Source: Octopus bimaculoides
Taxonomy: Eukaryota
Reading direction: 5' to 3'
DNA length: 64,000 bases
NCBI RefSeq assembly: GCF_001194135.2
Contig: NC_068987.1
Location: 15,693,319-15,757,318, forward strand
How positions within the stretch are numbered: position 1 is the first letter of the stretch; every line of letters begins with the position of its first letter. Shown here piece by piece: positions 1 to 64,000 of the stretch. Both the position numbers and the translations under genes were made by a program. A model generated the notes under the pieces. The model did not search any database and was not told the DNA's origin. It saw nothing but the letters and a program-made list of their open reading frames with translations.

Positions 1-336
1 ATATATATATATATATATATATAGTAGTTGCAGTTTCAGCGATGGCAATATTATCACTTAACTACAATGAATATGTCAAACTAGTACTAGGAATGAGTTT
101 GAGAGTTACGCATTTCTGAAGAATTGAAAATGCAATTGGATTATATAATTCATATCATGTAACTAATATTCATTCCTTGTTAATGAAACGCGCGTAAGAT
201 GATGTAACTAAATAAACTCTCCTGTTTTCTTATATATATATGTATATGTGGGTGGGTGTTTATACGCACACTCACATATACACATCTACATACATACAGA
301 CTATGGTTTTAACTGTGTTTTTTCTTTATAACACAG

Positions 337-568
337 AGTTCCAGATACCACAACATTTGAAGCTTGGATTGGATCCTTCTCTATTGAGTGATATAGAACC
401 AATGACTTCAAAGCAACCTCATAAGATAAAGGGGACCTCTGAAGAAGCTAGCCAAGCTCTCATGGACATGTTTGGGTCTGTGGATATTCCTGAGCTTCTG
501 GATAACTTAAAACAGTCACAGAATATGCATGAACAAGCCGATATCATTCATTACATGTATCTGGCAAA
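337..568 (+). CDS. PHKA1/PHKA2: PHKA exon (EFQIPQHL...[12 protein letters not shown])
   Basis: acacag acceptor at 335-336, gtaagt donor at 569. Inside ORF 240..572. QADII motif matches the alpha subunit. Confidence 0.9.
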
Positions 569-3500
569 GTAAGTATGTTTCATCTTTTATTTTTTTTTCT
601 TACTTTTTTCAGTTACTGGACTGTGGCCATGCTGGGGTACATTCTTGGATTTCAAAATACATTAGTACATATTCTGAAATATCATATCAAAAATACATTA
701 CTACAATCAAATAATTTCAAGAATATGGAATCCAAAATACATTTTTATGTTCAGAATACATTGTTAAACATTCCAAAATCCATAATTACAAAATTACATA
801 AATATTTCAAAGTACATAATTACAAACCGGTTTCATTTCTTACATAAGATACTCATTGCAATGTATACATGTAAAGGTTTGCTGCTGGCCTTCATTTAAT
901 ATACAGCATGCTAGCTTGAAAGAGCCCCATTATAAACCGACTAGGTGACAAGGAGGTTATACTGAATACTTATACTTTAGTTGACCCAGATTAAGTAGTG
1001 ATGTAAACTTCTGTACTTCTTTTTGAAATGTAAGGCAAGATATATCTCATAAATATTACAAAATGAATTGGAAAAAGGAATCAGTATTTGGTTAATGATT
1101 TAAACTCGCTTTATATTTTATAATAAGAAAAGTGATTTTATCAATTCTGTGTTGTTCAGTTACATTTTCTGCATGTTGACATAGGAAAAGTTAAGTTCTT
1201 GTGCAACTATCTAAATGCTCATTTGTTACTTGTGGATTGTTCTTCATATTTTCATGGGTTCAAACTCTGCTGCTTCATTGTTTGGATCACAGCTATGTTT
1301 TACTTTTAGAATTTTGCCCATTCTTGAAGTGGAATTCGGAGCCTTTGGATACATTGATACAAATTTCACAATTTGGTCTCAACATTTTTTTAGGTTTTGA
1401 ACAATGTTGGTAGGTAATTGGGCAGTTGTTAGCATCCATAGGAGATGTTGTATCAGACAAATACCACAGTAACTTGCCTTTCAACGATGTATATACTTTA
1501 TGATACAAAAGAGGGCCTTTCTGTTTTACATTCTAAGATCATTCATTGCATTGTTTTTTTTTTCAGAGGAATTAACTTTAAGGTAACCATTGGAGAGAGT
1601 CAGTGTTCAGTGAAGGATCTACTACGTGAACTATATGAAAAAGTAAGAAATATTTGTTTCTTTTTGATTTCAAATAATAATAACCCCCTGCAAAATTGTA
1701 ATTCAGTGTGTGATTATAATACCCCCAAATAGTCTCAGGTTGACCAGTACCTTGTGAGCAGAAACTATGTAATAGTCTGTTGTATGTGTGTATATGGATA
1801 GATATCATTCAATAATGAATATGAACATTGCTTGTTAAGGAGCTGCAAAATGAAGATAACATTTTTTAACTCAGCTGATGATCTGCAGCTTTTACCATAA
1901 ACATTGCATCAATGTCTCTTCTCAGTTAAATGCAATGCAGAATCATGATATTAGACATTGTGAACAAGCATGTGTCTTCTCAGACAGCTTATATCAATAA
2001 ATGTTCTGCCAGAGTTGCACATACAATCCCTTGTCATTCTTGCTTTCAGAAATGCAGTGGACCAGTGATTGACCCATTAGAAACTCGTAACTAGCAATAG
2101 TATTGTTTACCAAATGTGATACAAAATAAACACATATTCCCGAATTCCAAAAGACATTCCATATACCAGACTTGGTAAAATTGATATCAGTAAAATCCTG
2201 AAAGTGATGGTAAACAAGTCATTCATATTTTCTTTAAAAGATGATAGTAACAAACATTGTATCTATGCCAATTATTTATACATAGCATACCAAAGGAGAC
2301 ACTTCATTGGCATTGAAACAGTTTTGAATGCCACGTTAAAAACAATCTAAGATTTTATTATAAAGGCATTCTTTAAATGCTAATCTGGTGAAAACACAGG
2401 TTTCTGCATTCCATATAAGACACAAGGCATCAAACATAAAGTTAAATATCTAATGGAAGAATGGTGGAACCATACTAGAATCTTGGTGTGTTTCCAAGGC
2501 TCAAAAATGAAGACAGGAATTTAATCAACAAAAATTAACATAGGCATAGGCTTGGCTGTGTGGTTAAGTAGCTCACTTTGTTACCTTGTGGTTTTGGGTT
2601 CAGTCTCCTACTTTAGTCCAAAGCTGACCAATGCATTGTGGCTGAATTTGGTAGATGGAAACTATGAGGAAGCCCATTTTGTTTGTGTGTATGCCCTTGT
2701 ATTTGTGTTTGTCCCCTCCACTGTTTGACAACTGGTGTTGGTTTCTTTACATCCCCCATAACTTAGCAGTTTAGCTAAAGTGACTGATGGAATAAGTACC
2801 AGACTTTTAAAAAAATAAGTAATGGGTTGATTTGTTCAAGTAAACCCTTCAGGTGAGTACCCCAGCATGACTACAGTCCAGTGACTGAAACAAGTAAAAT
2901 ATGAAATAAAAAACATAACTCTATCTTAACCAGACAACTGCATGGTTAAGAAGTTCCACTCTTTACCACACCAAGTGGCTTTGGGTTCAATCTTACTGTA
3001 TGGACACTACATCGACAATTGTCTTCTACAGTAGCATCAAATCAACCAAACCTTGTGAAAAAACTGGTTGTTAGAAACTGCATGGAAATCCTCTTTGCAG
3101 ACCATTCCCTATTCTCGAGTAGTCATGCTAGTCCTTGTTAGTCAGTTCGACCATTTGACCCTTTGTTCTCCGTTGCAACAATTCAGCTGAGATCAATGAT
3201 CTCAGGATAACATGCTCCCACGGAAAAAGACTCATGGATGTCAGCCTTTCTTCCTTCTTATGACTCAGCCCTTGGAAGTAATAATAATAATAATAAAAAT
3301 AAAAAATCCTGTTTCAGTCTGTGTAATTATTCTTCGTCAGCCTCGATGGAATACAACTCACCTGATTCGTATTTTGGTTTGTATTTATCACCTATTTAAT
3401 ATGATGTTTTTCTTTCTTCTCTGTTTCAGGCGGGTTACTGGAAGCAATGGTGGCTGGTAAGACATACTGCTGGCATGCTGAAGAAGAGGATTGAAGATCT

Positions 3501-5318
3501 TGCTCTGGTAACTATTCTTTTCCCAATATCTATGAACATTCTAAAACTATTCTGTATCTATATTCTTTTATCAATTTTCTATGCACACACACACACACTT
3601 GTGTGTGTGTGTAAGGGCCAAGCATTCAGGGTTGAACTCTTCTTTGGACTGTCTCCAAAATGTGGAAAAGAGTGAATGATGATTCATTAGAGAAGATGAC
3701 TTTCTTCCATTTAATCAATGACCACTTCTGATAATCTAGACACTATTTTTTTCTGCTTATCAGTGTTGATAGGAGACAGGAGAAATTTAGCAGTTGCAGA
3801 CCTTCCATGGTATCCAACTTTGTGGAGCTCATGTGTGTGTTTATGTTTGTCCCCCACCACTGCTTGACAACCAGTGTTGGTTTGTTTATATCCCTGTAAC
3901 TTAGCAATTTGGCATTGTGACTAGAATAAATACCAGACTTACAGTACAAGAGTTGATATGTTTGAGTAAACCCTTCAAGGCAGAGCCCAAGCATGGCCAC
4001 GGTCTAATCACCGAAAGGAGTAAAAGCAAAATGTTAAGGGATTCTCATTCCCATCTTTTTTCAGTCTTCTTTGTCTACATAGAGTATTTATTAATATTTC
4101 AATAATTCACATTTGCAATAAATCACAATGTCCATGTTATATTGTTCTATTTGTTAAAAAAGCTGCCTCTGCTCTGTTTGTAGGCTGCCACAGATCTTTT
4201 GGTACGTCAGAAGCAGTTGTCTGTGGGTCTTCCTCCCGACCGAGAGAAGATCATCACCAGGTATGTTCCAACAAGATCATCTTTGTCTTTCGTCCTTCTA
4301 GATCAAGTAAATAAAATACCAGTAAGATACTAGGGCTAAGTATAGTCTATTAATTCCCTCTCCTCGAAATTGTTGGCCATCTGTCTGATTAAGAAACAAC
4401 TATTATAGTTTAGAAAATAACTTTGTGCTTGGATGTTGAGTTTTGGCTTTATATAGTCACATTGAATAATGGGCAAGACTTCTGCCTGTCCCCCACCCCA
4501 CAAAACCAGCCTTTCTTAAAAAAATTTTTTTTCAACACAAACCCCCCTTTTCGGCTACGGGGAATACGAATCTGCAAGAAAATTGGCAAAAATCGACATT
4601 TCTAAATTACCACCCCCACCCACCCCCATTCCCTTCATTTTTAACTTTTCTCAGAATTTTTTTTTTCAAAATATTTGGAAAAATATGGAGATTATGATTC
4701 TGAAAAAAATTTACAAAAATCTTTATAAAATTTTTTTTCAAGAATTTTTTTTTTTTTCTAAATATGCGGAAAAATACAGACATTATGATTTGGACAAAAA
4801 TTTCAAAACATTTCTGTACTTACGGTTTTAGGGTTAAGGTTATGGTTTTAGGGTTAGAGTGTTAGGGTTAAGGTTTTAGAGTTAGTGTTGGGGAAAAAAG
4901 TCAAAATTGAAGAAGTTGGGGGGAAAGGGGGTGCAAAATTTTACAATGCTGATTTTTGGCAATTTTCCCGAATTTCTGTATCTGAAAACAGGAATTTTTG
5001 GCAAAAAAATTTTTTTTAAATAAACAAATTTGGGAGAAAGTGGGGTGGGGATGGGCGGAAGTCTTTCTAAATAATGTAACCTGAGATACGCTGTCTAAAA
5101 GCATATACACAATGGACACAGCTGGAATGCGTTTAATGATAGTCTTATTCTATCAAATGATGGCATTAGGAAGGGCATCCAGCCCTAGAAACCAAGCCAA
5201 ATCATAATGGAACTTGGTGCAGTTTCCCAGCTTGCCAGCACTGATCAATCCATCCAACCCATGCCAGCATAGAAAGCAGATGTTAAAGGATGATGATGAC
5301 CATGCCTAGATTTGCTTA

Positions 5319-5357
<39 letters not shown>

Positions 5358-5793
5358 CTATCCTTACTTGATAGTCTTTTGTTTATATTTCAGTCCCTTG
5401 CCACCAGATGAACTTTCTGAAATGATATACGAATCTTGTGGAGAAGATCTGAGTACTGCTGCTTTGACACAGGTCAGTTTTTCGTTTGTTTTTATTTTTG
5501 TGCGAGGAGGAGAGGGGGGTTCTTTTTTTTTTTCCTATTTTTTTATTGAATTATATGCAGGTATGGCTGTGTGATTAAGAAGCTCGCTTCCCAACCACAT
5601 GGTTTCAGGTTCAGCCCCACTCTGCATGGTACCTTGGGTTAGCATTTTCTACCATAACCTCAGGCTGACCAAAGCCTTCTGAGTAGTGGATCTCATAGAC
5701 AGAAACTGAAAGAAGCTTGTGTGTGTGTTTTGTTTTGTCCTGAACTGTCCATAATTATTTTCTTAATGTAAACCCTTGTGGTTAATAAAGAAA

Positions 5794-5842
<49 letters not shown>

Positions 5843-7281
5843 TAAGGAGTGAGATGGCAGAATCGTTAGCATGCCAAGCAAAATGCTTAGTGGTATTTTG
5901 TCCATCCTTACTGCCTATCATCCTTTGGGTTTCAATAAATTAAGTACTAGTCAAGTACTGGGGTCGACCATCCCCCTCCCCACAAATTTCAAGCCTTGTG
6001 CCCTTAGTAGAAAGGATTATTATTATTATTATCTTTCACTAGTTTTATTTTTATAGTGTGCTTTCACTTCACTACCGAGCGCAGCTCTGTGTGCCTGGGG
6101 TATGTGCTGTGGTTTGCTCTTATGGTTTGCTCTTATGGTTACTCTATTGAAAGTGTTTTGCGTAGGATGTGTGCAGTGCCCAGTAGTGCAATTTTCTGTA
6201 TGTTATATATATTTGTAAGTCCTGGTGTTTTTGTTGTTATTATTATTATTATTATTATTATTAAGGTGGCATTCTGGCAAAAGTTATTAGCACACCAGGC
6301 AAAATGCCGCTAAGCATTTTGTCCGTCATTACATTCTGAGTTAAAATTCCACCAAGGTCGACTTTGCTTTTCATCCCTTTTGGGACCAATAAAATAACTA
6401 CCAGTAGAGCACTGGAGTTGATGTAATCAACTTATCCCCTCCACTCAAAATTTCTGGCCTTGTGCCAAAATTTGAAACCCATTATTATTGTTGTTGTTAT
6501 TAACTTGCATTCACTCTGCCTAGCTAACATGGGCTGGATAGGACTTTATGAGGTAATGTTTTAATGTTAGATTGCCTGTGAACCCCCTTTTACTAACCTC
6601 TTACAACTCATAGGGGTACAATGTACCTATTCTAAAAATTGTGTTACATAAAGAAATATTTAATCTTTGATAAATTCAAATTACGACAAACGTAAATAAA
6701 CAAACGAAGTTTGCTTTTAGAAGCATTGAGATGTCTTTTAGAAAGTTAAAGAAGTGATTTTAAATTCTCAATCGCAGAATAATGCTAATAATATAGCCTG
6801 AACAGGATAAACTATCCCTATTTTGCAGAGAAAAGTGTAGGTGGCTAGCTGTGGACTCGAACTCACATCCCCGTGATTACATGTCACGATGCTTTGACCG
6901 ATTAAGCTAAACTATCTTTGAAATAAATAGGAAGATTTATAATCCTAATTGTTTCTTTTGTTTTCTCCAGGAATTATTAATGTATTTGGCTATGTTTATC
7001 CGCACTGAGCCGCAGCTTTTCAAAGAAATGTTACGTCTCCGTGTGGGGCTCATCATCCAGGTGATGGCCTCAGAATTGGCCAGGACTCTCAAATGTACAG
7101 GTACGCACAAAACATTGTTTTGACGTCTCAATTTTATTATCTGAATTGTTCACTGATTAAAGATGGGGGCATGGCAGAATCATTAGTGTGTCAGACAAAA
7201 TACCTTGCAATATTTGTTCCAGTTTTTTATGTTCTGAGTTCAAATCCTGCTGAGGTCAGCTTATGTATACATGTATGTGCA

Positions 7282-7378
<97 letters not shown>

Positions 7379-8845
7379 TTACAAATATTCTATGATAGTT
7401 ATAAATGATTATCAAGCAGTGTCATTCATTTTCTGTATTCTGCAAAGTCATGTCTGGCCAAAGAGAAATACTACCTTACTTAGAAATAGGTAAGGTTTGA
7501 TATTTCAATGATGCAATTGTTTATTTTTAGAATGACATTGTAGGGTAGGTGTAAGAAGCCAGATCTGGCTGGTTTGGACATAAAGCAAGTAGAAAATTTG
7601 GGGCTGGATATGGCCGGTTTAAATGCTTAAGGGTTAATGAATAAATTCCATACTGACTTGGATTCTCTGCTTGTATTGAAGGAGAAGAAGCTTCTGATCA
7701 CCTGTTGAATTTGAGTCCATTTGAAATGAAGACACTTCTTCATCATATTCTTAGTGGGAAAGAATTTGTAATTAGCGCAGGTGAGTAAAATTCTTTTGCA
7801 ACTGTTCGTGTGTTGTTGTTGTTGTAAGCCTCAGGACAGTCCTGATTGGTCAAATCTATGATCAATGGCATTGTAGCCATTTCTCTCCTATCGTTCTTTC
7901 AGGCATTGCATATTTAAAACTACATTATCCAGTATGTAATTCCCTTTTCCAAGTCAGTAAGGTGTCCTTTAAAGAAGATTCGGCTGCTTTTTCTAGCAGG
8001 CTTAAACAATCACATAGAGACCCCCCCTGATCTGAAGTTGACACACTTTTAATCAACATCTTGTATGAGTAAGCTTGGTCCTTTGCATTACACATCCTAC
8101 AGGCCAGATGATGGCTTGACTACAGAGGAATAGTAACTGTGAAATGGTTTTGATGGTGTGACATTAATTGCAAATTGTGACACTTGATGCACACACAACA
8201 CTGAAGCAGCAGAAAATAATGTGCAATGGTTTTATTTAATGTGTTTGTGGATCCTGTATTGACTGTGTAATACACTGCAGTTCAAAGTATGTTATTAATG
8301 ACATACTGTAAAGTAAGTCATTAGAATCATGTGAGTATATATATATATTTATATATTTGTATGCATATATGTGTGATGTGTGTGCATGCATGATGTTTGG
8401 TCTTTGGTATTTCATCAAAGAGTAGTTTCATGTTAATTATTCTTATTATTGGTTAAGAGTAAAATATTTACCTGATTAATTAAATCTTTGAATTACCAGA
8501 ACAATAACCAGCAGCTACAATATATATATAACTTATAAGGGTGAAAAATTAAGTATTAATTTAATTAATATCAATTTAAAACCCGTGGCTTAGCATATTG
8601 AAAAATCTGAAGATTCAGAAAAATTATATTACATACATGTAAGAGGGATGACCACTAAGTGGACATCCATTATGCTAGAAGAAGACCACCTATGGTCTGA
8701 CCACTAAGAAGAGATTGATTTTGTATCTTTTCATCGCTTATGTTCTGGCGTTTGCTGAATTTTCTTGAGAACAATCTGTTCTTAGTGGTCAGATCATAGG
8801 TGGTCTTCTTCTAGCATAATGGATGTCCACTTAGTGGTCATCCCT

Positions 8846-8883
<38 letters not shown>

Positions 8884-8973
8884 NNNNNNNNNNNNNNNNN
8901 NNNNNNNNNNNNNNNNNNNNNNNNNNNNNNNNNNNNNNNNNNNNNNNNNNNNNNNNNNNNNNNNNNNNNNNNN

Positions 8974-9011
<38 letters not shown>

Positions 9012-10318
9012 GAGAAAGATGATTTGGGTGTAGTGTAGAATTTATTTGAAAACTAAGTCTATCCTTTATCATCATTCTCAGCTATTATCTGCCTGTTATG
9101 AGATGAAGACCTCTGCAACCTCACAGGCTTCAAGGTGTGTTCCAGAAGTTTCAAAACTTTTGCAGGAGAGACATTTATTCATTTCAAAGAAGTACAAAAA
9201 CTCTAATTTCCTTCAAAACAGGATCCTCTGACTTCAATGCACTTGTAGTGCATTCCAACCACTTTGTGAAGGCCCCATGGAAGTCCTCAAAAGTGATGAT
9301 ATCCGGGACTCTTTTCACAGCTCCCTTCATTTTCTTGATATCTTCAAAATGATGGTCCTTGAAGTTCTTCTTTAAGCTTGGGAAATAACCAAAAGTCACA
9401 GGGAACAAGGTTTTGACTGTAGGAAGGGTGAGGAACAGTTTAGAGGACCATCTCTGTCAAGTAGTTGGTTACCAGGATGGAATTGTGGACTGGTACATTG
9501 TCCTGGTACACATGCCACCAACCTGGATGGAAGGGCTCTGGCCTTTTGCAAAGAAATCTCTTCCTGAAATCCCTCAAAACCTTCACAGAGTACTCTTTTC
9601 AGCCGTCTGACCAAAGGAAACTAAGTGGATGTAGATGATGTCCTTTGTCATCGTCATCATCATCATTTAACGTCCGCTTTCCATGCTAGCATGGGTAGGA
9701 CGATTTGACTGAGGACTGGTGAAACCAGATGGCTACACCAGGCTCCAATCTGATTTGGCAGAGTTTCTACAGCTGGATGCTCTTCCTAATACCAACCACT
9801 CTGAGAGTGTAGTGGGTGTTTTTACGTGCCACCTGCACGGGAGCCAGTCCAGCGGCACTGGCAACAATCTCGCTCGAATGTCTTTACAAGTGCCAGGGCA
9901 TGTGGAAAAGGGGATCATCATGGGCTTCCTCATGGACTTGAATCCGGGAAACTGAGGGTATTTCTTATTGAGCACTCTGTCTCTGAATCATAACAGTATA
10001 TCCAACTTTTGTCACAGGTTACCAAAAAATGCAAGTACTATTGGATTGGCGGAAATAAGCTCAGCCATCTCGCTGCAGTCACCAATGTGTCTTTCTTTCT
10101 GTTTCATCACTGCGTACCATTTTTTTTTTTTAACTTGTTTCAGTCATTTGACTGCGGCCATGCTGGAGCACCGCCTTTAGTCGAGCAAATCGACCCCAGG
10201 ACTTATTCTTTGTAAGCCTAGTACTTATTCTATCGGTCTCTTATGCCGAACTGCTAAGTTACGGGGACGTAAACACACCAGCATCGGTTGTCAAGTGATG
10301 TTGGGGGGACAAACACAG

Positions 10319-10359
<41 letters not shown>

Positions 10360-10555
10360 NNNNNNNNNNACTTGTTTCAGTCATTTGACTGCGGCCATGC
10401 TGGAGCACCGCCTTTAGTCGAGCAAATCGACCCCAGGACTTATTCTTTGTAAGCCTAGTACTTATTCTATCGGTCTCTTATGCCGAACTGCTAAGTTACG
10501 GGGACGTAAACACACCAGCATCGGTTGTCAAGTGATGTTGGGGGGACAAACACAG

Positions 10556-10602
<47 letters not shown>

Positions 10603-11841
10603 TACGATGGGCTTCTTTCAGTTTCCGTCTACCAAATCCACTCACAAGGCTTTGGTCGGCCCGAGGCTATAGTAGAAGACACTTGCCCAAGGTGCTACGC
10701 AGTGAGACTGAACTCGGAACCATGTGGTTAGTAAGCAAGCTACTTACCACACAGCCACTCCTGCACCTAGGGAACAATCTTTGGACATGATCAGATCCTC
10801 ATGAATAATTCTGTGTACAGTTGACACACCAACTCCAAACTGTATGTTTATTATCTTTATAGACACACGACAGTCTTCATCCAGAAAATTGCCAATTTTC
10901 TCAACCAATTCTAATGCTCTGATGTCCCTCTTACTCCCACACTTTTCATTGTCTCTCACCTCCTCTACAATCCACAAACCTCTTGTGTCAACAAAAAACA
11001 GATGCTCAGCTCATACAAGTTAATCAATAAGCATTCTGGAGTATTTCATAATTTTCTGTAGCATTTTTGCCCAGTTTAACAAAACTTTATTGCATTATGA
11101 GCTTTGAAATTCTTTTCATATCTTGTCTGCATTCTGCAAACTAGTCAGCTGTTACAATCAGTGTTTATTAGGGTATGTTCAAAGTGCTGTTACAGCTGTC
11201 TCCTTCAATATAGAACAAAAAGTTAGCAGCTCAGCTTATAAGATGTGTCATAAAGATATAGTAAAAGTACAGTAATCTAGGACAGTTATAACTTCCTCTC
11301 CTAAAATAAACTCAAAACTTCTCACTAGACTCACTCAATTCCTACCATCATCAAAAAATGAATGCTAAAAGGGACAATGATATATTTGTGTATTTGCATG
11401 TGTGTGTTTGTATGTGCATCTGTTTTGTCTGTATCTGTGTATATGTGCACACATATGTATGTGTGTGGGCATAAGTTGATTAATTGCTTATATATTTTCT
11501 GCTCCCAGGAAAAAAAGACAAAAAGGGTAAGCAGACACTAAACTCCATATGCATTTATATATTTATGTATATGTTTATATAACTTCTATACTCAATTGTT
11601 TTTCTCTCCCTTTGTATATGTAACACTGTTTTAATATTGATAAATATTTTAATCGATTTTTTTCCCCAGTCTTACGTCTTTTCTTAATATATTGTTGTTA
11701 TTTATTTTGTCACCATACATACATACGTACATGCATACATACATATATACATATATATATGTGTATATATATATATATATATGCATATGTATATATATAT
11801 GCACATGTATGTATATGTATGTATATGTATGTATATATATA

Positions 11842-11884
<43 letters not shown>

Positions 11885-12125
11885 GCTGACACTCGTTGAT
11901 GCTGCATCGAAGGGGCCAGGGAATAGAAGAAAGAAGACATGCACCCAACACCAGAGCTGAAGACACCTCCGAAAGGAGGGGCCCCGCCACGTCAAAACGG
12001 TAGAGGAGTAGGGGCCGAAACCGGATGTGGTTCCTCCTGATGATGTCTTCAGCTAACTGGATCCTATAAAGGAGCTGTTGTGGTAGCAGACCACGAAACA
12101 TGGTTGAAATTCCTTCCTATATATG

Positions 12126-12156
<31 letters not shown>

Positions 12157-14056
12157 GTATGTATATATATATATATATGTGTGTGTATATAATCTTTTCA
12201 GTGTATATCATATTTCTTCTGTCCTTACCACACCACACCATTCTTTTTATCACTTTTATCATAGGGTATCACATTAACACACATTCTTTCTCTATTTTCA
12301 ACTATCATTTATTTTCGTCCCTCTCTTCTAACATTTAAAACTCTGTTCTCATTCCTTGCCAATTGTTCTGATGCACTTGACATTTTCTGTCATGAAATGC
12401 TTCTTTGTCATCAGAAAAATCCATCAGCTATTTTAATAGTGAAATGTGTGTAATAATCTTCTTGGCACCGTTGATCATGTGTTCAAAATTATCTCATCGG
12501 TGCCAAGGACTTTATGTTTCACTATGTTATTGATGCCATGGCTGTGCATTTGCAGATTATGAATGTAAAACCAGTTTTATATGGTGGGTTACTATACACT
12601 TGGGTTTGTACCAGTGAATAACTCGTAATTCTGCTGATGTTTGACATATTTATGTCAGTTGGACATGAGGACATGAAGCAATTGTAGAAGTAAAATTTAC
12701 ACTACTGATTAATAATAATAATAATAATAATAATGATAATAATAATGATAATGATAATGAGAAGCTGAATCACTAAATGCAACTGCTCAGGAAGAAGCCA
12801 TTATAATGAATTTAATAAAGAAAAATGTTAATGAAACTCATTCAGACAACAAATGCAGAAGGTGTTGAAAAAGGGAAGAAATTATGAATGATCTTTTAAG
12901 AGAATGCAGTAAACTTAGCACAAAAAGAGTATACAAGTAAACATGGTATTATGTAATAATAATAATGAAATTATTGTGTATAGTGCTCAGGTGCACTACA
13001 ACAGTGTCAGTAAAAGAGTGAATTTGGATGTCAGTTAAGTCTCTGGAATTGAAGTGATGGAAAATTGATATAAACACGAGTCAAAAGACTGGGATGGTGA
13101 ATGACCATTGCAGGATTTTATAGGATTTCTTCATGGAGACTGACCATATTATTGAAACAAGGGGATGAGATATGATCTTGATGGACACAAAGACAAATTG
13201 TATAAGATGATTGTGTTTGCAATCAAATATGAAAGCAGAGTGGCTTTCGTGAAAACTGAGGTAGTTGAGAAATATCAGAACATAGCCAGAAAGCTAAAGA
13301 GCTTTTGAACATACAAATGACAATTGCATCCAGCAACTTTCTTCTGATCCATGCCTTGCAAAACAGTCTTTCTATAGAATCAGGAAATTCATCTCAATAT
13401 CCAACACCTTCAATCAACCATTTAAACTTCTTGTAACTGATCCTAAAGCTTCTCTTATAATTGGCAACTTTATTACAATTCCAGATTTTCTGCTCTTCAT
13501 ATTTTAGGTTCTAGTATTTTCCTATTTACTCTCATTCCTTGCCTATTAATCTTGTATCAAAGTGACGAACAACATTGATTAAGCAACACTCTTTTACTCT
13601 ATACTGAGCATGATGCTATCTGGGTGTGATTATTCCTTCTGCTTATCCATTTGAATTTTTGTATCCCTTAAATACCTTTACATGATCATTTCAAGGATGT
13701 GTTGTCTTATGGTCATTCCATCTTTCCACATCATCAAAGCTAAATTTTTTACAGATTCATCAATGCACAATTGTATCGACTTTGTCTTGTATCCAGTTCT
13801 TCTAAACTCTCTGAAAAAGTATTCCATCTTCAGAAGAAACTGCATGTGCAACTATCTCTTCTCTTTCACCACACACTCTACATGCATCCAAGATGTCTTC
13901 CATATGTATATTGTTATTCATGTATGTTGTTCTGATTGCTTCACCCTGTGCAACTATGACCAAACCCTCTCTCTCTTTCTTCAAAATCCCCACCTTATCC
14001 ATTGAAATGGCTTCTGATCTTGGTTTTGAAGGTCAGTGATTGAGATTATGAATATG

Positions 14057-14088
<32 letters not shown>

Positions 14089-17000
14089 ATTCTACCTAAA
14101 TTTGTAGTCACCTGCTTATGTAAAACGTTGATTTATAAATCTTTGTTGTTACTACAATTAATAGAGCAGTATATTATCATTATTATTAATAAATACCATT
14201 ATTATTATTATTAATAATCATTAATTTTAATATGAATCCTCATTAATATTATTCTTAATGTAAATCATTAACAAGACTGTATAAATCCTTATTATTATTG
14301 AAATTATTATTATTATTAAAATATAACAATTATAATTAATACTATATATCATAAATATTAATTATATAAATCATCATTTGTATTATTTAATATAAATTAC
14401 AATAAAAATATTTCGTTCGCCAATTTATATCTATGCCCGGAACTATTATTATAACAATTATTATTGTCAATGTTGTTATTGTTATTATTATTATTTTTAT
14501 GGCAGTAAGCTGGCAGAATCGTTAGCCCATTGGACAAAATACTCTGCAGCATTTCACCTATCTTTTATGCTCTGAGTTCAAATTCCACCGAGGTCAACAT
14601 TGCCGTTCGTCTTTTTGCAGTCAATGAAATAAGTACCAGCTTTGGACTGGGGTCAATGTAATCGACTATACTCCTGTCCCCAAATTTCAGGCCTTGTGTC
14701 TATAGTAAAAAGGATTATTATTATTATTATTACTAACACGGTAAGCAGGCAGAAACATTAGTACGCCAGACAAAATGCTTTGCGGCATTTCTTTCGTCGT
14801 TACATTCTGAGTTCAAATTATGCTGAGATTGACTTTACCTTTCATCCTTTCAGGATTGATAAATTAAGGACCAGTTGAGCATTGTGATCGATGTAATCAA
14901 CTAACCCCCACCCCTAAATTTCAGGCCTTGTGCTTATTGTATAAAAGGATTATTATTATTATTATTATTATTATAATGTTCAAATTCCTCTTAGGTCGAC
15001 TTGGCCTTTCATCAATTGGAGTCGATAAATTAAGTACCAGTGAAACACGGGTCGATGTAATCGACTAATCCCCTCCCCCAAAATTTCAGGCCTTGTGCCT
15101 TTAGTAGAAAGTATTATTATTATTAATTATTAGGGTGGTAAGCTGGCAGAATTGTTAGCATGCCAGGCAAAATGCTTAGCAAACATTTCATTTATCTTTA
15201 TATTCTGAGTTCAAATTCCGCTGAGGTCGACTTTGCCTTTCATCCTTTTGGGGTCGATAAAATAAGTACAAGTTGAACACTGGGGTTGATTTAATCAACT
15301 TAGCCCCCCACCCACCCAACCTGCTGGCCATATGCCAAAATTTAAGCCATTATTGTCGTTATTATGATTATTGTGTTTGTTGTTGATATTCTTACCAGTA
15401 TTATTATTATTACCAATATTATCATTATTATTTTTGCTATTATTATTATTACTGGTATTATTATTATAATTATTGTTGTTGTTATTCTTAACATTATTAT
15501 TGTTGTTGTTGTGTTGTTATTGTTGTTGTTAGGGAAGCAGGGTTGTACAAACAGTACAATACTGGAGTAAATTTCTTCAGAAATAAACAACATTTAGCAA
15601 AATATAGCAGAGCAGCTTAAGCTTCTGTATTAATAAACACGAAATTCTGTCTGTCAGCCTGTTTGTCCAGGATCCCTGTCTACATTTGCTCTATATAGAC
15701 ATATACCTTTTTGGAATCAGGATGATCTCAGGATAGAAAACCTACCTTTTATTTGGTTCTTGAACATCCAGCATTGGGATCTGAATTAAAAGCATTTGGG
15801 TTGCTATTTCTAGCAGGTTGATTCACACCATCTTGTTTGGCGTTTGTCAGATGATGTCAGAGATCAAGACAGAGATAAATGACATTCACTTCATTAATTT
15901 TATGTTGAGATAAGAATGATGATGATGACGGTGATAAGAACTTTGGGACAAATTAGCCAACAGTTGAATGATTGCATTGCAGAATTAATTCTCATCTGTC
16001 CTTAACCTCTGACCAAGCACCACCTGGACATATAGTCATTATAGACATATTGTAGTCATGCTCTTTAGTTTTGGGTTGCAGGCCCAATTAGCCCTTCACA
16101 GGAGCTAGCTTAAAAGTTTGCATGGAGTGCAGCTTTTTAGCTAGTCATATATAAAAATCATATTATATCATTTGGACTGGTGCCTAGTATAGCAACATGC
16201 TTCACCTTGATTCAATATTCATAGCAAGGAATAACTTTGTGAAGCAATGGCATGGCTGTGTGGTTAAGAAGCTAATTTCCTAACTTCATGGTTTCGGGTT
16301 CAATCCCATTGTACATCACCTTGGGCAAGTGTCTTCTACTCCAGCACCAAGCTGATCACAACCTTGTGAGTGAACTAGGTTGACAGAAATTGAAAGGAGC
16401 CCCTTATAAATTTGTATATATTTATATATATTTATTTACTTATGTGGTGAGTGAGAGGGGAAGAGAAAGAGCGAAAGGACTAGAGTAAGGAAAGACTAAA
16501 GAAACTTCTGAAAATATTTTAAAGCATGCACAATGTGTAGTCGTTTTTTTTTTTTAAATGAACCTTTGAAGCTGTATTGTGTCCTTCGTCACATGACTGT
16601 GATATTGTATTCTCATTTATTTCTGTAATACCCCAATAATGATTTTTTTGCTTTTCAGTAAACATATGATATAAATATGATCTTATATTATCTATGACAG
16701 AAACCTGATATTGTTGTTATATCGTTTATCAAATTGGTTTGTTTTATATTGTTTGTGTTGTTCTGTTCATAATATGTATATTATATCTTTCATCCTATAA
16801 TCACAAGTATTGCAACAATATTGCAGTCTAAACAATGACTCTTTATCGATCTTGTAAATTGTATTATATTTCTTATAATCACTGGATATTTTTGGTTTTG
16901 CTTTTTGAGTGGGGGTTTTTTTTTTGATAATTTGTTTTATTTTATTGAGTGTTGAAATAGCTTTGGATGTGAACAAATATTTTTGAATGAATGTTATATT

Positions 17001-20000
17001 TATGTAGTTTGAACACTTAATTAGGTTATAATCATTATTATATTATTACATTGGTTGGAAAGGCGATGAGCTGGCAGAATCATTAGCACGCCAGGTAAAT
17101 TGCTTAAAAACATTTCATCCCTTTTTATGTTCTGAGTTCAAATTCCGCCGAGGTCGACTTTGCCTTTCATCCTTTCAGAGTTGATTAAATAAGTACCAGT
17201 TACATACTGAGGTTGATGTAATTGACTCCCCTCTGCCAAACTCTAGGCCTGGTGCCTATAGTAGAAAGGATTATTATATTGGTTGGAGCTGCAGAACTGG
17301 CAAATGCCTCTTTATAGAGTTGTCCAATTTAGAATACTCATCTACACAGCTATTATATTTTAGATGCCAGCTAGTATCTTCATCAGCATGGCAAAAGTGT
17401 CTGCAGTGCTAACTGTAATTGCTTTAAGCTGAGAGATGAACCATTCAGAAAGAATCAGAACAAATGCTTGGAACTTTTTGAGGGGAGAAAATATGAAGTT
17501 GGGAAATTTTAAGTCTTTCTCAAATGTTGTGTGTTTATAAACAGTTACTACATAAGAAATGTGAGGTTTGTTTATGCTGTATATATAAGGCTGAATGTTT
17601 ATACAGAAAAAATAAGAATTGGTTTTTAATTGTGGAACTCAAAGTAGATAAAGTTATAAATAATAATATATAGATATTGACAGTTCTATATTTAAGAGAT
17701 GAGGAATTATGTACATTATTTACATTTGACGGCTATGCCCACGGGCATATGGTGTAGTGGTTAAGAGCTTGAGCTACTAACCTCAAGATTCTGAGTTCAA
17801 TTCCAGGCAGTGACCTGAATAATGATAATAATAATAACATCGAAAAATACCCTAGGAATGAGAGACCAGGTCGGAAATTTCCCTCAAGACACCTGATGAA
17901 GGCTGAAGGGTATATCAACTGAAACGTTGTGTAACAACAAACAAGATGAGGACAAATATCCGTCAAATGTACATAATGTAAATAATGTATAGATATTGAG
18001 TTTAAAAAACCCATTTCATGAAGCAAAGTCAAAGGCTGACCATGGGACCCAAACCCACATCTTCCGTAAACACAAGGGTAACTTTTGACTTTTTCCATCC
18101 ATGGCATTTTTTGACCCTTTAGTGAGGAATCGAACATGAATCCAGTTTTCTTGTTTGTGTTGTGTTAAGCTGCATGTACGTTGGTGTGACAAATAACATT
18201 CAGTCAAAGTTTAGATAACAAGTTTTTATATAACTGCTTTTACGAAAGGGGTATAGGAAAGTGGGTTATACATCTTTTAGATGTATACCTGACTTTCCTA
18301 CATAAAATTAGAAATATAACGGAATGCTGAACTCCAGACTATCAACTTAAACAACATTTATTCAGGTGGTAAATATATAAATCTTTAGCTCTTGTTTGTT
18401 GTTACAGCTTCTGTGTGTGTGAGCTTGGTTGTTAGGACGTTGGTATGTAGATGTAAGCGAGCTGTCGAGCGTAAGTCTGAAAGATGGAGAGAGACAGCTA
18501 AACACGTCCATGCTCTATCGCTGGCCAGCAAGAAAGAGACAGAATGAAGCGGGAAAGCTTGCTTGTTGAATTCCACGCATGCGTGAGACTACGCATGCGC
18601 ACGGCGTTACTACAGGTGCATGTGAAATAGTAAAAGATGTACAAACGTGGTTGTTTCATGGCTAGTGAAAATTAGTTGGTCAGTAGTTGGCTGGACGATA
18701 AACCAGTTGGCATTAATGGTTAAAAGTTCGTCTTATGTGATTTGTGGGTACTACTAAAGCAGCGCGGACCCGAACGCGCAGTCGCGCGTCCGCGCTAGCT
18801 AGACGTGAGTGGTCGATCCTAACCCTAACCCTATTCCTAACCCTAACCCTATTCCTAACCCTAACCCTAACCCTATTCCTAACCCTATTCCTAACCCTAA
18901 CCCCAAACACGTATTCATTTGCACACGCGGGTTAGGGATAGGATCGACCACTCAAGACTAGCTAGTGCGGACGCGCGACTGCGCGTTCGGGTCCGCGCTG
19001 CTTTAGTAGTACCTGATTTGTGCTGGAACATAAGAGAATAAGGAATGTGCCAGCTACATAATGAGGTAGCTGTAATGGCTAAGAAAAAAACAAGCCAACC
19101 ACTCCAAGAGCCAGGAGTCATGAGCTCAGTCCAATTGTGAATCGTGCCGAATAAGATAAAAGAGACGAAATGTCCATCTAGAGTTTATATACCTTTCCAC
19201 CGGAAATGCTATGGCGCAAAGACTGCTGGGAGTACAGTACCCTCAAAGCGCCAACTTCCGACAACAGAGGAAGGGGATGTAACTCTGCTCTGTTCCTTTT
19301 ATTATTATTTAGCCATGACAACGCTTGCCACAACCCCATATGCTATTTGTAGCCTTATCTACTTTGAGCCTCACTATTAAAAATGACTTATTTCATGTCT
19401 CTCAAAATTTCTAAATTGCAATGACATAAATGAGAATTTGTGCTTATACAGGGTATACATGAGGCTCAAGTAGAGGCGCAATGACCTCGCGGTCATAGGA
19501 TCGCAGTTTCGATTCCCAGACCAGGCGTTGTGAGTGTTTATTGAGCGAAAACGCCTAAAGCTCCACGAGGCTCCGGCAGGGGATGGTGGCGAACCCTGCT
19601 GTACTCTTTCACCACAACTTTCTCTCACTCTTCCTTCCTGTTTCTGTTGTGCCTGTAATTCAAAGGGGCCAGCTTTGTCACACTGTGTCACGCTGAATAT
19701 CCCCGAGAACTACGTTAAGGGTACACGTATCTGTGGAGTGCTCAGCCACTTGCACGTTAATTTCACAAGCAGGCTGTTCCGTTGATCGGATCAACTGGAA
19801 CCCTCGACGTCGTAAGCGACGGAGTGCCAACAACATGAGGCTCAAAGTTTATACAGGAAATATAAGCAGTAATATTTATACAAAGACCATAGATCTTGGT
19901 GTTTATACAGGGAAATTGAGACTTAATGTTTATATAGGAAATATGATTGGTGTTTAGTGCTTAACAGGAAATATAAGGCTCATATGAGGGAACACGAGGC

Positions 20001-21984
20001 TAGATTCTCATATGGGAAATTTGAAGCCTGATGTTTATACAGGAAATATAAGGCTCAATGTTTATACAGGAAACTAAACTATTAAAAACTTGTATTTATT
20101 AGTATTTATTAACATTTTACTAATCTCTGAAATACTTAGTCTTTACTAATCTGATAAATACTCAATCCAGTCATTGATCTTTTCCTTTTCTCCTTTAATT
20201 TTCATTAACCTCCTTCATGACAGACATTTTGGTGATGTAATTTGCTATACAAGGGAGCTTCTATTTGATCATTCACCCATAAGCTTGGGGGGGGGGATGC
20301 AAGCACGACCCCCCAAGCTTATGGGTGAATGATCAAATAGAAGCTCCCTTGTATAGGTGAGGGGGCAATGAAAACAATTTCAACATCTTGGGTTGGACCT
20401 GTGTTTGCACCCACTAAGCAAATTTCATTCCCATACTGATGCCTTCACCTGCTGGAAAAAGCAGCCAAATTCCTCTCAACTTACACTCTACTGTCTTAAT
20501 TGAAGAAAGAATGCATTAGCTAGATGGGATGGTCATAAATGGAATGCCCTTGATCTTAAGCCTGCTTGATCAAGGTTGATTTGGAGCAACAGCAACAATC
20601 ACAGTAGCAACTCCAAACATATATGCTCATACACATACATACATCATAAACACACTTACACACATTGTAGATCATAAACATGCACACACGCACACACACA
20701 AATTATTTTTGAAATATCTTAAGCATTGCATCAATATTTAGACAAAACAATTCTGTCTGTAAAACACATCCGTCCAGCTCTTATGCAAAATGCTTCATGT
20801 GTGATATTTACCACAATCTGTCCTTAAAGAGCTGTCACTGTTATCTCCCTAATATTTTTTGCTTTCTTCATCACTTTATTTTGTAGTTGAAGTCTTTGAA
20901 CATATTGTTTTGGCTTGTTCCTGCTAATTCTTAATTGATTACTAACCACTTGATATTAACAAAATCATATAATCATGTTGACAATACTATGTTGCAGTCC
21001 TGTGGGCTTACACTGCAATGTATTAATGCTAAACAGTGTTAAGCAGTGCTTCAGTGTGTAGTGCAGATAACAGGGATGCATTGCAGTGGAGGTGCATGGC
21101 TTGTTGGTTAGGGTGTTAGACTTATGATTCTAAGATTTTGGCTTCAGTTCCTGGACTGGGTGATGCATTGTGTTCTTGAACAAAAAACTTCCTTTCACAT
21201 TGCTCCAGCCCACTCAGCTGGCAAAATAAGTAGTCCTGTCACAGTATAAGGCAAATGTTTTGTTAGTGCACAGTACAAACACTGCAAGGATACTCTCAAG
21301 GTTTCCTTAAATCCAGAATCATAGCACAGCATGACTGCTGAAAAATCTACCTGGCTCTGTCTTATAAGACATAGTGACATAGTCGTGGGAATAGACCAGG
21401 AACAGATGGGCTGAGTGAGTCCAGAGTTGCTAGTGCATTGACAAGGAAAGGGGATTGTTAGTCACTTCTGAATATATCATTGAGTGATATTTTGGTCATC
21501 ATTCATGTAGATGAATGAATAAGGATGTGTATGTATGTAGAGGAATATTGAAAACTTTCTTTTATCATTTGTTATGCACAAGCCTTAAAAAGTGTTTATT
21601 ATTATTATTCCTTTGTAACACAGTGTAGGTAAAAATGCACCGGAGTATTTAGTCATCTGTCAAGTCACAACAGGGACCTCAGACAGATAATACTTCCCTT
21701 AAGATGTGTGCTGTGCCCAATAAGGCTGCTTTTTGCAAGACATCAATCTTGCGTGGGATTTCCAGTTGCCTTAACAAGTCTTGAAGTTTCAATGGCATTG
21801 AGCCCAATACTCCGATCACCACTGGTGTCACTTTTACATTACCCTCTTGCATTCCATACAGTCTTGCCATTTCCACTTTCAATTCGGAGTACTTGGTGGT
21901 ATTTTCAACCTCTTTACTCACAACATTCATATAATTTGGTATAGTTACATCAATGATCTGACAGTATTTGTCTCTCTTACTCAA

Positions 21985-22035
<51 letters not shown>

Positions 22036-25000
22036 TACTAAGGCGGTGAGCTGGCAGAATCGTTAGCACGCTGGGCGAAATGCTTAGTGCTATTTCGTCT
22101 GTCGCTATGTTCTGAGTTCAAATTCCACTGAGGTCAACTTTGCCTTTCAGCCTTTCGGGGTCGATAATTTAAGTACCAGTGAAACACTGGGATCAATGTA
22201 ATTGACTTGTCCCCTCCCCACAAATTTCAGGCCTTGTGCCTATAGTAGAAAGGGTTATTATCACATTACTATGACACTTCAGTGTTGTGCATGATACTAA
22301 AACTATGATGTATTTTGATGAATTTATTGATATGCCTTGCATTTTCAACCACTTCCATTTCACTTATTTATGTTTTTTTACATTTTTTCTTTGTTTCTTT
22401 CTTTTCTTTATCATCTTCCATCCTGCTTTGCTCCTGGGCATTACATTTATTCATCTGCCGATTCTTCCCCCAAATGACATGCTTGTGATTGCTGTCCTCA
22501 TCAAATACAACTAAACAAACGTTTAACAAAAATTACAATGAAGAACGTACTGCCCCTGAAGACACTCATGACAGAATACGGCTTTCATTCACGGCCAAGG
22601 ACAAACACGAAGAGAAAGTATTTGCACGACTCAGTCGCTCTTATAAGGTTACTACTTAATCTTAATCCTGTTGTATTTAAATCTTAACCTTTTTTATTAC
22701 TATATCTCTGTTGAAATACAATGTCTTTGTTTCATTTAATTTGGTAATAATGAGGAATTCTGTAAATGATTTTGTCAGTATTAAACCAGTGTTTGGAACA
22801 AATTAATCTGAAATTTTGATGGAAGGTTTTAATTTAGATAATTTTTAAATGGGAAATTTGTATCATTGTCTCAGGCGGGTTGGTATCAAAAAGGTTAGTC
22901 TTTATTTTCAATCTCGTTTTTTTCACAAGCAATCAAAATCAGAAAATTAATTAGTTTACAGATTTGTATTAATTAATGTTTTCTAGTATAGTTTTGGTAA
23001 ATTCTATGATTCTATGTTGTCAAACTTTTCACAGCTTGAAAGGCAAGATAGCAAGATTGCATGATAAGTTGTTTTTATATCAGCAATACAGAGGAAAATT
23101 CTAACAAATACCAAATGATGACTTTGTGTTGAATGCTTCCCTTGAAAATAATAATTTTAGCCCTTTAACTGCAAATTTAAAATTTATGGTTATTCCTGTA
23201 ATGATGTTAAATATCTACCAAAAATTAGAATTGGTATTTCTTGCAAGTTACACTGCTTCAACAAACTTAATTTTGTGTCAACGAAAAATAATTTCAAACA
23301 TGACATTCCTCGTCAAAAGATAGATTTGTATAAAAATTGCTTTCCACAGTTAAAGTTAACAAAATTTTGAGTGGATATCTCTGATTTCTGCAGTAAAAGA
23401 GTTAAAATAATTTTTAAAGAAAATATCTAAGTATTTTATTTTATTGTTCTATTCTGTCTCATTTGAATAACAAACAGTCTAACAGGCAGCCTTCCACAAA
23501 GTTTCTGTCCATAAAATTTCATTCACATGCCTTGGGTTGATCTGAAGTATTATTTGTCCAAGAGGCAGTGCAGCAGATTTGAACCTAAAACTTTGTGACT
23601 GAGAAGTGAACTTCTTAACCATTTGATCATGTTGTGCATTATTGCATATAAACACTAATAATGCTAAATTGCTAGCATTTTAGTTATATATGCATTATAA
23701 TTATATTTATATTATTATTATTACCTATACAGAATTTTTTCCCTGCAGGCCACTTGATATGATCATTATTCTAAATAATGGTTTTATCCTTTATAAATAT
23801 ATATATATATATTAGATGAGGTGCCCCTGGGCAGAGCCAGTGGTTGGAACCAGTTACTCCTATCCATTCCCATCATGTGTTTGTAAACAAGTATGTATAT
23901 ATGATATAAGATATTTGTTTTTACATCAAACATCGTCCCTGCCCTTAAATCAGCTGAAAAAGACCAGTATTTATTTTCTCAAGCATATTGATGATTTAGG
24001 CATTTTAGGGTTAATTAATACTATTTGTTCCATGTCACACTTTTCATCATGTTAACCCTGTCTTGAATGACTTTATTCTTTAATGGTCAAGGACTAGTAA
24101 AACAATGATGTACAATATATCAGATAATCTTCTCTCTCCTCTCCCTTCTCCCTCCTATTGAAGTACCCATGACACCTATTTCTGTCCCTTTATCATACTC
24201 TAGCCTCTCATCATTTGGTACAAAGCCACCTCCCTCAATTCTACTCACCCCTCAGTTGAGTGGCCTTGTCTTGTTTTGTAAGTTATTTAGTGACCTCACT
24301 GCTGCAGGTGCCACATAAGAAAGCACTTAGTATATTCCTAAAGTGGTTGGCATTAAGAAGGACATCCAGCTGCAGAAACCATGCCAAAGCAAACAGCAGA
24401 GCTTCATGCATTCATGCAATCTTCCGACTTGCCAACTCCTTTCAAACCATTTGATGGTGCAGCTCTCAGGGTCATTGAGGCATACAAGCCGCCACACCAC
24501 ATCAAGAATTCGACCTTGTGTTAGAAGATGGTGTTTAGAACATAATTTAACATGGAATTTTGTTGCAAAGTTTTAAATCACTTTGAAATAGGAAGTTTGC
24601 ATCATAGGACCAAAGCCAATCTTGGGTGGGTTACTATCAAAGGGTTTAAAAGATTATCAGACACAGTTGTTCTCTTTTGGTATTTTCTACCTCTCATAGG
24701 CCAGTAACATATTTAGTTCCAACTTCTATCTAGCCCAAGATAATTTATTGGAAGAGGTTACCAAATTAACATTTAATGTCACTTTATCACTGAAGACCAG
24801 ATTAATTTTGTCGATGTTAAATCAGGAATAATTAAGAAATGATAATTAGGAAATTGTTGCATGAATATGAATTCAAGGTAAGGTTTATGAGTGTGAAGTT
24901 GTTCTTGATACTTATTTCTAATAAATTACCTCTTTTTTTTTTTTTCATTTCTAAGCATTTGTAATTTAGAGAAAATGAAAATATTTTCCTTATAACTTTG

Positions 25001-28000
25001 TAAATGCTGCAAATATTTTTTAAAATGTGTATATCATAATTCTATCTTCAATTTTCTTTACTCTCTAACTTCCATATTAACTATGTTACTGTTTGTTTCT
25101 TTATACTCTTTTACTGGTTCCACCCACTGGGTTCTGATCGTAGTGAGGCACCTCATCTAAATATTAAATGTATTGTTGACTTTTAGTTGCAGATTTATAT
25201 TTATTATGTTTCTGTTGATATTGTTGTTCATTTGAATTTCAAATTTAATCCTTGAGAATCATCAGGTTGATTTGTCAACAGCTTACTATTTTTTTATGGC
25301 GAGAAAGATGAGCTGATTACTTCAAGAATATTTATGATCTTTCTATGTCTATTGAGGTTTGGGCATTTTATTTTACAGGATGTTAAATAATAATAGCCTT
25401 TTTATATTATTTTGCATATCATAAAAATTGTTTGTTTTCTTCAGTGTAGAAATGTCTCAGAGCTTTATTTCCAAAGAGCTAAAACCAACTGCAAACCAAT
25501 TTCTAATGAAGTGAAAATTTATGGAGACTTAAAAAAATATTTGTTATGTGTATCAGAACCCAATATGTTTTCTAAGTTTAATCTCTCTCTCTGTCTCTCA
25601 AACAAATATATATACATTTGTTTTTGTGTGTTCCTTTAATATATCTCTTTTTGTATATTTTACTTATTTATTTGGTTTTTTTAATTTTTTTTATTTAGCT
25701 TATCTGTGGAGTCAACATTTTTGAAGTTCATTCTTCATCCTTTAGTCTATTTTCAAAGATAAATCCACTAATATAGTTTTGTAATTTTGAAGTCAATTCA
25801 CTGAGATTAACTTTCTGTTAGGTTGAGCAGAGCCAATGGCCAGTCCAAAGTTTCAATTATTAATCTTATACAGAAACAATTTTATCTATCAAAACAGAAA
25901 GAGAAAAAATTTCTAATGAGAAACATTTTCTTTGACCAAAAATGAAAAGAAAAGGCTTTTTAGACTTAAAAGTTCTTGGACCCAGAAAGTCCTTGAGGAT
26001 ATTCTATGAATCTATCATGAGGTTTTTGAATCACTTACATTTTAAAAGGTTGTTTAAATGCTTAAAGAAAATGAAAGATGATAGGTAGTGAGTATGATAA
26101 CTATATAACAAACAGATGCACAAGTCAAGGTTTCATGACTGTTATCTTGCAGCCCACTTAATACTTTCTTAAAATGGGTTTATTTAAACAAACATTTTAA
26201 AATTTTTATCAAGAATTAAAGATTGTAATGAAAAGTGAAAAAGAAAAGGAATTACTGTTTTTGCAATAATATTCCATATTGAATCAACAATCATTCATTC
26301 ATTATTGTAATAATAGCATAAGAAAATAAAATGCTTTCAATTCTGTCAGTATACAAGTGGCCCTTAAAAAACTTTCTGTGATTAAAGTAGCCTGCAATGT
26401 AATTCAAGTTGGCCAGGCCTGTCCTAGACCATTCAATTGTGATAGCTTTATTTAGTGGAACTCTCTTAAACAAGCATAAATGACCTGCATTTTTGTTGAT
26501 AACTCAGAACATGACCCAGCTTAATATACACTTATCTACTACAAACAGAACTGAACTAACTTTTATCTCAAATATAGAAAGCTAAATCAAAATAGTAATG
26601 GATACCATACGTTGCTTGTGTAAGCTAGACTTACACATTTAACTGGTTTGGTTTACTCAAGAAATTATAGTAATTTAACGCATACACAAGTAGTAAATGT
26701 AACTCTCTGCTGTTATTACAGTGTACTCTTGTATAAAGTGGTTGATGTAAGTTCTAAAATAAGCCTTTATTTCCGTCCGTCCTGAGAGGGTTGTGGGTAA
26801 GAAGTAGAGCCTTTGGTCACCACTTATATAAAGCCCTATCAGAAGCAACTGTCTGCACTCTCTGGATGGACTCTCAAGTGTGACCAACTGAGATTATGGA
26901 TATTATCCAACCATCTTGTTTTCAGTCTACACCTAGGTTTCTTGTCTATTGGCTTGGTTTGAAGAATCCATCTTGTGATTCTTCACTATGACATTCTAAT
27001 CATATGTCCATAATACAAGATTTATGACCTCCCAATGCAGAGAAATAGCAGACTGACATGGAGAGGCTCCATGATTTCCAAGCTATGTACCCTGTTGAAT
27101 AACATTACTAATTTTCAAGTTATATTTTAATAGTACTTCAAATTTCAGGAAAATCTCTTCAAAATTTTATTACACCTTTAATGGTTTCAACTTCTGGTCT
27201 GTGGCCATGCTGGGGCATCATCATAAACGAAACAACTTTGGGTTTACTACTCTAAATTGACACCTTAGCTCTGACCACACTTCACCAGTAGTTACAGCAC
27301 ACTTTTTGAACTGTTTCTATCTTTAAAAGCACTCAATTTCTAAGCTTTTATTTTATTTACAGCTGGTCATGAAATATGACCCAATTTTACTTTTTTTTAT
27401 TTTATATTTTCATTTCTTTGTTGTCTCTCCTTTTGCTATAAAGACAAACACAATGATGAAAGTATTGGGCGAGAAATTGTTCAGATTGGAAGGCGCCGTG
27501 AATCTGTATTTATTCAGGTATTTCTCTAGTTAATCAAAGCATTGTGTTCTGGTTTGAAGACGCTCTGTTCAAAGAATTTTACATACTGAGACTGTGGTCG
27601 AATGGAAGGAAAAAGATTTTGCCTTGTATTTATATTTAGAAGGAATCCTATTTTGAATATGTCTAAAAAAAAAGATACAATATTTCTAATAATTTATTTA
27701 TAATCAGAAATAATTGCATGAAATTTTGGTTATCCTGACATAAAATTGAATTTTATTAGTTATAGAATAACTATAGTGTTATAGAATAAAATTAATGGAA
27801 ATGAGCCAACAATGGAAATTTGAAATTCTTTGGGCATATCAAGAGTTATAGTTCCATTATTAGGCCTTAGTAGAAACAAAAATGGAGGAGGAGAAAACCA
27901 GAAAAACAGTATAGTATACAGTATTCTAGATCCTTTACAGTCAATCAGTTTTGCACTGGATATTAGGTAACTGGTCAGTTATGTATTAACTGTGTGCCCA

Positions 28001-31000
28001 TCAGAGATGGCAGGTATGGAAAAAAAGAGTATATCTATATATAATAGTGCTATTTCATTTGACCCTTATAACAAGAGTATTCTATTAATATGGAGGTCAT
28101 TCTATTAGCATAGATAGATTGAGCAACTGATATTAAAAAAAAGACCCATTAAAGGAACTGTGTTATGCCATGATATGGTTATCTTCATATTTCTTAGATG
28201 GGTTTTGTAAAATGTGAAGTAATGCTTTTTTTCAGAAAACTACTACATTCTCCAGCTTCTTCAGATCTTTAAACAGTTCATCCAGAAAGGAAAAAAAATA
28301 CTTCTTTGTTGTTCAACAACTAAAAGCCAGATGTTATTTCCATTTATCTTAAAATTACTTAAGTTTTATTTTAAGCAAAAGAGAAAGAAAACGCAAGTTC
28401 AAATATTTGCTATCGCTTTGTTTTGTGTTATATATGGATAGATACATCACTACTTCACTTGTAAAACTGTCTGTAATAGAGGCTTCTCTCCAGTTTTCCA
28501 ATTAATTAGTTAATGTTAAAAGCATGTGCCTTTTATAACAAGACTAAATTACAGGGTCAGTAGCTTTACTAAACGATTCATCTGTTGAAATTTGATAAAG
28601 ATCTGCTGCTGTTGTGTGTTAGAGCTATTAACAATAGCTCTGATTCAGAACACATTTACAAACTCAAGTATTTTCAATACCTTGTCTATGATTAGACTGA
28701 AAACAATACTTAGACCAAGAATAAAAATCAGAGGTTGTGACTCATTCAGTCTAGGGGAGACATAAAACTCTACAAGGCAGTGTTAGACAAAGAACTGAGC
28801 TATAAATAAATAAAATAAGAGATTTAAAAGCTGGTAACTAGTGACAGCAATTCACGAATTATTACAACAGGGAACAGCAGATCAAGATATCAAGCTAGCT
28901 TTAGATTGGAGACTTGGTTTGGTCTAATTGTTCACAACAGAGTGAACTTTATTACAATGCACTCAAGAGTCAGGTGGTGTTATTAGATAATAACAAAATG
29001 AATATTGCCACTTTAAGGGAATCCCTCCTCTTCACTATTAGATTGGAGAGGAAAAGTAATTTTTGAGTAATAAAAAAAATCAAAAAGCCGACAAGTTTGA
29101 TAAATTAAGACTTGCATACTGCTTCCTGCTTGCTGAGCTTGGTTCCTTCCCTTCACAGGCTGATAGTCCATCCCTCCCTTCACTATATCCACAGTTTTTC
29201 CTTATAAACCTGTCTACTGAATTAACACCACTATGCATTTATTTATGTATTTATTTGACTCATGTATGTGTGAATTTGGTTTCTGTTTGGGGTGGTCAAG
29301 GGGAGAGTTCTTTTTGTTTTTTTGTTATATTTTTCTCTATTAAATAATTCATTTGCATTTTATTTAAAGGTTTCTAACTGAGCCGTTTATTCTTTTGGTG
29401 GTTGCTGTTACTGTTGCTGTTGTTTTCCCCCCAATTATCGTTGTTCTTTTTCATGTTTATTTCTCAAGTTTATCTTTTTCAACTGCCATTTTGCAGGTTT
29501 CACTAATAGCCAACCACTCTTATAATATAAGGGGGGGTCTCTACCTGGTTGCTCACCCAATAAGAAATAGCAGCTAAATATCCACCATGTTGCACTTTAG
29601 TGTCTTAAAAACAAAGCAAGGTCATATTGTATAATGTAGGTGTCTAAATACATGACATCTGAACAAAAAAAAAAGATGGGATGCTCATGGCTGAAATACA
29701 TTTGATTATAGTCCTGCTAGCTCAGGGTTGCCTGGGGCTAAACAAAAGCAAGTAATATTGCCAGGATTGAATGAATAAAACTAAATAAATAGGCCAGAGG
29801 AGAATTCAGTGACCTAATGAATGAAGTGTTGACTTCTTGATTAAATAGCTGAGATTTGGCTGTTATTTCTAGCAGATTGAGCAACCTGGTAGAAGTTTCC
29901 ACATCCATATACTAAGTTAATCAATTATAATGCCACCCACCCCTCTTTTCTGGCCTTAGTTCCATAGAGAAGAAATAAGTTCTTGAATCAAAATTTGGCT
30001 GAGTAAGCTAAACGTTTACTCTAGAAAATCTAATGCTTAAGAATTCACATCATTTTGAATTAATTAAACCCTATGTCATAGTCTTGAGATTTTGCTGATG
30101 TGATTGTTTATTTTTAGAATGACATTGTAGGATAGGTGTGAGAGGCTGAATCTGACCAGTTTGAACATGAAACTGGTAGAATATTTGGGTTGGTGGATAT
30201 GGTGAGTTTAAATTCTAAAAGGTTAAGAACCCATGTGAGCCATGTGATGGTGCTGACCTAGCTAACAGTTTAAGTTTACAAACTATTATAATTATTCAAT
30301 TTCACTCCATGGAGCAGAAACATGGCCTCTCTTGAAGACTCTAACAAAGAGGATCAATGGCTTCGATAGCAGAGCCCTGGGAACCATCAAGAACATCAAA
30401 ATGGTATCATCATCTTTCCAACGAAGAACTACATGTGTGCATGCATCAGCTCACAGCCTCCCGCCTCATAGCTATCCGTCACATGTGTTGGTACGAACAT
30501 ATCCTCTGTCTCCTGCTAGATCATCCTTCCAGGGCTTTACATTCAATCGATGCAGTAGCTGTAGGCTGGAAGAGGCCTTATAGCAGATCACACGCCAGAT
30601 AGCTGGATGCGATTAAGGAAGATCTCCAGAGGCTCAATGCCATCTTGGAGGAAGCAGAGGGGCTGGCACAGATACAGAGCACTGTGATACAGAACACTGA
30701 TAGACTTGGTCAGCTGTACACATGATGACATCTCCCATCAAGCAAGCAAGAAGCAGCTTCACTCTACATACATTATTTACTTAAGCACATTACTTCTTCC
30801 TATGACATATAGGCCATTGATGACTCCTTTTTCAGCTTTGCCAGTTGGCTCTGCAGATTCCTTTTGGAGTTTGCTTCACTGCATCATGTTTCCTTGGGAG
30901 AAGGCCTTCTTTCAGGTCTTGTCAGTTTTGAATTGTTATTAATGATTCTGTAACTTTGCGTTTTTCTAGGTAGGGGTATAGGTCCTACACATACCCATTT

Positions 31001-33366
31001 ATACTTCTGGGAAGAGGTGGTCCATATTAGTCTGGCCTTTATCCTTTGACCTGTCCGGCATATGAGCTCCTACCAGGAACTTGAACTTCACTAGCCTATC
31101 TCTCAGGGTCACTGAGGCACATGAGTTACCACACTGCAACAAAGGTTGGACTTTTATGCATACAACTGTACATACAAAGTGTTGTGCAGTGGTATCAAAC
31201 CTGGAACTTTGTGGTCATCAAATGAACTTCTTAATCACCTGCCCAGATCTGATCTCATTTGTGTATGTTAAATCTAAATATAGAGATAAATATTAAAAAA
31301 GATGGAAAGCTAGTCCTAGTTAGGATTCAAACCCCACACCTTCTGCTAATCACCCTCATGCTTTTCCCACTTAAACTTACAACTCATTGCTATTTTCCCT
31401 TCAAAATAATCACATAAATTAATGTTGCTTATGTGATTTTTTTTTTTTCAGCCAGGTACGATTTTTTTCCCCCTTTCTTATTTTAATTTTATTATAACTG
31501 TTGTTTGTATTATTCAAACAGAGTTTTATCAAGAAGCTATTTCCAAACTAAATTTTGTATTTGTTTCTTTATTAAAATGTTCATTTTATGTTATTTATAT
31601 CTTTCAATTAACTGAGATAGCCTTAAGCATGTATAAGGATCAGAAACAACTTACCCACCCATCATTCCTGAGCTTCTGTCCCTAATTTCTCTTATATTTG
31701 CCTTCTTGTAGCTTATGGATACACCCTGGTACCTCATCACCATCATCTTTTCTATCATTCCAGCTGGGGTAGAAATGTATCTTCTCTACAGCAAGACACC
31801 TGTCCCTGCCTCTCTATCACAGTTAAACCACTCAACACCTGGCATAAAGCCACTTCCTTCAATATTACATTCTCCCTACACTCAATTGAAGGGCCTTGTC
31901 TTGCAAGTTATTTGATGGTTGATGGCTCTCTTCTTGAGCCAGTGCCATGAAAAAAGCCCCTGGTATACTCTGTAAAGTGGTTAGCATTATGAAGGCCATC
32001 CAGCCATTGAAACCATACCATACCAATGCAGACATTGGCGCTCGATGTTGTTCTCCAGTTTGTCAGATCCTGTTGAACCATTCAACCCATGCTAGCATGG
32101 AAAACAGATATTAAATAATGATGATGATGATGGTATATATGAGATTCTCTTGTACAAATCATTGTCATCTCCTTCATCATTTTACATTTTCTTTCTCTTC
32201 TATTATGAGTTGGATGGCTTGTCTCTATCTGAATCACATTTTATTGGGAGTTACTGTTATCTTAGGCATAGCCAGGGGTGTGACATCCGTGATACCCTTC
32301 TTATTACCAACCATTTTACAAGAGGTAACTGGATGCATTTCATCATGGCTCCAAGTTGTTGTGAGTTTGTCAAGTCCTCAAGTTCTACCTTTCTACTCAG
32401 GGTTCATAGTGACCTTACTAGTGCTGGTGGTACGTAAAAAGCATCCAGTACTCACTGTAAAGTGATTGGCATTAGGAAGGGCATCCAGCTGTAGAAACCA
32501 TGCTAAAGCAGATAATGGAACACGATGCAATCCTTGAGCCCACTGGATCCTTCCTGTGCCAGCTTGGAACATGGACAATAAATAATGATGATGTTAAAGG
32601 CTAATTGAGATTTTCAGGAGTTTGCTCCCTTGTCCCTTCTGAGAATAAATTTTCAATAAAACTAGTTAATTTTTTTTACCTCATTAGAACTTTAATTTCA
32701 GTTATGTAAAAGATCTTTTTATCCCTCATCTCATACATGATACATGGTAGACTGCACATGCAAAAGGTAAAAGTTTCCAATGTTACAATTATCACCATTA
32801 TTTTAGCATCCATTTCTCTATACTTGTATAGATTAGACAAGTCTTTTCCAGTACATCATCAGGAAAAGATTCATCTACTTGTTCTGGATCTTTATCATCT
32901 TTTCAGTGAGGTTTAACCTCTTATCATCCATCTTCATTGCTTCTTATGTCTTCCTCAGTTTTCCTCTTCTTCAGGTTTTTTCCACTTGGATCTCCTGACA
33001 CTTCCGTAACCAAATGTCATCTCCACTTCCATACACATCATATGTCTGTCTCCTCTTTCACACACAACATCTGATTCCTCTAATACAGTTTTTCTCTCTC
33101 AGCTTTTGTTTCTTTTATAATTTTATTCTAACTAACAAAGAAATTATAACCAAATTTATGTTTTGATTCAATAACTTCCTGTATTTTGACTTATAAATAC
33201 TTAGTTCACTTCTATAGGGGAGATATTGTATGAACATTAGGTTTTATCAAAATAACTTATGAAAGCTATATAATAACCATGTATTTATATATTGTTCAAA
33301 AATACTTAATATTTAAAAATGCTAAACAAATATTTCTCTTATTGTTATCATTGTCATTATTGTTGC

Positions 33367-33408
<42 letters not shown>

Positions 33409-36400
33409 GGCAGAAATCTTTATAGTTCTGGATAAAATACTTCGCAGACTGTAATTGTGTCCCTTAGGTTAACTTCACTTTTCATCCCTCTAGGATCACT
33501 AAAACAGTTACTAGTCAACTATGGGCTCAATATGATCAAATATACTTCCTCCCTAAAATAAATGGCCTTGTGCCTAACTCAGAAATCATTATCATTATTG
33601 AAAGCAGTGAGCTAGAAGAATCGTTAGCATGCTGAATGAAATGCATAGCAGTATGTCACCCGTTGCTATGTTCTGAGTTCAAATTCTGCCAAAGTTGACT
33701 TTACCTTTCATCCTTTCGGGTTTGATAAATTAAATACCAGTGAAACACCGGGGTTGATGTAATCATCTTGCCTCTTCTCCAAAAATTTCAGGCCTTGTGC
33801 CTATCATAGAAAGAATTATCATCATTATTCTTCTTCTTATTATTATTATTATTATTATTGTTATTATTATTATTGAACGCAGTGAACTGGCAGAATCATT
33901 AGTATGCTGGACAAAATGCTTAGCTGTATTTCAGCTATCGCTACGTTCTGTGTTCAAATTCCACCGAGGTCGATTTTGCCTTTCATCCTTTCAAGGTCAA
34001 TAAATTAAGTACCAGTGAAACACTGGCGGTCGATATAATCAACTAGTCCCCTCCCTCCAAACTTCAGGCCTTGTGCCTTTAATAGAAAGGATTATTATTC
34101 ACATTCTCAGATAAGTGAGGCAGAATTTACTGCCGAAATTTATCACAGATTTTGGAAACATCCGATACCATTTATTACTGATGTTTCCCTTTTGTTCTGT
34201 TCTTAGTCTGGACCGGCAATTGAGATAACTCAACCTGTGGATGACGGTAGTGAAGAACAAGGCGAAGAAGACGACGATGACCGCCAGGGCCAGTGGTTAC
34301 GACGACGGAGGCTAGACGGGGCCCTTAACAGAGTACCTGTTGGATTCTATGAGAAACTTTGGAAAATCTTACAAAGAGTAAGTACAAAGTTCATTTTCTT
34401 TCTGTTTTATCTACGATAGTCTTCTGTAGTTCTTTTACTGTGTTCAGTAGTGATATCAATAGAAAAGGTTATAGTGAACTTCCCATGGGGAGTGGAAAAT
34501 CCAATGTTTTGGACAGATATATACAATGAAACTATTGTAACCAATTTTTTTTCTTAGAGGATGTAAAACCCTGCTGCTAATCTTTAATTTCTCTCCTGTC
34601 AACTTTTCCCCGAAGAAGGACTGTCCAAAACATTGGATTTTCTACTCCGCATGATAAGTTCCCCATACTCTTTTTATCCATTTTACAAAATAATACAAGT
34701 CTTACTGACGCAGACCAACACGAACCTGTTTCTTTGGAGTCTGATTGATCGTGTGTGTGTGTCTGTGTGTACATGTACTCCCACACACACATTTATATGT
34801 ATATATTTTTGTTTGTATGTATGTATACAGACCTTATTTTCTATATTGTAATATCAATTCCACATATAAGGCAACAACTTGGCAGAATCGTTAACAGGTG
34901 CAGGAGTGGCTGTGTGGTAAGTAGCTTGCTTACCAACCACATGGTTCCAAGTTCAGATCCACTTCATGGCACCTTGGGTGGTCTTCTACTATAGGCTTGG
35001 GCCAACTAAAGCCTTTTGAGTGGATTTGGTAGACGGAAACTGAAAGAAGCCCATCATATATGCATATATATATATATATTTAAGTAATAAGGGTGCAAAA
35101 TTGAATATTAATTTGATTAATATCAATTTAAAACCAGTGGCCTAGCTTATTGAAAAATCTGAAGATTCAGAAAAATTATATTACATACATATAAGAGGGA
35201 TGACTACTAAGAAAAGATTGTTCTCAGAACAATATAGTCAGACCATAGGTGGTCTTCTTCTAGCATAATGGATGTCCACTTAGTGGTCATCCCTCTTATA
35301 TATATATATATATTATATATATATATATATATATATGTATATGTTTGTGTGTCTGTGTTTGTCCCCCCAGCATCGCTGGACAACCGATGCTGGTGTGTTT
35401 ATGTCCCCGTAACTTAGTGGTTCAGCAAAAGAGACTGATAGAATAAGTACTAGACTTACAAAGAATAAGTCCTGGGGTCGATTTGCTCGACTAAAGGTGG
35501 TGCTCCAGCATAGCCACAGTGAAATGACTGAAACCAACAAAAGAACGAAAAAAAAAAGAATAAAAGAATGCCAGGCAAAATGCTTAGTGACATTTCATCC
35601 GTTCTGAGTTCAAATGCCACCAAGGTTCACTTTGCCTTTCATCCTTTCAAGGTCAATGAAATAAGTACCAGTTGAAAACTGGGGGTCAATGTAATCAACT
35701 TGTACTCCTTCCCCCAAACTTGCAGGCCTTGTACTAAAATTTGAAACCAAAATTAATTCCACTTATAAGATGGCAAGCTGGCTAAATCGTTAACACATCG
35801 GGCAAAATACTCTGCAGCATTTCATGTCTTTACAGTCTGAATTCAAATTCCACCAAGGTCGGCTTTGCTTTTCATTCTTTTGGGGTCAATAAAATAAGTA
35901 CCAGTTGAGCACTGGGGTCAATGTAATCAACTTAACCACTTCCCTGAAATTGCTGGCCTTGGGCCAAAAATTGTAAATCAATATTAATTCCACATGTATC
36001 TGTCTCTGTAGGTTGAAACCCTGTCTATTGCCAACAACACTCTGGAGACAATTCTAACAAGAGAAGTAAGGATTTTTTTTTTCATTCTTTATTTGTAATC
36101 TGCATTTTTTTTTAAATATGTAATTACATTTTAATTGTAAAACATTGTCTGAATATAATAATTCAGTTTATAATTAATCACTTACGCTATTGTTTTAAGA
36201 ATTATATTTATTAAAGGACTTCCATAAAATTTATTATTCTACATGAAATTAGTGTTCTGAATAATTCTGCTGTTTCTATGAGTGAACAGTAACAGTTAGA
36301 GTAGTAGACCTAGCACACCACTCTGTTTAACACCATTTGATCAAACCAATTAGAGAACTTCCTTTGTAAATGGTGACCAAATATTTCTTATATCAAATTC

Positions 36401-37540
36401 CACGCAATAAAATACACTAGATAATGGTAATCCAAGATGGTTATGGCTGGAAGGCTTATGTCTATCCATATCTTTTTTTATCTCTCTCTCTCTCTCTCTC
36501 TGCTTACCCCCTTTCTCCTCCTCCTCTCTTCCTACCTAATATATAACTTCTTGCAAATGTATCAGTCTGTCTAACTATGTAGTTAATTGCTTCTCTTTCT
36601 ATTCACCTATTCATATTCATCTTTCTAACTACACAGATGACATCTGGAGAGTTCAAATTTGCCCTGCAAGTCGAGACAGTTCTAAACATGATTCCACAGC
36701 CAGAGTACCGACAACTGATGGTAGAAGGTATGATAGTTCTAACCACACTGCTTGATGTTGACCCCAACTGTCGGATCAAACTTCACCGTACTATCTATAT
36801 TGACAAAATTGTACAAGAGGCCAACCAGATTTACCTAAAAGAACAGGTCAGTACTTTACTACCTTCTGGTTCTACGATACACAACATCTAATTTTAAAGT
36901 ATATATATTTAAATCAAACAATTTCATTCAAATTTGAAAAAGAACCTTATGCTAAAGTTATGATACTAATATTGTTTCAAGCATCATTTTTCCATATATC
37001 TCTATGGGTTGGCTGGCAATGTTTCATGATGAGATGTCCTTCCATTTACCAACTCTTATCTGTTTTTTTAAATTCAGTATTTTTATTTTTCTGGTTCATC
37101 AACTTACATAAACTACCAGACTGGAGAGCAAATTGTTATGGTAAATATGAACAAAGTTGCTGAGTTGCCCGGACATTGTCAGTGTGAAAACATGCAGAAA
37201 CAAACGCACTCAAAAATCACTTGCCCAAGATGCTCGCAGTGAGATGTAATCTAATAGCTTTTGATTAACAAAAGTAAACTACACAATCATGTAGAAATAA
37301 GCACACACACACGCACAAAAAGAAACACACATACTCTCTTTTACCTGTTTCAGTCATTTGACTGTGGCCATGCTGGAGCACCGCCTTTAGTCGAGCAAAT
37401 CGACCCCAGGACTTATTCTTTGGATGCCTAGTACTTATTCTATCAGTCTCTTTTGCCGAACCGCTAAGTTACGGGGACCTAAACACACCACCATTGGTTG
37501 TCAAGCGATGTTGGGGGGACACAGACACACAAACATATAT

Positions 37541-37595
<55 letters not shown>

Positions 37596-38711
37596 ACGGG
37601 CTTCTTTCAGTTTCCGTCTACCAAATCCACTCACAAGGCTTTGGTCGGCCCGAGGCTATAGTAGAAAACACTTGCCCAAGGTGCCACACAGTGGGAATGA
37701 ACCCGGAACCATGTGGTTGGTAAGCAAGCTACTTACCACACAGCCTTGGTGAACCTGAGACTATAATAGAAGGCACTCGACTAAGTTGCCCAGCATGAGA
37801 TATAATCTAAAACCTTTTGATTAATAAAAGTAAACTTCATAACAACACAGCCATAACTGCACCTTACAACATACCTGTGCCTGATTAATAACATAAAAGT
37901 TGTTTTACACCAGTTTTATCATTACTAAAACAGCTTTTGATCATAGGTCTACCAGCTCCAGTTAGAATTTGTTGTCGGCTTCTCTTTGTTTCCCAGTATT
38001 TCTTTCTTCATTTGTGCTTCCTCATTTAAGTTGGTACTTCTGATGGCTGGTATGACCTATTTTTGCATGGAACAGAGATCACATCTAATGGTCAGCCAAG
38101 GCTTGGTTGGATTTGGCAGGTCTTTCATTGTAGCCATTTACCTTCTTCAACAATGTTCTTCAAAATGTACCGCTATGTCAACAGTCTTGCACTGCTTGAA
38201 TGCACAAGAGCCAACAGTACTGAGGCCATCTTTATTGAACATTGTCTTAGATGGGCAGGTCATGTCCACCACATGAATAGCACCAGACTGCCACATCGAA
38301 TCCTCAACAGCAAACTCAGCACTGGCAAGAAAATCTGCAGCTGCCCCATGCAATGCTACATGGACCAACTGAAACAGACAATGAAGAGTACCAAACATTG
38401 ACCCTGAATCCTAGGAGCAACATATAGAAGACAGAACAACATTGTTTGACATGATCAAGATCTTAATAGAATCAGATTAACTTGATTTAACTTATTCAAA
38501 ACTAAAGTAAAATTCTCTTTCTCTTTCATTTCAGAAAATGCCAGAAGACGTACAAAAGCAACTCATGGGAGCAGCTGGTATCTGCCAGCATTTTTATGAC
38601 AGTGCACCAAGTGGACGATATGGCACACTATCTTACATGTGTCGAGCCCTAGCCATTATCCTTCACCTTCCTGTTGATTCAGACAATGGGCTTGAGTGTG
38701 CCATTAGTTAA
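337..38711 (+). CDS. PHKA1/PHKA2: Phosphorylase b kinase regulatory subunit alpha, 3' part of a spliced gene (5' exons lie upstream of the window)
   Basis: Exons 337-568, 1567-1642, 3430-3507, 4184-4260, 5394-5472, 6971-7100, 7682-7780, 27444-27517 (or 22544-22617), 34207-34377, 36012-36065, 36637-36846 and 38535-38711 have GT-AG boundaries and join in one frame. They give the alpha-subunit motifs [80 protein letters not shown] and a terminal CaaX. Confidence 0.97.
1567..1642 (+). CDS. PHKA1/PHKA2: PHKA exon ([26 protein letters not shown])
   Basis: tttcag acceptor, gtaaga donor, phase 2 to 0. Resembles VRELLTELYGK. Confidence 0.92.
3430..3507 (+). CDS. PHKA1/PHKA2: PHKA exon ([26 protein letters not shown])
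   Basis: tttcag/gtaact boundaries, 78 nt, phase 0 to 0. Confidence 0.93.
4184..4260 (+). CDS. PHKA1/PHKA2: PHKA exon ([25 protein letters not shown])
   Basis: ttgtag/gtatgt boundaries, 77 nt. [14 protein letters not shown] motif. Confidence 0.95.
4472..5067. mobile_element. Degenerate foldback/Mutator-like non-autonomous DNA transposon with TTAGGG-like repeats
   Basis: About 190-bp imperfect terminal inverted repeats (aagacttc..cccaccccac...aaaattg.caaaaatc). Flanks tgaataatg (4463-4471) and taaataatg (5068-5076) match at 8 of 9. Degenerate ttaggg array at about 4825-4890. Confidence 0.65.
5394..5472 (+). CDS. PHKA1/PHKA2: PHKA exon ([27 protein letters not shown])
   Basis: tttcag/gtcagt boundaries, 79 nt, phase 2 to 0. 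Confidence 0.94.
6843..6916 (-). tRNA. tRNA-Thr(TGT)-like pseudogene or isolated SINE head
   Basis: 74-nt cloverleaf by eye: D arm gctt/aagc, anticodon stem cgtga/tcacg with loop catgtaa, T loop ttcgagt. Mismatches in the acceptor and T stems. Confidence 0.4.
6971..7100 (+). CDS. PHKA1/PHKA2: PHKA exon ([43 protein letters not shown])
   Basis: ctccag/gtacgc boundaries, 130 nt, highly conserved alpha-subunit segment. Confidence 0.96.
7682..7780 (+). CDS. PHKA1/PHKA2: PHKA exon ([33 protein letters not shown])
   Basis: AAG acceptor at 7680-7681, gtgagt donor, 99 nt, phase 1 to 1. Confidence 0.95.
8642..8847. mobile_element. TA-flanked MITE with 69-bp TIRs (Tc1/mariner-type TSD)
   Basis: agagggatgaccactaagtggacatcc...aagaa pairs with its reverse complement with 1 mismatch. 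TA on both sides. Confidence 0.9.
9655..9900 (-). mobile_element. SINE/retro family C with (GAT)n tail
   Basis: Core ttaggaagggcatccagctgtagaaac...acccatgctagcatggaaagc.gacgttaaa.gatgatg. Other copies at about 5160-5295, 31940-32130, 32410-32590, 39950-40170, 44140-44320(-), 46525-46720(-), 53140-53365, 59940-60340 and 61500-61720(-). Confidence 0.85.
10370..10770 (-). mobile_element. SINE family B (tRNA head, central TA/CA microsatellite, conserved tail)
   Basis: Head ggtgcaggagtggctgtgtggtaag...ggttc. Tail ...ctccagcatggccgcagtcaaatgactgaaacaag. Other copies at about 2547-2910, 34897-35560, 37345-37748(-), 44595-44800, 47820-48040, 54815-55200(-) and 57810-57975. Confidence 0.9.
12759..13335 (+). 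mobile_element. 5'-truncated R4/Dong-like (RLE) non-LTR retrotransposon remnant
   Basis: Translates with breaks as [14 protein letters not shown]...KCRRC...ECSKL.QKEY (zinc knuckle), then DHCRIL.DF..ETDHII...VEKYQNIA. Begins after (AAT)n at 12712-12757. Confidence 0.8.
13336..14050 (-). mobile_element. 5'-truncated R4/Dong-like (RLE) retrotransposon remnant, opposite orientation
   Basis: ORF 13802..14002 ([19 protein letters not shown]...[13 protein letters not shown]) continues into degenerate RLE (DKVDTIVH...ERWNDHK...KY.NLKYE..KIWNC). Preceded by (AAT)n at 14057-14087. Confidence 0.82.
14500..15345 (+). mobile_element. Tandem cluster of four SINE family A copies joined by (TTA)n
   Basis: Repeated ggc.gt.agctggcagaatcgttagc...gagttcaaattcc...tttcatccttt.ggggtcga..aagtaccag...ggccttgtgcc..tagtagaaag.attatt. 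Other copies at about 5845-6015, 6263-6480, 17058-17270, 22040-22255, 33600-34095, 35570-35975, 44290-44510(-), 45705-45850(-), 51590-51770(-) and 63775-63985. Confidence 0.9.
17711..17990 (+). mobile_element. tRNA-headed short retroelement with a Penelope-type hammerhead motif
   Basis: Head 17743-17815 has an A box (tggtgtagtggttaag) and a B box (gagttcaattcc). CTGATGA...GAAACGTT at 17893-17928. 17711-17732 is an inverted copy of the 3' end. Confidence 0.65.
17889..17932 (+). ncRNA. Minimal type-I hammerhead ribozyme motif (stem II degenerate)
   Basis: acac-CTGATGA-a-ggctg-aagggtatat-caact-GAAA-c-GTT-gtgt. Stem I is acac/gtgt, the core is intact, and the cleavage triplet is GUU. Confidence 0.55.
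18580..18615. promoter_or_regulatory. Putative NRF1-type motif pair in a CpG-rich intronic patch
   Basis: acgcatgcgt and acgcatgcgcac about 8 nt apart, resembling the NRF1 palindrome TGCGCATGCGCA. actac motifs adjacent. Confidence 0.35.
18747..19013. mobile_element. Mutator-like MITE (267 bp) carrying telomeric (CCCTAA)n-type repeats
   Basis: 85-bp TIRs (18747-18831 / 18929-19013) with few mismatches. Perfect 9-bp TSD tgatttgtg at 18738-18746 and 19014-19022. GG...CC termini. Confidence 0.92.
19470..19832 (+). mobile_element. tRNA-derived SINE (distinct family) with 13-bp TSD
   Basis: B-box-like gtttcgattcc, caacaa tail, TSD acatgaggctcaa at 19457-19469 and 19833-19845. CpG-rich, hence likely young. 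Confidence 0.85.
19845..20070. repeat. Degenerate minisatellite, core gtttatacaggaaatataag
   Basis: About 7 imperfect copies at roughly 27-35 nt spacing. Confidence 0.7.
20245..20356. repeat. Perfect 48-bp inverted repeat with 16-nt loop (possible collapsed mariner-type MITE)
   Basis: 20245-20292 is the exact reverse complement of 20309-20356. It reads ta|tacaaggg...cccttgta|ta. Confidence 0.9.
21610..21984 (-). mobile_element. 3' end of an R4/Dong-like RLE retrotransposon (intact endonuclease C-terminus and 3' UTR)
   Basis: ORF 21679..21984: IIDVTIP...KYSELK.E...[10 protein letters not shown]...[17 protein letters not shown]. (TAA)n tracts on both sides. Confidence 0.9.
22544..22617 (+). 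CDS. PHKA1/PHKA2: Candidate alternative PHKA exon A ([25 protein letters not shown]; may extend to 22647 via a second donor)
   Basis: First AG after a ~260-nt AG-free pyrimidine-rich stretch. Open in phase 1. In-frame donors gtattt (22618) and gttact (22648) both give phase 0. No homology recognised. Confidence 0.5.
22684..22898. mobile_element. TTAA-flanked (piggyBac-like) MITE; related pieces at about 24540-24648, 47382-47530 and 60950-61200
   Basis: ttaaccttt... and ...aaaggtta termini. Shared internal blocks (catggaattt/gaaattttgatg, tttaaat) between copies. Confidence 0.55.
26790..27100 (-). mobile_element. Degenerate RTE-like LINE 3' fragment
   Basis: Minus frame gives [25 protein letters not shown], resembling the RGRP.TRW.D.I motif after the RT domain. 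Confidence 0.45.
27444..27517 (+). CDS. PHKA1/PHKA2: PHKA variable-region exon B ([25 protein letters not shown])
   Basis: Long polypyrimidine tract, AAG acceptor, cag/gtattt donor. Its phase 1 to 0 bridges exon 7682-7780 (ends phase 1) to exon 34207 (starts phase 0). Contains RRxS. Confidence 0.8.
30330..30730 (+). mobile_element. Degenerate RTE-like LINE 3' fragment
   Basis: Frames give [23 protein letters not shown]...[10 protein letters not shown]...[17 protein letters not shown]. Confidence 0.75.
34207..34377 (+). CDS. PHKA1/PHKA2: PHKA exon ([57 protein letters not shown])
   Basis: cttag/gtaagt boundaries, 171 nt. The [13 protein letters not shown] motif is diagnostic of alpha rather than beta. 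Confidence 0.97.
35194..35296. mobile_element. Internally deleted copy of the 8642-8847 MITE
   Basis: Same termini agagggatgac...gtcatccctct with TA flanks. Confidence 0.85.
36012..36065 (+). CDS. PHKA1/PHKA2: PHKA exon ([18 protein letters not shown])
   Basis: ctgtag/gtaagg boundaries, 54 nt, phase 0 to 0. Corresponds to the LSV....LPSSTTRE segment. Confidence 0.88.
36637..36846 (+). CDS. PHKA1/PHKA2: PHKA exon ([13 protein letters not shown]...[10 protein letters not shown])
   Basis: acacag/gtcagt boundaries, 210 nt. ORF 36637..36891 carries [11 protein letters not shown]. Confidence 0.96.
37990..38460 (+). mobile_element. Degenerate RTE-clade LINE 3' fragment in the last PHKA intron
   Basis: ORF 38063..38401: [46 protein letters not shown]...[10 protein letters not shown]. 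Confidence 0.85.
38535..38711 (+). CDS. PHKA1/PHKA2: PHKA terminal coding exon (KMPEDVQ...[12 protein letters not shown]...GLECAIS*)
   Basis: tttcag acceptor, TAA stop at 38709-38711, CaaX terminus. Confidence 0.96.
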
Positions 38712-38744
38712 ACTTAATAAGAAATATTTATTTTATATATATAT

Positions 38745-38801
<57 letters not shown>

Positions 38802-39256
38802 AATAAACAAAAACTGATTTATTATCATTATTTTTATTATTATTATTAGTTATTATTATTGGCCTTGTGTCAAATTGGAAAGAATTTTATTATTATTATT
38901 ACTGTTATTATTATTATTATTATTGATATTTATTTCTTGATGTGAGATGAAATTTTGTTCTTTTTAAAAAAAAAAAAAATTATTATTTTTGTTTCCTTAA
39001 TTTTGTTTTAAGGAATAAAGAAAGGTAACCTGTTAATCCATGAATGTAATTTAGGCAGCGCTTCAGCATGGCTGCAGTCCATTGGCTGAAACCAGCAGAA
39101 GGTTATAATAACCTGAACACAAAACTATAATGTCTTTATGCATGTGTAAGGATGTATAAATCAGGAAAAGCACAATTTGATATATATTAGTAGCAAAGAC
39201 ATCTATTTTATATACACTTATAAATCTGGTGCAGTTTGAAGTCTTGCAGACCTGCG

Positions 39257-39304
<48 letters not shown>

Positions 39305-40289
39305 TATTTTATTTATTTATTAATTTTTTTTTTTTTTTTAAATTGAAAAATCCTCCACATAAATATAGATATCATGTTTGTCAGATCTGATAAAATGTTT
39401 AGTTAAATTCACATGCATATCTATACACATACATATTTCTACATGCATACACACACACATATATATAATAATAATAATATACAGACACCACAGACACATG
39501 CATATTTTAAAGTGAGTTTAAGTGTAAGAATAGAACATTTACTGATGATAGAAAGGGAGTCAGTACCAAGAACAGAGTTAAGTTTATTGTAAAAGTTGTT
39601 TTGACTGGGCCATAAAGCCCCAGTCAGAATACGAATTTTTTCATTGAATGCATGTGTGTGTGTATGTATGTGTGTGCATGTATATGTAAGGCTATTGTTT
39701 ATTTTGTTGAAGATTAAAAAGCACTCAAGAGAACCTTGTGTTAGAATTGTGACTTCAACAATTATGTAATCATTTTAAAAAGTAGTGATTAGTTTAAAGC
39801 CTTTAAAAGTAATTTCTTTTCAACCCACCTATGAGCAGTCATTTACAGGTGATCAACCAATAAACCAACTGAATGTAACTACATTTTGAAAGCACTTCTT
39901 TCAATACTGCACCCCGACTTCCAAGGGGATCTTGTTTTGCAAGATACTTGGCGACATCACTAGTGCTAGTGCCATGAAAAAAAGCATCCAACATGCTGTA
40001 TTGACATTAAAAATGGCATCCAGCTTTAGAAACGATGCCCAAATTGAAAGACTGGAGTAAAGAGGCGTTATGCTCTGACTCACTGGATCCTGTCCAACCA
40101 TCCTAAACATTGCATTGCTAGCTTGGGAAGTGGACGTGAAATGCTGATGCTGTTATTAATGATGATGATGATAGTTGGCAGAAAAGTTAGAAAAAATGGT
40201 ATAAGGCCTGAAGCTTTGTGCAGGGCACTTTCAGAAGTTTGATGCATGTCATGCTCAAAACACTCGGCCTTTGAGTCATTTTTGTAAGT

Positions 40290-40311
40290 TTTCTGCCATA
40301 TATATATACAT

Positions 40312-40342
<31 letters not shown>

Positions 40343-40407
40343 AACATACATACATATATATATATGTATATATACGTACATACATATATATATACATATG
40401 TATATAC

Positions 40408-40482
<75 letters not shown>

Positions 40483-40543
40483 TTTACATATATATTCATA
40501 CACATATATATATACACATACATATATATACACATACGTACAA

Positions 40544-40578
<35 letters not shown>

Positions 40579-40620
40579 TATATAGAGATATATACACACA
40601 TACATATATATATATATGCT
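40290..40620. repeat. Long compound (TA)n/(TACA)n microsatellite; similar tracts at 11715-11882, 12118-12190, 45080-45460 and 53365-53700
   Basis: Direct reading. These tracts explain the IYIY-rich spurious ORFs. Confidence 0.95.
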
Positions 40621-41982
40621 ACCAAGGCAGTGCCCTAGTATGACTGCAGTCCAATGACTGAAACACACAAATATATATAAATAAAAACACCAAGCCTTTC
40701 ATGGAAATCTACTTACCAATGATTTCAGATTGTAGTTGGTTTGAAGCCTGCGTATACTGCAGTCTGTCTCAAGGTATTGTTACTCAAAACAGAGAAGCTT
40801 GTGACTGTATGTCACTGGGTTTTTTTTTATTAATTGTGACAATGAAAAATAAAAAAATCACCCAATGCTCATTTTAAAGCTTTACATCCTTTTAGAGTCA
40901 ACATGTGAAACTTATTTTAATCTGGAGTAGTAACAACAGTTCAAATCCTATAACTTGTACTGTACTGGATACATAGGACAAGATATTTTGCTCTAAGTAA
41001 GCAACTAACAAAAGAGAATTTATATTTTTAACTTGATTCTGCTAACAATATTAGTTGCTGTAAATTTTACAATTAATGATGTTATTTAACATTGACACAA
41101 GGGCCGCTAATATTTGGGGAAAAAGTGGGTAAGTTTACTAAAATGAACCTCAGTACTTAACATGTAGATATTTTTATCAAACGTAGGAGGATACAAAGCA
41201 AAATGAACACAGGCAGGAATCATAATAAATATGTTAGAGACACACACACACACACACACAAACATAAATATTTTTAAATAGTTGGTCTGGTTTTCTGTTC
41301 TGTCAGCAATGATTAGTAATGATGCTGATAACGAAAATACAATTATTTCATAATTAGAATTATCAAAAAGATACCTGTAATACTAACTAAATCATATTTT
41401 CCATCTCATTCCCTACCATCACTAATATTTTTAATTAAATTTCCACACCTTAGGACTGCTGTAAATTAATTTAATTTATGACCTAAAATAAATTTCTTTC
41501 TGTGCTTCCTGCCTCATTTCTTTCATTTGGAGTCATTTTGATTTTTTGTTTTTTTATTTTAAATCTTAAAAATTTTTTCTTTTGCCCCTTTTTGCAGGTT
41601 TTTTGCTGTATAAACCATCCCCAGAAGAATGAATCAAATAATTGAGTACATATTTTTGATTTTCTTTATTCAATTTTAGTTCAATCACAAAAATTTTTCC
41701 TCCTTACAGGTTGATGGTCTTCAGTTTGTATATTGTCAAAAATATATATAAGCAACAGAGGTAATATTTATCTCCATGTGGATGTTCTGTTAGAACAAAC
41801 TATACTGTGGTTGATACCATGGGAGAAACTCTATAAGCTTTTGGTGCAAAATGCACACTTTTATATCAGTAGCAGGGAGATAAATGCCTGCTACCTCCAT
41901 TGTGGAGACCACCAGATCATGTGATTTTCACTTTGGTTTTGTCACAAATGTTCAACTGTGACTGTTTGCTGCTACTGTTCTT

Positions 41983-42206
41983 TTAAGCTTTAGCATTTAA
42001 ACCAGCCATATCCAGCTCAAATATTCTACCTGTTTGATGTTCAAACTGGTTAGATCTGGCCTATCACACCTACCCTTCAATGTCATTCTAATGATAAATA
42101 ATCACAAAATAAAAATTACAAAGCTACCGGATAAACGATAAATTAATTTCAAAATAATGTGAATAAATAAGCATTTGACAGAGTAATCTGAACGCTAGAG
42201 GGTTAA
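41983..42206. mobile_element. Second TTAA-flanked MITE family; related copies at about 7480-7637 and 30064-30225 (inverted)
   Basis: ttaa..tttagc / gctagagggttaa termini. Shared aatgacattg..gtaggtgt..agatctgg..gatatggc..tttaaa core. Confidence 0.6.
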
Positions 42207-42534
42207 ACATAGGTCAGTCCTAATCAAGCAGACTTATGAATGATCAAGAGTCTTTCTAGTCATGGCCATCTTGTCATTTTATAAATAAGGGACTTACATT
42301 GTCCAATGTACTTGTGTGCTAAGTACGATTTGGAGCAAGTTGGTTGCTCTTTTAGCAGATCAAACAACCACATAGAAGCCAGTCATTGGCTTGACTGAGT
42401 CAACCATTCTGTCAATTTTTTTTTTTTTCTTCCAGAAGCAATTGTTAGATTTGCAGTTAAGAACAAGAGACATGAATTAGATAGCATAAAATATTTTGTC
42501 CAGATCTCTGCTGTTTTATATTTCCAAATTGATC

Positions 42535-43119
42535 AAGAAGAACATTAGAATTTGAAATCCTGCCCCAAATTTCTCTTAGTTGAGATTTTAAGTATTGAAA
42601 TGCTACCATAGCGTGTTGCTGCAGATAATCTTCTTATCAAAATTTAATCTAATCTCAGCAGACCTTTGTTATACTTTAAAATACCAAGGTAGATTCTCCA
42701 TTCAGGTGAATACTTCCAATTTAATTCAATATCANNNNNNNNNNNNNNNNNNNNNNNNNNNNNNNNNNNNNNNNNNNNNNNNNNNNNNNNNNNNNNNNNN
42801 NNNNNNNNNNNNNNNNNNNNNNNNNNNNNNNNNNNNNNNNNNNNNNNNACCTTTGTTATACTTTAAAATACCAAGGTAGATTCTCCATTCAGGTGAATAC
42901 TTCCAATTTAATTCAATATCAAGAAGAACATTAGAATTTGAAATCCTGCCCCAAATTTCTCTTAGTTGAGATTTTAAGTATTGAAATGCTACCATAGCGT
43001 GTTGCTGCAGATAATCTTCTTATCAAAATTTAATCTAATCTCAGCAGACCTTTGTTATACTTTAAAATACCAAGGTAGATTCTCCATTCAGGTGAATACT
43101 TCCAATTTAATTCAATATC
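42535..43119. repeat. 199-bp tandem duplication spanning an assembly gap
   Basis: 42535-42733 equals 42921-43119. A partial third copy lies at 42849-42920. N gap at 42735-42848. Confidence 0.85.
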
Positions 43120-45565
43120 AGAAAAATGGGAAGAGGAGAAGCAATTCATAAGTGGTGCTTTAAACCGACTGAAATTTAATTTTATGGATTTTCATCTGAT
43201 ACATGCAAGCAAGGAAAAGTAGAGATCACAATGATAATGCTAATAATTCAAAAGCACAAAGGCAACACCCATTACATTTTCACAGAACTTCCAGGACTAG
43301 TGGGTTATCCTCAAACTGGAGAAGTAGTCCAAAGACTTGCGACAGAAGACTCTGCTAAAGGCACTCAACTTTTAGTGAAATCCATTACATCACAATCACG
43401 TCCTGGGAATTCAAAGGTGATGTTAAACTGGGTGAGGGGCTGAGTTTACCACCCATGCTTTTGTAATTTACAAGCATGGGTTGGATGGTTAAGAATTTTG
43501 CTTCCCAACCACATGGTTTCAAGTTCAGCCCCACTGCATCCCGAGGCAAGTATCTACTACTCTTGTCCTGGGCTGACCAAAGCCTTGTGAATTTGCTAGA
43601 TGGTTGTATGTATGGGTGTGTGCATTCTTGTTTAGGTATCACATGATAGTTGTAAATGAGTATCACCTGGTACAAGCAGTGTCATTCGTTTACAATCTTC
43701 CATGAAAACATTTGTCAGATGCTTCGAAACAGATGAGTTGGACACAGGAAAGTCATTGACCAAGAGAAGAATCTACCTCAACAAATTCTGATGAGTGCAA
43801 CCATGGAAAAATGGACTTTAAAATGGTGATGATGATGAATGAATATATTGTGTTCTTGGATTAGACACAGAGCTCAATTTAGTATATAGACCATTGGCTC
43901 GAAGCAGCTGGCAATTTCTCATTACATCAAATGAAATTCTACCTAGAAAAAGTAGCACACAAATAAGAACAGTGGATAGGCACGGGCATGTCTGTGTGGC
44001 TTAGAAACATACCTCCCAACCGTATGGTCTCACTGCACTGCAGCTTGGGCAAGTGTCTTCTACAATAGCCCTGGGCCAATCAAACCCTAGTGAGTGGATT
44101 TGATAGATAAAAACTGAAAGAAGTCTGTGGTGTGTATATCATCATCATTTAATGTCCATTTTCCATGCTAGCATGGGTTGGACTGTTTCACAGAAGCTGG
44201 TCAGCTGAAGAGCTGCCTGGGCTCCATGTATGTTTTGGCATGGTTTCTATGGCTGGATGCCCTTCCGAATGCCAATCACTTTACAGAGTGTACTGGGTGC
44301 TTTTACGTGGCACTGGCACAGGTGCTTATATTTCTTTTTTACTCTAGGCACAAAGCCCGAAATTTTGGGGGAGGGGGCTAGCCAATTAGATCGAGCCAGT
44401 ATGCAACTGGTACTTATATTTTTTCAACCCTGAAAAGATGAAAGGCAAAGTTGACCTCAGCGGAATTTGAACTCAGAATGTAAAGACAGATGAAATACCG
44501 TTAAGGTACTTATATTCAAAGAGATTTCTTCCGGACTTTACAACAAATCTCTAAAATTATATCATACAATTCTTCACCACAACTATCTCATTTATGTTTG
44601 TGTGTCTGTGTCTGTCCCCCCCCCCACCATCGCTTGACAACCGATGCTGGTGTGTTTATGTCCCCGTAACTTAGCGGTTCAGCAGAAAGAGACCGATAGA
44701 ATAAGGCTTACAAAGAATAAGTCCTGGGGTCGATTGCTCGACTAAAGGCAGTGCTCCAGCATGGCCGCAGTCAAATGACTGAAAAGAGTAAAAGAGTATA
44801 CCACAGGTACCATGCTGTTACTGCTCCAAGTTGTTTTAACATCAATAATGAAAGACTAACAATGTTTTTTTTAAAAAAGAACAAAAACAAAAAGCAACTA
44901 TTTATTGAACAGCTTTTAAAAATCAACACCTAATTTACATTATTATTATCATCATTATTAACATTTATTAATTAATATTATTATCGTAATTGATGCTCAT
45001 TCCTAGCTGGTAAATTTATCTATTTCAAATTGGCATACTTTTCTCATTTTTCATAAAATCCTGCCACTGACATTAGTTTAGTGTGTGTGTATGTGTGTGT
45101 GTATATATATATACATACATACACACACATGTTTATACACATAATACAATAAAAACACATGTACATGCTATTTATACATGTATGTATGTATGTACATTCG
45201 CCCTATATTTTTTCCATGCTAATAGCATCAAAAATCAGACACAACATATCCAAACATACATACATACATATAAATGTGTGTGTATGTGTATACACATACA
45301 CGTGTATATTATATATATATATATACACACACACATACATGCACAGAAATATACATGAATATGTACACCTGTATATGTGTATATATACACAAACATATAT
45401 ATATATATTTACATATACACAAGACATAAATATATACACACACACACACACACACACATTTGTCAGACAGTTGATTTTCAAATAACACAGGTGCCAGCAG
45501 ACACCGTCTTATCAAGATGTTATCAGTATTCATCAACCAATACAATTTACAGCAATCTTGTTAAG

Positions 45566-45643
45566 TCATGAACCAAATTCTTTTGTTTCAGGTGTGATTG
45601 GCTGGAATTCATAGTTGCCTTGTCCATCCATCTTCAAATAATA
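45566..45643 (-). CDS. ABCD3: ABCD3 terminal exon ([25 protein letters not shown])
   Basis: cag acceptor, TGA at 45566-45568. Confidence 0.97.
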   Translation of the reverse strand, partial: YYLKMDGQGNYEFQPITPETKEFGS

Positions 45644-48600
45644 CTGGAAGGCAAAAAAAAAAAATAAATAAATAAATAAACATATATAATTAATAATAAT
45701 AACAGTGGTTTCAAATTGTGATACAACTCGAGCAGTTTTAGGGAGGGGAGGGAACAAGTCGATTACCTCGACTCCATTGTGTGACTGACTGGTACTTATT
45801 TTATCAACCCCAAAAAGATGAAAGGCTAAGTCAACCTTTGCAATAGTTAAACTCAGCAGGCCAGACAAAAGGAAAGATACGCATAAGTGGGCTGGTTACA
45901 CCCCTAGCATAGGCCACGGGTTACGGTCTCACTTGGCTTGCCGGGTCTTCTCAAGCACATACACACAACACATATGAGTGTGTATAATACACAATTCCCA
46001 TCCAACAAATTCACTCACAAGGCATTGTTCAGCCTGAGGCAAAAGTAGAAGACACTTGCTCAAGGTGACAAACCAGTGTGATTGCAAAGTGAGTTTCTTG
46101 ACTAGAGGGCCAAATATTTTTTATACAACTACACAAAATTGCAGAAACTGAAGAATTTATTACCTCATGGTGCTCCCACAGAGATTTTCTATGTGAAACT
46201 GTAAACAGTGTAATTCCAAGCTGAAAGAAAATGGAATAAAATACAATGAAATGGAATTCAGCGAAGAAAATGGCAAGGAACAAAAATGTGAATGTTAGTA
46301 GTTTCAGTTTGTAAAAGAAGCCAACAAAAAAGTCTCTAAATAGTCAGTAAATCTACCAAATTAGCCTCAAATCACAACCTGCCATTTTAAAATGGTGAGT
46401 ACATATAGGCTTGGGTAATATACTATGCCTGAAAATCTGAAAAATAAATGGGAATGATTATACCTGGAATGCTTTTGATCATGAGTCTGTTCATTCAAAG
46501 CTCACCTTGAGGTTAAACATCATCATCATCATCACCATTTAACACCAAGCTTCCATGTTGACATGGGTTGGATGGTTTGATAAGGTCTGATGAGCCATAG
46601 GGCTACATCATACATCAATATCTACATAGACATGGTTTCTATAGCTGGATGCTTGTCCTGACACCAACCAGTTTATAATAAGAACGTACTGGGTGCTTTT
46701 TTTCATGACATCAGCATTAGTGATAATCACCTCATAACTTTCAAGACCAAGGCCCTAAAGTGGCCTCTATAATTGAAGGGGAATAAATAGAAAGAGAGTG
46801 GGTGGTGATCTTTGGTGATGAGGAATGGTAACTAAGAGGAGAGAAACGTAAGGGTATGGCAGGGAGCAGTGGAGAGGGAAGGGATTAGTGATAGGTTGAG
46901 ACTAAACATTAATCCTCTGGGACCAGGATCCCTGTGTCTAACTTTACTTGCCACCTGGGCTCCTGAGCAGAAAAAAAATGCATACACACCTTAAAGTAAT
47001 GATTATAGGCAGACTAATGGACAGAAGCACTAAAACATTTAGGAGAATAACAATAATAGGCCTATCCCTCAACTACTATATTTGTTCACCCAAATTGATC
47101 CTTTCCTTATCACTTTCCCCAGTTTGATTGTCTGTGTATGAGTAAACACTTTGTCCAAAGAACAAATACCATCAACAATTTCCTCAACTGTAGAGTCTAG
47201 GCCGAGCTCATTTACCAGATGAAGTGCTGGGTTCATTACACACTTGTTTCATTGCAAAAAATCCATTCTTTTTACAAGCTGAACATTAACCATTATCTGA
47301 TCAGACTCAGAGAGCCTTCAATGGTCGTGACCAAATTCATTTCTTCTCAATTAAAACCAAAACAAACTTTAAAAGTGCTACTTAACCCTTTTCATACCAA
47401 CTAGTGTGAGATCACCCCTGGCTCTACAATACAAACTTAGCAATTTAAAATGATCTAAATTCAAACCTTATTTCAAAATGTCATGTTAATTTATGTTTCA
47501 AAAGCTAGTTTAATGACGACACAGTTATCTTGCTAAATTTTTTCTTTCTTTCTCACAATTAATTGAAACAAAAGCCATGCATTTCAAAAGGAAAAGGCTA
47601 ACAAAATAGTTAATAGAAGTTACCTTTCTGCAATGTTGGTAAATAAAACCTTCGACATCGACACTGACAGCACTGGTACATTCATCTAGAATAGCAAACT
47701 GGGGTTTGTGGTAGAAGAGACGAGCCATCTGGAGAAAATGAAAAAAAAGAAATAACAGGATTACATTGTAAGTTCAATTAATGCATGTCACTCATACACA
47801 CTTGTGTGTGCTTTATATAATTTGTGTCTGTGTTTGTCCCCCACTGCTGTTTGACAACTAGTGTTGGCATCTTTATGTCCCCATAACTTAGTGGTTCAGC
47901 AAAAGGAACTCGATAGAATAAGTACCAGACTTCCAAAAAAAAAGTATTGGAGCCGGTTCATTCAACAAAAATTCCTCAAAGCAGTACCCCAGCATGGCCA
48001 CAGTCTAATGATTGAAACAAGTAAAACCCAAAAGGTACAAGGATAAGTAAACACTAATTGTTATCACAGAGGACTAATTGTAGTAATAGTTGCAACATGA
48101 ATTACACATTTTAAAATTAAAGATTTGAAAATTAAAATACAAAATAACTAGAACAATTATAACTAAATTTAATTTTAGATTTATAATTAAAATTTTTTCA
48201 CTTACANNNNNNNNNNNNNNNNNNNNNNNNNNNNNNNNNNNNNNNNNNNNNNNNNNNNNNNNNNNNNNNNNNNNNNNNNNNNNNNNNNNNNNNNNNNNNN
48301 NNNNNNNNNNNNNNNNNNNNNNNNNNNNNNNNNNNNNNNNNNNNNNNNNNNNNNNNNNNNNNNNNNNNNNNNNNNNNNNNNNNNNNNNNNNNNNNNNNNN
48401 NNNNNNNNNNNNNNNNNNNNNNNNNNNNNNNNNNNNNNNNNNNNNNNNNNNNNNNNNNNNNNNNNNNNNNNNNNNNNNNNNNNNNNNNNNNNNNNNNNNN
48501 NNNNNNNNNNNNNNNNNNNNNNNNNNNNNNNNNNNNNNNNNNNNNNNNNNNNNNNNNNNNNNNNNNNNNNNNNNNNNNNNNNNNNNNNNNNNNNNNNNNN

Positions 48601-51600
48601 NNCTTAACCTAATTAACTCATTATTTTGTTGTTTTACATCCATCGCCCCCTTTTGACCACCCCATTACTGCCCCCTTTGGCCACTCCATTATCGCCTTCT
48701 TTGGCCACCCCATTATTGCCCCCAGGGATCTTTCCACCACCCCCAGGGGAGCAGTACTGCACACTTTGAGAACCACTGATTTATAAGATTTACGATACAA
48801 GGGGTCAAAAACATAAAATTTCTTACAAGCAGAGATTAAAATGTTACTAATAGGTTACAAAAAAATGATGTAAAAACAGCCAACAAACCTTCACCGACTC
48901 CCAACCACCTTCTCTCTCCAGTAAATACCCTAACTGAACCTGAAAAACAAAAGAAAAAAATCATTTAAGCTGCTAACTGCCAAATTTTTTTATTCATAAT
49001 TTTTGGCTTTGCCTGGTGTCTCAGGAGTTAAAATAATATATAGTATTTATATTATCTGCATATGTGAGTTATCTTGGAAATTATAATAAATTTTTTGAAA
49101 AGTCCCAAATGGGGATCACTGAAAAAAAAGCATATTTATCCTTTTTCTATTCAATTTCAATAATAAACATTTTAGTTTTTTTGGAAACTATAGTATCAAA
49201 TGCAAAAGTGTATGAAATATCAATGAATGATATAAACGAGAAATGCAAAAAAAAAAAAAAATGTTTTCAAAACAGTCAATATTTTTGTAGTTCAAAAATT
49301 GTGATTTATGACATAAAATGTCCTCTAGAATAAGCCAGGGCTAATAATGATAAACTTTAACTACTAAATATCGTTAAACACACCTCCGCAAATGCAATGT
49401 ACATAAGCAATTCACTTTAAATACAACGAACAAACAGCAGTGAGACTGTTTTTAGCAGATCCCCAAATGGGGTTCACGGCAGGCAATGAGTTAGTGTCCA
49501 ACTAGAACAAAAAAATTATATAGGTGCAGGTATGATTATAGGTACAAGCATGGTTGTGTAGTTAAGTTTGCATATGGCTTCAGGCTGAGTCCCGCAGCAC
49601 AATAACTTGGGTAAGCATTTTCTATTATAGCTCTAGGTGGACCAAAGCCTTGCAAGTGAATTTGGGAGACAGAAACTGAGAGAAGTGTGCGTTTGTCTGT
49701 GTGTATGCACATGTGTCTGTGTGCTTGTTTATATTTGTGCTCTATGTTGCACGCCTTTCAAGACATGTGAAATAAAAGGTTCATTTCTTGAAAACCAGGT
49801 AGGAAAAGGGGTAATGACAGGAAGGGTATCCATTAAAACAATGCCTCAATAATATATTCACCTAACCCATGCCAGCATGGAAAAACAGATGTGAAACAAA
49901 CAAGTTAAGAAAAAGAAATATTTTCGCACCTTTATTTTCAATGCAGAAAGAAAGTGGTGGGAAACAAGCTTACCTTTTCCAAAATATCTTCTAGTTGAGC
50001 ATCACTAATGTTCTTTGCCCTTTGATCTACATAAACATCTGGGTATATCATTTGTTCCCGGAGTGAGCCAACAGCCATATAGGGTCGCTACAAAGATAGA
50101 GAAGGGATAGTTTATTAGACTCAAAACAGTATAAAACATCAGATGATGATGATGATGTGTTATTCAACTTACCTGAGGCACGTAAAAGAGTTTCCGTTTA
50201 TCTGGTTTAATTAATGTTCCACCAAACAATGGCCACAACTGTAATAATAACGATAATATTATTAGTGTTATTGTTATTTCGAGCAGGTCAAACAAGCTCA
50301 AAGAGGCTCCCTTTCTAGCTCCGCTCAAGTCTTTCGGTAAGGCACTTTATTACTCTAGCTGTTGATTAGTCCAGGGGTTTTCAAACTTTTTGACTTGCGG
50401 ACCCCTTTATACTTCAGGCTTTACCTTAGGGACCTCCTTATAAACGCTTATGAAATTTATACATAAATATTTGCTTAAAATAACATATATTTTTTACATT
50501 TATTTATTTAACAGTATTTAACAAATAGGTTTATTGTCAATTAAAAGATTTCGATTAAAAAACATATATAAAATCAAATTGCCCATAAAAAGTATTTGCT
50601 GTCCACGGACCACAGTTTGAAAACCCCTGGATTAGTCTACCAGGAATACAGGTGCCGCTCCAAACAACTTTATGATCAGAATGTGGTTTGTTAGTCTCCT
50701 GACTGAGCAAGCAGAAGGTAAACCCATGGGAACACATAAAAAGAAATTATTGATGTAAAAGGTTTTTTTTTTTTAAGAAACAAAAAAAAAGGGGGAAAAG
50801 AAGGAAAACTTACTTCTCCAAGAGTACGGAACAAAGAACTTTTTCCACATCCATTTGGACCACATACCAGAACATTCATGCCAGAATGTACCTAGAGAAA
50901 AACAAAAAAAAAAACAAATACATTTGTAAAGAAACAGTATACTTTATTGAATTCTTTTTAAATACATATAGATCTTATATGAGAAGGTGTTAGAAAGTTC
51001 CTGGCTTTAGGGGTATTGCGAAAGACCTGGTTGAAGGCCCAACCTTCCAAGTTCTTTTACACGTCTTAAAAAAACTGAAGGACCACTGCAATAAGTGTGA
51101 ATCTGAGAGGGGAATATGTTGAATAAAATCATAATTAAGTGACCCTCCTCAATTTTCTTTTACCCAAAGCCAGGAACTTTTCAACATTCCCAGGATTCTA
51201 GAGACTGGACTAGGTTCAGTTTTTTTTTTTTTCATCTTTTAGTCAGGCATGAAGGCAGTGCCCATAATTCTTTACACAATTTCCAAGACCGAAAGGAAGG
51301 TATCCTCAAACTGGAATCCTGCTTCAAATGCTTGCAACAGCATGGATTCAGCTAAATGCACAAAAGTAACAGGTGGTGGTGGCAGTGTTAGTTTAAACTT
51401 GGAGACATTAAGTCTACCATCTAAATAGGTCATGGCAGCATTTGAACTCAGAACACAAAGGACAGGAATAAATATCACAAAGCACCTGGTCTGATCCTCT
51501 TACAGTTCAGCCAAACCACAGTCCTGGATTGGTGCTTTTTTTTCTTTCTTTTTTATCAATCCAGAAAAGATGAAAAGCAAAAGTGACCTCTGTAGGACTC

Positions 51601-53361
51601 ATAACCTTCCTAAATTTCACACAAGGCCTGCAGTTTGCAGGGGAAGGGAAAGTCAATTACATCAACCCCAGTCCTTAACTGGCACTTATTTTATTGACTC
51701 CAAAAGGGTGAAAGTCTAAGTTGACCTTGGAAGAATTTGAATTCGGAATATAAAGAGCCAGAAGTATTGCCACTAATCTTTGCATTCAATATGCCAATTT
51801 TATTTCACCTTTTTAATTATGTTTATTAGTATTGACAACTTCCAGCTGCCATTTGGAAAATATAAAATGGTTAGAATTTGAGGTAGCAAACTTACCTCAA
51901 AAGTCATCTCCTTGATTAGAACATCGCCATTAGGTGTCACTAACGGAACTTTGTCAAACCTGGAGGAAATTTAAAGAAACTCAGGTAAATGGAATAATAA
52001 CTAACAATTACTTTTAAAAAAATCAATGAAAATTCTTTAAAAAATCAATGTGTGTATTCTCAGATCTGTGTGTATGTGTGTGCTGCTAACCCTCACCTGT
52101 TTCCAAGTAAGGTAATATGTGTTTGCTATGTGTGTGTGTGTGTGTATCTGTCTGCATAAGTGTGTATGTGCTGCATACGCGTGTGTGTGTGTCTGTGTGT
52201 GTGTGTGTGTGTGTGTACACATATTGCGAACATGTGTGTGCATGTGTCTCTGTCTGCAAGGAACATAGATGTCAACTTACATAATCATGTGATCTTTGAA
52301 AATAATTTTGCCACTGCCAGGTTTTAGTGGGAATGGTCTGTTCAAACCTGAAGAAGAAGAAGAAGAAGAAAACAAAGGAGTCAAATTACAGAAATCAAGT
52401 TCAACATGACCTCCTCATTACTGTACTTCAATAGAAACAATATGACAGAGCTTTCTGCTTATCATTAACATCATCACCATTTTAACATCCATTTTTCTAA
52501 GCCAGCATGAGTTAGATGGCTCCCACACTATCTTACCAATTGTCACAATCCTTCAACACCTGATAAACACAAGTATAGCAACAGAGAAAAATAATTTTTT
52601 TGATGGTTTATAATGACTGGATGCCTTCACCATCACCTACCACTTTACAATATGGACTGGATTTGTATTATCATGTCACAAGCACTAGAGATGTTACTCC
52701 CCAACAAGACAAAAAAAGTCCCGTGTTGACTCACCCCACCAACCCTTAATACTATAGTATAGTAACCATTACATAATTACTATATAACAGAAAATACAAT
52801 TCATAAATACTGATGATCAAAACAATAATTCTATTTAACAGTCTGTACATATAACTACTATATAATATTGAATACACTTTAGATATAAATTAACCCTTTC
52901 AGGTTCTCCAACCGCTAAAATAAATAAATAATGCTCACCATTTTCAATTACCATTGTGCGTTTATATGATCCTTTATTGAGTTCATCAAGAACTTGCATC
53001 AACTCTGTTACTCGGGCAGTGAATCTGTTTGTTAAATGTAAGAAAATATTTTTAATTATAAACAGTAGGAAAATGGAAAGTAATAAAATGTTCATGTATG
53101 CCAATAGATTCATATTTATATAGGTTTAGACATGTTTGTAACAATCGGCCGTTGCCGGTACCGCCTGACTGGCCATCGTGCCAGTGGCATGTAAAAGCAC
53201 CCACTACACTCTCAGAGTGGTTGGCATTAGGAAGGGCATCCAGCTGTAGAAACTCTGCAAGATCAGATTGAAGCCTGGTGCAGCCATCTGGTTCGCCAGT
53301 CCTCAGTCAAATCGTCCAACCCATGCTAGCATGGAAAGCAGACGTTAAACAATGAGGAGGA

Positions 53362-53406
<45 letters not shown>

Positions 53407-53659
53407 TTTAGTTATATATATATATACACATGCATACAATCAGACAGATACATACATACACCCAAACATGTGAGAGTATGTATGTGTGCATGTACACACA
53501 CACACATGCATAATTATATACATAAACACATACATACATTCAGACATATTCATATATACAAATATAATTCATACAAGTTCATATATACAATTTTATGTAT
53601 ATTTTCATACCTTACATACACACAATCAGAGCATACACTCCTATAAATGTATGTGTATG

Positions 53660-53704
<45 letters not shown>

Positions 53705-55982
53705 GCACACAAGCAGAGCTTTCAATATACATGTCATAATATTTTTCTTATATAACATTAAACTTTATCTACACTGTAGTATTTTGATTTGGTTTCCAAT
53801 ATTTTTGCATTGTATGGTTTAGTCAGTCCCTCAACTCAAACCATACAGATTGTAGATAGTCATTAAGGCATAGTTAAACATCCATGCACAGCTCTCTTGT
53901 GGGTGCCACTAAAACGTTTAAGTAGTCAAATAACTGATATATGTTACCCTGATAATCGAGTCATTTCACGTCCGGCTAGTACAATTCGTCCAGTAGCTTC
54001 TGCCATTTTGACCAGCATTCTCCCACTTTTATAATAGTCCTGAAAAAAATAAGAATAAAATACTGTATTTTCCAGAATACAAGTTGACATAGTACATGGA
54101 TTGTTAGTGGCAGTGTCTGAATGTTTACACTAAAGCCTGCTGCAGTTCACATGAAATTTTTAGTCGTCCAAAGTTATCTTGGTATTTAAGTTCACCTACA
54201 TTTTTTGGCCGTAAATTTTGGTGTGAAAAGAATTGACTTGTATGCCAGAAAATAAGATAAAGTCAACACTTTCCTTGTTTAACAAAAATTGTATCCCAGT
54301 GGGGCAAGCTAGAGGTAGTACATAACTTCCGTTATCTAGGTGACCAAGTTAGTAGTGGAGGTGGATGCTCTGAGAGCATAGCTGTGAGAATAAGATTAGG
54401 ATGGGTGAAGAAAATTAGACAGTTTTGACTTTCAATAGGCCATTATGGAATGTAGATGAAATGGTGAAAATGAAAATATAAAACCTCACCTCCAGGAGTT
54501 CACTTTTGGTGCTGTGCAGATGGCGTGGATGAGCAAGGTTCAGGAATGGACGACTTACCACCAAATATCCACAAACAGTTGCAACATCTGTTGGTTATAG
54601 ACAATATATATTCCGCAATAGTTAATATCATACATCATAATCATTGATATCATTATTATCAGCAGTTTTATGCCTTTTTTTGTTTTGCTTTTTTTCTATA
54701 CCAATATGAGGGAGCTTCTATGCAGTCCCTGGGGCTATAGCAACCAAATTTCCTTCAAATCACAGTTGTAAAAAAAAGAGGCATTCTTTTATTATTTCTT
54801 TTGTTTCAAATCATTTGGCTGCGACCATGCTGGAGCACTGTCTTGAGGGGGTTTTAGTCAAACAAATCAACCCCAGGATTTATCTTTTAAGCCTAGTACT
54901 TATTCTATCAGTCTCTTCTGCCAAACTGCTAAGTTATGAGAGTGTAAGCACACCAACATCAGTTGTCAAAAATGGTGGGGAGGGACAAACAGTCTCACAC
55001 ACACACTAATACATAAATATAGACATACATACACAGGACAGGCTTCTTTCAGTTTCCGTCTACCAAATCCACTCACAAGGTTTTGATCAACCCAAGGCTA
55101 TAGCAGAAGACACTTGCCCAAGATGCCACACAGTAGGACTGAACCTGGAACCATGTGCTTGGGCGGTTGGGAAGCAAGCTTCTTATTACACAGCCATGCC
55201 TGTACCAATTGACCAATTTTTTTTTTCTTGGATTAATCAGAGAAGGAATGGTAATACCCATGATAATTTTGCAGGGTCTTTAAGATGAGTGAGAAAAAGA
55301 AGAGAGGTGAAACCAGGACATGCGAGTTATCCTCAGATCAGGGCCCTGGTAGCAAGGGGCCAAGGCCTACAACAGAAATGAACTCTACTAATTTCATCCA
55401 AATGCCAGGCAATGGTGTTAAGCTAATCCACAGATAAAGCCAGCCATTTAGTTGAGATATACAAAAATTAACGAGATCACAGCTGAAACACCTTTAATTA
55501 GAGATTCAGCTTGATCAGGATCAACCCAGGGCTAAAATCACTACAGCTACTAGGAAAGGAAGGATATGAAGCAATCTCAACTTCCGTAGGATCTGAACAC
55601 AGAGTAAGCATTTATCCCATGAACCCTATTGGGTATTGAACTCAGATCCAAAAGGGAACAGAAACTAGATATTGTAAAACCAACATGCTATAGTATTGAT
55701 TTTTATCAATAATAGAAATTGATAAAAATACATTTACACTTGTTTAGCCCTAGGTTAGCTATGGCTGAATAGGCCTATCCCCAAGATGGTAACGATATTC
55801 TTGCCATGACCATCTCATCTTTTTCTCAGGAATAAAGTATATAAGACTACATTATCCAATATGTTTTTCCTTGCTTTTTTTTTAAGATGGTATGCACGAA
55901 TTGGGGATATCCAGCAGTTATTTCAAGCAATTCAAGCAAATATACAGAAACATCCTTGAGCTACACTAAAAANNNNNNNNNN

Positions 55983-56014
<32 letters not shown>

Positions 56015-59000
56015 CTATGTAGTTGCTTGATCTGCTAGAAAGAGCAACCAAATCTCCTTCAAATCACACCAGTTATCTTAAAAGAGGAAAGACACACTAA
56101 ATAATGCAGTTGTGGACACACACAGCCTGACAAAACAAAAAAACATTGTCAAAGCAGGAACAGGTTTGATAATAATTGTGCTGGACCAGGGCAGACCTGG
56201 GACAAAACAACAAGAATGTGATGTAAATAACATACTTACATTTGGCAATGATACTATCAATGAAACCCATTTGCATACGGAAGAATATGAAGGAATTTGC
56301 ATGGCTAACCTGACAAAATAAACAAGAAAAGGTCAACAGTAAGTTGTATGTCAGCAAAGAACAGAAATAATCTAAAAGTGTCTATCATTATCCTTAATTC
56401 TTTAATAAAGAAAAATAAATGCGCCCTTTTAAAGCCTAGCCAGGCTCATGGGCCCGGTTTCCCGGTTTCAATGGCGTATGTGTTCTCCAGCTGGATGGGA
56501 CGCCAGTCCATCGCAGCGTTACTCATTTTTACCAGCTGAGTGGACTGGAGCAACATGAAATGAAGTGTCTTGCTCAAGAGCACAACGCGTCGCCCAGTCC
56601 AGGAATAGAAAGCACAATCTTGCGATCATGCTGCTGACAACCTAACCACTAAGCCGGGTATAAATACCAAATCTTTACGTGTGGGATGCAAAAAAAGGAA
56701 AAAAATACAAGATGATAATCAATGAAATAGCTTATAACACAAATGTGGTTTATATACACCTGTCCTCTTCACAATTTAGCAGTGTGTCAATAAGCCACAC
56801 TCGACCTTAAACTGTTAATGAGGAAAACAAAGAAAATCAACAAGAAAAAAAAAATGACTCGTTGGCTTACCATTTTCTTAAAAGTTGCAATAATGATGTT
56901 GTGCTCTCGTTTATTCCCTTGGTAGAAGGCTACTTCTTCACTGCAACATTAAAACAACAGAGAAATAAATTGTAACACTGAACATTCTGACTCTTTTGTT
57001 ATATTTAACAATTAACCTATCTATGCTAAAGTGGCCTCAAACCTTCTTTAGGCCAAAGCCATTAAATAAATGGATGGTCACAGGTGGAACATATTTGATC
57101 ATGGATTAGCTGAATTAGGACCACCCTGAAGCTGACCAACAACAATTTCTATAAAAATTTATGAACTTTCTGGTCTAGTACCTTCTGTCAAAATTTTTGA
57201 ATGTGTCACCAGCTTCCTGGTAGTCATAGATCCCTTTATTCTAATAGTTTCTTTCCTCAAAAACTGCTGCTCTATGGATTTCACTTCCATCATCTTGTTT
57301 TATTCTGGTCTGTGCTAGTCAGTCCTTTTAGCTTCCTATCAACTGATATATTTTGAATTTGAAGACCCCCTTCTTTTCCTTCTTTGTAATCCTTTATGCT
57401 ACAGTGGCCTTAGACCTTGTTTTGATAAAAAGTCATTAAAAAAAAAATAACCTCTTTTCAAAGATTTCTTTTTGTACTGAAGTATTTCTTTTCACCTGTT
57501 TGTAAAGCCAAGAATGAAAGACAATCTGACAATATGATATTTATCCCCCACATTCATGGACTTCACCAATAGACAATGTGCAACAAGATAGCTCCAACCA
57601 GCAATTAAATCTGTAGTGTTTACTCAGCACACCAGGAAACTTACTGTTTGCCATGCAAATAGTCACCAGTGCTGAATATAACAGTAAATCTAATAATTCT
57701 ATAATATGGAGCACAGCTTGAAGTCATTGTGAATTAGAACCCTTTAATCAACCTACATTTCCATGACATCACCTATGAAATTTGTCAGCCTTGTTGGCTG
57801 TGCCTAGAGGCAAAGGTATAACCATGTAGTTAAAATGTTTGCTTTGCAAACATGTGGTTTCAGGTTCAGTCCCACAGTGTGGAACCTTGAGCAAATCAAG
57901 GGTCTTCGGCTATAGACCCTGGCTGACAAAAGCCCTGTGAGTGGATTTAGTAAACAAAAACTGAAAGAAGCCTGTAAGCCCATAGTGTATGTGTGTGTAT
58001 GCATGTATGTGCATGTGTGTGTACATGTATGTGTGTATGTGCATGCATTGCACATGTGTTGGTGAAAGGTATACATATCAAAGAGCAAAACCAGTTTAGC
58101 CCCAGGTCAACCTCGGTTGAGCAAACCTCTGATCAGATGTATTCCAGCAATGACTACTCTGTTTTATTTTCAGGTGTTATATATTTCTAACAATGCCTGA
58201 TAAAACTGATACAATGTAATTTGCAAGAGAAGCTTCTGGACTCTATTTCACAATAAAAAACATTTTTAAATTAATGTTTTTTTTTTTTGCATACTTTTAT
58301 TGGATGAAATAAAATTCCACTGAAAACTCTTGTGCTTTCAAACAAAATCCTACTGTAATGTCTGTTGAAGAATATAAATCTATCATTTGCTAATAGTTAT
58401 GACAGATTTATATCTTAGCAAAACAAGACATTTTGTAAAAAGCTAAGTGAATACAATATTGAAATTACAGCTGAAAATTCAGTTCAGTTTGATTTACTAG
58501 TGTCAACTGGCTGTGTTGCTTTCATGTGGGTGTATGGGTCTATGAACATGTGTATGTCAGGAAGGGGGTACTCAAAGGCTAAACAAGCCAGCCAGCCAGC
58601 CAGCTGTGACATGCTTTATCACAGGTTCGGTTCACACTACACACCTTACTGTAAAGCAGTAATATATATATATTTAAATACATTTTATGTGAATTCATCA
58701 TTATTATTATTATTGTTGTTATCGGGGTACAAAAGGCAGGATTTTTCTTCTTTTTGCCCATACAGAACAAGTTTTCATAATAGCTAAATTAGCATCCAGT
58801 CCATACTTCACTGGAAAGTACCGTATTTTAACGTGTATAAGGAACCCTTTTTTGTCAAAAATTAGGTTAAACAAATACAGGAGTCTTTATACATGAATAG
58901 TATTATATTCCCTTACAAAACCTTTTTTCCAAATGGGGTTCCCTATACATGAGGCTCCCTTATACATGTTAAAATACGGTAATTTTTCCTTTCTATGAAC

Positions 59001-62000
59001 ATCATAAAATTTATCAACTAAATCTACCATGGTATTGGTTTCAAATTTTGGGGAAAGATGTAAGTCGATTATATCAGCCCCAGTGTTTGTCTGGTTCTTA
59101 TTTTATAAACCTCAAAAGGATGAAAGGCAAAGTTAACCTCAGCAGAATTTGAATTCAGAAAGGCGGCGGGCTGGCAGAAACGTTAGCACGCCAGGCGAAG
59201 TGCTTAGCGCAAATTCCACCAAGGTCGACTTTGCCTTTCATCCTTTCGGGGTCGATAAAGTACCAGTTACGCACTGGGGTCGATGTAATCAACTTAATCC
59301 CTTTGTCTGTCCTTGTTTGTCCCCTCTATGTTTAGCCCCTTGTGGGTAATAAAGAAATAAGAATTTGAATTCAGAACACAAAAGTAGATTAAATGCTACT
59401 AAGCATTTTGCCAGGCATGCTAACGACTGCCACTTCACCACCTTAATCTACAGTGATGTTAATAGCCTAAAAGTACTAAAGATATAAGAAAAAAAAGGAA
59501 TAAACAATAACAATTAACATAAAATTTTTGCTGTTTTTTTTTTAAAACATGAAATAACAGGATAAAATACTCTCGGTTTTCAATTACCTGTTAGTGATTA
59601 ACCTGGTGTTTACATATCGATATTCTCCTTCCAGACGCTGCTCTTTCATTGTCAGCTTAGCAACCGGACGGCGTACACTGAAGAGGAAGAAAATAGTAAA
59701 ATAGTTTATATATCAAAGATACAAAGATGCGGAGTTGCAATGAAGAATGGTCTAATGAAAAACATGGCAGCATCTCTCCTTGTAGAGTTAGAAATTCATA
59801 GTCCTTCACAAGACTGCATGCTGTGCCATGATATCTCAGGATATCTCAGAACAAAAATGCTTTACTTGTTTGTAAATATATCTACTGGAAAACATTAAAC
59901 AACTGAGAAGGATATGTATGTGTATGTATGGGAAGTACATATCCTAGGATGGACTGGATGCTTTTTATGTGGTTCCAGTACTAGCAGGGTCACCAAATAA
60001 CTTGCAAGACAAGGAGTGCTGGTGGCACGTAAAAATCACTATTCGAGCATGGTCGATGCCAGTGCAGCCTGACTGGTCCAGTACCAGTGGCACGTAAAAA
60101 GCACCATTCAAGTGTGGCTGATGCCATTACTTCCTGACTTGCCCTCGTGCCAGTGGCACATAAAAAGTACCTACTACACATTTGGAGTGGTTGGCGTTAG
60201 GAAGGGCATCCAGCTGTAGAAACATTGCCAGATCGGATTATAGCCTGGTGCAGCCTTTTGGCTCGCCAATCTTCAATCAAACCGTCCAACCCATGCCAGC
60301 ATAGAAAGCAGACGTTAGACGACGATGATGATGAGGAGGATACATACTTTAAAAATGCAAATATACTTTTTTATATTCAATTATTTAAATACATATAGGT
60401 ATTCAATACTTAACAAGTTTTAACTGGAAAAACTAAATTAAGATTACAGCCCAGTGTAGAAGAGAATTGAAATAATTATAACAATAACACACTAGGCAGT
60501 CATCATGCAGAGGAGGGGCTCTGTCCAGGAGATACAAAGAATGGCAACTACAGTTTGTCTGTGACCATGACACAGTAAAAGGCTTACTATGAAACATATC
60601 AACAGAAATCAAAACAAACCCACTAGTCTCAAACAAGGGAGATTCTTTTTTCAGAGACTGATGGAATCCTCTGACCAAAGCCCTTCTTTAGAAGATGGTA
60701 AAATGAAGAAAGAGGGAAAGAATTTGAAAGTTGTTAAGAGGAACAGCAAAGGTCAGGAACACTTGGAAAATAGGGATTATGTCATTGACCTGCTGAGGGA
60801 TGAAGAACAAAGAAAAGAGCTTTGATTGAGTGACTTGTACTTACCGTGTAAGGAGTAAACCAGATATAGCTAGGTACAATAACATTGTTGCTGGACCCTG
60901 TAATAGTAACAGATAGAAAGTAATAAAGTAGTAAATCTATTTAAGTCAGGCTTTAACTTTTTCATTACCATACTTCTAATCATATACTTAATGTATACAA
61001 TTCTTAATTAATTTTGATATAATTGAGATTAGAAGGTTTTAGTTACATAACTGATATTGTTGTTATTAAATCATTGTTTGGAATGTATCTTAACAAAAGA
61101 ATTCTTAAATAAAATTTTGATGACATATTCTAATTTAAATATAGACATTTTATAATGCTAGACTCAATATTAGAACCAACAGTAGTTTCACATAGGCTGG
61201 CCTAAAAAGAATTAAATAGAAATAGTGAAACTACAACTTCTTGAATATTTTGGTTACTAATTACACATGCTCAATCAAATGTTAGATGATAACGAGCTCT
61301 TCTTACCTGAATTCCAATACTATTGGTCAGTTTCAAGCTGTAGATGATTACATCCATAACAGGCTATAAAAGGAAGAAAACATTAAGAATTAACAGATTA
61401 GAAGGAACTCCTTTCATCCTGGCAGTACCAATGTTAGAATAGAATACACCCAATCTATACTATTAAGTGACTGACAACAGGAATGAAACTCCACACATTT
61501 AGTGTTCATTTCCCATGCTGGGGTGGGTTGGATGGCTTGATAGGAACTAGCCAGGCTAAGGGCCACAACGGGTTGCATAGTCTGTTTTGGCTTGGTTTCT
61601 ATGGTTGGATGCCCTTCCTAATGCCAATCACTTTGCAGAGTGTACTGGGTGTTTTTTACATAGCAGAATTACCAATACTTTTTACATGGCACTAGCACTC
61701 ACACCAATGCTTTTTATGTGGCACCTTGGTTTTAGCTCATCATAAAAAAAAGAAGAAAAACAAGCTGCTCCCCACAAAATAAAGCATGACAAATATACCA
61801 ACAAATATCAACATTTTATTCTGTTTATATCTTATAGTTAATATTTAGAGATTTTAGTCTGGGTAGGCAATGCCTGTTCTTGCCATCCTAGAATATGTAC
61901 CTCTGATACATATACAGATGTGCATATCCTTCTCAATTCTTTAAATCTCAGTAGATATATTAACAAACAGGTAAAGCTTTTTTTGTAAAACTATTGACAG

Positions 62001-62941
62001 GAAAATACAGAAAGAAAATGTCTGCCTACCTTACTTAAGTTGGAGTACAAATCAGCGACAGAGTTACAAAATTTCTCTACATCTTGAGTGAGGAGTTGAT
62101 CAGGGTTTGAAATACGATTATCAAGGTTACTCATCTTGTAAAATGTGAACCCTCTGAAGATAAAGAAAAATACATGTTTCTGAAATTTTTCTTCTTTTTT
62201 TTCTTTTTCTTTTTTGGTTAAATGAAAAGCATTTTAGTTAAGAAACTTGCTTNNNNNNNNNNNNNNNNNNNNNNNNNNNNNNNNNNNNNNNNNNNNNNNN
62301 NNNNNNNNNNNNNNNNNNNNNNNNNNNNNNNNNNNNNNNNNNNNNNNNNNNNNNNNNNNNNNNNNNNNNNNNNNNNNNNNNNNNNNNNNNNNNNNNNNNN
62401 NNNNNNNNNNNNNNNNNNNNNNNNNNNNNNNNNNNNNNNNNNNNNNNNNNNNNNNNNNNNNNNNNNNNNNNNNNNNNNNNNNNNNNNNNNNNNNNNNNNN
62501 NNNNNNNNNNNNNNNNNNNNNNNNNNNNNNNNNNNNNNNNNNNNNNNNNNNNNNNNNNNNNNNNNNNNNNNNNNNNNNNNNNNNNNNNNNNNNNNNNNNN
62601 NNNNNNNNNNNNNNNNNNNNNNNNNNNNNNNNNNNNNNNNNNNNNNNNNNNNNNNNNNNNNNNNNNNNNNNNNNNNNNNNNNNNNNNNNNNNNNNNNNNN
62701 NNNNNNNNNNNNNNNNNNNNNNNNNNNNNNNNNNNNNNNNNNNNNNNNNNNNNNNNNNNNNNNNNNNNNNNNNNNNNNNNNNNGGAAATAGGGTAACAGA
62801 GAAGATTGATTGAAGAATGGATGTTAGAAGATACACTGTGGAGGCAGGCTTCACAGAACCTCAATTCTGCTGAGATGGATGGGTCTTCTCAAAGACAGCA
62901 TATCACTATTCATCTTAGTCCCCAGTTGTCCCCTTTGAGAT

Positions 62942-62981
<40 letters not shown>

Positions 62982-63178
62982 TATACAATGTGGCCTGTGG
63001 TATCTCTAAAAAGACAGGATGATCATGATCTTGCCCTTAGATCACAAGTTTGCTCAGAGATGATAGACAGCTAAACAACAAGACCAGTTTAAATAAATTT
63101 AACTTACTTTAAATATTTCTCATATAGATGGTTTGTCAATCGAACTCTGAAGTGGAGCTTTAGTTTGCTGAGTCCATA
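45566..63178 (-). CDS. ABCD3: ATP-binding cassette sub-family D member 3 (PMP70), spliced, 5' exons beyond the window end
   Basis: Nineteen visible GT-AG exons join in frame. They encode [21 protein letters not shown], the EAA-like EEVAFYQG, Walker [10 protein letters not shown], Walker [13 protein letters not shown]-loop TVSHR and the C-terminal EFGS typical of ABCD3. Confidence 0.98.
46164..46220 (-). CDS. ABCD3: ABCD3 exon, H-loop ([19 protein letters not shown])
   Basis: cag/gtaata, 57 nt. Confidence 0.97.
47624..47728 (-). CDS. ABCD3: ABCD3 exon, Walker B ([35 protein letters not shown])
   Basis: cag/gtaact, 105 nt, lies within ORF 47525..47728. Confidence 0.98.
48206..48250 (-). CDS. 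ABCD3: Inferred ABCD3 exon with the ABC signature (DWMDVLSGGEKQRxA), almost entirely inside the N gap
   Basis: The protein lacks exactly this 15-aa segment between flanking exons. A t|gtaagt donor (48206|48205-48200) sits right at the gap edge. The upper coordinate is inferred. Confidence 0.7.
48207..48602. other. Assembly gap (N); other gaps at 8884-8973, 10360-10369, 42735-42848, 55973-55982 and 62253-62783
   Basis: Runs of n in the sequence. Confidence 0.99.
48610..48778. mobile_element. End of a hAT-like element with subterminal ~23-bp repeats; other end presumably in the gap
   Basis: Terminus tttgagaaccactg (reverse complement CAGTGGTTCTCAAA). Repeated att..gccccc.tt.g.ccac.cc units. 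Confidence 0.55.
48889..48939 (-). CDS. ABCD3: ABCD3 exon ([17 protein letters not shown])
   Basis: cag acceptor and gtttgt donor, 51 nt, phase 0 to 0. Confidence 0.9.
49974..50087 (-). CDS. ABCD3: ABCD3 exon ([38 protein letters not shown])
   Basis: tag/gtaagc, 114 nt. Confidence 0.96.
50173..50238 (-). CDS. ABCD3: ABCD3 exon ([22 protein letters not shown])
   Basis: cag/gtaagt, 66 nt, Q-loop. Confidence 0.97.
50372..50629. mobile_element. hAT MITE (258 bp)
   Basis: TIR caggggttttcaaact / agtttgaaaacccctg with a perfect 8-bp TSD gattagtc. Confidence 0.93.
50814..50891 (-). CDS. ABCD3: ABCD3 exon, Walker A ([26 protein letters not shown])
   Basis: tag/gtaagt, 78 nt. Confidence 0.98.
50980..51192 (+). 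mobile_element. Mariner-derived MITE
   Basis: TIR-like gaaagttcctggcttt / aaagccaggaacttttc. Internal remnant encodes [16 protein letters not shown], the mariner C-terminus. Confidence 0.75.
51896..51959 (-). CDS. ABCD3: ABCD3 exon ([21 protein letters not shown])
   Basis: cag/gtaagt, 64 nt. Confidence 0.96.
52281..52347 (-). CDS. ABCD3: ABCD3 exon ([22 protein letters not shown])
   Basis: cag/gtaagt, 67 nt, phase 1 to 2. Confidence 0.92.
52939..53024 (-). CDS. ABCD3: ABCD3 exon ([28 protein letters not shown])
   Basis: cag/gtgagc, 86 nt, lies within ORF 52835..53113. Confidence 0.96.
53948..54039 (-). CDS. ABCD3: ABCD3 exon ([31 protein letters not shown])
   Basis: cag/gtaaca, 92 nt. Confidence 0.97.
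54490..54587 (-). CDS. ABCD3: ABCD3 exon ([33 protein letters not shown])
   Basis: cag/gtgagg, 98 nt. Confidence 0.96.
56240..56309 (-). CDS. ABCD3: ABCD3 exon ([23 protein letters not shown])
   Basis: cag/gtaagt, 70 nt, lies within ORF 56097..56357. Confidence 0.95.
56430..56657 (-). mobile_element. tRNA-derived SINE with a V-domain-like core (gcgatggactggcgtcccatccag)
   Basis: Reverse complement starts ggcttagtggttaggttg and has a B-box-like ttctattcc. A related older copy lies at about 21085-21240 (+). The V-domain assignment is from memory. Confidence 0.7.
56871..56940 (-). CDS. ABCD3: ABCD3 exon ([23 protein letters not shown])
   Basis: cag/gtaagc, 70 nt, EAA-like motif. Confidence 0.95.
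59161..59360 (+). mobile_element. SINE family A copy nested in an antisense family A copy (59040-59445)
   Basis: 16-bp TSD gaatttgaattcagaa at 59145-59160 and 59361-59376. Confidence 0.85.
59588..59677 (-). CDS. ABCD3: ABCD3 exon ([30 protein letters not shown])
   Basis: cag/gtaatt, 90 nt. Confidence 0.96.
60845..60897 (-). CDS. ABCD3: ABCD3 exon ([18 protein letters not shown])
   Basis: cag/gtaagt, 53 nt. Confidence 0.93.
61307..61363 (-). CDS. ABCD3: ABCD3 exon ([19 protein letters not shown])
   Basis: tag/gtaaga, 57 nt. Confidence 0.93.
62030..62153 (-). CDS. ABCD3: ABCD3 exon ([41 protein letters not shown])
   Basis: cag/gtaggc, 124 nt, strongly conserved ABCD motif. Confidence 0.97.
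63108..63178 (-). CDS. ABCD3: ABCD3 exon ([24 protein letters not shown])
   Basis: cag/gtaagt on the minus strand, 71 nt. Confidence 0.95.
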
Positions 63179-64000
63179 CTGAGAAGAAAAAGAAGAAAGG
63201 TGAATAGCATACAAATTATATCAGTGGCAAGGAAAAAAAATGCAGAGAAATATAACACTATTTATAACATATAAATATGTTGAATCAAGGTTATTATTTC
63301 AAAGCAAGTTTAACAAAAATGGAACATTAACTAGTGGGGGACTCAATACTGGGTGTAGAATCAAATTTATTGTAAAATTTAAGAGGAGTAAGATATTTAA
63401 GTTTTGTTAAATGGATTATTCAGTCAGTTGATTAAGGTTAATTGAATAATCCATTAGGTAAAACAAAGACCCAATTAACATAAAATCTATAATAAAGTAG
63501 TTGTATACTGTCACATTAAGTTGACAGCATACAACTGCTTTATCGTAACACTGCTGCTTAATTCTCTCTGTGAGATTTATAATTAAATCATTTCTAATAT
63601 ATATAATAAAGTATATCATTATTATCATAACATCCACTTTTCCATGCTTGCATGGGTTGGACAGAGCTTATTAAGGCAGACAACATTCCTGTTGCCAACT
63701 CTTGCCCTTTAACCAAGCAAGATAATATTTATCCATGGCCAGACATGTTTTTCTGCATAATATTGGAAATGACTAAGGTGGCAAAGTGGCAGAATTGTTA
63801 ACATGCCAGGTAAAATGCTTAGCAGCATTTCATCTGTCTTTGCATTCTGAGTTCAAATTCTGCCATGGTCAACTTTGCCTTTCATCTTTTTGGGGTTAAT
63901 AAGATAAGTACCAATTGAACACTGGGGTGAATATAATCAATTCGTGCCTCCCTCTAAATTGCTGGCTTTGTACCAAAATTTGAAACCAATATTAGAAATG

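What the first reader, a model, noticed from the sequence alone, without database searches (positions are those of the whole stretch)
22283..22647. Hidden PHKA exon behind a ~260-nt AG-exclusion zone, likely mutually exclusive with exon 27444-27517
Seen: no AG dinucleotide from 22283 to 22541, with a long pyrimidine tract at about 22340-22470. The first AG opens a phase-1 frame [25 protein letters not shown] ending at aaa|gtattt. This gives 74 nt, the same length, phases (1 to 0) and donor hexamer as exon 27444-27517, and both encode DKH. One 1-to-0 exon is required to link 7780 to 34207, and two would frameshift. Known: long AG-exclusion zones mark distant branch points typical of regulated or mutually exclusive exons, and the mammalian alpha subunit is alternatively spliced in this multiphosphorylation region. 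Inference: a frame-enforced exon switch, with an optional 30-nt extension ([10 protein letters not shown], donor at 22648).
Basis: partly seen in the sequence, partly recalled or inferred. Interest (0 to 1): 0.72.

Follow-up and report, generated by a model that had tools for sequence, protein, structure and literature searches.

The report
Annotated alternative PHKA exon in octopus
The "hidden" exon is a real exon of the octopus phosphorylase kinase alpha gene that is already in RefSeq; it is 104 bases long rather than 74, it is used instead of the exon at 27444-27517, and this either/or pair is shared by octopus, cuttlefish, snails and oysters.

Summary
No AG occurs between 22281/82 and the acceptor at 22542/43 (261 nt). 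Composition predicts 7.0 AG, and the reverse dinucleotide GA occurs 9 times. The pyrimidine tract lies 70-200 nt upstream of the acceptor.

The exon is real, but it is not hidden and it is not 74 nt. The window is Octopus bimaculoides PHKA. Splicing 7780|22544-22647|34207 gives an exact substring of RefSeq isoform X4, and of X1/X2/X7 when an 18-nt microexon (11509-11526) is added. Splicing through 27444-27517 gives X6 and X5.

Of 29 cephalopod protein models or transcript ORFs, 20 carry the 104-nt exon A and 9 carry exon B. None carries both, neither, or the 74-nt form. Two cDNA-like cuttlefish contigs show both splice forms.

Argonauta keeps exon A (12 synonymous and 2 non-synonymous codon changes; all 3 changes in the "extension" are synonymous), exon B, and a 215-nt AG-free zone. 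Oyster and pond snail keep the order A then B, and both exons there are also 3n+2 in length. The frame-enforced switch is therefore old within molluscs.

A distant branch point is plausible but unproven. This is a correct call on a feature that was already annotated, so interest is low to moderate.

The parts
7682..7780 (+). Upstream constitutive PHKA exon (…[13 protein letters not shown]), ending in phase 1 (one base, G, carried over)
   Evidence: tblastn with PHKA fragments plus splice sites. It is part of exact matches to RefSeq isoforms.
11509..11526 (+). 18-nt cassette microexon encoding GKKDKK (phase 1 to 1); it combines with either exon A or exon B
   Evidence: Regex hit cccag|GAAAAAAAGACAAAAAGG|gtaagc. 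Present in isoforms X1/X2/X7 with A and X5 with B. Conserved in Argonauta at L001:352-369 and in a cuttlefish transcript.
22283..22541 (+). AG-exclusion zone upstream of the exon A acceptor (261 nt between successive AGs)
   Evidence: 0 AG against 7.0 expected, GA = 9, shuffle P = 1.5e-4. Argonauta has a 215-nt counterpart (P = 4e-3) although the intron sequence is poorly alignable.
22296..22302 (+). Candidate distant branch site TACTAAA (branch A at 22300, 243 nt from the acceptor), at the 5' edge of the AG-free zone and upstream of the pyrimidine tract
   Evidence: Heptamer scan. Argonauta has TTGTAAC at -196, likewise about 20 nt inside its AG-free zone. Inferred, not mapped.
22340..22470 (+). 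Displaced polypyrimidine tract (79% C+T, CU-rich)
   Evidence: The last 40 nt before the acceptor are only 37.5% pyrimidine.
22510..22516 (+). Proximal branch-site-like motif within CAACTAAAC (branch A at 22514, -29), conserved in Argonauta at -46; rival branch point
   Evidence: Alignment island and heptamer scan.
22544..22647 (+). Exon A, 104 nt, phase 1 to 0, encoding (E)[34 protein letters not shown]; acceptor aatgaag|, donor AAG|gttact at 22648
   Evidence: Exact substring of O. bimaculoides XP_014776196.1 (X4), and of X1/X2/X7 with the microexon. Found in O. sinensis, O. vulgaris, Acanthosepion and Argonauta models and in cDNA-like contig L003. Against Argonauta: 12 synonymous and 2 non-synonymous codon changes. 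blastn conservation is confined to 22542-22657.
22618..22623 (+).
   Evidence: 0 of 29 cephalopod models or transcripts join …DKHEEK to SGP/AGP. The oyster has no GT at this position.
27444..27517 (+). Exon B, 74 nt, phase 1 to 0, encoding (D)[24 protein letters not shown], with a strong adjacent pyrimidine tract and donor CAG|gtattt; the alternative to exon A
   Evidence: Exact substring of XP_052825242.1 (X6) and, with the microexon, XP_052825241.1 (X5). Conserved in Argonauta with about 60 nt of each flanking intron. Present in cDNA-like contig L004.
34207..34377 (+). Downstream constitutive exon (SGPAIEIT…[32 protein letters not shown]), phase 0 to 0; it carries the premature stop when A+B or neither is used

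Best explanation
The window is the 3' part of the Octopus bimaculoides gene for the phosphorylase kinase regulatory alpha subunit. Between the constitutive exons ending at 7780 and starting at 34207 lie three regulated exons:
- an 18-nt cassette microexon (11509-11526, GKKDKK);
- exon A (22544-22647, 104 nt);
- exon B (27444-27517, 74 nt).

Exons A and B are mutually exclusive and unrelated in sequence. Each is 3n+2 nt and runs from phase 1 to phase 0. Exactly one must therefore be spliced in. A+B gives a stop 24 codons into the next exon, and skipping both gives a stop after 5 codons. Both errors lie upstream of three more exon junctions, so the mRNAs are predicted targets of nonsense-mediated decay.

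The switch replaces one 25-35-residue piece of the disordered multiphosphorylation segment, just before the conserved basic stretch [19 protein letters not shown]. Exon B carries a canonical PKA-type RRRES site. Exon A carries two R-L-S motifs (RIRLSF and FARLSR), and the second aligns with the mammalian EFRRLS PKA site (Ser1018).

Exon A has a weak, atypical 3' splice site. The 40 nt before its AG are A-rich, the pyrimidine tract sits 70-200 nt upstream, and no AG occurs for 261 nt. The most likely reading is a distant branch point near 22300, followed by a CU-rich tract that can hold regulators. That would make A the regulated member and B, with its strong splice sites, the default competitor.

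Shown: the exon, its borders, the either/or pattern in gene models and cuttlefish transcripts, the frame logic, and conservation. Inferred: decay of mis-spliced forms, the branch-point position, the regulators, and the phosphorylation consequences.
For: Gene identity: PHKA homologues with PF00723 and PF19292. The exon map ends in …LECAIS*, which I read as a prenylation-type CaaX ending from my own knowledge.

Exon A is real and 104 nt: spliced models from the window are exact substrings of RefSeq X4, X1/X2/X7, X6 and X5. Counts are 20 A-long, 9 B, 0 both, 0 neither and 0 short form among 29 cephalopod models or ORFs. Intron-free contigs L003 (SRR8281682) and L004 (ERR12945499) show c|A(104)|e and c|micro|B|e.

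Coding constraint: Argonauta exon A has 12 synonymous and 2 non-synonymous codon differences, 13 of 16 base differences fall at third codon positions, and all 3 differences in the last 30 nt are synonymous. Nucleotide conservation stops about 10 nt after the 22648 donor.

Frame logic.

Deep conservation: the order A then B, both 3n+2, holds in oyster (104 and 62 nt) and Lymnaea (95 and 77 nt). A-like and B-like isoforms from the same species occur in Mytilus, Biomphalaria, Bradybaena and Ruditapes.

AG-free zone: for octopus and for Argonauta. AGEZ of 100 nt or more is linked to alternative exons and distant branch points in human (PMC1431707).

Function of the region: multiphosphorylation segment and Ser1018 (PMC11950179); alignment of FARLS with EFRRLS.
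Against: Most supporting protein sequences are computational gene models, and I could not inspect their RNA-seq support.

Direct transcript evidence comes from cuttlefish-like contigs, not from O. bimaculoides.

Protein models cannot show frameshifted A+B or skipped mRNAs, so strict exclusivity at the RNA level is untested.

A conserved AACTAAA at a canonical distance (-29 in octopus, -46 in Argonauta) could be the real branch point. The AG-free zone is short in oyster (36 nt) and only 94 nt in Lymnaea, so it is not an essential part of the switch.

The FARLS/EFRRLS correspondence rests on a short alignment of low-complexity sequence.
Confidence: 0.9

Rival explanations
1. One reading: the main form of the exon is 74 nt (22544-22617, donor AAA|gtattt), matched in length to exon B, and 22618-22647 is an optional extension.
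For: The GT at 22618 exists and keeps the frame. It is retained in Argonauta and cuttlefish as a Val codon, GTA or GTT.
Against: None of 29 cephalopod models or ORFs uses it. The 30 nt show only synonymous change. The FA[KR]LS motif they encode is conserved in most mollusc A-like sequences examined. The oyster exon is 104 nt with no GT there. The site lacks G at -1 and mismatches the donor consensus at +4 and +5 (sequence).
Confidence: 0.07
2. The branch point of exon A is proximal (AACTAAA, branch A at 22514, -29). The AG-free, pyrimidine-rich zone is then an upstream binding platform for regulators or a composition effect, not the span between branch point and 3' splice site.
For: CAACTAAAC is one of the few islands conserved between octopus and Argonauta in this intron, and it sits at -29 and -46, which are canonical distances.
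Against: There is no pyrimidine tract between this motif and the AG (37.5% and 42.5% pyrimidine in the last 40 nt). AG is specifically absent over 215-261 nt in two species while GA is at expectation. Both species have a good branch-site heptamer about 20 nt inside the 5' edge of the zone, followed by the pyrimidine tract.
Confidence: 0.35
3. 22544-22647 is a chance open frame or pseudo-exon in a 26-kb intron, next to an interspersed repeat, and is not used.
For: It lies about 300 nt downstream of an interspersed repeat copy, and its 3' splice site looks weak.
Against: It shows 94% amino-acid identity with mostly synonymous change in Argonauta. It is present in RefSeq and GenBank models of five cephalopods and in an intron-free transcript contig. 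An orthologous 104-nt exon exists in oyster.
Confidence: 0.01
4. A and B are not strictly exclusive: A+B or double-skipped transcripts are made in quantity as regulated unproductive splicing that tunes PHKA level.
For: Both errors give early stops suited to nonsense-mediated decay. Protein databases would not record such forms.
Against: There is no positive evidence. The two full-length cuttlefish transcript contigs examined at nucleotide level each carry exactly one of the two exons.
Confidence: 0.15

Closest known systems
RefSeq gene models of Octopus bimaculoides 'probable phosphorylase b kinase regulatory subunit alpha' (XP_014776193.1/94.1/96.1/97.1 with exon A; XP_052825241.1/42.1 with exon B)
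   Same: Identical. The window's spliced exons are exact substrings of these proteins.
   Different: Nothing at the protein level. The annotation says nothing about the AG-free zone, the branch point or the frame logic.
Differential splicing of the multiphosphorylation domain of mammalian PHKA1/PHKA2 (Wullrich et al. 1993, J Biol Chem 268:23208, cited in PMC11950179)
   Same: Same protein region, between …SGKEF… and …RQGQW…RRRRLDGA. Mammalian isoforms with and without VEFRRLSISAESQ are visible in my hits. The FRRLS motif aligns with FARLS of exon A.
   Different: In the mammalian hits the PKA-site piece behaves as a cassette (present or absent). In molluscs it is one member of an either/or pair, and the order of the B-like and A-like sequence differs. 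I could not read the 1993 paper; only its title was available.
Frame-policed mutually exclusive exons such as FGFR2 IIIb/IIIc (from my own knowledge)
   Same: Two adjacent exons, neither a multiple of 3 in length, where double inclusion or double skipping shifts the frame and the products are removed by nonsense-mediated decay.
   Different: FGFR2 IIIb and IIIc are homologous duplicates. Here A (104 nt) and B (74 nt) show no similarity.
Distant-branch-point exons marked by AG exclusion zones (Gooding et al. 2006, PMC1431707; alpha-tropomyosin exon 3 is the example I recall)
   Same: AG-free zone well over 100 nt, pyrimidine tract displaced upstream, a branch-site-like motif at the 5' edge, and an alternatively spliced exon.
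   Different: In alpha-tropomyosin, as I recall it, the distant branch point lies too close to the preceding exon's donor and so enforces exclusivity sterically. Here the zone precedes the first exon of the pair, after a 10-15-kb intron, so it cannot act that way. The branch point has not been mapped.

Membership tests
Phosphorylase kinase regulatory subunit alpha/beta (PHKA/PHKB) | Glycoside-hydrolase-15-like domain (PF00723) plus the KPBB_C domain (PF19292) | tested here: met
   Full-length proteins that contain the window's exons exactly (P0363, P0369, P0362, P0241) carry both precomputed Pfam hits. The window itself holds only the C-terminal part.
Phosphorylase kinase regulatory subunit alpha/beta (PHKA/PHKB) | Conserved basic stretch [23 protein letters not shown] just downstream of the variable multiphosphorylation segment | tested here: met
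   Encoded by exon 34207-34377 and invariant across more than 200 homologues. PMC11950179 places the multiphosphorylation segment next to a predicted calmodulin-binding region at residues 1046-1086; mapping that region onto this stretch is my inference.
Phosphorylase kinase regulatory subunit alpha/beta (PHKA/PHKB) | C-terminal CaaX prenylation box (recalled from my own knowledge) | tested here: met
   The last exon ends …LECAIS*.
Phosphorylase kinase regulatory subunit alpha/beta (PHKA/PHKB) | Alpha rather than beta subunit | not tested
   Rests on the source names ('regulatory subunit alpha') and the presence of a multiphosphorylation-type insert. No phylogeny was made.
Mutually exclusive exon pair | Adjacent exons of which mature mRNAs contain exactly one | tested here: met
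   29 cephalopod models or ORFs: 20 with A, 9 with B, 0 with both, 0 with neither. Two intron-free transcript contigs carry one each. Caveat: most are predicted models, and frameshifted mRNAs would not appear among proteins.
Mutually exclusive exon pair | Both exons keep the same entry and exit phase; both or neither breaks the frame | tested here: met
   104 and 74 nt, both phase 1 to 0. A+B and double skipping give early stops. The same holds in oyster (104 and 62 nt) and Lymnaea (95 and 77 nt).
Mutually exclusive exon pair | Removal of mis-spliced forms by nonsense-mediated decay | not testable with these tools
   Needs RNA data with the decay pathway blocked.
Homologous (tandem-duplicated) mutually exclusive exons | The two exons are similar in sequence and length | tested here: not met
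   BLASTP finds no alignment even at E = 100. Lengths are 104 and 74 nt. The shared DKH tripeptide is restricted to the cephalopod sequences.
Distant-branch-point exons (AGEZ class, Gooding et al. 2006) | [quoted passage not shown] | tested here: met
   261 nt in octopus and 215 nt in Argonauta; AG absent while GA is at expectation.
Distant-branch-point exons (AGEZ class, Gooding et al. 2006) | Branch-site consensus followed by a pyrimidine tract at the 5' end of the zone | tested here: inconclusive
   TACTAAA at -243 and TTGTAAC at -196 are each followed by a 72-79% pyrimidine tract. A conserved AACTAAA at -29 and -46 competes with them.
Distant-branch-point exons (AGEZ class, Gooding et al. 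2006) | Experimentally mapped branch point more than about 100 nt from the AG | not testable with these tools
   Needs lariat sequencing or primer extension.

The most novel reading that the evidence does not exclude
The A/B choice may be an ancient molluscan module, older than the split of cephalopods, gastropods and bivalves, that swaps two unrelated phospho-regulatory cassettes in phosphorylase kinase alpha. Exon A would then be the orthologue of the vertebrate exon that carries the Ser1018 PKA site, which is itself optional in mammals. If so, regulated inclusion of that site predates the protostome-deuterostome split, and octopods later added a distant-branch-point 3' splice site to control it.
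Probability: 0.3. Interest if true: 0.45.

Novelty: already known. Interest (0 to 1): 0.22.

Why it matters
For genome annotation this is a positive control. A reader working from raw sequence alone recovered a real alternative exon that RefSeq annotates, using an AG-free zone and phase arithmetic.

Biologically, the pair swaps the part of phosphorylase kinase alpha that in mammals receives PKA and autophosphorylation signals. The two isoforms probably couple glycogen breakdown to different upstream kinases or tissues.

The new points are modest:
- the either/or layout (A then B, both 3n+2) is conserved in three mollusc classes;
- exon A is exactly 104 nt in oyster and octopus;
- octopods share a displaced pyrimidine tract with a 215-261-nt AG-free zone, which would make a compact test case for distant branch points outside vertebrates.

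I found no paper in the searched library describing any of this, but the exon itself is not new.

Tried and rejected
1. The first protein search, with a 115-aa junction peptide, returned only proteins of 201 aa or less and no octopus sequence. Comparing searches showed that hits never exceeded 1.75 times the query length (201, 621). I therefore reached full-length cephalopod isoforms with an artificial 968-aa query: the window's exons twice, once with A and once with B.

2. Genomic loci for the cuttlefish Acanthosepion could not be fetched. One look-up found no record and the other gene range was too long. The AG-free zone could therefore be compared only with Argonauta among cephalopods.

3. 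The idea that A and B are duplicated homologues was rejected.

4. The AG-free run at 11668-11911, just after the microexon, was examined as a possible second zone. It is a TA/TG microsatellite followed by no usable frame.

5. ARAGORN found no tRNA in the repeat upstream of the zone.

6. I did not search for competing RNA structures (docking and selector sites). Intron conservation between octopus and Argonauta is limited to about 10 nt after exon A and about 60 nt on each side of exon B, too little for a covariation test with two species.

7. No RNA-seq reads of O. bimaculoides could be examined with these tools.
Full report
**Observation**

Reading 22100-22800 and 27300-27650 and scanning the whole window for AG confirms the description.
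- The last AG upstream is at 22281/82 and the next is at 22542/43, a 261-nt run.
- The AG at 22542/43 opens a frame which, with the G left over from the exon ending at 7780, reads [25 protein letters not shown] up to AAA|gtattt (74 nt), or on through [10 protein letters not shown] to AAG|gttact (104 nt).
- The run is the longest AG-free stretch in the window that is neither an assembly gap nor a simple repeat.
- With 65 A and 28 G in the zone, shuffles predict 7.0 AG, and only 0.015% of shuffles have none. GA occurs 9 times against 7.0 expected, so the absence is specific to AG.
- The other nine exons of the gene in this window have AG-free zones of 19-102 nt.
- 22340-22470 is 79% pyrimidine. 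The 40 nt next to the acceptor are only 37.5% pyrimidine, against 77.5% before exon 27444-27517.

**Gene context**

tblastn with PHKA fragments from the first search, combined with splice sites, gave this exon map on the + strand:

| Exon | Coordinates | Note |
|---|---|---|
| upstream exons (tblastn matches; borders not refined) | about 354-569, 1560-1645, 3427-3510, 4184-4270 | |
| a | 5394-5472 | |
| b | 6971-7100 | |
| c | 7682-7780 | ends in phase 1 |
| B | 27444-27517 | 74 nt, phase 1 to 0 |
| e | 34207-34377 | phase 0 to 0 |
| f | 36012-36065 | |
| g | 36637-36846 | |
| h | 38535-38711 | ends …LECAIS* (range includes the stop codon) |

One exon of length 3n+2 is needed between 7780 and 34207. 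With both candidates, or with neither, the frame breaks. A+B stops 24 codons into exon e. Skipping both stops after 5 codons.

**The exon is real and already annotated**

The protein search tool never returned hits longer than 1.75 times the query length. I reached full-length proteins with a 968-aa composite query.

The window is Octopus bimaculoides. Translations of my splice models are exact substrings of its RefSeq isoforms:

| Splice model | RefSeq isoform |
|---|---|
| c-A(22544-22647)-e | XP_014776196.1 (X4) |
| c-microexon-A-e | X1, X2, X7 (XP_014776193.1, XP_014776194.1, XP_014776197.1) |
| c-B-e | XP_052825242.1 (X6) |
| c-microexon-B-e | XP_052825241.1 (X5) |

I collected 29 cephalopod models or transcript ORFs, from O. 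bimaculoides, O. sinensis, O. vulgaris, Acanthosepion pharaonis and Logan assemblies. Twenty carry the 104-nt exon A and nine carry exon B. None carries both, neither, or the 74-nt form.

Two Logan contigs are intron-free, with full-length ORFs and UTRs, so they are mRNA assemblies. At nucleotide level they show c|A(104 nt)|e (L003, SRR8281682) and c|microexon|B(74 nt)|e (L004, ERR12945499).

**True borders of exon A**

- An Argonauta hians model (P0125) reads …[35 protein letters not shown]|SGPTIEIT….
- Its genomic locus L001 holds exon A at 10020-10123, exon B at 10812-10885 and exon e from 17521.
- Octopus and Argonauta exon A differ at 16 bases, 13 of them at third codon positions. That is 12 synonymous and 2 non-synonymous codon changes.
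- blastn conservation runs from the acceptor AG to about 10 nt past the 22648 donor and then stops (22542-22657, 86%).
- The oyster orthologue is exactly 104 nt (L002:29722-29825, donor AAG|gtttct) and has no GT at the position of the 74-nt donor.

The 22648 donor is therefore the real one. The equal 74-nt lengths and the shared gtattt hexamer are coincidences. A and B peptides show no similarity.

**Age of the switch**

Protein isoforms from many molluscs fall into two classes between …SGKEF… and …RQGQW…:
- A-like: acidic stretch, [RK]LSV, …EEA.., F-A-[KR]-L-S-[RK].
- B-like: …G-E-x-I-[VIM]… followed by a basic-x-Ser site such as RRRES, SRKKSS or SRRKSV.

Both classes occur in the same species in Mytilus, Biomphalaria, Bradybaena and Ruditapes.

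At genome level the order c, A, B, e and the 3n+2 lengths hold in two further classes:
- Magallana gigas: 104 and 62 nt.
- Lymnaea stagnalis: 95 and 77 nt. Here the A-like exon is not in the deposited model.

The frame-enforced pair therefore predates the divergence of cephalopods, gastropods and bivalves.

**3' splice site of exon A**

Argonauta has a 215-nt AG-free zone directly upstream of exon A (0 AG against 4.4 expected, GA = 4, shuffle P = 0.004). The intron there aligns poorly with octopus. AG avoidance is therefore kept without general sequence conservation.

Both species share these features:
- an A-rich last 40 nt;
- a 72-79% pyrimidine tract further upstream;
- a branch-site-like heptamer about 20 nt inside the 5' edge of the zone (TACTAAA at -243 in octopus, TTGTAAC at -196 in Argonauta).

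This fits the class of distant-branch-point exons defined by AG exclusion zones, which are enriched in alternative exons (PMC1431707).

A conserved CAACTAAAC island at -29 (octopus) and -46 (Argonauta) is a rival proximal branch site. I put the distant branch point at about 0.55-0.6.

The zone is short in oyster (36 nt) and moderate in Lymnaea (94 nt). It is a lineage feature of the regulation, not of the switch itself.

It also cannot enforce exclusivity by crowding, because it precedes the first exon of the pair. The A-B intron is 4.8 kb in octopus, about 690 nt in Argonauta and about 540 nt in oyster.

**Likely function**

The region corresponds to the flexible multiphosphorylation segment of mammalian alpha subunits. 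That segment holds the PKA site Ser1018, autophosphorylation sites and further phosphoserines, and it lies next to a predicted calmodulin-binding region (PMC11950179). That paper cites Wullrich et al. [quoted passage not shown]

My vertebrate hits include isoforms with and without VEFRRLSISAESQ. In an alignment, the FARLS of exon A falls on EFRRLS. This is suggestive only, because the sequence is short and of low complexity.

Exon B supplies a textbook RRxS site (RRRES). Exon A supplies two R-L-S motifs. The inference is that the switch changes which kinases can act on the subunit. This is not shown.

**Verdict**

It is wrong on the exon's 3' border and on the supporting arguments drawn from it. 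It also missed a microexon, and the exon is not hidden, because it is in RefSeq for this genome. The feature is already known. The conservation across molluscs and the octopod AG-free zone are small additions.

Noticed in passing
window 11509-11526: An 18-nt cassette microexon (GKKDKK, phase 1 to 1) lies between the exon ending at 7780 and exons A/B, and is used with either of them. It is conserved in Argonauta (L001:352-369, GKKEKN) and in cuttlefish transcripts (GKKRKT). The oyster has three different small cassette exons in the same intron (L002:27370-27399, 27622-27669, 28033-28071).
   Followed up: yes
window 22116-22208; also 15209-15301, 17150-17234, 33700-33728, 33966-34034, 59230-59258: An interspersed repeat family with core TTTGCCTTTCANCCTTTCGGGGTCGATAA has at least 5 copies in the window against 0 expected, and also occurs in Argonauta. 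One copy sits directly upstream of the AG-free zone. ARAGORN finds no tRNA in it. Argonauta has a different repeat at the equivalent place (L001:9600-9740).
   Followed up: partly
outside the window (upstream part of the same gene), seen in proteins P0357-P0372: The octopus and cuttlefish isoforms show a second alternative pair whose two versions look related in sequence by eye (…FLDRHHFFAVLDPQFIVDFMRWEISFLKSNWKATKGRPTLIVVVQPWVL… against …FLDNLQFYLPLDNSFLMDNFKSDVETLSHQWRMLGRPVIVFPVSKMML…). They also show an optional segment (A)DGSSSKSSSPGSPKTPK.
   Followed up: no
L005:45231-45325 (Lymnaea stagnalis): An A-like exon (VPCEFGETKLSVKSLHPKNETTRFARLSCRNK, 95 nt) lies in an intron of the deposited Lymnaea gene model, which uses only the B-like exon. 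It is probably an unannotated alternative exon in that genome.
   Followed up: partly
window 27381-27443 and 27518-27582: About 60 nt of intron on each side of exon B are conserved between octopus and Argonauta (75% over 27381-27582). Conservation around exon A ends about 10 nt past its donor. These flanks may hold splicing regulatory elements for exon B.
   Followed up: no
window 36012-36065: A 54-nt exon ([18 protein letters not shown]) was not picked up by tblastn because it is short and diverged. It was found by a splice-site and phase search and confirmed by the RefSeq proteins.
   Followed up: yes
window 8884-8973, 10360-10369, 42735-42848, 48207-48602, 55973-55982, 62253-62783: Runs of N (assembly gaps). 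The two longest produce the largest apparent AG-free runs in the window.
   Followed up: yes
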